From the NCBI GenBank assembly GCA_002434005.1, contig DJJF01000015.1:1004-45111 (forward strand): 44,108 nt of DNA, given 5' to 3'. The translations under genes and the position numbers were made by a program. The notes beneath the pieces are model-generated. The model did no database searches, had not been told where the DNA came from, and saw nothing but the letters and a program-made list of their open reading frames with translations. This DNA comes from Candidatus Saccharibacteria bacterium UBA6575. Lineage in GTDB: Bacteria > Patescibacteriota > Saccharimonadia > Saccharimonadales > Saccharimonadaceae. This document shows positions 1 to 44,108 of the stretch, in pieces. Position 1 is the first letter of the stretch; each line of letters opens with the position of its first letter.

Positions 1-2
1 AC

Positions 3-1157
3 ACGTCCCAGGCCTGCTGGCCGAAGGACGCAGCCGCCAACGTGACCGTGACGCCGCCGACGTGCGACGCGGCGGGGACGGCTTCGGTGACGGGTCTGCA
101 GAACGCGACGCTCGTGGGCACGCTCGACCAGTCGGTCGGCACCCACGTCGCGACGTTCAAGGCCGAGCCCGGCCACCTGTTCGCCAACGGCAGCGACACC
201 CTCCAGGTGTCGTACACGGTGGCGCCGAAGGACACATCCAAGTGTGAGGTCGTGAACCCCGTCAACCCGGAGGTCCAGCAGAGCACGTGCGTGGACGGCA
301 AGCCGACCACACCCATGCTCACGCTGGCGTCCACCGAGGGCATCGCCTACACCGTGTCGGCCCAGGCTCCCTACGGCCCGGGTCAGACGGTCGTGGTGAC
401 CGCCACCTGGGACGCGACCCACAACCAGCCGGCGAACCTGCCGGCCGGGTGGACCAAGACGTCGGCCAACGCGGCGACGTACAAGGTCACGTTCGCGAAG
501 CCGGATTGCACCGTGACCGTCCAGCCGCCGACCATCCCGGTCGTCGACGAGTGCGGTCCGAACAACGCCCACTACGGGGCGGTCCCCACCGGTCCCTGGA
601 CCTCGGTGACCAACTCTGACGGCAGCGTCACGGTCACGGCCAACCCTGGGAACACCTTCCCGAACGGTCAGTCCGTCACCTACCCGGCGCAGGTCGACTC
701 GAACGTGCCGTGCCCGGTGCCGCCGACGCCGCCCACCCCGACGTGCCCCGACGGCACGCCGTGGACGGACAGCAACCACAACGGCATGCCGGACGAGTGC
801 GTGGAGATCATCCCGCCGGTCCAGCTGACGGTGGTCAAGGGCGGTGCTGACATGCAGGACAAGTGCGGCACGGCCGGTGACATGTACATCGTCAAGCGCG
901 ACAAGGGCATCGTCTACACGGCCAACGGCAAGCGTGTCCGCGAGGGCAAGTGGCTGCCGACCAAGGGTGCCAAGACGGTCGTCGTCAAGGCCAAGGCCGC
1001 GTCCAAGAAGTACGTGCTGAAGCAGGGCTCGAAGACCATCTGGGTGTTCGGGTTCTCCACCAAGCCGTGCAAGCAGAAGCCCGACGAGCCGGTCCACACC
1101 GGTGCCAAGACGGCTTCGGCCAAGGTGCTCGGTCGGTTCAACCGCATGGTGGCATGA
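3..1157 (+). CDS. 5'-truncated secreted/cell-surface repeat protein with actinobacterial-type composition
   Basis: The frame is open from the window edge, with no stop upstream of the listed start at 42, and ends at TGA 1155-1157. GC is about 70% and third codon positions are almost all G/C. Cys-bounded modules repeat (..TCD...YTVAPKDTSKCE / ..TCVDG...KVTFAKPDC / ..DECG...NVPC), followed by a PPTPPTPTCP linker. The stop overlaps the next start (ATGA). Confidence 0.6.
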   Translation, partial: TSQACWPKDAAANVTVTPPTCDAAGTASVTGLQNATLVGTLDQSVGTHVATFKAEPGHLFANGSDTLQVSYTVAPKDTSKCEVVNPVNPEVQQSTCVDGKPTTPMLTLASTEGIAYTVSAQAPYGPGQTVVVTATWDATHNQPANLPAGWTKTSANAATYKVTFAKPDCTVTVQPPTIPVVDECGPNNAHYGAVPTGPWTSVTNSDGSVTVTANPGNTFPNGQSVTYPAQVDSNVPCPVPPTPPTPTCPDGTPWTDSNHNGMPDECVEIIPPVQLTVVKGGADMQDKCGTAGDMYIVKRDKGIVYTANGKRVREGKWLPTKGAKTVVVKAKAASKKYVLKQGSKTIWVFGFSTKPCKQKPDEPVHTGAKTASAKVLGRFNRMVA

Positions 1158-1702
1158 ACGGGCGCCTTCGGGCGCTCATCGCAGCAGTGTCCGTCGTGCT
1201 CGGCTTCCTCGTATGGGGAGCCGGGCCGGCGGACGCCGCTCCGGAGCGCATCACGGCACCAGCAACCGGGCTGAACGCTCCGGTTGTCTATGTCGAAGCG
1301 CCGGCGGGTGACCTTGGTGTCAGGGATAACCTCCACGTGGTCTACGCGTGGAAACATGGTGATCCTCCCTGTGACGCCAGCGGCTCCACCGTGTATGCCG
1401 GCCATGCCTGGCGTGCCGGCAACGGTGTCGCTGATCACTGGGGTCGCTTCAAGCCTGGAGACAGAATCCGGGTAGGTGGCTGTGCGTTCAAGGTGACTCA
1501 CAAGGAGTACTGGGGAGCAGACCGGGGAATCGGTCCGCTTTCCAGCCAGACTGGGCCACCGCGAATCGCACTGATCACCTGCAAGGCTGACGACTACTCC
1601 AAGCGGACGGTCGTCTTCGCCCGCAAGGTCGGCAGTAACGCGCCGAAGCACTGGCGACACAGCAGAGCCGAAGAGCCGCCCCGGGGAGGGAGATCTCCAT
1701 AG
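1154..1702 (+). CDS. Sortase-family transpeptidase (class E/F-like), N-terminal membrane anchor
   Basis: Starts MNGRLRALIAAVSVVLGFLVWGAGPADA (signal/anchor). Catalytic-type motifs are TVYAGHAW (His), IALITCK (TxxTC Cys) and RTVVFARK (Arg). It is in frame within ORF 950..1702, and its ATG at 1154 overlaps the upstream stop. High GC. Confidence 0.7.
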   Translation: MNGRLRALIAAVSVVLGFLVWGAGPADAAPERITAPATGLNAPVVYVEAPAGDLGVRDNLHVVYAWKHGDPPCDASGSTVYAGHAWRAGNGVADHWGRFKPGDRIRVGGCAFKVTHKEYWGADRGIGPLSSQTGPPRIALITCKADDYSKRTVVFARKVGSNAPKHWRHSRAEEPPRGGRSP

Positions 1703-1718
1703 GGGCAACGGGTCGTGA

Positions 1719-1767
1719 CCCTCCACACAAGGATTCAGTTCCGAGTGTGGAGGGGCACGGCCTTTTT
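1719..1767 (+). terminator. Intrinsic terminator closing GC-rich island 1
   Basis: Perfect 10-bp stem CCCTCCACAC (1719-1728) / GTGTGGAGGG (1745-1754), followed by GCACGGCCTTTTT. GC drops sharply right after it. Confidence 0.6.
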
Positions 1768-1782
1768 CATTTTCTGAAGATA

Positions 1783-1811
1783 TTGAAATTATTATTAATT
1801 TATGTTATAAT
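1783..1811 (+). promoter_or_regulatory. Sigma70-type promoter (TTGAAA-17 nt-TATAAT)
   Basis: TTGAAA at 1783-1788, a 17-nt spacer, TATAAT at 1806-1811. The ATG at 1821 is only 9 nt after the -10 element, so the mRNA is near-leaderless. Confidence 0.6.
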
Positions 1812-1820
1812 GTTGTAATT

Positions 1821-2807
1821 ATGGAACGGCGACCTTCGTTTGTACGGAACGCGAACCTACGTCGTATCGGCGTAAGTGCACTATTTGGGACCAGCATGAT
1901 ACTACCGGCAGCGGTAGCGAGCGGCGGTGAAGCGCCTATGGTTGAAAAGCCGATAAAAACTTCGCTTGCCGATCAGCCGGGCTGGAAACTTGCTGCGCAT
2001 GAAGACTTTAGCGGCGACATAGAAGGTTGGGAAGTCATCAGTGCCGACCCCTCGAAGGGTCCGCGCTACGCTCAGTACGAACCGCAAAACGTGGTATTCA
2101 CCGGCGACTCAGTCGATATTACCAGCTATCGCCACTGCGGAGTCGAGCCAACAATTCAGAACCGCCAGACCGCTCCATGCCCGGAAGGCGTACCGACGCT
2201 TTACACATCGGGGCGTATCGAGCAGATCGATCATACTATCAAAGGTGACTTTAAGGTGTTCATCAAAGCCAAGATGACCGTCGATAAGAACGAACTACTT
2301 GGTACCCGGTACGAGCTATGGGCAAATAATCTGACGAAGTACCCGGACACTCGTAACCTTGGCTACTGTATTGAGGGTACGAGGCCGAATGGTGAGTTCG
2401 ATCCGGCTGAGATATTCAACACCAAATTCGCTACCGCCAATAACATCGCCCACTGTGAGGACGGTAAGCTATACGATGTGCCCCGAAAGCTCCGCATGCC
2501 AGAAGGCTGGCTTAAGAAAACAGTGCGACTAACAGCGACCCGTGTGAACGGAAAGATGGAATTCGAGATCAACGGGGAAGCGCTGCCGCTGCGTTCGGAC
2601 AGCGATAGGACTGTCGATCGACTTCGTGACTTCAAGGGAGTATCGTGGGATGAATTCAACGAGGTGCAGGATCTACCATACGGCATGATATTTTCGACGG
2701 CAGTTAACACGTTCGCGGATTCAAAAAACTTTCGGCCTGTCGATGACGATGAACCGTACAAACCACATACTCTTAGCATCCAAGACATGAAGCTATATAC
2801 ACGCTAG
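1821..2807 (+). CDS. Secreted glycoside hydrolase family 16-like (ConA-like glucanase fold)
   Basis: N-terminal signal-like segment. GH16-style landmarks occur in order: EDFSGD..GW, YEPQNVVFTGDSVDITS, LYTSGRIEQ, ELWANN, and GEFDPAE, which fits the ExDxxE catalytic motif. Confidence 0.6.
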   Translation: MERRPSFVRNANLRRIGVSALFGTSMILPAAVASGGEAPMVEKPIKTSLADQPGWKLAAHEDFSGDIEGWEVISADPSKGPRYAQYEPQNVVFTGDSVDITSYRHCGVEPTIQNRQTAPCPEGVPTLYTSGRIEQIDHTIKGDFKVFIKAKMTVDKNELLGTRYELWANNLTKYPDTRNLGYCIEGTRPNGEFDPAEIFNTKFATANNIAHCEDGKLYDVPRKLRMPEGWLKKTVRLTATRVNGKMEFEINGEALPLRSDSDRTVDRLRDFKGVSWDEFNEVQDLPYGMIFSTAVNTFADSKNFRPVDDDEPYKPHTLSIQDMKLYTR

Positions 2808-2810
2808 CTA

Positions 2811-2839
2811 TTGACAAATAATACTGTTTATGCTAATAT
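2811..2839 (+). promoter_or_regulatory. Sigma70-type promoter (TTGACA-17 nt-TAATAT)
   Basis: TTGACA at 2811-2816, a 17-nt AT-rich spacer, TAATAT at 2834-2839, upstream of the 2944 CDS. Confidence 0.55.
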
Positions 2840-2943
2840 AAATAGATTGCGCATGATACCTTTTGGTCCTCAGGCGTAACGTCCCAGTGCATCCGCGCTG
2901 GTGATACATCTCCGCTTCATCTTGTATGAGAGGAACCTTCCCC

Positions 2944-3432
2944 ATGAAGAATCTGTTTGCGGCTTCCGCATTGATCATCGGTCTGCTCTTCGGAGTCACC
3001 CCGAGCGTAAGCGCTCAGGCAGGCGACCCCGACGTCTCGTCGACGCAGGCGTACGCCGACCCGGCCGTGCAGAACGTGCGGGTCACCAAGTACAAGCGCG
3101 GCATCAACCGCGCGTGCCCCCAGGGCAGCGACAAGATGTTCATCCTGGACGTCACCATGAGTGACGACTCGGTGGGCACGTTCGTCGACAGCGACGACGC
3201 GTTCGCGGTGATCACGCTGCGCAGCGGCCTGCCGGTGATCGACACCGACATGTTCCTGAACGCGCTCGACGGGCTTCGGACCGCCAGCTACTACCTGTAC
3301 ACCGACAACCGGCGTGCCCAGGTGCGCAAGAATCCGGCCTGGAACAGCGTGACGGTCAAGGGCTCCAGCCCTGACGTCAAGCTCACGGCCAGCCTGCGCA
3401 AGGACTGCCAGGAGTACATCGAAGAGCAGTGA
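2944..3432 (+). CDS. Small secreted protein of unknown function; GC-rich mature domain behind a backbone-like signal peptide
   Basis: MKNLFAASALIIGLLFGVTPSVSAQA|GDP is a Sec signal with an AxA cleavage site. GAGAGGAA lies 8 nt upstream of the ATG at 2944 (alternative start at 2926). Sampled GC jumps from about 51% (2944-3000) to about 72% (3001-3060). Confidence 0.6.
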   Translation: MKNLFAASALIIGLLFGVTPSVSAQAGDPDVSSTQAYADPAVQNVRVTKYKRGINRACPQGSDKMFILDVTMSDDSVGTFVDSDDAFAVITLRSGLPVIDTDMFLNALDGLRTASYYLYTDNRRAQVRKNPAWNSVTVKGSSPDVKLTASLRKDCQEYIEEQ

Positions 3433-3445
3433 TGAAGTGGAGATC

Positions 3446-3491
3446 AGGGTGTGAGTGTATCGATTCGTCGATCCATACTTACACCCTTTTC
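3446..3491 (+). terminator. Intrinsic terminator
   Basis: Imperfect long stem AGGGTGTGAGTGTAT ... ATACTTACACCCT followed by TTTTC. Confidence 0.5.
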
Positions 3492-3504
3492 TCATGCCCG
3501 GATT

Positions 3505-3533
3505 TTGACACGCTCTAGCGTAAGAGGTATGAT
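3505..3533 (+). promoter_or_regulatory. Sigma70-type promoter (TTGACA-17 nt-TATGAT)
   Basis: TTGACA at 3505-3510 and TATGAT at 3528-3533, upstream of the 3575 CDS. Confidence 0.55.
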
Positions 3534-3574
3534 AGAGGCAAGCTAAATGCTCAAACAAAAAGGTATAAAACCAG

Positions 3575-5518
3575 GTGGACCAATTCCAATTCAATCAGGA
3601 TACTGATTCCCGACGTGGCTGGGCGCACAAGTTGCTATTCATCGGCATTACGTTCGGTGTGATCATCGTGGTTGGAATTGGCGTGTTCGCGTACACGTCA
3701 CAGCTGCCTGTCGATACGAAAGGCAGCGATGTAAAGGGCGGCGGTGCAAGCACCGACACCGGCTCGCGTGATGATTCCGATACTGACACGAGCCAATCTA
3801 CCGATGAAACGTCGACGGAAGATTCATCGGATGGCAATTGGTTCAGCTGGCTCTTTGGAAAACATAGCATCGCCGCAAAGGTCACTAGTTCTTCCGGGCT
3901 AAAAGGTTCAGTGCAGTACCTGAACGTACTCGCCAGCCTTACACCAAGCGAAGGTGCATCATTCGAGCCGACATCGCTACGTCTTAAACTTGTCTCAAAT
4001 CCGCGAGCCGGATCGGTACTAAGTGCCGACAAGCGAAATGTTACGGCACCAGGAGAAGGTACGTATTCCGCACTAGATAATGGCATCATCCGATTTACCC
4101 CTACGGCTCAATTTGTTGGCCAGGCACGGGGAGTAGGTTTTACCGTGACAGACACGGCCGGCGTAACGTTTACGAGTAGCTACATACCTGTCGTGAATGA
4201 CGTGGCGACTCCTCCGACACCCCCCGTCGTAACATGTAGCGACCCGGCCAGCGAAGGTATCTCATTATCAAACAGCAGGTTCTTTCTCTATTCGAATTTG
4301 GAGACGATGCCATTGGTTACCGACGCATGGAGTACGAACACGCTGAAGGGAAGTGATACCTTGAGCAGCCTTTACGTGATTGATGACAATGGCAATCTAC
4401 TACGCACATCAGAGGGTCAGTCTCGATGGAGCGCGGTACCAATAGCTAGTAATATGCGAGTGAACAGCTATGCTACAAGCAATGACGGTAACACGATATT
4501 CGCCAATGGACAAAGTGGTGACAATGATGCGGCTGGCTATCTGTCAACGGACGCAGGGAACACATGGACAAAACGATCGACGCTTTCTACCGATGGTGTC
4601 ATTGCCATGTCCGAATCTGGTCAAGTGATGATTACGAATGGTACGTCTGACCCTGAAGGCGGATTCGGAGTTATCACATCAATCGATGGTGGTACGACAT
4701 GGCTTCCAGCCCCAATAAATGCGGTTAACGTTGGGTCGGTCGCCCTAACGCCCGACGGCACGAAGATGTTCGTCGCGGCATTCGACCCGGTCGAAAACGA
4801 CTACCGAATATACCGCTCGACGGATAGCGGCCAGACTTGGGATTCAGTTGACCCGACCACTGACAATATCGGCTATGGCAGACTACTCACGAATGACGCA
4901 GGGACTGAACTATTCATGGATGCATATAGCTTCGATGATGATTCAAGTCCTCTGTATTATTCTAGCGATGGAGGTGATACCTGGCAGCAGGTGACGATAC
5001 CAGAAGGTATGAATGTCGATTTACTACAGATGTCGCTCGACGCATCGCGTATCGTTATGACGGCTCATGACCAGGATTACGCTGTGCAGCTGTACCAATC
5101 AACTGATAGCGGCGTCACTTGGCAGCCTATCACCGCACCGGGAAGTAGTTTCATTGCAGCATATGCTGGCCGAGACGGTACCTCGATTACGGTCGCGTCA
5201 TCGGAGGGTATCGTGACAAGCCATGATGGCGGAGTAACCTGGAACGCAGTCGCAAATATTCACGAGCGTTTCGATCTGACGAAGGTGGATCTCGACCCGC
5301 TGACTCCTGGCCAACAAATCTTCATAGATAAGACTGCCACGCAAGGATGGAGACTCGACTACGACACTTCTACGGGCATATTGACTCACGAGGTGACAGA
5401 CACAGACAAGTATGCAGAGCACACGGAAACCAGCACCGTCCAATACACGCTCATGCCTAAGCCAAATTGCTCGTCGCCAGCACCTGGAACGATAAACTTG
5501 ATAAAGGCTGATTTTTAG
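3575..5518 (+). CDS. Membrane-anchored surface protein with an Ig-like/CshA-like repeat and BNR/Asp-box beta-propeller repeats
   Basis: N-terminal TM segment (LLFIGITFGVIIVVGIGVFAY), then an S/D/T-rich linker. Six SxDxGxTW Asp-box motifs: STDAGNTW, SIDGGTTW, STDSGQTW, SSDGGDTW, STDSGVTW, SHDGGVTW. Confidence 0.7.
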   Translation: MDQFQFNQDTDSRRGWAHKLLFIGITFGVIIVVGIGVFAYTSQLPVDTKGSDVKGGGASTDTGSRDDSDTDTSQSTDETSTEDSSDGNWFSWLFGKHSIAAKVTSSSGLKGSVQYLNVLASLTPSEGASFEPTSLRLKLVSNPRAGSVLSADKRNVTAPGEGTYSALDNGIIRFTPTAQFVGQARGVGFTVTDTAGVTFTSSYIPVVNDVATPPTPPVVTCSDPASEGISLSNSRFFLYSNLETMPLVTDAWSTNTLKGSDTLSSLYVIDDNGNLLRTSEGQSRWSAVPIASNMRVNSYATSNDGNTIFANGQSGDNDAAGYLSTDAGNTWTKRSTLSTDGVIAMSESGQVMITNGTSDPEGGFGVITSIDGGTTWLPAPINAVNVGSVALTPDGTKMFVAAFDPVENDYRIYRSTDSGQTWDSVDPTTDNIGYGRLLTNDAGTELFMDAYSFDDDSSPLYYSSDGGDTWQQVTIPEGMNVDLLQMSLDASRIVMTAHDQDYAVQLYQSTDSGVTWQPITAPGSSFIAAYAGRDGTSITVASSEGIVTSHDGGVTWNAVANIHERFDLTKVDLDPLTPGQQIFIDKTATQGWRLDYDTSTGILTHEVTDTDKYAEHTETSTVQYTLMPKPNCSSPAPGTINLIKADF

Positions 5519-5596
5519 GCATGTATGTTTTGACTCTGCAACCCTACGGCCACAGGCACCATTTACGTAGCCTTTGATCGAGCTGAATAAAACCGC

Positions 5597-6688
5597 TTAT
5601 TTTGACACGTTGAATCGGAACTCAACGATGTCGCCAGGGCGCATGATATAGTCTTTGCCTTCAGTCCGCATCTTACCAGCAGCTTTCGCAGCCTGCTCGT
5701 TGCCCGCGGTGACTAAGTCGTCGTAGTCAACGATTGAAGCGGCAATAAAGCCACGCTCGAAGTCACCATGAATCACACCGGCGGCTTGCGGAGCGGTCGC
5801 GCCTTTACGAATCGTCCAGGCGCGAACTTCCTTTTCACCAGCTGTTAAGTAGCTCTGCAGGCCTAGAGTATCGTAGGCTGCGTGAATCAGTTGATTGAGA
5901 CCTCGCTCTTTCACCCCATAGCTATCGAGTAGCTCAGCTGCATCATCGTCGCCAAGTCCGCGTAGTTCTTCTTCTAGCTTGGCACAAATGAACACACTTC
6001 TCACGGGAGCGATTAAATCATTCAATTCTGCCTGTTTAGCAGCATCAGCGATTGTGTCTTCATCGACATTGAATACATAGATAACAGGCTTGGCGGTGAG
6101 TAGATGCAAATCACCAATTGCTTCGTAATCAAGTGAGGGAAGAGCGGAGAGCGGCGTGCCTTCGTTCAGGTGGCGCATCAGGCTGTCTAAGTATTCCAGC
6201 TGCTCGCGGGCGCCCGGATTGGCCTTGGCTTCCTTCTGAATCTTAGGAATACGGTTCTCGATCGTCTGGATATCGGCCAAGATCAATTCCGTGTTAATAA
6301 CGTCTATGTCACCCTTCGGATTAACAGCCGATTCGTCGTGGCGCAGTACGGAATCGTCGCTGAAAGCACGCACTACATGGATGATTGCATCGCAGTTGCG
6401 GATGTTGGCTAGGAACTTGTTGCCCAGGCCTTCGCCTTTGCTCGCTCCGGCTACAAGTCCAGCGATGTCAACGAATGTTACGGTCGCAGGTATCACTTTT
6501 TGGGTTGAATACATTTTTTCCAATACCTGTAAGCGAGCGTCAGGGACAGGCACGATACCGGTGTTCGGCTCGATTGTAGCGAATGGATAATTTGCCGCTA
6601 AAATCTCACTATCGGTCAACGCATTAAATAACGTCGATTTACCGACGTTGGGAAGCCCGACGATGCCGATGGATAGACTCAAAACCAA
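5597..6688 (-). CDS. ychF: Ribosome-binding ATPase YchF (Obg-like GTPase family)
   Basis: GIVGLPNVGKSTLFNALT P-loop, and the conserved C-terminal TGS-like end ...YIMRPGDIVEFRFNV. TTG start at 6688, or the TTG at 6682, which sits 6 nt after AAGAGG. Confidence 0.9.
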   Translation of the reverse strand: MVLSLSIGIVGLPNVGKSTLFNALTDSEILAANYPFATIEPNTGIVPVPDARLQVLEKMYSTQKVIPATVTFVDIAGLVAGASKGEGLGNKFLANIRNCDAIIHVVRAFSDDSVLRHDESAVNPKGDIDVINTELILADIQTIENRIPKIQKEAKANPGAREQLEYLDSLMRHLNEGTPLSALPSLDYEAIGDLHLLTAKPVIYVFNVDEDTIADAAKQAELNDLIAPVRSVFICAKLEEELRGLGDDDAAELLDSYGVKERGLNQLIHAAYDTLGLQSYLTAGEKEVRAWTIRKGATAPQAAGVIHGDFERGFIAASIVDYDDLVTAGNEQAAKAAGKMRTEGKDYIMRPGDIVEFRFNVSK

Positions 6689-6987
6689 CCTCTTCTTTCT
6701 GGATTAATGGGATGTGGCCCTTAATGACTGCTTTGTCTTTCGAGGATTGAACCTCGGTAACTAGATGCCTAATTATAGCTTTTCTATCTGTAAAGTCCAA
6801 GTTTCTCAGTGCTGAACGAGCAGCAGAGCTTAACTTGTCGACTGACCATGTATCTTTGCTCGGCAGTCAGATTGGTTAAGTTAACCCTTGTATGGTATAA
6901 ATAATAAAAGTTCTTCAGTATAGAAGAAAGGTCTCGGAAACTACCGAGACCTTGTTCATTCCCAGCCCAAGAAGATAGGCGTGTACA

Positions 6988-8502
6988 GTGAAAGTAAATC
7001 GGTTCTTGTCGATGGCATTCTCTTGTGTGTTGCTTGCAACGCTAATGGGAACTGTTACGAGTAAAGCGTATGCGGCGAGTGATTACGACTCGTTCCTCAA
7101 TGTCACACCTACGCTATATGCGTACACCGATGGCCCGACGATGTCGGCCAAAATTGACCTGAGTACGACATGGCTCTCGGAATTTGAGCAGACCTACGAG
7201 AAGAGAGTTGTCGCACATCCAAGCTGGTCTCCAGATTTCATGAACGAGCTCAACGACATCATGTCCGAAGGCGGTTCCTGGGGTGTGTACGCAAAGCGGG
7301 TATCCGGTCTAGGAATTCAGATAGGTATCGTAGGTACCAGGGACCCTGATGGCTTCTGCCAGTTCAATGGTCCTGCGGCAACAGGTACATTTGCGTGCTC
7401 CGCAAATCCCGGGTATGGGTTCATCACGACTGATTACTTTACCCATAATTCATTTGGGTATAACGGCTGTGGCGGCTCCACGTGTAGCCAGAAAGGGATG
7501 AATACCTACGCGGAGCCCAATGTTGTTACCAGCACGGGAGGAGGAGCATTTCTCACAATCCCCAACACTGCGTTGGACGATTTCGAATTCTACTTCATGA
7601 ACTTCGACATCAACTATCCGGTTGGCTACCAGGGTGAAATGATTCCCACGTCACAGCCAGGCAACCGGTATGTGGCGATGGGGGATTCTTACTCATCCGG
7701 AGAGGGTAATCTCCCTTACGACTATGGGTCAGACACGATGGCAAACGTCTGTCACCGCAGCTCCAACGCATACCCGCGGCAACTCCAGGAAGATTTGGAC
7801 CTGAATCCGATGGTTTTTTCGGCATGCTCTGGTGCGGTGTCCGAGTATGTAATCGATAGTGCGAACCAGGAAAATCCGGAGCTACCACAGGCCGTGTATG
7901 TCTCAGATGCCACTGAACTGGTCACCATGACCATGGGAGGGAACGATGCGCAATTCGTACCTGCGATTCGAGAGTGTCTTGCTTCCACCGTTGCACAGGA
8001 CTGTCTTGACGCACTCGCGACGTCCAGTGCCATTGTGAACAGCACCGCATTCGAGTCCAACCTCGAGGAAATTTACGAAGGAGTGAAGTCTTTCGGCAAT
8101 ACCGATACGCAAATCATGGTGATTGGCTACCCGAGACTCTTCGCTCCATATGATGACATCGCGGGCACCTGCACCTGGGGTGACCCTGTTGTAGCTGCGT
8201 TTACGGATGTTCTCTCAGGGAGGACTATCACAGAAGATGAGCTCGATGCGCTCGCCGAACTGCAGAGTGACCTGAATCAGGCAATTTCCAACGCTGTTAC
8301 TGCCACCATGGACTCGGACATCAGTTTCATCGACCCGACTGCAGCTTTTTCGGGTCACGAGCTCTGCGGCGCGCAGACGGTCAAGTACATCAACGAGATC
8401 TCCCTGAGCGTCAACACTGGCGACCTCTTTTCTGGTTCATTCCACCCGAACCAGGCCGGTCAAGACGCCCTGGCATCGCTCGTAGGTGTTGAGCTCAGCT
8501 AG
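6988..8502 (+). CDS. Secreted SGNH/GDSL-family lipase/esterase with an unknown N-terminal domain
   Basis: Signal peptide ...GTVTSKAYA. SGNH blocks are VAMGDSYSSGEGN (block I), MTMGGNDAQF (block III) and SFHPNQAG (block V). Confidence 0.7.
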   Translation: MKVNRFLSMAFSCVLLATLMGTVTSKAYAASDYDSFLNVTPTLYAYTDGPTMSAKIDLSTTWLSEFEQTYEKRVVAHPSWSPDFMNELNDIMSEGGSWGVYAKRVSGLGIQIGIVGTRDPDGFCQFNGPAATGTFACSANPGYGFITTDYFTHNSFGYNGCGGSTCSQKGMNTYAEPNVVTSTGGGAFLTIPNTALDDFEFYFMNFDINYPVGYQGEMIPTSQPGNRYVAMGDSYSSGEGNLPYDYGSDTMANVCHRSSNAYPRQLQEDLDLNPMVFSACSGAVSEYVIDSANQENPELPQAVYVSDATELVTMTMGGNDAQFVPAIRECLASTVAQDCLDALATSSAIVNSTAFESNLEEIYEGVKSFGNTDTQIMVIGYPRLFAPYDDIAGTCTWGDPVVAAFTDVLSGRTITEDELDALAELQSDLNQAISNAVTATMDSDISFIDPTAAFSGHELCGAQTVKYINEISLSVNTGDLFSGSFHPNQAGQDALASLVGVELS

Positions 8503-8536
8503 ACGCAGCATCTGAAAAACACCCGCTGAAGAACAC

Positions 8537-8561
8537 CGCCCCCGATGTAGTGTCGGGGGCG
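8537..8561 (+). terminator. GC-rich hairpin after the lipase gene
   Basis: CGCCCCCGA (8537-8545) / TCGGGGGCG (8553-8561), a perfect 9-bp stem. The T-tract is weak (TCTTCAC). Confidence 0.4.
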
Positions 8562-8614
8562 TCTTCACGCATGAATCTTTCAACGATGAAGCTAAGTAAT
8601 GTATCATTATACTT

Positions 8615-16235: not shown

Positions 16236-16963
16236 TTGAAGTCAACCTGATACCTGATGTTAAACAAGAGCTCATCCGCGCGCGTACGCTCAGGTCAATG
16301 ATTGTATCTATTTCAATCCTAGCTATGCTTGCTTCTGGCGGCATCGTTGTGCTGCTCTCGCTCTACGTATTTGCAGGGCAGGGTGTGCGAAATGTCTTTG
16401 CAGATAACGCGATCAAGAGCGAATACGCTGAGCTCAAAAAGGTAAAAGACCTTTCCAATATGCTTACAATCCAAAACCAGCTTGCTAAGCTCTCGGAAAC
16501 GCACAGCAATAAAATGGTATCATCACGCCTATTCGATGTACTCGGTGTCATTATTCCTGCACCACCAAACGATGTATCTCTTACCTCGACAGATGTGAAT
16601 ACTGAAGAAGGAATTCTCACGATATCTGGCCAGTCTGGTAGTGGATTTGCGGCGTATGAGGCATTTAAAAAGACGATTGCGGCTACTAAGTTAATCTTCT
16701 ACGAAGGTGATGCAACGGAGGCAACCAATGTCGCACTTGCCTCAAACATTGTGGACGGCGAGCGTAGCTATGGAGAAGACCAAGATGGTCGTCGCGTGCT
16801 GCGTTTCACAATTTCGTTTACTTACGAACCAGCATTATTCGCATCGACGTCAAAGCGTATGGTCGTGCAGGGACCAGAGCGACGCAACGCAACCGACTCG
16901 TTCATTGCTATACCTGAAAGCCTATTTACGACACCTGCTAACGATGCGGGAGGAGCGCAGTAA
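16232..16963 (+). CDS. pilN: PilN-like pilus assembly protein
   Basis: MIEVNLIPD start with a single TM segment, as is typical of PilN. The call also rests on operon position. Confidence 0.6.
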   Translation: MIEVNLIPDVKQELIRARTLRSMIVSISILAMLASGGIVVLLSLYVFAGQGVRNVFADNAIKSEYAELKKVKDLSNMLTIQNQLAKLSETHSNKMVSSRLFDVLGVIIPAPPNDVSLTSTDVNTEEGILTISGQSGSGFAAYEAFKKTIAATKLIFYEGDATEATNVALASNIVDGERSYGEDQDGRRVLRFTISFTYEPALFASTSKRMVVQGPERRNATDSFIAIPESLFTTPANDAGGAQ

Positions 16964-17619
16964 TGGATAACGTAAAAGCCGATAAAACACTCCGCAAGCG
17001 CCAGCAGATTTCGAGTGCTAATCGAATGATGTTCATATGGGTCGCCGCCGGATCTGGAGTGGTAGGCGTGGCTCTAGTCGTCTCGATCTTCTTGGTGCAG
17101 CAGCTTGTCTTCAACGAAAAGGTATTAGCTCGTAAAAACCAAACTGTTAGTTCGCTCGAAAACAGCCAAAAAGCAGTGCCAGAGCTGCGTAACCAGATAG
17201 CGGTGCGGAACACCGATCAAGCACTGCTTGATAGCCGTGCCAAGGACAGTGACAAACCGCTCCAGGTTGTTATCGATGCATTACCTGATTCAGCAAACTC
17301 GGCCGCGCTTGGCGCATCGCTCCAGAATGTACTCATTCCTGGAACGGGTATCCAGCTCGAGGCTTTAAAAGTAGACCCACTCGATGCAACAAGTACCGAA
17401 GGTGTTATGACGTTCTTGTTCTCGGTATCAACTGATCGCGGCTCTATTGGTGAGCTTCGCAACCTACAGCAACGCCTTGAACGCTCAATCCGTGCCATTA
17501 ATGTAAAATCTGTACTTGTAGAAACATCTGTCGCTAAGGCGACTATGACAGTGAGCGGGGAAGCGTACTATCAGAGTGCGCGCAAACTTGAACTTGGAAC
17601 GGAGACGATCAAGCCATGA
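16963..17619 (+). CDS. pilO: PilO-like pilus assembly protein
   Basis: Single N-terminal TM segment followed by a coiled-coil segment. Translationally coupled (TAATG). The call rests on operon position. Confidence 0.5.
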   Translation: MDNVKADKTLRKRQQISSANRMMFIWVAAGSGVVGVALVVSIFLVQQLVFNEKVLARKNQTVSSLENSQKAVPELRNQIAVRNTDQALLDSRAKDSDKPLQVVIDALPDSANSAALGASLQNVLIPGTGIQLEALKVDPLDATSTEGVMTFLFSVSTDRGSIGELRNLQQRLERSIRAINVKSVLVETSVAKATMTVSGEAYYQSARKLELGTETIKP

Positions 17620-17855
17620 AAAAGTCTGATATCGCCATGATCATCTTGATTGCATCGGTTAGCATGATCGTCGCTTACTTCGTGGTGAAGTCGATTCCGA
17701 TCTTCCAGAGTTCAAGCGAGCCAAAGAAGGTAAGCACTTTCCAAGAAATTACCTCGAACGTCGACGAACCAGATCCTGAAGTATTCAACTCCGGAGCGAT
17801 AAACCCAACGGTCGAAGTCTTTATTGGCGGAAACTCAGCATCGTCAGGGCAGTAG
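17616..17855 (+). CDS. Small single-TM protein in the pil operon
   Basis: 79 aa, TM segment IAMIILIASVSMIVAYFVV, overlaps pilO by 4 nt. Confidence 0.45.
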   Translation: MKKSDIAMIILIASVSMIVAYFVVKSIPIFQSSSEPKKVSTFQEITSNVDEPDPEVFNSGAINPTVEVFIGGNSASSGQ

Positions 17856-17865
17856 GTAGCCGCTT

Positions 17866-19629
17866 ATGGCACTTCTAACACCAGAAATACAGGAAAAGCT
17901 GACAACGCTTTTAGTTGAAGAAGGGTTGATTACTCAGACTGCGATAGACACCGCCAAGGATACTGCTACCAAAGAGAATCAGCCACTCATGACGACGCTC
18001 GTAAAGTCGGGAGATATCAGCGATGAGTTACTGACACATGCAACTGCTCAGGTTTCGGGTGTTCCATATGTAAACCTAAGCAACACGCTTATTAACGAGC
18101 AGATTCTTTCACTGCTGCCCGAAGATATAGCTGAGCGCTTTATGGCAGTGCCACTCGCTGAAGTGCAAAATCGTCTCGCGGTCGCTATGATCGACGCTAA
18201 CAACGTTCAGGCAGTCGACTTCCTGGCAAACCGTATCAACCGGCCTTTAAAGGTATTTATGGCATCCGAAGCCGGTATTCGGCACGTACTCGAGCAATAC
18301 AAGACCGACCTATCGTCGGTTGATATGGCTGCCGAGGAGTCCGAAGAGGCTGCGCAGACCAAGGCTTCAAGTAACATCAAAACAATTGTGCAGGACTCGC
18401 CGATTTCGCGAGCACTTAGTACCATTTTGGAATTCGCAGTAAAGAGTAAGGCAAGTGACATCCATATTGAACCACTCGAGAATGCACTCAAGATCCGCTG
18501 TCGAGTAGACGGTGTACTACGTGAGATTATGCAGCTGCCAAAATCAATTGAACCAGCATTAATTAGTCGAATAAAGATTTTGTCCAACCTCAAGATTGAC
18601 GAACACCGTGTGCCACAAGACGGTCAGTTCGCAGTTAGCGTTGCCAAGAAGGAAGTTGACCTTCGTATCGCTATATCACCGGTTGTTTGGGGTGAGCAGG
18701 TGGTTATCCGTCTTCTCGACAAGAGTGGGAACAGCTTTGACCTAGAGCAAATGGGCTATGCTGGCCGCGGTCTACGCACAATACGTAAAGGTGTAAAACG
18801 ACCAAACGGAATGATTTTAACGAGTGGTCCAACTGGTAGTGGTAAGTCGACCAGTTTGTATGCTCTAATCAAGGAAATCAAAGACGACTCAGTCAACATT
18901 GTGACACTCGAAGATCCAGTTGAATACAAGATGCAAGGTGTGAACCAGATTCAGGTGAATGCTGAAGTTGGCTTGACCTTTGCTAACGGGCTTCGTTCAA
19001 TCCTTCGTCAAGACCCAGACATCGTAATGGTAGGGGAGATCCGTGACAAAGAAACCGCAGAGCTCGCGGTGCAGGCTGCACTTACTGGGCACTTGGTATT
19101 CAGTACGCTTCACACCAACTCAGCAGCTGGAGTGTTGCCGCGTCTACTCGACATGGGAATTGAACCGTTCTTGATCGCCAGTACCGTGAATACGATCATC
19201 GGTCAGCGTTTAGTGCGCCGTGTAGCCACGAAGCGCGATGCATATAACTCGAGCCCGATTGAAACCCAGAACATTCTAACAACCGTGGGGCACTTACTAC
19301 CTCAGACAAAAGACGTCGTCACGCAGGTATCCGAAGACCTGGGGTATAAAGACTTGCCGTTAGCTGGCCAAAGCGCTTATACTTTAGTCAAAGGTAAAGA
19401 TACACCTCAGACACCACGTGGCTACTCAGGCCGCGCAGGACTATACGAGGTAATGGATGTTACCGAGGAAATTCAAAATTTGATCATCAAACGCGCAACC
19501 AGCGCCGAGATTCAAAAGGTAGCAGTCGCGCAGGGTATGGTGACAATGCGTCAGGACGGTTACCTGAAGGCACTGGGCGGACTTACCACAATGGAAGAAG
19601 TGAACCGAGTAGCGGCCGATACGGCATAA
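17866..19629 (+). CDS. pilB: Type IV pilus extension ATPase PilB (GspE family)
   Basis: GspE N-terminal domain, Walker A SGPTGSGKSTSLYA, and the Asp and His boxes (LRQDPDIVMVGEIRD, GHLVFSTLHTN). Confidence 0.9.
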   Translation: MALLTPEIQEKLTTLLVEEGLITQTAIDTAKDTATKENQPLMTTLVKSGDISDELLTHATAQVSGVPYVNLSNTLINEQILSLLPEDIAERFMAVPLAEVQNRLAVAMIDANNVQAVDFLANRINRPLKVFMASEAGIRHVLEQYKTDLSSVDMAAEESEEAAQTKASSNIKTIVQDSPISRALSTILEFAVKSKASDIHIEPLENALKIRCRVDGVLREIMQLPKSIEPALISRIKILSNLKIDEHRVPQDGQFAVSVAKKEVDLRIAISPVVWGEQVVIRLLDKSGNSFDLEQMGYAGRGLRTIRKGVKRPNGMILTSGPTGSGKSTSLYALIKEIKDDSVNIVTLEDPVEYKMQGVNQIQVNAEVGLTFANGLRSILRQDPDIVMVGEIRDKETAELAVQAALTGHLVFSTLHTNSAAGVLPRLLDMGIEPFLIASTVNTIIGQRLVRRVATKRDAYNSSPIETQNILTTVGHLLPQTKDVVTQVSEDLGYKDLPLAGQSAYTLVKGKDTPQTPRGYSGRAGLYEVMDVTEEIQNLIIKRATSAEIQKVAVAQGMVTMRQDGYLKALGGLTTMEEVNRVAADTA

Positions 19630-19648
19630 CAAAGGTGGGATAAACGAT

Positions 19649-20716
19649 ATGCAACAAGAACTTAGGATAGAACTGTTACTCGAAGAAGTGGTGAAGAAGC
19701 GTGCCAGTGACCTTCACTTGCAGGTTGGATTGCCGCCTATGCTTCGTGTTGACGGTAGCCTTAACCCGATTCCGGGGTACAATCCGCTTGGTGAGGCAGA
19801 AGTAGAGCAATTGATCTATGCGATCCTTGATGAAGACCAGCAGCAGATACTGAACAAAGATAAGGAATTCGACTTTTCATTTGCTTTTGGCAACTTAGGG
19901 CGATTCCGTGTTAACGCTTTCCACGAACGGGGAAACCTAGCAGGTGCACTTCGTTTAATCCCGAACGAGATCAAGAACGTTATGGAGCTTGGTATGCCGC
20001 AGGTCGTGCAGTCATTCGCCGATTATCCACGCGGCCTCGTGCTTGTAACTGGTCCAACTGGTAGCGGTAAGTCTACAACGCTCGCAGCGCTTGTCGATAA
20101 GATCAACACCGAGAAGTCTCACCACATTATTACCATCGAAGACCCGATCGAGTTCACGCATAAGTCAAAGAAATCTGTCATTGTCCAGCGTGAAGTGCAC
20201 TATGACACCTACAGCTTCTCGGCAGCCCTGCGAAGCTCATTGCGTCAGGACCCGGACGTTGTGTTGATCGGTGAGATGCGTGACCTCGAAACTATTTCAG
20301 CGGCTATCACGATCGCAGAAACTGGGCACTTGGTATTCGCGACCCTGCACACCAACTCCGCTGCGCAGTCGATCGACCGTATGATTGACGTATTCCCGCC
20401 GCACCAGCAGCCACAAATTCGCGCACAGCTATCTAATATCCTTATGGCGATTTGTTCCCAGCGTCTCGTGCCAGCCATTGGTGGTGGTCGTGTCGTCGCA
20501 GCAGAAGTGTTAATTGCGAATCCTGCTGTGCGTAACATTATTCGTGAAGGTAAGAGCCACCAGCTCGATGCAGTTATTCAAACTTCAGCCGACCAAGGCA
20601 TGCAGACAATGGACCGTACACTCGTAAGCTTGGTGCAAGCTGGTACGATTACCTACGATGAAGCTCGTAACTATGCTGTTGATCTAACCGAATTCGAACG
20701 ATTGATGAGAGGCTAG
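19649..20716 (+). CDS. pilT: Twitching motility retraction ATPase PilT
   Basis: 355 aa. ASDLHL, TGPTGSGKSTTLAA, LRQDPDVVLIGEMRD, GHLVFATLHTNSA and the AIRNIIREGK-like motif. Confidence 0.9.
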   Translation: MQQELRIELLLEEVVKKRASDLHLQVGLPPMLRVDGSLNPIPGYNPLGEAEVEQLIYAILDEDQQQILNKDKEFDFSFAFGNLGRFRVNAFHERGNLAGALRLIPNEIKNVMELGMPQVVQSFADYPRGLVLVTGPTGSGKSTTLAALVDKINTEKSHHIITIEDPIEFTHKSKKSVIVQREVHYDTYSFSAALRSSLRQDPDVVLIGEMRDLETISAAITIAETGHLVFATLHTNSAAQSIDRMIDVFPPHQQPQIRAQLSNILMAICSQRLVPAIGGGRVVAAEVLIANPAVRNIIREGKSHQLDAVIQTSADQGMQTMDRTLVSLVQAGTITYDEARNYAVDLTEFERLMRG

Positions 20717-20729
20717 TCAGGGGCATTAC

Positions 20730-21941
20730 GTGAAGCGCTATACCTACGAAGCAAAAGATACCTCTACCGGTAAAAAGGTAAAATCGGTTGTACAGGCTGA
20801 GAGTGAGCAGGCAGCTGCAAAAGTGCTGCTTGCTCAGGGTTTTGCACCATTAAACATCGAAGAAGAGGGTAATAGCGACTCCATTCTCGCGCGGTTTACA
20901 AACCGCATCGGTACAAAAGACAAGATCGTATTCAGTCGTCAACTCGCCACACTGATTGGCGCCGGCTTGCCGCTATCCCAGAGCATGCGCACGATTGCCG
21001 AGCAGACTGAAAACAAACGATTCCGAGCCATTGTTGAAGAAATTCTCGCAGATGTTGAATCAGGTAAGACACTATCCGACTCATTCGCAAAGTACCCGGA
21101 TATATTCGACAAAGTGTTTTTATCTCTTATAAAAGCGGGTGAAGCATCCGGTACACTCGATGACGCCTTAAAGCGGATTGCGAATCAGCAAGAGAAAGAT
21201 GCCGCCATGATGAGCAAGATCAAGGGGGCGCTTACATATCCACTTATCGTTCTTGTCGTCATATTTGGTGTTATGGCGTTCATGCTATTCACTGTTGTTC
21301 CACAGGTTGAAAAACTCTATGACGACCTAGGTAAAGAACTGCCATTCCTTACCCAAACCATGGTGAACGGAGCAGACTTCTTAACGAAGTTCTGGTGGCT
21401 CGTGATAATAATCCTGGGTGTAGCGGGTTACTTCATTGCTCAGTATCTTAAAACAGAAGACGGTATAAAGGTGAAAGACACATTTAAGCTAAATGTGCCG
21501 CTATTCGGGGTGATGTTCCGAAAACTCTACATGGCTCGATTTGCACGTACAGCTCAGACGCTGCTGAATACCGGTGTTCCAATGCTTGATATGCTCAAAA
21601 TTACTAGTGAGGCAGTAAACAACACAATCGTTGGCGCAGGTATCACTCGTGCAGCCGAGAAGGTAAAGGGCGGTAAGGCTCTATCGGAATCAATCGCTTC
21701 GGAAGAATATATCCTTCAGTTAGTTCCACAAATGGTCAAGATCGGCGAGCAATCCGGTAAGATCGATGAAATGCTAGGGCGAGCGGCCCAGGTATATGAG
21801 GATGAGTTAGACGAGCAGATCAAGGCGATTTCGACCGCGATCGAGCCACTCCTAATGGTGGTACTAGCTGTCGTAGCAGGTGGTATGGTAGGGGCTATCT
21901 TGTTCCCAATATATAGCCTCGTTAACGGCGTTAACGTTTAA
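20730..21941 (+). CDS. pilC: Type IV pilus platform protein PilC (GspF family)
   Basis: 403 aa with two GspF repeats (FSRQLATLIGAGLPL.. and FARTAQTLLNTGVPM..) and three TM segments. GTG start. Confidence 0.85.
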   Translation: MKRYTYEAKDTSTGKKVKSVVQAESEQAAAKVLLAQGFAPLNIEEEGNSDSILARFTNRIGTKDKIVFSRQLATLIGAGLPLSQSMRTIAEQTENKRFRAIVEEILADVESGKTLSDSFAKYPDIFDKVFLSLIKAGEASGTLDDALKRIANQQEKDAAMMSKIKGALTYPLIVLVVIFGVMAFMLFTVVPQVEKLYDDLGKELPFLTQTMVNGADFLTKFWWLVIIILGVAGYFIAQYLKTEDGIKVKDTFKLNVPLFGVMFRKLYMARFARTAQTLLNTGVPMLDMLKITSEAVNNTIVGAGITRAAEKVKGGKALSESIASEEYILQLVPQMVKIGEQSGKIDEMLGRAAQVYEDELDEQIKAISTAIEPLLMVVLAVVAGGMVGAILFPIYSLVNGVNV

Positions 21942-21944
21942 CTA

Positions 21945-21973
21945 TAGACAAAACATACGCTCGTGCGTATGAT
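21945..21973 (+). promoter_or_regulatory. Sigma70-type promoter for the pilin gene (TAGACA-17 nt-TATGAT)
   Basis: TAGACA at 21945-21950 and TATGAT at 21968-21973. Confidence 0.5.
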
Positions 21974-22028
21974 AAGCGTAAGCAAGAATGCTTAACAGTT
22001 TAAGTTCATAGAAAGGTGGGAATCAAAT

Positions 22029-22511
22029 ATGAACGCTCAAACTAAAAAACAAGGATTCACGATCATCGAAGTCGTGCTTGTCCTTGCAATCGCAGGACTT
22101 ATCTTCCTGATGGTGTTCATTGCATTGCCTGCACTGCAGCGCAACCAGCGTGACACAGCACGAAAGAACGACATGAGCCGGGCTCAGACGGCTATCAACA
22201 CAGCGGCTTCTAATAGCCGAGGCGCCCTGCCAACGCTTGACGCGGCATTTATCACTAGGTACCTACAGGTAAACGGTGATGAATTCAAAGACCCAGCCGG
22301 TAAAGACTATGCATTCTCAGCGCTAGCTGGTGCTGCTGCTCCGACAACTGGATTCGACGGCAACAACAGTGCACAGACCAACGTGCGTGTCTTCTACACA
22401 ACCGGAGCGGTGTGTGGTAACGATGGTGTAGTCACGCTAAACCAAGGCTCGCGTAAGGTCGCGCTTCGACTCGTTCTCGAAGGTGGCGGTATCTCCTGCG
22501 TTAACAACTAG
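22029..22511 (+). CDS. pilA: Major type IV pilin
   Basis: Class III signal KKQG|FTIIEVVLVLAIAGLIFL. 160 aa with a C-terminal Cys pair. It has its own promoter and a strong terminator. Confidence 0.85.
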   Translation: MNAQTKKQGFTIIEVVLVLAIAGLIFLMVFIALPALQRNQRDTARKNDMSRAQTAINTAASNSRGALPTLDAAFITRYLQVNGDEFKDPAGKDYAFSALAGAAAPTTGFDGNNSAQTNVRVFYTTGAVCGNDGVVTLNQGSRKVALRLVLEGGGISCVNN

Positions 22512-22532
22512 CAGATAATGAGATCTCTAAAA

Positions 22533-22559
22533 CCAGCTCGCTTGTGCGAGCTGGTTTTT
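22533..22559 (+). terminator. Intrinsic terminator after the pilin gene
   Basis: CCAGCTCGCttgtGCGAGCTGG followed by TTTTT. Confidence 0.8.
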
Positions 22560-22591
22560 CGTATCAAGTATGTCTGTTATGATGAAAAGCA

Positions 22592-23500
22592 ATGACCGTA
22601 CTGCTTTCGTTTATTGCCGGGGTGATGGGCCTCCTACTGGGGAGTTTCGCTGGCGCACAGGTGTGGCGCTTACGGGCGCGTCAACTGGCTCATGATAAGG
22701 CAGCAGGTGAAGAGTACGACACATCTGAATATAAACGCCTACATGGCCTTATGGGGCAGAAAACAAGCGAGGATCGCTCACGATGCCTATCGTGCGGCCA
22801 CACGTTAGCCTGGTACGACCTTATCCCACTTGTCAGCTGGGTGAGCACAAGAGGGAAATGTCGCTATTGCAAGCAGCCCATTGGGCTTTTAGAGCCACTT
22901 ATTGAACTAGGCACGGCATCCGTTTTCGGTCTATTTACGTATATGTGGATTGCATCGTCAGGTTTACAAGCATTCGGACTCATTCTACTCTTGCTCTGGT
23001 TAGCGGCATTCGTGATGCTTATCATCTTGTTTGTGTACGATCTGAAATGGTTCTTGCTGCCAGATGTTATCATGTTTCCACTCATTGGGTTATCGCTCGT
23101 CATATCCCTAATGAGCATCACGCTATTTTCTAATGCTACGCTCGGAGAAATCGCTTCGACCACTACCAGCGTTGCTATACTCGGGGGCTTGTATCTGATC
23201 CTCTGGCTTGTATCAAAGGGTGCATGGGTCGGGTTCGGTGATGTGAAACTGGGTGTGGCGCTTGGATTACTGCTCATGGATTGGAAGCTGGCACTTCTGA
23301 CACTATTTCTTGCAAACCTCATTGGTACACTGGTCGTACTACCAGGCCTCCTTTCGGGCAAGCTGTCACGCAAGGCTCAGGTGCCGTTTGGCCCATTCCT
23401 CATACTCGGATTCTTTATTTCACTTACTGCAGGTCATTGGATTCTAGATGGCTATATGGCATTCACCCAGTGGTTGAGTACCGTTTTGCTTATGCTATAA
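22592..23500 (+). CDS. pilD: Prepilin peptidase/N-methyltransferase PilD (A24 family)
   Basis: A CxxC...CxxC zinc-finger region (CLSCGH..CRYCK), multiple TM segments, and the GFGDVKL catalytic Asp motif. Confidence 0.85.
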   Translation: MTVLLSFIAGVMGLLLGSFAGAQVWRLRARQLAHDKAAGEEYDTSEYKRLHGLMGQKTSEDRSRCLSCGHTLAWYDLIPLVSWVSTRGKCRYCKQPIGLLEPLIELGTASVFGLFTYMWIASSGLQAFGLILLLLWLAAFVMLIILFVYDLKWFLLPDVIMFPLIGLSLVISLMSITLFSNATLGEIASTTTSVAILGGLYLILWLVSKGAWVGFGDVKLGVALGLLLMDWKLALLTLFLANLIGTLVVLPGLLSGKLSRKAQVPFGPFLILGFFISLTAGHWILDGYMAFTQWLSTVLLML

Positions 23501-23566
23501 TTACCCCAAATGGGCGCATACTTCAGATCACGTAAACAGGGGCGGACGGGCGATGAAGTGCGTCGC

Positions 23567-24289
23567 ATGCCGGTACATGGTTTTACGATCATCGAAGTTA
23601 TGCTATTTTTTGCTGTTACAGGCGCACTAATGCTTGGAGTTCTTGGAACAGCGTCGATAGGGGTTAATACGCAGCGCTACAATGATGCGGTTAATACTTT
23701 CGTTTCGATTGTGCAGCAGGAGTTTACGAATGTTACGAATGTCGTAAATTCCAATTCAGATACGAGCGTGTGTGCATCTGCATCGAACGTAAATCGTGGA
23801 ATATCAGATTGCGTGATTCTTGGACGATTGATGACAATTGATAGCAACGGTGATATGGTCCGCTCAAATATCGTAAGTACAACCACACCGACCACGCCAC
23901 CAGCTACGAATACTCGTGAGCTTGCAGTTGTCCGCGGCTATAATCCGCGTATTGACACCTCAAGCCAAGAAGACGGCCAGATGAACTGGGGAACCCGTAT
24001 TTTGCGAGGTTCAAACGGTTCAAACGTAGCGCTCCTTATTATTCGGTCTCCGCGCTCAGGAAATGTGTATAGCTATGTTGTACATTCGAGTGTAGGAATT
24101 CCTACAGATGTCAGTGATTTAATTGACGATATCATTGGAGGGGCTGCCGATAACTCGCGTGACCAATATATGTGTATTGATCGCTCCGGCTGGGTTGCGT
24201 CCAGTATGCGCGTCGTCAAGCTTACACCGTATGCGTCTGGGCCGGGTGGCGTAAATGTTGAGGATGAGTCAGGATCGGTATGCGGATAG
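23567..24289 (+). CDS. Minor pilin/pseudopilin
   Basis: MPVHG|FTIIEVMLFFAVTGAL prepilin N-terminus. The track start at 23510 would give an unusually long leader. Confidence 0.6.
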   Translation: MPVHGFTIIEVMLFFAVTGALMLGVLGTASIGVNTQRYNDAVNTFVSIVQQEFTNVTNVVNSNSDTSVCASASNVNRGISDCVILGRLMTIDSNGDMVRSNIVSTTTPTTPPATNTRELAVVRGYNPRIDTSSQEDGQMNWGTRILRGSNGSNVALLIIRSPRSGNVYSYVVHSSVGIPTDVSDLIDDIIGGAADNSRDQYMCIDRSGWVASSMRVVKLTPYASGPGGVNVEDESGSVCG

Positions 24290-25491
24290 GCGTGAACCAG
24301 CGTGGCGATACGATTATAGAGGTCATGGTAGCCTTTGCCGTATTTGCAATGGTTGCCGTTGGGGCGTTTACCATCATGAATCAAGGTACTGCCGGAGCAC
24401 AGAACACGCTTGAAACTACGTTGGTGCGCCAGCAAGTCGATAACCAGGCTGAATATATCCGGTACTTACACCAAGCATATATCTCGAATCCAAACGACCT
24501 AACCCCCGGGAGTGCCAGCGTTAAATTCAAGGATATTTTAGCTTTTGCAGAGACTGCGCACGACAACGGCCTCACACAGCCGAGCTCGTTTGGGGCAACC
24601 TGTACGCAGACTATTCCTGGAACCGACACATCACGCTTCGTACTCAACAAATCGGGCGATAGGATTTCTAATGTACGTCCCGCATCATCTATTGGTGCGG
24701 CGGTCGCACCGTATGCGCAGCTAGCCGACTCCACTACTTCATACGGGCTGTGGATCGAGCCGATCGTATCCGAACCCGATGCTAGCGGAACTACCCGTTA
24801 TATCGATTTTCATGTACGAGCTTGTTGGGAGAGTGCCTCGGCGAGTTCGCAAAGTACGCTTGGAACAATTGTACGTCTGTATGTGCCGGATAATGTGGCG
24901 ACCGGATCGGTCGGCTCCGGCGGCTCTCCAATTCCTGCCCCAACTATGATCACTGACTTTAGCTATGACGGCGCATCGAGGAATGGTTGCTACCCACATA
25001 AAGATGTTGAGCGTGACGAGCAATCTGAGTCTCGCCCAACTTGGACGCCTCCACTGGCGACATTACCTGGTATGGATGGTGTCGATGTATCCGCACCGGC
25101 TGTATGGCAATGCCAGGTAGAGGGAGCTGCGGTCTACTCGTGTGTGAACTACGATGTACAATACCAACCGAATATCCCAGCAGCATCCACCGGTAACTAC
25201 GAATTGACGCTCCGGTACTACGATGCGAATTGCGGCGCATATAATTATGTTGTTCCACCGTATGTATTCAAAGTTGATATTTACAAAGATGACGCATACC
25301 TACGAACCGTCGATCTTTCTCCTTCGGCCACTCCCGGCGGACTTAGAACGAGTACTGCGATCAATATTGGCGCAGTGTCGCCAACTACACGAATCCAGAT
25401 ACGCTGGTGGAATAACCACTTCTATGGACCGACTATGCAAGATCCTGATTTCGCCATTCAGCAATTGATACTCCAAAGGACAGGGCCGTAA
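24280..25491 (+). CDS. Large pseudopilin-like protein
   Basis: N-terminus NQRG|DTIIEVMVAFAVFAMV is prepilin-like. 403 aa. Overlaps the upstream gene. Confidence 0.5.
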   Translation: MRIGVNQRGDTIIEVMVAFAVFAMVAVGAFTIMNQGTAGAQNTLETTLVRQQVDNQAEYIRYLHQAYISNPNDLTPGSASVKFKDILAFAETAHDNGLTQPSSFGATCTQTIPGTDTSRFVLNKSGDRISNVRPASSIGAAVAPYAQLADSTTSYGLWIEPIVSEPDASGTTRYIDFHVRACWESASASSQSTLGTIVRLYVPDNVATGSVGSGGSPIPAPTMITDFSYDGASRNGCYPHKDVERDEQSESRPTWTPPLATLPGMDGVDVSAPAVWQCQVEGAAVYSCVNYDVQYQPNIPAASTGNYELTLRYYDANCGAYNYVVPPYVFKVDIYKDDAYLRTVDLSPSATPGGLRTSTAINIGAVSPTTRIQIRWWNNHFYGPTMQDPDFAIQQLILQRTGP

Positions 25492-26225
25492 TGCGATACC
25501 ATAAAGGATTTACTTTGATCGAACTCATGCTGTCTATGGCATTTGTTTCAATCTTATTAATTTCGATTGCCATGCTATCGATTCAACTGTCTAACCAATA
25601 CTCGCGAGGCCTAACATTAAAGGAAGTCACCCAGGCTGGAACCGAAGCCTCGAATGACATCAAACGTACTATGGCCCAGGCCCAGATTTCGACTACCGGA
25701 GTTCGCTTAAAACAAGTTTTGAATGGGGGTTGGGCACTATGTACGGGTTCATATACCTATATTGCAAATAGCCCGGGTAATTTAGAAGCAAATAATGCGA
25801 ATGTAATACGAGTTGGGGAGGGAGCAAACAAATCACCAGCACGGTTGGCGAAAGTTCGTGACCTGGGTGGTGCATTTTGTTCGGCAACAAGTAATCTTGA
25901 TACGGTAGCCGGCAAGAATGTGGACGCGACGGATGCATCCGAGCTGCTTTCCGGCGGATCACGGCTGCTGGTCGTGCGCGATCTGACCATTTCACCAAAT
26001 ACAGCAACCGGTAAGCCGGACTTGGGTCAACCGTTCTACGATGACTTCCAAAAGGGGCGGGGGATTTATGCCGTTACGATCACTATAGGTACCGGCGTAG
26101 ACTCAGAAATCCAATCAAACACCACATGTAAGCCGCCGGGAAGTGCTGATAAGTTGGCAAACCTGGATTTCTGCGCTATCGATACGTTTGAATTCACCAC
26201 ACGAGTAGGAAGCTCTGAGGTATGA
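25491..26225 (+). CDS. Minor pilin/pseudopilin
   Basis: MRYHKG|FTLIELMLSMAFVSILL is a canonical prepilin N-terminus. Confidence 0.65.
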   Translation: MRYHKGFTLIELMLSMAFVSILLISIAMLSIQLSNQYSRGLTLKEVTQAGTEASNDIKRTMAQAQISTTGVRLKQVLNGGWALCTGSYTYIANSPGNLEANNANVIRVGEGANKSPARLAKVRDLGGAFCSATSNLDTVAGKNVDATDASELLSGGSRLLVVRDLTISPNTATGKPDLGQPFYDDFQKGRGIYAVTITIGTGVDSEIQSNTTCKPPGSADKLANLDFCAIDTFEFTTRVGSSEV

Positions 26226-27436
26226 TAAACACTATGAGTAAACACAAACGATATACAGAACGCGGCGCCGTCTCTATTTTTGTGGTCGTGTTCTGTGCGT
26301 TGTTCGTTACGATTATTACGGTCAGTTTTGTGAGTCTGATGATCCGTGGGCAGCAGCAAGCTACCAATGCCGATTTATCTAACAGTGCCTATGATGCAGC
26401 CCTTGCCGGCGTAGAAGATGCCAAACGAGTTCTGCTAAAATATCGCCAATGTGCATCTAATAACTTCACGCCAGCGGGCTGTGCTCAGTTGAAGTTGATC
26501 TTCCAAGATCCACGGTGCAACATGGTACGCCGGGTGCTCACTACCATCAATGATGATGAAGAAACGCTCGTCAAGTCTGAGACCGAAGGCGCGAACTCTA
26601 ATTCAGAACAGCTCGACCAGGCGTATACCTGCGTAGAGGTGGATTACACGTCTGATGAGAAAGTAGTGAAAGTTGCAGACGGTGGATCGACGCTCGTACC
26701 GATAGATGCTAACGGTGAGCCGTATGACACGGTGAATATTAGCTGGTTTATGAAAAAACCAGATAGCCCTGCAGGCCTGACGTTACCGAACATTGCGGTT
26801 ACCGGGCGAACCTTACCAACGCCCGACCAGTGGCACACTGCTGGTGCTACATCGGCTACGCCGCCTATAGTTCGGGCACAGTGGATACAGCACGGGGCGA
26901 CGTTTAGCTCGGCTGACTTTGACGAGGATGATGCAAGCGGTAATTCTAATACCAACACCGTATTCCTATATCCAGGTAACTCGGGTAATGGCACCGGTGG
27001 TAGCGGCACCTCATTCTCATTAAACGATGAGCGTACGGCTGCATCGACGCAAGCCAAACAGCCGATTGCAGTATATTGCAACCCTTTGAACTATTTGAAT
27101 AATGGTGGCTACGCTTGCAGTGTTGACTTGCGTATACCGGATCCAAAAAACAGTGGGGGATCTCGTACATCGTATCTGAACCTTGGTGCCTTCTATAACT
27201 CCACGCAGGTAAGTGTGAAGCTCCTGAATGCCGGAGCGCCAGTTGAAATAGTTGCACCAACCATTGACTCTACCGGTCGGGCCAACGACTTGTTTAGGCG
27301 AGTCAAGGTAGGAATCAGCTTTACTGGTGATTATCCGAAGGCCAATTTTGATATCGGTGGAAATCTTTGTAAAGACTTTGCGGTTACGCCTGATAGGTTC
27401 ATATCAGGTACCTGCGACCCTAACACGCCAAATTAA
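26222..27436 (+). CDS. PilX-N-like pilus-associated protein
   Basis: ERGAVSIFVVVFCALFVTIITVSFVSLM followed by ..SAYDAALAGVEDAK resembles the PilX N-terminal domain. ATGA overlap with the upstream gene. Confidence 0.5.
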   Translation: MINTMSKHKRYTERGAVSIFVVVFCALFVTIITVSFVSLMIRGQQQATNADLSNSAYDAALAGVEDAKRVLLKYRQCASNNFTPAGCAQLKLIFQDPRCNMVRRVLTTINDDEETLVKSETEGANSNSEQLDQAYTCVEVDYTSDEKVVKVADGGSTLVPIDANGEPYDTVNISWFMKKPDSPAGLTLPNIAVTGRTLPTPDQWHTAGATSATPPIVRAQWIQHGATFSSADFDEDDASGNSNTNTVFLYPGNSGNGTGGSGTSFSLNDERTAASTQAKQPIAVYCNPLNYLNNGGYACSVDLRIPDPKNSGGSRTSYLNLGAFYNSTQVSVKLLNAGAPVEIVAPTIDSTGRANDLFRRVKVGISFTGDYPKANFDIGGNLCKDFAVTPDRFISGTCDPNTPN

Positions 27437-28375
27437 TTAGGTATCGCTATGGAACCGCTCGTGTACGTCACGTAGGTGTTCGTCGGTGACATGGGTATAT
27501 ACCTGAGTGGTTGCAATATTGGCATGTCCAAGCATGCTCTGAACGCTACGCAGGTCGGCGCCGTTCATCAGTAGGTCGGTTGCGAAGCTATGTCGCATAG
27601 TATGGGGGCTGACATGCTTCGTAATACCAGCCAGTCGTGCGTATTTGTTGATCATACGCTGAATGGAGCGAGCGGTGAGTCGGCGGTAGTCACCGGTTTG
27701 GTTAGCGACATTGTTCCGCGAGTAGCTTAAAAAGAGCGGGGGAAGATTGTCCATGCGAGTCGCCAGATATTCGTCTACACGTTCGGCAGCAGACTTGCTC
27801 ACGAACACCGGCCGGTCTTTTTGTCCCTTACCACGCACCATAAACTCGCGGCGCTTAGTGTTCACATGTCCACGATTCAGGTTTACGAGCTCCGACACAC
27901 GCAGACCGCTGCTAAAGAGCAGTTCTAAGATCGCTCGGTCACGTAGCCCGGCCTCTTCATCGAGCGCTACTGTTTCAAGGAGCCGGGTTACTTCGTCAAA
28001 GTGTAAGAATGATACCTGTTTACGGCTCACCTTAGGCAACTTTATCTTATCGGCTGTCAGCGATTCGATATTACGGTCGCCGAGGTATTTTAAGAAGCCG
28101 CGCAGGGCAATCAAATGGTAACTCTGCGTTATGGTCGAGAGCTTTTCTTTTTTCTCATTTTCGTAGCGGTTGAGCCAGAGCCGGTATTTACGCACCATTT
28201 CTTGGCTGATCGCACCTACCTTGGTGTCATCGCTGAATTCTACAAATCGTTCAAGGTAGAGTTTGTAGTTCTCGGCTGTCTTGGCCGAACGCCCGCCTTC
28301 GACTTCAAGGCTTTCGACGTAGTCGAGGATCAACTCTGAAACGTACTGCGGATTCATAGTGCTTATAGTATACAA
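27437..28375 (-). CDS. Tyrosine recombinase XerC/XerD-like
   Basis: SAM-like N-terminal domain. Catalytic region RDRAILELLFSSGLRVSE ... HTMRHSFATDLL ... LGHANIATTQVYTHV. Confidence 0.85.
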   Translation of the reverse strand: MYTISTMNPQYVSELILDYVESLEVEGGRSAKTAENYKLYLERFVEFSDDTKVGAISQEMVRKYRLWLNRYENEKKEKLSTITQSYHLIALRGFLKYLGDRNIESLTADKIKLPKVSRKQVSFLHFDEVTRLLETVALDEEAGLRDRAILELLFSSGLRVSELVNLNRGHVNTKRREFMVRGKGQKDRPVFVSKSAAERVDEYLATRMDNLPPLFLSYSRNNVANQTGDYRRLTARSIQRMINKYARLAGITKHVSPHTMRHSFATDLLMNGADLRSVQSMLGHANIATTQVYTHVTDEHLRDVHERFHSDT

Positions 28376-28382
28376 TGCTTAT

Positions 28383-29177
28383 GTGAGCATTCTAGACGCA
28401 ATCATCCTAGGCATCGTACAAGGTTTGACAGAATTTATTCCCGTGTCGTCATCGGGGCACCTTGTGATTACGCAGAACCTGCTCATGGGGCAGGCGGATC
28501 ACCTCTTTATCCAGGCGCTTGACTTTGGAACCTTGGCTGCACTAGTCATTTATTTCTCACCTAAGCTCATCGACCTATTTAAAAAAGTATTTTTTGAACA
28601 CGACTATCGGTTGGCACGCAATATTATCATCACGTGTATCCCGGCTGGACTACTCGGTTTGGTGTTAGCCGACTTTATTCAAAAGAGCGCGGTCTTATTA
28701 AATCCGTTAACGGTGTCTATTATGCTGGCATTAGTGGGTGTGCTCATGGTTGTAGTCGATAAGCTTCCTAAAAAGTCGGCTCGCGCTACGGGTACCGATT
28801 TAAGCCCACGTAGAGCACTCGTCGTTGGTTTGGCGCAGGCATTTGCGCTTATTCCAGGCGTATCCCGGAGCGGTTCAACAATTATCGCGTCTCGTGTCAT
28901 GGGTCTTAGCCCTAAAGCCGCGGCAGAATATAGCTTTATGGTATCGATACCGATTATGTTCGGGCTGATAGGCAAACTACTGCTTAAGCCAACCGACCGC
29001 GCCTATATGGCGCAGCATCTCGATGTCATTGTCATCGCAAATATCGCTGCATTTGTTGCGGCCATACTAGCGATACATTTCTTACTCAAGTACCTGTCAA
29101 AACACGGATTAGCGTTATTTGGCTGGTACCGTATCGTCCTGGCCTCTGTTGTCATCACTGTACTTTTGCTACAATAA
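28383..29177 (+). CDS. uppP: Undecaprenyl-diphosphatase
   Basis: ILGIVQGLTEFIPVSSSGHL and PGVSRSGSTI motifs with multiple TM segments. The GTG at 28383 is preferred over the track start at 28359. Confidence 0.85.
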   Translation: MSILDAIILGIVQGLTEFIPVSSSGHLVITQNLLMGQADHLFIQALDFGTLAALVIYFSPKLIDLFKKVFFEHDYRLARNIIITCIPAGLLGLVLADFIQKSAVLLNPLTVSIMLALVGVLMVVVDKLPKKSARATGTDLSPRRALVVGLAQAFALIPGVSRSGSTIIASRVMGLSPKAAAEYSFMVSIPIMFGLIGKLLLKPTDRAYMAQHLDVIVIANIAAFVAAILAIHFLLKYLSKHGLALFGWYRIVLASVVITVLLLQ

Positions 29178-29214
29178 AGGCAATACATCCAACGTTTTAA
29201 GGAGTCAAAATCTA

Positions 29215-29721
29215 GTGAGTAAAAATCTCGAACAGACTTTAGTATTGTTTAAACCCGATGCATTGCAGCGCGGACTAGTAGGGGAGATCCTAACTCGTTT
29301 CGAACGCGTTGGTTTGCGTATTGTTGGTACCAAAATGATTGCACCCGATAAGGCCCACTTTCACACGCACTACGAAGACATTGGCCAAGTCATTACACGC
29401 CGTGGCGAGACTGTGTTCAACCAAGTGCTCGGCATGATGACCGATGGCCCTGTTATTGCAATGGTATTCGAGGGTGTTGAAGCAGTTGCATTGGTTCGTA
29501 AAATGGTTGGCGCAACTGAACCTAAGTCATCTGCCCCTGGTACAATCCGTGGCGACTTTAGTCACATGAGCTATGGCTACGCAGATACAGAAGATAAGGG
29601 TATTCCAAACCTTATCCACGCCTCTGGCGACTCGGAAGAGGCTGTGAAAGAAGTTGCTCACTGGTTTAGTGACGAAGAACTCTTCGACTACGAAGCACTT
29701 CATGAGAAGTTCACTCGATAA
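29215..29721 (+). CDS. ndk: Nucleoside diphosphate kinase
   Basis: EQTLVLFKPDALQRGLVGEILTRFE, APGTIRGDF, and NLIHASDS-like (IHASGDSEEA). GTG start after AAGGAG. The track's upstream extension overlaps uppP. Confidence 0.85.
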   Translation: MSKNLEQTLVLFKPDALQRGLVGEILTRFERVGLRIVGTKMIAPDKAHFHTHYEDIGQVITRRGETVFNQVLGMMTDGPVIAMVFEGVEAVALVRKMVGATEPKSSAPGTIRGDFSHMSYGYADTEDKGIPNLIHASGDSEEAVKEVAHWFSDEELFDYEALHEKFTR

Positions 29722-29722
29722 T

Positions 29723-29751
29723 AAAAATAGCCCCGAAAGGGGCATTTTTAT
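29723..29751. terminator. Bidirectional intrinsic terminator
   Basis: AAAAATAGCCCCgaaaGGGGCATTTTTAT. Confidence 0.8.
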
Positions 29752-29763
29752 TGAGCAGATATT

Positions 29764-30294
29764 CTAGCTAAGTTGAACTTTGTCGGACTGCAGTGGATTT
29801 TCTGTGACTTTCGCACGATCTCCGGCGAAGCTATCCTGATAGACCGTTATGCGTGTTGTATGGGCATCTAGAACGTGCTTGATTGCTTCTGGGTCGGCAT
29901 TACCTCTGAGGCCACTAAATCCTGTACCGGGTATACCTGCCGTAGCGAGTTTAGGATTCTGAGTGAGCCTTCTAGTCTGTGATATCGTGTCGAGGGCTTC
30001 TTGTAGCATTGCTGGCGTGTCTTCCCATCCGCGACTTTGCTGGCGATGAAGTCCAGTTAGCGCAAGTGAATATGCTGGAATCCATGGCTGTTCCTGACCG
30101 AGGTGGCCAACCATTAGCACTTCTGCTGGTGCCAAGCCGCTATGTTGGCTAAATCGAATCTGTGCAATCTTGAAGCGCCGTAATACCTCACCGCCAAATC
30201 CGCCAGGAACATTTGTTTCGCCGATTGGGAGAGGAACTAGTAGGACATCTTCAAGAGCGTTAAAAGCATCGTCATTCTTGTATCGTTCAATCAT
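29764..30294 (-). CDS. Hypothetical protein (176 aa)
   Basis: Long ORF with backbone composition. No motif recognised. Confidence 0.4.
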   Translation of the reverse strand: MIERYKNDDAFNALEDVLLVPLPIGETNVPGGFGGEVLRRFKIAQIRFSQHSGLAPAEVLMVGHLGQEQPWIPAYSLALTGLHRQQSRGWEDTPAMLQEALDTISQTRRLTQNPKLATAGIPGTGFSGLRGNADPEAIKHVLDAHTTRITVYQDSFAGDRAKVTENPLQSDKVQLS

Positions 30295-30354
30295 GGGGCT
30301 AGTATAGGCTTCGTGTATAGCCTAAACAAGCGTGAGCGTAAACGATGTACCGAA

Positions 30355-30702
30355 CTATCCACTCATTCTGCTAATTTCAATGCCATTAGAGTCGTACTGT
30401 ACAATCTTAAGCCCACAGTCTCGAAAGACGCAGCTCAGCCCCCTACAAGTAAATCGAGTTGTAATTTCTTGTGGCTCATTGGCTTCGGGGTAGTGAAGAC
30501 CTCCATGTTTCTGAAAGTCGCTTGCAAGCTTGGCCGCGGCTCCTCCTTCAATATGCTCTATGCATTTAGCGCGTTTATCCTTGTCATGGGGTAAATCAGG
30601 ACCCAGCATGTATTCATTAAACGTTCGAGATTCGTTACTTCCGTGTTCAAAAATAGAACCTCCGGTTGGAGCGCGTTTTGACATATCCACTCTTTCGGCC
30701 AT
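30355..30702 (-). CDS. Hypothetical protein (115 aa)
   Basis: ORF on the same strand as its neighbours. No motif recognised. Confidence 0.35.
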   Translation of the reverse strand: MAERVDMSKRAPTGGSIFEHGSNESRTFNEYMLGPDLPHDKDKRAKCIEHIEGGAAAKLASDFQKHGGLHYPEANEPQEITTRFTCRGLSCVFRDCGLKIVQYDSNGIEISRMSG

Positions 30703-30844
30703 AGGGATACTATATACCAGGTATGGAGAATGTAAAGGGGGTCGACCCCGGGCAGACGGGTGCGCGTCAATCCGCGCGCCGAATGTTTCGGGCGCTAGAC
30801 TGACGACCGAACCTTAACGGTTCGGATTCGTGATACGAATCACT

Positions 30845-30881
30845 AAATTTAAAGACCGGTCAGAAGGTCGGTCTTTAAATT
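30845..30881 (-). terminator. Terminator hairpin directly after tRNA-Arg
   Basis: Perfect 14-bp palindromic arms AAATTTAAAGACCG / CGGTCTTTAAATTT. Confidence 0.7.
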
Positions 30882-30958
30882 TGGTACCCCGGGCAGGAGT
30901 CGAACCTGCAACCTTATCCTTAGGACGGATCTGCTCTATCCAGTTGAGCTACCGAGGC
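30882..30958 (-). tRNA. tRNA-Arg (anticodon CCU)
   Basis: Hand-folded cloverleaf: acceptor GCCTCGG/CCGGGGT (two G-U pairs), D arm GCTC/GAGC, anticodon loop GTCCTAA, T arm GCAGG-TTCGACT-CCTGC, encoded CCA. Confidence 0.8.
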
Positions 30959-31015
30959 GCGTTACCTCTGTAATTTTATCATAGTTACTACCGTTCATTC
31001 TGCTATACTATTGCC

Positions 31016-31564
31016 ATGAGCGATACAGCTGCAAAAGAAACACGACAAGTCGCTTTTGAAGGGCAACGAGAGGGTGAGGAGTTGCTTTTTATCTTTCGTC
31101 GCCACATTATCGCAATGCGAAAAGGTTTTTACGGCTTACTGATTCCATTCGCCTTGAGTTCGATCCCACCACTCATCTGGCAGGATAACTTGCAGCTATT
31201 CTTGCTACCAATAGGTGGACTTGTGATTGGCTTAATCATCTTTAGCTACCACTTTGTTCTGTGGTACTACACGGTATATATCGTTACAAATGAGCGCATT
31301 CGACAGGTGACGCAAAACGGTTTCTTTGGTACCGACGTGGTGGAGCTGCGCCTGTCGAAAATCCAAAACATAAGCTATAATGTTCCTGGGTTCAGCGGTG
31401 AGGTTTTCGGCTTTGGAACCATTGTCATACAGACGTTTGTCGGTGACTTGGTAATCCATAAAGTCGAGCATCCCGAGAAGACATACAATAAGCTGCAAGA
31501 CGCCGTCATGAACGCGATTGAAAAGGTAGGGGGCTATGAAAAAACTGAAGTTGAAGCGGGCTAA
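31016..31564 (+). CDS. Membrane protein with a bacterial PH (YdbS/YdbT-like) domain
   Basis: Two TM segments followed by YIVTNERIRQV...LSKIQNISY...GTIVIQT, which is typical of bPH_2. Confidence 0.55.
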   Translation: MSDTAAKETRQVAFEGQREGEELLFIFRRHIIAMRKGFYGLLIPFALSSIPPLIWQDNLQLFLLPIGGLVIGLIIFSYHFVLWYYTVYIVTNERIRQVTQNGFFGTDVVELRLSKIQNISYNVPGFSGEVFGFGTIVIQTFVGDLVIHKVEHPEKTYNKLQDAVMNAIEKVGGYEKTEVEAG

Positions 31565-32609
31565 GAAGCAAGAGCAAGCCCCGTCACGTATTACAAACGA
31601 GACGGTAGCTGAGCACCGCGAACAGATTTTGGCCGGCGGGCGTAAATTTAAATATCCGCACCAATATGAGCGACATAAATTAGTATTCAACGTCGTCATT
31701 ATTGCTATCGTTACGGTAGTAATTCTAGCTGTCATTATTTGGTGGCAATTGTATCCCGCACAGAATACCAGTACATTTTTTTACCGCGTCACACGTATCT
31801 TGCCCGTGCCGGTTGCGAGTATCGATGGCACTCAAGTTCGCTACAGCGACTACCTTATGAGCTTTTCTGGCTCGCAGCACTACCTAAAGCAGTCTGAGCA
31901 GCTTAACTTGAACAGCGAAGACGGTAAGCGCCAGCTAGAATTCATTAAGCGCCAAGCTCTCGACGGCGCGATCGCCGATGCCTATGCCGCTAAGATCGCC
32001 CGCGAAAAGAGCATCAGCGTTACTGATAAGCAGGTGAACGATGTCATTGATGCCAGTCTGAACACGGTATCAGGCAAAATTTCTCAGGATATTTATGACG
32101 ATTCAACCTTAAGTACGCTTGGCTACAGCGCCGATGAGTATCGCCAGATCATACGTCGCTCGCTCGTACGACAAGAGGTGGCATATGCAGTGGATACTAA
32201 AGCCAACAATGCCAAGAAGGCAGCAGAAGACTTGCTCAAAGCAAATCCCTCACTAGGCCTTGCTGACGTAGCCAAGCAGTTACAGGACAAAGGCTATTCG
32301 ACCGTGCAGCTTGGATCGACGGGCCAGTTAATACCACGGACTAACCATGATGGTGGCGTAACGCAGCAAGCGGCCAAGCTCCAAAACGGTCAAACATCGG
32401 GATTCTTCCAATCGAATGATGGGAGCTTTGAGCGCAATGGGTACTACATTGTACAGCTCGTCGAATCGAACGATAAGCAGGTGAGCTACAACTACATCCG
32501 CATACCACTGACAGTTTTCAGTGAACAACTCAGAACTCTTGCGAAGAATAAGAAGATTTCAGAATACATCGGCGTAAAGCAGAGCAGTAGCGAAATAATT
32601 CGGCGCTAA
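31536..32609 (+). CDS. SurA-N/PpiD-like periplasmic chaperone-domain protein
   Basis: N-terminal TM segment, then ASIDGTQVRYSDYL...QALDGAIADAYAAKIAREKSISVTDKQVNDVI, which resembles a SurA N-terminal domain. Confidence 0.45.
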   Translation: MKKLKLKRAKKQEQAPSRITNETVAEHREQILAGGRKFKYPHQYERHKLVFNVVIIAIVTVVILAVIIWWQLYPAQNTSTFFYRVTRILPVPVASIDGTQVRYSDYLMSFSGSQHYLKQSEQLNLNSEDGKRQLEFIKRQALDGAIADAYAAKIAREKSISVTDKQVNDVIDASLNTVSGKISQDIYDDSTLSTLGYSADEYRQIIRRSLVRQEVAYAVDTKANNAKKAAEDLLKANPSLGLADVAKQLQDKGYSTVQLGSTGQLIPRTNHDGGVTQQAAKLQNGQTSGFFQSNDGSFERNGYYIVQLVESNDKQVSYNYIRIPLTVFSEQLRTLAKNKKISEYIGVKQSSSEIIRR

Positions 32610-32659
32610 TGATCCACCTCCTCAACACGCGTATAATAGTAAGATAACGAAGGAGGGAT

Positions 32660-33259
32660 ATGTTCCAGTTACCGAATCTTACTTATGACTACGATGCACT
32701 CGGGCAATACATCAGTAAAGACATCATGCAGCTTCATCACTCGAAGCACCATCAAACGTATGTCGACAAGCTCAATAAAGCGCTTGACGATGCGCCTGAG
32801 CTCAAAGAACAAAGTCTTGAGTCGTTGCTGATGAATCTTGATTCAATTCCAGAAGCTGTGCGCTCGGCGATCCGCAACCAAGGTGGTGGTCACTATAATC
32901 ACACACTGTTTTGGCAGTGGATGAGCCCCGATGGGGGTAGTGAACCTTCAGGTGAATTAGCGAACAAATTAATTGCTCAGTACGGCTCTTACCAGGGGTT
33001 TGTAGATGAGTTTACTGCTAAATCATTAGCAGTTTTTGGGAGTGGTTGGTGCTGGCTCATGCCGGATATGTCAATTGTAACTAGCGCGAACCAGGATAGT
33101 CCGATTATGGAAGGCAAGGCTGCTCCACTCCTAGGACTTGATGTCTGGGAACACGCGTATTACTTGGACTACAAGAACAAGCGTGATGATTATGTGGCTG
33201 CGTGGTGGAATGTCGTGAATTGGGACTTTGTAGCCTCGCGCTTGACCGAATCAAAGTAG
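32660..33259 (+). CDS. sodA: Fe/Mn superoxide dismutase
   Basis: LPNLTYDYDAL, HHSKHHQTYV, and DVWEHAYYLDYKNKRDDYV..WWNVVNWDFV. Confidence 0.95.
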   Translation: MFQLPNLTYDYDALGQYISKDIMQLHHSKHHQTYVDKLNKALDDAPELKEQSLESLLMNLDSIPEAVRSAIRNQGGGHYNHTLFWQWMSPDGGSEPSGELANKLIAQYGSYQGFVDEFTAKSLAVFGSGWCWLMPDMSIVTSANQDSPIMEGKAAPLLGLDVWEHAYYLDYKNKRDDYVAAWWNVVNWDFVASRLTESK

Positions 33260-33264
33260 GTACC

Positions 33265-33828
33265 ATGCAAGATGCTCCAGAGTTTTATGCCAAGGACCGA
33301 CAAGCTTGGCGCAGTTGGCTACAGAAGAACCACGCCACAAAGCAGGCAGTCTGGCTTATCTATGACAAGGGAAATGCTCGAACTATGAGCTGGGGCGATA
33401 TTGTGCAGGAAAGTCTCTGCTTTGGTTGGATTGATTCTAGACCAGGCAAAGTTTCGGACACCCAAAGTAAGATATATATTTCAAAGCGTAAGCCCTCGAG
33501 CGGCTGGTCAAGAGTTAATAAGGCACACATTGAAGAACTTGTGGTCCGGGGATTAATGATGCCAGCGGGTCAGCAAGCTATCGATGCAGCTAAGGCGAGT
33601 GGTGCCTGGGATAAGTTTTCAATGTCTGATAACTTACAACTCTCGCCAGAGCTAATCGAAGCATTTAACGCTAATCCAGTTGCGAAAAAGAATTTCGATA
33701 GTTTTACCGAATCAGGTAGGAGGATCATCTTAGAATGGCTGTATCAGGCTAAGCGGCCAGAGACGGCTCAGACTCGGATACAAAAGATTATTGAGGATGC
33801 AGAGGCTGGCAAGAAGGCGTTTGGCTAA
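33265..33828 (+). CDS. YdeI/OmpD-associated family protein
   Basis: FYAKDRQAWRSWLQKNH..VWLIY.., WIDS..., AIDAAKASGAWD, and the C-terminal part QAKRPETAQTRIQKII. Confidence 0.6.
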   Translation: MQDAPEFYAKDRQAWRSWLQKNHATKQAVWLIYDKGNARTMSWGDIVQESLCFGWIDSRPGKVSDTQSKIYISKRKPSSGWSRVNKAHIEELVVRGLMMPAGQQAIDAAKASGAWDKFSMSDNLQLSPELIEAFNANPVAKKNFDSFTESGRRIILEWLYQAKRPETAQTRIQKIIEDAEAGKKAFG

Positions 33829-34244
33829 GATTGATTTGACGGAAGCGCATAACCTTCTTCAAGATAGTCAACTTCGATTTCTGGGTTCACTGCTCCCTCA
33901 GCGATAACGTGTGTTTTTAATGCATCTACACATAGCTCCTGGAAATTGATTGGAGTTTCTCCAAGCTCGTGTATTTTTTCGGTAATCAATGCTTCACGCT
34001 TTGAAAGTCGCCTCATGCGCTTTGATCTGCCTCTGGCGTACCGCTTCTTTTCATTTGGTGTCCGCGGTTCTTTTGTTACTACGAAAAGCTCTGGGTGCTC
34101 TTTTCGGACCTCTTTTTCGGCGCGCGCTCGCTGATCGAGCATTGCATGAATCGAAGGTGATAGTCGATCGGTAAACCTTTGGATTGAACCGATAATCTCG
34201 CTACTCGCATGAGTAGGGATGCCTGGGATGTACTCTTCTGACAT
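33825..34244 (-). CDS. Hypothetical protein (139 aa)
   Basis: ORF with a basic central region. No motif recognised. Confidence 0.35.
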   Translation of the reverse strand: MSEEYIPGIPTHASSEIIGSIQRFTDRLSPSIHAMLDQRARAEKEVRKEHPELFVVTKEPRTPNEKKRYARGRSKRMRRLSKREALITEKIHELGETPINFQELCVDALKTHVIAEGAVNPEIEVDYLEEGYALPSNQS

Positions 34245-34331
34245 AGGGCGATTGTAGGAGTGTACTCACATTGTGACAAGCATGACCGGATTACCGCAAG
34301 TAAGCTGCTTGCCTAAACCTGAATGAACACT

Positions 34332-34360
34332 AAGAAAAACGAGCCACCATAAGGTGACTC
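34332..34360 (-). terminator. Terminator after tRNA-Asp
   Basis: On the minus strand: GAGTCACCttatGGTGGCTC followed by GTTTTTCTT. Confidence 0.6.
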
Positions 34361-34368
34361 ATTTTTCT

Positions 34369-34444
34369 TGGCGCGCTCGACCGGATTTGAACCGGCGATC
34401 TCCTCCGTGACAGGGAGGCGTGATAACCCCTTCACTACGAGCGC
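34369..34444 (-). tRNA. tRNA-Asp (anticodon GUC)
   Basis: Hand fold: acceptor GCGCTCG/CGAGCGC, D arm GTGA/TCAC, anticodon stem CCTCC/GGAGG with loop CTGTCAC, T loop TTCAAAT, encoded CCA. Confidence 0.85.
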
Positions 34445-34577
34445 ACGAGTTTTCGACTCCACGTACTATAGCAAAATTCCACCCCTGGTGCAACCGCTCA
34501 TAGGCAGCTATTTTCGGGTGTAGAAATAGGGAAGTGAAATGGTATACTTAACAGGTACTAGCAGGCAAGTTGAATAC

Positions 34578-34653
34578 GCCGCTATAGCTCAGCTGGTAGA
34601 GCGGCGCTTTCGTAAAGCGTAGGTCTCCGGTTCAAATCCGGATAGCGGCTCCA
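34578..34653 (+). tRNA. tRNA-Thr (anticodon CGU)
   Basis: Hand fold: acceptor GCCGCTA/TAGCGGC, D arm GCTC/GAGC, anticodon stem GCGCT/AGCGT with loop TTCGTAA, T arm TCCGG-TTCAAAT-CCGGA, discriminator U, encoded CCA. Confidence 0.9.
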
Positions 34654-34660
34654 CATTGTA

Positions 34661-35038
34661 ATGAAACATATTTTTCAAACCACACTCAAACAAATTCTCG
34701 CCGACAGGCCTGTATTGCTATTACTATTTGGCCTACTGATCGGGGGCGTGGCATACATTATGTATGTTGCATTTAATCTAAACGCAAGCGACCTGCAGCT
34801 TGCCACTCGTTATACCTCGTTTGGCGAAACACATTTCTATCGTGAAAAATGGTGGTACCTGCTAAGCTTCGTTGGCTTTGGCATGCTGTTCATTATTGCC
34901 CACATAACAATGCTCGCAAAGCTCCATGCGATCGGCCTGCGCCAGCTTGCGGTAGCATTTGCATGGCTATCGCTTATCGTGCTCGTACTGATGTTTGTCT
35001 ACACGTATGCGGTCTTAGGCATCGCGTATCTGAATTAG
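34661..35038 (+). CDS. Small integral membrane protein (125 aa, 4 TM)
   Basis: Hydrophobic spans. It sits immediately upstream of the GT2 gene. Confidence 0.45.
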   Translation: MKHIFQTTLKQILADRPVLLLLFGLLIGGVAYIMYVAFNLNASDLQLATRYTSFGETHFYREKWWYLLSFVGFGMLFIIAHITMLAKLHAIGLRQLAVAFAWLSLIVLVLMFVYTYAVLGIAYLN

Positions 35039-35041
35039 CGT

Positions 35042-36682
35042 ATGATAAATCTCGAAATCCCCCTAAAAAATCGTTCACGTAGCTATCGGTTCTTTGAAAT
35101 GGTCCCGGGGCTCGTAAGCTGGGGTTCGATCATTCTGCTGATAGTACTGAGTTTACTGAATCCAATCTTGGCGAGTATCTATGTTTTGGCGTTCATCGCT
35201 ACGCTGCTTGTAAAGGCATCCGGCATTGCATACCACACGCTTATTGGGTCGATGCGCATTGAAAAAGCGCAAAAAATCGATTGGCATGGGCGACTTATGG
35301 ATTTAAAAGATCCTGAGGCGGCGTATTCTCGCGTGAATTCCAGCCGAACGCGCGAACTGGGTGAAAAAGCACACGCTGAGAACCTGCGCCTTATGGCGGC
35401 AGCACCGAATACGTATCCAAAGCCGAACGATATTTACCACGCGGTCATTATTCCTACCTACAATGAGCCGTATGAAGTTACTCAGCCAACTATAGAAGCG
35501 ATCATAAACGGAACGTTCGACCCAAAGCAGATCATATTGGTGATCGCATACGAAGAGCGGGGTGGCAACGCGGTTGAAGGTACCGTTAAGCAGCTACGCG
35601 ATGAGTACGCGCATCGCTTTAAGGCGCTCGAAATCATTAAGCACCCTAAAGACCTGCCAGATGAAGTAGTTGGTAAAGGGGGTAACATTACCTACGCCGG
35701 TCAGTTCCTCGAAAAATGGCTGACAAAACAAAAGATCGATATCAAAAACGTCATCGTGACGACGCTTGATAGCGATAACCGTCCGCACCCAACCTATTTT
35801 GATTACGTTGCCTATGAATTCATTGTGCACGACGACCGTAAGCACCTAGCATTCCAGCCAGTCTCGCTATTCCTGAATAATATCTGGGATGTACCGGCGC
35901 CAATGCGCGTTGTTGCTACCGGTAACTCATTCTGGAATATTATCTCGAGCATGCGGCCGCACACGTTGCGCAACTTTGCGGCTCACTCCCAGCCTATGGA
36001 AGCGTTAGTAGAAATGGGCTTTTGGAGCAAGCGTACGATTGTGGAGGATGGCCATCAATACTGGCGCAGTTGGTTCTACTTTGGCGGACGCTACGAAGTT
36101 ATTCCTATCTATGTACCGATTTACCAAGATGCCGTACTCAGTGACACATATATGAAAACTCTCAAGGCGCAGTTCGTACAGCTTCGCCGTTGGGCATATG
36201 GAGCGAGTGATGTGCCGTATGTAGCAACCAGGGTATTTACTCGTAAGCGCAATGTGCCGTTTTGGGCAGGGTTCACGCGCTTTATGCGACTACTCGACGG
36301 GCATGTAACATTAGCCTGCGTGTCGATCATTGTCACATTCGGCGGTTTCGCACCGCTTTTCATTAATCCAGAAGCGTCACGCTCCGTCGCAGCCAATCAG
36401 TTACCGGAAGTTTTGAGCGTACTACAGCGTGTTGCCATGATTGGACTGTTCATTACCATATTCCTGGCATTTAAGATGCTGCCGCCGCGCCCAGCCCGCT
36501 ATAAGCGTCGTCGTAACTTTGGCATGGTAGCGCAGTGGCTCCTCATGCCATTTATTGCTATAGGATACAATGCCGCCGCCGCATTCTACTCGCAAACCCG
36601 GCTAATGTTTGGCCGCTATCTCGATAAGTTCGATGTCACTGACAAAGCGACAGTCGAAACGATCGACGCTAAAAAAAGCTAA
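35042..36682 (+). CDS. Membrane-bound family 2 glycosyltransferase
   Basis: VIIPTYNEPYEV, TLDSDN (DxD-like), and a QxxRW-like QLRRWAYG. TM segments flank the domain on both sides. Confidence 0.75.
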   Translation: MINLEIPLKNRSRSYRFFEMVPGLVSWGSIILLIVLSLLNPILASIYVLAFIATLLVKASGIAYHTLIGSMRIEKAQKIDWHGRLMDLKDPEAAYSRVNSSRTRELGEKAHAENLRLMAAAPNTYPKPNDIYHAVIIPTYNEPYEVTQPTIEAIINGTFDPKQIILVIAYEERGGNAVEGTVKQLRDEYAHRFKALEIIKHPKDLPDEVVGKGGNITYAGQFLEKWLTKQKIDIKNVIVTTLDSDNRPHPTYFDYVAYEFIVHDDRKHLAFQPVSLFLNNIWDVPAPMRVVATGNSFWNIISSMRPHTLRNFAAHSQPMEALVEMGFWSKRTIVEDGHQYWRSWFYFGGRYEVIPIYVPIYQDAVLSDTYMKTLKAQFVQLRRWAYGASDVPYVATRVFTRKRNVPFWAGFTRFMRLLDGHVTLACVSIIVTFGGFAPLFINPEASRSVAANQLPEVLSVLQRVAMIGLFITIFLAFKMLPPRPARYKRRRNFGMVAQWLLMPFIAIGYNAAAAFYSQTRLMFGRYLDKFDVTDKATVETIDAKKS

Positions 36683-36692
36683 TGTATACGTA

Positions 36693-36721
36693 TTGACCAA
36701 GGACTGTAAAAGGGTTATAAT
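36693..36721 (+). promoter_or_regulatory. Consensus sigma70 promoter (TTGACC-17 nt-TATAAT)
   Basis: TTGACC at 36693-36698 and TATAAT at 36716-36721, directly ahead of the GC-rich structured region. Confidence 0.65.
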
Positions 36722-36728
36722 ACTAATT

Positions 36729-37224
36729 AACCTTGAGGTGGCTCGTGCTGGTCATGGTACCTCGCGCCGGCTTCGTGCCGTCGCATCGGTCATTTTCGAG
36801 GTTTGAGAGGGTGGTAGTCCAACTACTGCCACAGGAATCCGCTCCACCTTGGTGGTTCGGACATCAGGAAACAAAGTGGCTACACGATACGCGAGGCGCG
36901 GAAGATTTAGGTACGGCCACTACCTAAAAAAGATGATCTCATCTTTCGTCCCTCGACCGCGTGCAGACGGCCCATTCTGCACAAGCTCCTCCCATGCCCC
37001 CGGGAGGAAAGTCCTCGGTTCCGCCGCTCTAAGCGCGCGGCCCCCACCGCGAACGACCGCCGCGCGCGCGTCCATCGCCAGCGGCGGAACCGGGGCACTA
37101 AGCACCGATCTCTCCAGGGGATCGGGAAGATGGGACATCAGGGTGTCCCACTATCAGGCCCTGGCGTGGTCGACTAGCTCAGTTCACACTGACACAGTCG
37201 TCTACGCCAGGGCAATTTTTCTTT
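36729..37224 (+). ncRNA. Unclassified GC-rich structured RNA (about 500 nt)
   Basis: Bounded by the consensus promoter and by a terminator (CCCTGGCGT 37157-37165 / ACGCCAGGG 37202-37210, then CAATTTTTCTTTTT). Perfect 13-bp helix CGGTTCCGCCGCT (37016-37028) / AGCGGCGGAACCG (37078-37090) enclosing GCGCGCGGC/GCCGCGCGC. Further hairpins are GTGCAGA..TCTGCAC and GGGACAtcagggTGTCCC. GGGAGGAAAGTCC at 37002-37014. No convincing ORF. Confidence 0.55.
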
Positions 37225-37233
37225 TTAGGTGCT

Positions 37234-37698
37234 TTATCGGATACTTGGCCGGCCACGCCGGTTTCGCGTTATTTCCACAAGGCCATGGCCGGCAGCATAT
37301 TGCAGGGCAGCCAGCTCATCAAATCGCTTTAAAACATGATGTGTTGTGGCTGCTATGTCATCAGCGCTCGGTGTGCGCACTTGACTGATCAGTAACTGTT
37401 CTACTGTTTCGGCAAGTGAAAGGGAGTGTAGTTGCCGAGCTACTGCGTCATGGGAAAAGCTAGCGGCAATACTAAGAGTTAGCTTACTGAGCGAGAATGG
37501 GGCACTCGATTCTGGGCTCTTGCGCGGCCCATAATGAATGGATATCGAGTCATCTAACGCTGGTTTTTCGTACGTCGTAAAAGTTTTACCACAGCTTGGG
37601 TTCAAGCATTGTCTCCGCCGCCAGGTTCCGGCACTTTTTTTATGGGGCCGACTATTAGCAACCTTCGTTTTCGCGTGGAAACAATTAACACAAATCAT
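37234..37698 (-). CDS. nrdR: Transcriptional repressor NrdR
   Basis: Zinc ribbon CVNCFH...RRRQCLNPSCGKTFTTYE followed by an ATP-cone-like C-terminal half. Confidence 0.8.
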   Translation of the reverse strand: MICVNCFHAKTKVANSRPHKKSAGTWRRRQCLNPSCGKTFTTYEKPALDDSISIHYGPRKSPESSAPFSLSKLTLSIAASFSHDAVARQLHSLSLAETVEQLLISQVRTPSADDIAATTHHVLKRFDELAALQYAAGHGLVEITRNRRGRPSIR

Positions 37699-37759
37699 GT
37701 CTATATATTGACATACAGCTATTGAAATAGCTAGTGGAAAACGTAAGTGGAATAGTGGG

Positions 37760-37799
37760 AAAACTAAAAAAGAAGATCGCCGCTAGCTAAGCGGCGATC
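37760..37799 (-). terminator. Intrinsic terminator (minus strand)
   Basis: GATCGCCGCT/AGCGGCGATC 10-bp stem (37775-37799). On the minus strand it is followed by TTCTTTTTTAGTTTT. Confidence 0.65.
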
Positions 37800-37834
37800 G
37801 GATAGATGTCGATGTGACAGGGAAGAAGTATATC

Positions 37835-37960
37835 TTACTTCTTTGAAGCGACGTATTCTTTACGAGCTTCGGCCCAGGTCTTGTTCAGCTCGAACCCTAG
37901 GTTGAACTGGTCAAGTTTTGATGGTTTTTGGTTTTGGGGGGTGAGTTGCTTTGTACTCAT
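37835..37960 (-). CDS. Possible 41-aa small protein (MSTKQLTPQNQKPSKLDQFNLGFELNKTWAEARKEYVASKK)
   Basis: ATG-to-TAA ORF read by hand. It is below the track's size cutoff. A strong terminator follows. The RBS is weak. Confidence 0.25.
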   Translation of the reverse strand: MSTKQLTPQNQKPSKLDQFNLGFELNKTWAEARKEYVASKK

Positions 37961-38093
37961 ATTCTCATATTAGCATAAGCAATAAAAAATGTCAATAGAA
38001 CATAGAGCATACGTATATATCACGAAGGGTATATGAAAAGGGTAAATCAATCGTTTTGGGTAGTGGAAAAGTGGCGGGGAAATGTGGAGTAAT

Positions 38094-38123
38094 AAAATTG
38101 TCGACCTAGTGGTCGACAATTTT
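38094..38123 (-). terminator. Terminator after tRNA-Val
   Basis: AAAATTGTCGACCtagtGGTCGACAATTTT, perfect 13-bp arms. Confidence 0.7.
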
Positions 38124-38126
38124 GCT

Positions 38127-38203
38127 TGGTGGGCGATAGAGGATTCGAACCTCTCACCTCCTCAACGTCAATGAGGCGCTCTAGCCAAATGAGCTAATCA
38201 CCC
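38127..38203 (-). tRNA. tRNA-Val (anticodon GAC)
   Basis: Hand fold: acceptor GGGTGAT/ATCGCCC, D arm GCTC/GAGC, anticodon stem CCTCA/TGAGG with loop TTGACGT, T arm AGAGG-TTCGAAT-CCTCT, encoded CCA. Confidence 0.85.
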
Positions 38204-38245
38204 AAGATGTAAGACTCATACGATTTTAACAAACAGGGGCGGGGG

Positions 38246-38275
38246 TTGCAATAATCAGGGGTAGGAGAATAGAAT
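38246..38275 (+). promoter_or_regulatory. Promoter (TTGCAA-18 nt-TAGAAT) for the thrS-operon leader
   Basis: TTGCAA at 38246-38251 and TAGAAT at 38270-38275. Confidence 0.45.
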
Positions 38276-38281
38276 ATAACT

Positions 38282-38457
38282 TGAATGATGACGCGGCGTA
38301 ACGACCCGCAGAGTTCCGTAGGAGCGATCGCAGACGAACGATATCGAACGCGGTAATAGAAATAGCCAAGGTGGAACCTCCGGAGACGGACCGAGGCACG
38401 TGGATCAGATATTCTGATTATGCACGTGTCTATTTTTATAATCAAAAGGAGAGTTCC
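38282..38457 (+). promoter_or_regulatory. Leader with terminator/antiterminator potential; possible T-box-like riboswitch for the thrS operon
   Basis: TGATGA (K-turn-like) near the 5' end. AAGGTGGAACC at 38368-38378 resembles the T-box core, and its UGGA would pair with UCCA of tRNA-Thr (the discriminator of the tRNA at 34578 is U). Terminator CACGTGGATCAGA..TCTGAT..CACGTG (38397-38428) followed by TCTATTTTTAT sits just before the RBS. I could not draw a clean Stem I. Confidence 0.35.
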
Positions 38458-38808
38458 GTGAAATACCGTACCGTAACTGTAGTCGCAATTCTGGTAGCCG
38501 TTGTTGCCGCGGTTGGGCTAAACTTGATCAGCTATAGGGTGACCGACGGAAGTAGTGGAATAACGGTATTCGATGGGCAAGAGCAGGTTAAACCTGTGCC
38601 CGAATATTGTATTGCGGCCGGCGACAGCATTGGCCAAGGGCTGCGCGGTATGCCATTTACGAATCTTATAGATAAAGACGACTGCAAAGGAAACGATGTA
38701 TCGTACCCGGTCTCATATCTGCTGAACGCGCTGGTGGCGTTCGTGGGAGTAGGAGTTTTAGCGGCGGCGTATATGGCAATTACACGAACAAAGGGGAATC
38801 GAGTATGA
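38458..38808 (+). CDS. Small membrane protein (two TM), first gene of the thrS operon
   Basis: GTG start after AAAAGGAGAG. TM segments at both ends. The stop overlaps the thrS start. The track start at 38371 would read through the leader and terminator. Confidence 0.45.
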   Translation: MKYRTVTVVAILVAVVAAVGLNLISYRVTDGSSGITVFDGQEQVKPVPEYCIAAGDSIGQGLRGMPFTNLIDKDDCKGNDVSYPVSYLLNALVAFVGVGVLAAAYMAITRTKGNRV

Positions 38809-40616
38809 ACGACGAACAAGTATATGCCATGCGCCATAGCTTGGCACATATCACCGCCACTGGGGTAAAGAAACTATGGCCGCACGCCAAATTCGGTGTT
38901 GGCCCAGTGGTTGAAAACGGATTTTATTACGATATCGACTTAGGCGACGTGAAAATATCCGAATCTGATTTTAAGAAGATTGAAAAAGAAATGCGCACCG
39001 TAATCAATCGCGATGAGCTATTCGAACACTCCACTATGCCGATTGATCAGGCGATCGCATGGGCCAACGACAATGACCAGCCATACAAATCGGAGCTACT
39101 CAACGATTTGAAGCGGAGTGGGACTACGGTCGCTAGCGATCTAGACGCCAGTGAAATGGGAACGATCGCCGAAGGAGATGCAGCCTTAGACCATGTTGGA
39201 TTCTACACAAATGGCGACTTTACCGACTTGTGTCGCGGGCCACATGTCGAGAGCACTGGCAAAGTAGGCGCATTCAAATTGATGCGCGTAGCCGGAGCCT
39301 ACTGGCGCGGAAACGAGAAGAATCCACAGATGCAGCGACTCTACGGCGTGGCGTTCGCGACTCAAGAAGAGCTCGATGCTCACCTTGAAATGCTCGAGCA
39401 GGCGAAGGCACGTGATCACCGTAAGCTAGGTAAGGATCTTGATCTCTATACCACCAGCAACCTGGTGGGTGCAGGACTGCCGCTGTTTACTCCACGCGGA
39501 ACAGTACTTCGTGATGTTGTCGCGGGGCTTTCTAACCAGCTCCGCCAGCAAAAGGGATTCACTAAAGTGTGGACTCCACATATCACTAAACAGGATCTAT
39601 ATGAAGCGTCTGGCCACTGGGCAAAGTTTGGTGATGAGCTATTCCTCGTAACCAGCCAGGAAACTAGCGACAAAATGGCACTAAAACCGATGAACTGCCC
39701 ACACCATACGCAAATTTTTGCATCACAACCACGTAGTTACCGAGATATGCCTGTGCGGTATCTCGAAACCACTACGGATTACCGTGATGAGAAGACGGGT
39801 GAACTAGGTGGACTTAATCGCGTGCGTTCGCTCACGCAAGACGACAGCCATGTGTTTGCGCGGCCAGACCAGATCGAGCAAGAAATCGACGGCTTATTGG
39901 CAAGCGCACGTGAACTCTATGAAACGATTGGGATGAAACTCCGTGTACGCCTGAGCTACCGTGATGATTCAGACGCGTATCTTGGCGAGCGAGAACTGTG
40001 GGACTCAGCCCAGGCACAGCTCAAGACCGCTGTTGAAAAGAACCAGCTGGAGGACTTTGAGCAAGATGGCGAAGCCGCGTTCTACGGCCCTAAGATCGAC
40101 TTTATGGCAACCGATGCGATCGGGCGTGAGCACCAAGTGGCAACCGTGCAACTCGATTTTGTGCAGCCTGAACGATTTAAGCTACAATACACCGATCAGG
40201 ACGGAAACTTCCAGACTCCGGTTATGATTCACTGCGCGCTGCTCGGGAGCATTGAGCGTTTCCTAAGCGTGTTTATTGAACATACCGGGGGTTGGTTCCC
40301 CTTATGGGCTGCTCCTGAGCAAATCCGGATTCTAACAATCAACGATACTGTGCTCGACTATGTTGAAGAGATCGAAGCAATGCTTGCGGACACAGTCTTG
40401 ATGCAACCAGTGAAATATAACGAGCTACGTTTTGCACGCGATGATCGTAACGAATCTCTCGGTAAGAAGATTCGTGAAGCCACTGGCATGAAGATTCCCG
40501 TGCAGCTGATTGTTGGGCCAAAGGACAAGGAATCTCGTGAAGTGAGTGTGCGCACCCAAGGTGGAGAAGAGAAGATTGCGCTCAACAACCTTACAGACTA
40601 CTTACGGAGCCTATAA
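38805..40616 (+). CDS. thrS: Threonine--tRNA ligase (no N-terminal TGS domain)
   Basis: It starts at the editing-domain HSLAHITA...LWP..GPVVENGFYYDIDL. Class II motifs follow (FRDE-like YRDEKTGELGGLNRVRSLTQDDSH, GPKIDF), then the anticodon-binding C-terminus. Confidence 0.9.
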   Translation: MNDEQVYAMRHSLAHITATGVKKLWPHAKFGVGPVVENGFYYDIDLGDVKISESDFKKIEKEMRTVINRDELFEHSTMPIDQAIAWANDNDQPYKSELLNDLKRSGTTVASDLDASEMGTIAEGDAALDHVGFYTNGDFTDLCRGPHVESTGKVGAFKLMRVAGAYWRGNEKNPQMQRLYGVAFATQEELDAHLEMLEQAKARDHRKLGKDLDLYTTSNLVGAGLPLFTPRGTVLRDVVAGLSNQLRQQKGFTKVWTPHITKQDLYEASGHWAKFGDELFLVTSQETSDKMALKPMNCPHHTQIFASQPRSYRDMPVRYLETTTDYRDEKTGELGGLNRVRSLTQDDSHVFARPDQIEQEIDGLLASARELYETIGMKLRVRLSYRDDSDAYLGERELWDSAQAQLKTAVEKNQLEDFEQDGEAAFYGPKIDFMATDAIGREHQVATVQLDFVQPERFKLQYTDQDGNFQTPVMIHCALLGSIERFLSVFIEHTGGWFPLWAAPEQIRILTINDTVLDYVEEIEAMLADTVLMQPVKYNELRFARDDRNESLGKKIREATGMKIPVQLIVGPKDKESREVSVRTQGGEEKIALNNLTDYLRSL

Positions 40617-41234
40617 ATGAGAAAACTAATCATCGCGATTGATTGTGATGATGTGTTGATTGACTCTTCAGCTCGAATCGTTGAAAGGTACAACGCCAAG
40701 TACGGCACATCGATCGATGCGAGCCATATGTATAGGGAGGATCTCGACTGGGGCGCTGGCAGCCATGAAGCTGCGATCGAGCGGATGAACACGCTCCTGG
40801 AAGAAGATCGGATTCTGGATAGTCTTATTCCGAGTGAAGAAACAATTAGCGCCGTGCGAGCACTGGCATCCCAACATGAACTCCATCTTGTAACAGGAAG
40901 GCAAACCTATCTGGAACCTTCCACGCGGGCTCTTCTTGATACATATTTCAGCGGCTGCTTCACATCGATCGAACATACAAACTATATTGCCAGTGCAGCA
41001 AGCCTGGAACCTCGCAGATCAAAAGGCGAAGTGTGCGCGCAGCTACGGGCCGATATTCTGATAGATGACCATGTGTCACACGGCAAGAGTGTTCTTAGTC
41101 ATGGAGTGCGTGAAGTGCTCTTGTTCGGTGATTACGCGTGGAATAAAACAGATGATGACATTCCCGGTATTACACGTTGTCACAATTGGCAGGAAGTGCT
41201 GCAGAATGTAGAGACAATAGGTAGTGAAATCTGA
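40617..41234 (+). CDS. HAD-superfamily 5'(3')-deoxyribonucleotidase-like hydrolase
   Basis: IAIDCDDVL (the DxDxV nucleophile motif). Size and layout match NT5C-type enzymes. Confidence 0.5.
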   Translation: MRKLIIAIDCDDVLIDSSARIVERYNAKYGTSIDASHMYREDLDWGAGSHEAAIERMNTLLEEDRILDSLIPSEETISAVRALASQHELHLVTGRQTYLEPSTRALLDTYFSGCFTSIEHTNYIASAASLEPRRSKGEVCAQLRADILIDDHVSHGKSVLSHGVREVLLFGDYAWNKTDDDIPGITRCHNWQEVLQNVETIGSEI

Positions 41235-41541
41235 TACTGCATTTCGTCATCGTATTGAGCAACTCATGGCGCAAGTGCCACACGGGCAAGTTACGACATA
41301 TGGTGATTTAGCTGGGCTTGCTGGGCAAGCGAATGCCAGCCGCATTGTTGGCGGTATAGCACATTACGGAAATCCTGATTTGCCGTGGCACAGATTGGTT
41401 AACCGGTTTGGTGGCTTAGCTGCAGGCTTTCATGGCGGGCGCGAAGCGCAGGCGCAGCTACTCGAACAAGAAGGAATACATTGTACGAATCACATTGTCG
41501 AGGGATTTCAGGAAATTAGATGGCGTCCGATCGACTCATAG
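41224..41541 (+). CDS. Alkyltransferase-like (ATL) protein / MGMT DNA-binding-domain protein lacking the acceptor Cys
   Basis: VPHGQVTTYGDLA and NASRIVGG motifs. It has PWHRLV where MGMT has PCHRV. Confidence 0.65.
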   Translation: MKSDTAFRHRIEQLMAQVPHGQVTTYGDLAGLAGQANASRIVGGIAHYGNPDLPWHRLVNRFGGLAAGFHGGREAQAQLLEQEGIHCTNHIVEGFQEIRWRPIDS

Positions 41542-42386
41542 CTATTGTTGGTCCTACAGCGAGTGGTAAAACGGCTCTCGCAATTCGTATTGCTGAGCAG
41601 CTTAATGGTGAAATTATTTGTGCGGACTCACGCACTATCTACAAAGGTATGGATATCGGCACAGCTAAGCCGACAACTGAAGAACAATCCAAAGTGCCAC
41701 ACTGGGGGTTAGATTTAGCGGAGCCTGGACAGCCATTTACTGCGGCTGATTTTAAAAAGTACGCTGATGCAAAAATTGCAGATATTCAGGCGCGAGGTAA
41801 ACTGCCGCTTTTAGTAGGTGGCACCGGATTATATGTAGACAGTCTGTTGTATGATTTCACGTTTGGCGAAAAAGCTGATAATTCGGTGCGAGATCGACTT
41901 GAGACAATGAGCATAGAAGAACTTACAAAATATTGCATCACTAACAACGTTACATTACCTGAAAATAAGAAAAATAAGCGTTACTTAGTGCGCGCGATCG
42001 AGCGAAAAAGCATGAGCAACATCGGTAAATCTGTACTGAGGACGCAATACCATATTGTAGGAATAGCTACGAATATACACACATTGCGAACACGAATTGT
42101 ACAGCGTACCGAACAATTGTTTGCAAATGGAGTTGAGCAAGAGGCTACTTTGTTGGGCAAAAAATATGGTTGGAATTCCGAAGCAATGACCGGAAATATC
42201 TATCCACTACTAAAAAAACATTTTGATAATGAGTTATCAATCGACGATGTAAAAGAGAAATTCGTAACCGCAGATTACAAATTAGCAAAACGGCAAATGA
42301 CCTGGTTCAGGCGAAATCCCGATATCATGTGGGCAACATTACAAGATGCTGAGAGCTACATAAAAAGCTTGCTCGCGACTGAATAA
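41520..42386 (+). CDS. miaA: tRNA dimethylallyltransferase
   Basis: IAIVGPTASGKTALA P-loop, EIICADSRTIYKGMDIGTAKPT, and LVGGTGLY. Confidence 0.9.
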   Translation: MASDRLIAIVGPTASGKTALAIRIAEQLNGEIICADSRTIYKGMDIGTAKPTTEEQSKVPHWGLDLAEPGQPFTAADFKKYADAKIADIQARGKLPLLVGGTGLYVDSLLYDFTFGEKADNSVRDRLETMSIEELTKYCITNNVTLPENKKNKRYLVRAIERKSMSNIGKSVLRTQYHIVGIATNIHTLRTRIVQRTEQLFANGVEQEATLLGKKYGWNSEAMTGNIYPLLKKHFDNELSIDDVKEKFVTADYKLAKRQMTWFRRNPDIMWATLQDAESYIKSLLATE

Positions 42387-42431
42387 CTTCTGTGCTACTA
42401 TTAACCCTAGAAAGTTATTCGGTAGAAGATA

Positions 42432-43037
42432 ATGATTGACGCACTATTCGGTTCAAAGACTCGCATTAAGCTACTGCACTTGTTCCTGAACAATCCAGGT
42501 AAGTCTTTTTATGTGCGTGAGATTACTCGTTTGATCGATGAGCAGATAAATTCCGTACGCCGTGAGCTCGCCAACATGATGAACGTAGGTATCATCAAAA
42601 GCGATACGGCAGACAATAAGCTGTACTACGAAGTTGATCAGCGATACGAACACTACGTGCCATTACGGGCAATTTTTGGCGACGATAAAGATACGGCGAC
42701 CAGCGCGGTGAAGGCACCTAAGCAATCAACACTTGATTGGCAAGCGCGTTTGGACGAGCTGGGCGGTATCAAGCTTGCTGTCATGGCAGGGGTGTTTGTT
42801 GCTGGGAGCGCGAGCAAGGTAGACTTGCTTCTGGTTGGTAATCCGGCTCCTGCGCGCGTAAAGGCTTTCATTAAGACACTCGAAAAGAAAGAAGGTCGTG
42901 AGCTCAACTATAGCGTGCTCTCGTACGATGAATTCTACTACCGTATCTCGATTCGTGATAAATTTATTACAGAGCTCATGAGCAGCAAGCACGTTGTGCT
43001 GCGTGACGACGAGCAAATACTCGCTAAATCCAAGTAG
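42432..43037 (+). CDS. Winged-helix (ArsR-like) transcriptional regulator with a C-terminal domain
   Basis: SKTRIKLLHLFLNNPGKSFYVREITRLIDEQINSVRRELANMMNVGII. Confidence 0.55.
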   Translation: MIDALFGSKTRIKLLHLFLNNPGKSFYVREITRLIDEQINSVRRELANMMNVGIIKSDTADNKLYYEVDQRYEHYVPLRAIFGDDKDTATSAVKAPKQSTLDWQARLDELGGIKLAVMAGVFVAGSASKVDLLLVGNPAPARVKAFIKTLEKKEGRELNYSVLSYDEFYYRISIRDKFITELMSSKHVVLRDDEQILAKSK

Positions 43038-43044
43038 GAGAACT

Positions 43045-43674
43045 ATGTTCGATATTGAATACAAGGGTGGCAACACCGTTGTCATTGCAACTAAGAAATC
43101 AAAGCTGATTACTGACCCAAAGTTGTCGGTGGTTGGGCTCACAGATATAGAACCAAAAGGTATGGTAGCACTTGCTACTGAACCGCGTTTTGAAGTGCGC
43201 TCCGAAACAGCATTACTCCATATCGAAAGCCCAGGTGAATACGAAGTAAGCGATTTTTCGGTCAAAGGGATTCCAGCGCAGAGACACCTAGACTCTGAGG
43301 GATTTGGATGCACAATTTACCGCGTGGAAGTTGGCGATGTTCGCATGGCTATTATCGGCAATATTGACCCAAAGCTTAGCGATGAGCAGCTTGAAGCAAT
43401 CGGCGTAGTAGATGTAGTTATTATTCCAATTGGCGGTGGTGGTTACACCCTCGATGCTACAGCGGCTGCGCATCTTGTTCGACAAATTGATGCCAAGGTT
43501 ATTATTCCGGTTCACTATGCAGACAGTGGCTTGAAATACGAGGTACCACAAGAAGACTTTGAAGTGTTCCATAAGGAACTCGGTGGGGAAGTTGAGACAG
43601 TAGATAAGCTGAAGGTGAAGGCTGCTAGCTCATTGCCGCATGTGTTGACGCTATATAAGCTGACTCGTAGCTAA
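43045..43674 (+). CDS. MBL-fold metal-dependent hydrolase-like protein
   Basis: The ATG at 43045 follows AGGAG. MFDIEYKGGNTVVI...VVIIPIGGGGYTLD...KVIIPVHY resembles the UPF0173/MBL fold family. Confidence 0.45.
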   Translation: MFDIEYKGGNTVVIATKKSKLITDPKLSVVGLTDIEPKGMVALATEPRFEVRSETALLHIESPGEYEVSDFSVKGIPAQRHLDSEGFGCTIYRVEVGDVRMAIIGNIDPKLSDEQLEAIGVVDVVIIPIGGGGYTLDATAAAHLVRQIDAKVIIPVHYADSGLKYEVPQEDFEVFHKELGGEVETVDKLKVKAASSLPHVLTLYKLTRS

Positions 43675-43866
43675 CCTTTTGTCTCTCTTCTTTTGACTTG
43701 AATCAAAAGAAGCAAAAGCTCAAGTCCTAGTATTTGATTCTTGGGCGAGCATTGTGGATACCTACAATCGCCGAAAGGACTCGTTTCGCTCAAACATCTT
43801 CCGTCGTTTAATTATCGGATTCACGAACATTCTCGCTGAGAACGTTGAATGGTCACTAGATTCATT

Positions 43867-43895
43867 AAAAAATCTCCGGTTATCGGAGATTTTTT
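43867..43895. terminator. Bidirectional terminator between convergent genes
   Basis: AAAAAATCTCCGgttatCGGAGATTTTTT. Confidence 0.8.
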
Positions 43896-43911
43896 ACAGG
43901 TGCCTTGTTTG

Positions 43912-44108
43912 TTACTTGGCTGGTTCGGTAACGACCGGGTTCAGCAGGCCTTTTTTCTTCAGCGTGCGGATTGCCTGAGTCGAAAGGACCATAGTGACCT
44001 TTTGACCGTCTACCATGAACGTTTTTTTCTGCAAGTTAGGCTTGAAGACGCGTTTGGTGCGCCGCAAAGAGAAGCTCACGTTGTGGCCGAATTGTTTACC
44101 TTTACCGG
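43912..44108 (-). CDS. rpmB: 50S ribosomal protein L28 (N-terminus beyond the window edge)
   Basis: The minus-strand translation is ..GKGKQFGHNVSFSLRRTKRVFKPNLQKKTFMVDGQKVTMVLSTQAIRTLKKKGLL..PAK*, which matches the L28 core GxNVSHSxxxTKRxFxPNLQ. Confidence 0.8.
   Translation of the reverse strand, partial: GKGKQFGHNVSFSLRRTKRVFKPNLQKKTFMVDGQKVTMVLSTQAIRTLKKKGLLNPVVTEPAK

Follow-up and report, generated by a model that had tools for sequence, protein, structure and literature searches.

A GC-rich surface-protein and sortase operon of actinobacterial type at a conserved locus in Saccharibacteria

The GC-rich two-gene unit and its borders

We analysed a 44,108-nt stretch of Saccharibacteria DNA (hereafter the window), the left end of which carries a GC-rich unit of two genes encoding a Cys-bracketed putative surface protein and a small sortase. 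The features are as follows (window coordinates, strand, feature):

1-1157, +: surface-protein gene (gene 1), 3' 384 codons; the full gene encodes 604 aa (contig L001, 8190-10004)
1-103, +: variant stretch with 39 mismatches to contig L001 (8848-8950), and none in the next 11.6 kb
1086-1103, +: degenerate sortase signal E-P-V-H-T-G, with T and G invariant in the surface-protein family
1154-1702, +: small sortase gene (gene 2), 182 aa, recognised by PF04203, fold model and catalytic triad; N-terminal signal or anchor helix
1403-1405, 1580-1582 and 1622-1624, +: sortase catalytic codons His84, Cys143 and Arg157, respectively
1710-1775, +: intrinsic terminator ending the GC-rich unit; 54-nt hairpin (1710-1763), then a U-tract; -40 kcal/mol, z = -5.96
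1783-1811, +: backbone-type promoter of the following gene (1821-2807), TTGAAA-17-TATAAT with TG, marking the right junction

The GC content of positions 1-1767 was 66.8%, compared with 49.0% for positions 1768-44108 (z = 7.9), and no other 1767-nt segment exceeded 0.552 (mean 0.491, sd 0.022). A preliminary description of this DNA had given about 72% and 48%; the contrast held, with the figures slightly off. Within the window, the GC contents of genes 1 and 2 were 0.68 and 0.648, respectively. The near-saturated third-position GC (GC3) that had been attributed to the whole unit was found in the surface-protein gene only (0.94 for the part in the window and 0.917 at full length), the sortase gene having a GC3 of 0.70 and backbone genes 0.37-0.60. 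Expression-linked codon bias was ruled out as a cause, as the genes for S6, S18, EF-P and SSB reached a GC3 of only 0.47-0.63.

The sharp fall in GC content after the terminator was as first described, with 22% GC over positions 1768-1830, just right of the hairpin. The left border, correctly placed outside the window, could be located by way of contig L001 about 660 nt further left, where gene 1 has its start codon (L001 8190). The anomaly therefore extends from this start codon to the terminator just past the sortase stop codon, a full island of 2.4 kb of which the window holds the distal two-thirds. The upstream flank was backbone-like and carried a backbone-type promoter about 200 nt 5' of gene 1. 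A search for the same junction in related genomes was successful: the right junction was homologous across three lineages, being kept in L003 and L005, and terminators occupied the matching position in L003, L005 and L007. The neighbours of the island were housekeeping or surface-protein genes, and we detected no flanking direct repeats at its borders and no tRNA in the surrounding 20.5 kb. A template/variable repeat of a diversity-generating retroelement, sought near the reverse-transcriptase gene (10769-11611) as a source of the odd composition, was likewise absent.

The product of gene 1 has a signal peptide, a AHHNTITGSVSC domain and Cys-bracketed beta domains, among them a CGPNNAHYG repeat. 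Its conserved C-terminal domain (DKCG...C) bears the sortase signal and begins with a near-invariant Lys (in DKCG). The protein was modelled as all-beta and multi-domain (pLDDT 80) and contains 14 Cys over its full 604 aa. Pfam and NCBIfam searches with it and its homologues returned no family, and Foldseek searches with the model returned no significant match (best E = 0.037). Positions 1-103, considered as a second copy of a repeat within gene 1, matched no other part of the gene. N-terminal domain sets differed among lineages.

The signal lies in the context ...KPDEPVHTGAKTA... in the window and reads ...APEVAPHTGS in Nocardioides. Most homologues have [AS/LP]PxTG; in EPVHTG the Pro is shifted by one position (-3 rather than -2). 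It is followed by 17 mostly polar or basic residues, the tail AKTASAKVLGRFNRMVA, with no hydrophobic anchor. Indeed, a hydrophobic segment or charged tail after the signal was absent throughout the surface-protein family, in which the protein ends 0-2 residues past the signal Gly in Nocardioidaceae versus 1-23 polar residues past it in Saccharibacteria.

Gene 2 is a sortase. Its product matched Pfam PF04203 over the entire 125-position profile (39.3 bits, cut-off 26.6; E = 6.3e-10), and the AlphaFold model (pLDDT 77) retrieved sortases of classes A, C, D and E as all of its top 50 PDB matches in Foldseek, each with a probability of 1.0 and with target-normalised TM scores of up to 0.75; a phmmer search against PDB sequences gave no match. 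H84 and C143 were invariant in 21 homologues, and R157 was present in at least 90% of these. The sortase start overlaps the surface-protein stop in an ATGA (1154-1157). The coupled pair of a Cys-bounded surface protein and a sortase with a His/Cys/Arg triad was thus as first described, and the observation of a GC-rich two-gene unit was confirmed.

Occurrence in Saccharibacteria and Actinomycetota

The assignment of the backbone to Saccharibacteria was borne out by synteny and by protein identity. The gene order FtsK-S6-SSB-S18-EF-P-FtsJ ... YchF ... PilM was common to this backbone, GCA_035437425.1, UBA6572 and CAYOVH01, and backbone proteins were 75-99% identical to NCBI/GTDB 'Candidatus Saccharibacteria' records; against locus L006, identities were 99% for S18, 87% for EF-P and 81% for YchF. 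A chimera of assembly or binning, in which an actinobacterial fragment had been joined to a Saccharibacteria contig, was the refuting case named at the outset. The sharpness of the GC step and the difference between the first 103 nt of the window and another assembly would fit such an artefact. However, on the 94.9-kb contig L001 the island is internal, with syntenic Saccharibacteria genes of about 50% GC on either side; the independent Logan assembly of SRR5325092 gave an identical right junction; and the same arrangement recurred in more than eight unrelated samples and assemblers, including two GTDB representatives. We consider the probability of a chimera to be negligible.

The cassette was present at the same locus, between FtsJ and YchF, in at least nine Saccharibacteria lineages and was GC-rich each time. 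YchF was only 75-90% identical among them. Besides the window, the loci with the same place and the same GC anomaly were L003/4, L005, L006, L007/L010 (UBA6572), L046, L057/58, L059 and L060/61; L006 had kept the surface protein and lost the sortase. Sortases diverged by 20-55% between lineages. Cassette GC3 was 0.2-0.45 above backbone GC3 everywhere, with values of 0.63-0.83 for the sortase versus 0.87-0.97 in most actinobacterial copies, and the surface-protein gene exceeded the sortase gene in every Saccharibacteria lineage, whereas the two were equal in donors. A neighbouring gene at this locus, hyp162, showed the same GC3 anomaly and belongs to a Saccharibacteria-only family; a search of 1.84 billion representatives found no actinobacterial homologue. 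Across lineages, the surface-protein and hyp162-like genes had a GC3 of 0.78-0.96 at a protein identity of only 26-45%. The preliminary description had named best homologues in other Patescibacteria of similar GC as a result that would refute it. This applied only in part: the nearest homologues do belong to other Saccharibacteria, in which, however, the copies likewise form islands of deviant composition.

An alignment-based scan of genome contigs identified 47 GTDB species-representative loci with the cassette, where a single-sortase query had found none. Nocardioidaceae or other Actinomycetota, with about 70% GC, accounted for 45 of the 47, and named homologues agreed, so the cassette is of actinobacterial type as first described. 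The actinobacterial carriers were Nocardioides, Pimelobacter, Propionibacteriales and uncultured Actinomycetota, with the same two-gene layout. In at least 43 of the 45 actinobacterial loci, the surface-protein gene overlapped the sortase gene (by 4 or 1 nt) and the surface protein ended in C-x3-P-x3-[AS]PxTG plus 0-2 aa, with no membrane anchor. Cassette GC3 in Actinomycetota was mostly 0.87-0.97, the same as in neighbouring genes; three Nocardioides second copies had a sortase GC3 of 0.74-0.86. No near-identical Actinomycetota donor, which the preliminary description had proposed to look for, turned up in a search of 5.8 billion proteins; the closest actinobacterial sortase was about 55-63% identical. 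No segment of the surface protein had a close actinobacterial donor, identities not exceeding 67% (aa) and 81% (nt).

Phylogenetic analysis gave bootstrap values from a neighbour-joining (NJ) tree of 52 sequences with 200 replicates; a 164-sequence tree served as a point estimate. The sortases of L001, L003 and L005 formed a clade (bootstrap 0.975), and all Saccharibacteria-borne sortases fell on one side of a 39-member split. The two members of that side whose context we looked up (P0026 and P0088) were both Saccharibacteria-borne at the FtsJ-YchF locus. Saccharibacteria sortases shared an indel and sequence signatures; all their copies were monophyletic in only about 50% of the NJ bootstrap replicates. 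Next to the Saccharibacteria group lay three Nocardioides loci (L051, L053 and L055), whose GC3 of 0.74-0.86 is low for their genomes. By YchF, L057 was the nearest to the window (86-88% identity), but its sortase was the most distant (46%). Because the sortase tree conflicts with YchF in this way, cassettes appear to have been swapped between lineages, and a single capture with simple vertical descent cannot by itself account for them.

Origin of the cassette

Taking these results together, we favour, with a probability of about 0.7, an old two-gene operon of Nocardioidaceae type that was captured anciently, became a fast-evolving resident between FtsJ/TlyA and YchF, was occasionally exchanged between lineages and works through a dedicated sortase. 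The operon type would be native to Nocardioidaceae, high-GC Actinomycetota, and would long ago have entered an ancestor shared by a group of environmental Saccharibacteria of about 50% GC; it would now be a standing occupant of the locus that passes between lineages at times.

The preliminary description had instead proposed a very recent capture from the present actinobacterial host, with a composition that had not had time to ameliorate. The actinobacterial homologues and the donor-like GC3 of the surface-protein gene (0.92-0.94) agree with such an event. By contrast, the best actinobacterial identity is 55-63% for the sortase, the same locus and a homologous junction are found in lineages whose sortases differ by 20-55% and whose YchF proteins are 75-90% identical, and the GC-rich stretch is bounded by a start codon and a terminator, with a backbone-like upstream flank and promoter. 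We looked for a near-identical donor, mobility marks and absence from close relatives as marks of recent transfer and found none of them. The absence of amelioration applies to the surface-protein gene but not to the sortase gene, whose GC3 has fallen to 0.63-0.83 in Saccharibacteria (0.70 in the window), and polarised synonymous changes numbered 21 GC>AT versus 7 AT>GC. A very recent capture is thus highly improbable. The reverse direction, in which a module native to Saccharibacteria was given to Nocardioidaceae, would account for the position and low GC3 of L051, L053 and L055, but the main Nocardioidaceae clade is compositionally at home across dozens of species and the Saccharibacteria cassette stands out from its backbone everywhere; we give this direction hardly any credence.

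Neutral amelioration after an ancient capture would not predict the pattern at synonymous sites. When the window lineage was compared with L003, backbone synonymous sites were about 85% saturated, versus 36-48% in the GC-rich genes, which had kept a GC3 of 0.8-0.9. It is possible, though we think it unlikely, that the FtsJ-YchF locus is a hot spot that repeatedly recombines in actinobacterial or sister-lineage alleles or domains and so renews a donor-like GC3. The lower synonymous divergence of the GC-rich genes, the incongruence of the sortase tree with YchF, the lineage-specific N-terminal domain sets, the excess of surface-gene over sortase GC3 in all Saccharibacteria lineages and the abrupt switch at window position 103/104 between two assemblies all point in this direction. 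Such turnover sits poorly with the lack of any segment with a close actinobacterial donor, with the grouping of Saccharibacteria sortases by a common indel and signatures, and with hyp162, which has the locus and the anomaly without an actinobacterial homologue.

One ancient capture with purely vertical inheritance thereafter, in which synonymous-site selection or a gene-specific bias keeps GC3 high in a set of genes for exported proteins, seems to us a doubtful alternative. It would explain why high GC3 persists despite saturated backbone synonymous sites and low protein identity, why the anomaly is confined between the start codon of gene 1 and the terminator, and why a Saccharibacteria-only gene family shares it. 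However, the net GC>AT flux implies a drift to a lower equilibrium, strong codon selection would be unexpected for an epibiont with a small population, ribosomal and EF-P genes are free of the bias, and the tree incongruence is left unexplained. Whether by repeated recombination of host or sister-lineage alleles into this locus, the epibiont being competent, or by synonymous selection, the clade might keep the surface protein, sortase and hyp162 permanently GC3-rich, an idea that we put forward only tentatively. If it were true, the host-facing surface of the epibiont would be built from, and kept current by, the wall-display module of the host itself, and a dedicated mini-sortase would read a PxTG signal of a kind not described before, without an anchor and at the extreme C terminus.

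Under the ancient-capture explanation that we favour, the cassette breaks the rule by which a composition without amelioration is read as a sign of recent transfer, as the anomaly has outlasted the saturation of backbone synonymous sites. The link between an uncultured Saccharibacteria clade of about 50% GC and Nocardioidaceae offers host prediction and co-cultivation a lead that can be tested. A literature search on Saccharibacteria-Nocardioides host pairs and on sortase transfer in Saccharibacteria returned nothing specific.

Predicted mechanism and relation to known systems

The two genes form an operon that runs from the backbone-type promoter upstream of gene 1 to the strong terminator. 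Gene 1 encodes a Sec-exported, all-beta, Cys-bracketed protein with a PxTG-type C-terminal signal, and the translationally coupled gene 2 a small, dedicated and putative Cys transpeptidase of sortase fold. This enzyme may cleave the signal between T and G and attach the protein either to a wall precursor of the epibiont itself or, on another subunit, to a conserved Lys. A surface fibre held by covalent bonds would form in this way and could serve in contact with Nocardioides-like hosts; polymerisation of the surface protein, in particular, is speculation on our part. These results define an uncharacterised two-gene module, a mini-sortase with an anchor-less protein ending in [AS]PxTG, that is common in Nocardioides under the NCBI label 'class F sortase'.

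Class F sortases are actinobacterial and were first studied in Propionibacterium/Cutibacterium acnes. Their physiological roles are still unknown (PMC13251363). The window sortase resembles them in being small and of actinobacterial type and in having a His/Cys/Arg triad and a single hydrophobic helix at the N terminus, and NF033748 (class F sortase) was its best NCBIfam match. However, it scored only 21.7 bits against a cut-off of 166, and the Nocardioides homologues to which NCBI gives that name also fell short of the cut-off (23.4 and 28.8 bits). A single dedicated substrate gene always overlaps that of the cassette sortase; the substrate has its signal at the extreme C terminus and lacks a membrane anchor. 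Canonical substrates of sortases A and E carry LPXTG or LAXTG, then a hydrophobic segment and a positively charged tail. The surface-protein family shares with them a signal peptide, a beaded beta-domain architecture and, in most members, a C-terminal xPxTG, the T-G being invariant, but the cassette protein has no hydrophobic segment or stop-transfer tail and its signal in the window reads EPVHTG. As in pilin-type sortase C operons, in which polymerisation proceeds through a Lys, a substrate and a dedicated sortase stand in one operon, the near-invariant Lys (DKCG) is present and sortase C is among the structural matches; unlike in those operons, no pilin motif, E-box or lid could be recognised and no housekeeping-sortase step is evident.

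Independent gene acquisitions have been reported for mammal-associated Saccharibacteria groups (PMC7427843). As with horizontally transferred genes in Saccharibacteria and other CPR epibionts, a foreign-type gene set lies here in a reduced epibiont genome. By contrast with those genes, the donor family can be identified in this case (Nocardioidaceae), and many lineages keep the cassette at a single fixed locus, where its compositional anomaly has not faded.

The island and its junctions

The GC-rich island at window 1-1767 is a dedicated sortase-substrate operon (the cassette) and a case of inter-phylum transfer. The preliminary description, which took it for an actinobacterial surface-protein and sortase cassette captured very recently, described a real feature and named its type correctly; the age was misjudged. 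The island and its right edge comprise:

1-1157, gene 1, surface protein (3' part of the gene)
1154-1702, gene 2, sortase, 182 aa (Pfam Sortase, fold, conserved triad)
1710-1763, terminator hairpin, 54 nt (-40 kcal/mol; 0 of 200 shuffles fold as well), with a U-tract next to it
1783-1811, promoter TTGAAA-17-TATAAT for the next gene, inside a 22% GC spacer after the U-tract

A 94,907-bp ENA contig (ERZ761597 NODE_15, hereafter L001) encodes exactly the gene 2 protein and equals the window from position 104 on, over 11.6 kb. This contig supplied the leftward extension that had been proposed and placed ~50% GC backbone on both flanks of the island, with FtsK, S6, SSB, S18, EF-P, a DprA-domain gene, FtsJ/TlyA and a CshA-repeat protein upstream and the same genes as in the window downstream. 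An independent Logan assembly of SRR5325092 crossed the right junction with 0 mismatches. The island is not an assembly artefact. Within gene 1, 39 of 103 positions at window 1-103 (L001 8848-8950) differed in frame between the two assemblies, which were otherwise identical over 11.6 kb; this discrepancy may mark a breakpoint of recombination between alleles, or else a tandem domain that was collapsed. Beside the switch at window 103/104 lies an exact 17-nt repeat (L001 8879 and 8924).

GC content was 66.8% in window 1-1767 and 49.0% in the other 42.3 kb (z = 7.9), the maximum for any other 1767-nt window being 55.2%. The bulk of the signal came from codon position 3: GC3 was 0.94 for the window part of gene 1 (full gene, 0.917) and 0.70 for the sortase gene, compared with 0.37-0.60 for backbone genes, so the near-saturated GC3 initially ascribed to the whole island holds for gene 1 only. 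The sharp right edge was borne out by the hairpin and U-tract followed by the 22% GC spacer. In L001 the GC-rich stretch spans 2.4 kb (~8150-10620) and starts at the gene 1 start codon; the 243-nt spacer 5' of gene 1 is backbone-like and carries a TTTACT-17-TATAAT promoter. A search of the island borders for marks of mobility found no tRNA, flanking repeats or integrase.

A two-gene module of Nocardioidaceae

The full gene 1 product, only part of which is in the window, has 604 aa and consists of a signal peptide, a AHHNTITGSVSC... domain, several Cys-bracketed beta domains and a conserved C-terminal domain (DKCG...GVVY...W...F...C). Its model (pLDDT 80) was a chain of all-beta domains with no significant match in the PDB, and neither Pfam nor NCBIfam held a family for it. 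Gene 2 overlaps gene 1 through ATGA at 1154-1157, the coupling originally noticed. The predicted sortase with His/Cys/Arg motifs was likewise confirmed: the protein scored 39.3 bits on the Pfam Sortase profile (cut-off 26.6), the top 50 PDB matches to its AlphaFold model (pLDDT 77) were all sortases, each with probability 1.0, and His84 and Cys143 were invariant, and Arg157 nearly so, across 21 homologues. At its N-terminus an A-D-A motif comes after a hydrophobic helix. It did not reach the NCBI class F model (21.7 bits; cut-off 166), on which even the Nocardioides proteins labelled "class F sortase" by NCBI scored just 23-29 bits. What class F sortases do physiologically is not known (PMC13251363).

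No near-identical donor was present among the 5.8 billion proteins searched, in which the named sortase matches were from Nocardioides (53-61% identity); surface-protein matches were from Nocardioides, Isoptericola, Antribacter and a few Saccharibacteria. Scanning GTDB with one genome per species yielded 47 loci, 45 of them actinobacterial (~70% GC; Nocardioides, Pimelobacter, Propionibacteriales and uncultured Actinomycetota) and two from Candidatus Saccharibacteria. The actinobacterial sortase genes mostly had GC3 of 0.87-0.97, like adjacent genes. An overlap of 1 or 4 nt with the surface-protein gene was present in no fewer than 43 of these 45 loci; the surface proteins end in ...C-x3-P-x3-[AS]PxTG followed by just 0-2 residues. 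Because of this distribution, the GC3 fit and the overlapping partner gene, the two-gene module is a Nocardioidaceae feature, and the cassette is indeed actinobacterial in type. Composition and distribution point to transfer from Actinomycetota to Saccharibacteria, not the reverse. A second copy in Nocardioides alpinus and copies in two Nocardioides MAGs (L051, L053, L055) form a separate Nocardioides clade with canonical LP[DA]TGA ends, whose GC3 (0.74-0.86) is below that of their 70% GC genomes and whose branch adjoins the Saccharibacteria group; their position may reflect transfer back from Saccharibacteria.

Age and history within Saccharibacteria

The sortases nearest to that of the window (79%, 73% and 60% identity) lie on contigs with the window's gene order. 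The cassette was found at the same locus in these records:

L003/L004, two Logan runs: surface protein, sortase, terminator, TGTTATAAT promoter and ATGGAAC start in common, and also a GC-rich 162-aa gene, a CshA/BNR protein and YchF
L005, ERZ28654998: right junction as in the window
L007, ERZ761581: between FtsJ and YchF
L010, GTDB representative UBA6572, lineage as L007: between FtsJ and YchF
L046, uncultured Candidatus Saccharibacteria: between FtsJ and YchF
L057/L058, two JGI metagenomes: between FtsJ and YchF
L059, ERZ23248150: between FtsJ and YchF
L060/L061, ERZ1645187: directly 5' of YchF, the contig beginning inside the surface gene
L006, GCA_035437425.1: surface protein only, sortase lost

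The right junction, which the preliminary description had suggested seeking in related genomes, matched in L003/L004 and L005. In every lineage the cassette was a compositional island, with GC3 of 0.78-0.96 for the surface gene and 0.63-0.83 for the sortase against a backbone of ~0.5 (~0.7 in L057). Since one locus is shared by lineages with 75-90% YchF and 45-80% sortase identity, a very recent capture from a present host is untenable. In L057 (JGI 3300029936; backbone GC 0.59, GC3 ~0.7) the cassette is still richer, with a surface-gene GC3 of 0.96. The L006 surface protein (9515-10155) ends in PPPHTGAKESTAPA, a substrate kept without its dedicated enzyme; tblastn found no sortase in that MAG. 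At L005 2340-2650, a truncated counterpart of the 328-aa window gene lies directly against a TypA/BipA fragment in inverted orientation (GC3 0.83); this 2.65-kb record was either rearranged or misjoined in scaffolding.

A neighbor-joining tree of 52 sequences placed the six Saccharibacteria-borne sortases in one group (bootstrap 0.495), within which those of the window, L003 and L005 formed a clade (0.975). In a 164-sequence tree, a 39-member split had all Saccharibacteria-borne copies on the same side, along with four actinobacterial sequences; when the gene context of two more sequences from that side was looked up, each turned out to be Saccharibacteria-borne at the FtsJ-YchF locus. This grouping, together with the indel and sequence signatures that the Saccharibacteria-borne sortases have in common, favors one old entry. 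Descent was not purely vertical: L057 is nearest to the window after L003 by YchF (86-88%) but most distant by sortase (46%, nearest the L046 type), and the N-terminal domains of the surface proteins differ between lineages, so cassettes or parts of them were exchanged at the locus.

Why, then, does GC3 stay high? Between the window lineage and L003, synonymous codon choice had reached 84-86% of saturation in backbone genes (YchF and a 750-aa protein) and 36-48% in GC3-rich genes (surface-protein C-terminus, sortase, hyp162 and a 224-aa protein), which nonetheless diverge more in protein. When L005 served as outgroup, the two terminal branches carried 21 GC>AT, 7 AT>GC and 9 G<>C synonymous changes at third positions, a slow net decay of GC3. 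In deeper pairs, cassette synonymous sites were near saturation (0.75-1.0) with GC3 still 0.7-0.9. The exported 168-aa hyp162 (2926-3432) has GC3 of 0.89 against a backbone of ~0.5; just 9 of the 1.84 billion representative proteins searched belong to its family, and the search found no actinobacterial relative. Members with known context or name are all from Saccharibacteria, the sole named one being Candidatus Saccharimonadales. L057 and L059 carry a 157-aa GC3-rich gene directly 3' of the sortase, a hyp162 homologue in L057. Given the slow decay, the saturated deep pairs and the non-actinobacterial hyp162, high GC3 here is not simply a clock of recent transfer. Surface-gene GC3 exceeded that of the adjacent sortase in every lineage, whereas the two are equal in donors. 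Two readings remain: recombination at a hot spot may renew high GC3, or GC-ending codons may be kept up gene by gene.

The surrounding region contains:

1821-2807, 328-aa exported protein
3575-5518, CshA-repeat/BNR-Sortilin exported protein
6988-8502, GDSL-lipase-like gene
10769-11611, 280-aa RVT_1 reverse transcriptase
12160-12834, 224-aa exported protein, GC3 0.84, Ala/Lys-rich short repeats at 12562-12663
15189-27436, putative type IV pilus cluster

The first two, of backbone composition, are hypervariable (36-38% identity between the window lineage and L003; YchF 90%) and flank or separate the GC-rich genes. About 5 kb (6762-11700), holding the lipase-like gene, small ORFs and the reverse transcriptase, is missing from L003, a contig syntenic with the window; a template/variable repeat pair was looked for near the reverse transcriptase and not found. 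The 224-aa protein is kept in L003 (83% aa identity), with synonymous divergence as low as for the island, and has a weak positional counterpart in L006 (GC3 0.78). The pilus cluster, of normal composition, includes PilM-like and ATPase-like genes and prepilin-like ORFs with GFTLIE N-termini; its assignment is based on PilM_2 Pfam matches to L003/L006 positional counterparts and on ORF translations.

Possible function

That Saccharibacteria acquire genes is documented in general terms (PMC7427843), and soil Saccharibacteria with ~50% GC for which actinobacterial hosts are suspected are on record (PMC6031116). Our literature search found no account of the module, of its signal without an anchor or of its being conserved in Saccharibacteria. 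How long the compositional anomaly has lasted and the pointer to a host add somewhat to the interest of the feature.

The operon, with a promoter and terminator of its own, encodes a sortase with an intact triad and, coupled to it, an exported protein of beta domains whose C-terminal T-G signal is conserved. The sortase would cleave after the Thr while the C-terminus leaves the membrane, and the acceptor of the protein might then be either a wall precursor or the near-invariant DKCG Lys of a further subunit, so that a fibre fixed at the surface would result. Cultured Saccharibacteria are epibiotic; this habit and the identity of the donors make it reasonable to guess that the cassette serves contact with Nocardioides-like hosts. 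The window signal is EPVHTG followed by 17 mostly polar or basic residues, and its displaced Pro, together with the sortase loss in L006, calls for caution about this mechanism. Unlike the usual sorting signals, that of the cassette has neither a hydrophobic segment nor a charged tail after the motif.
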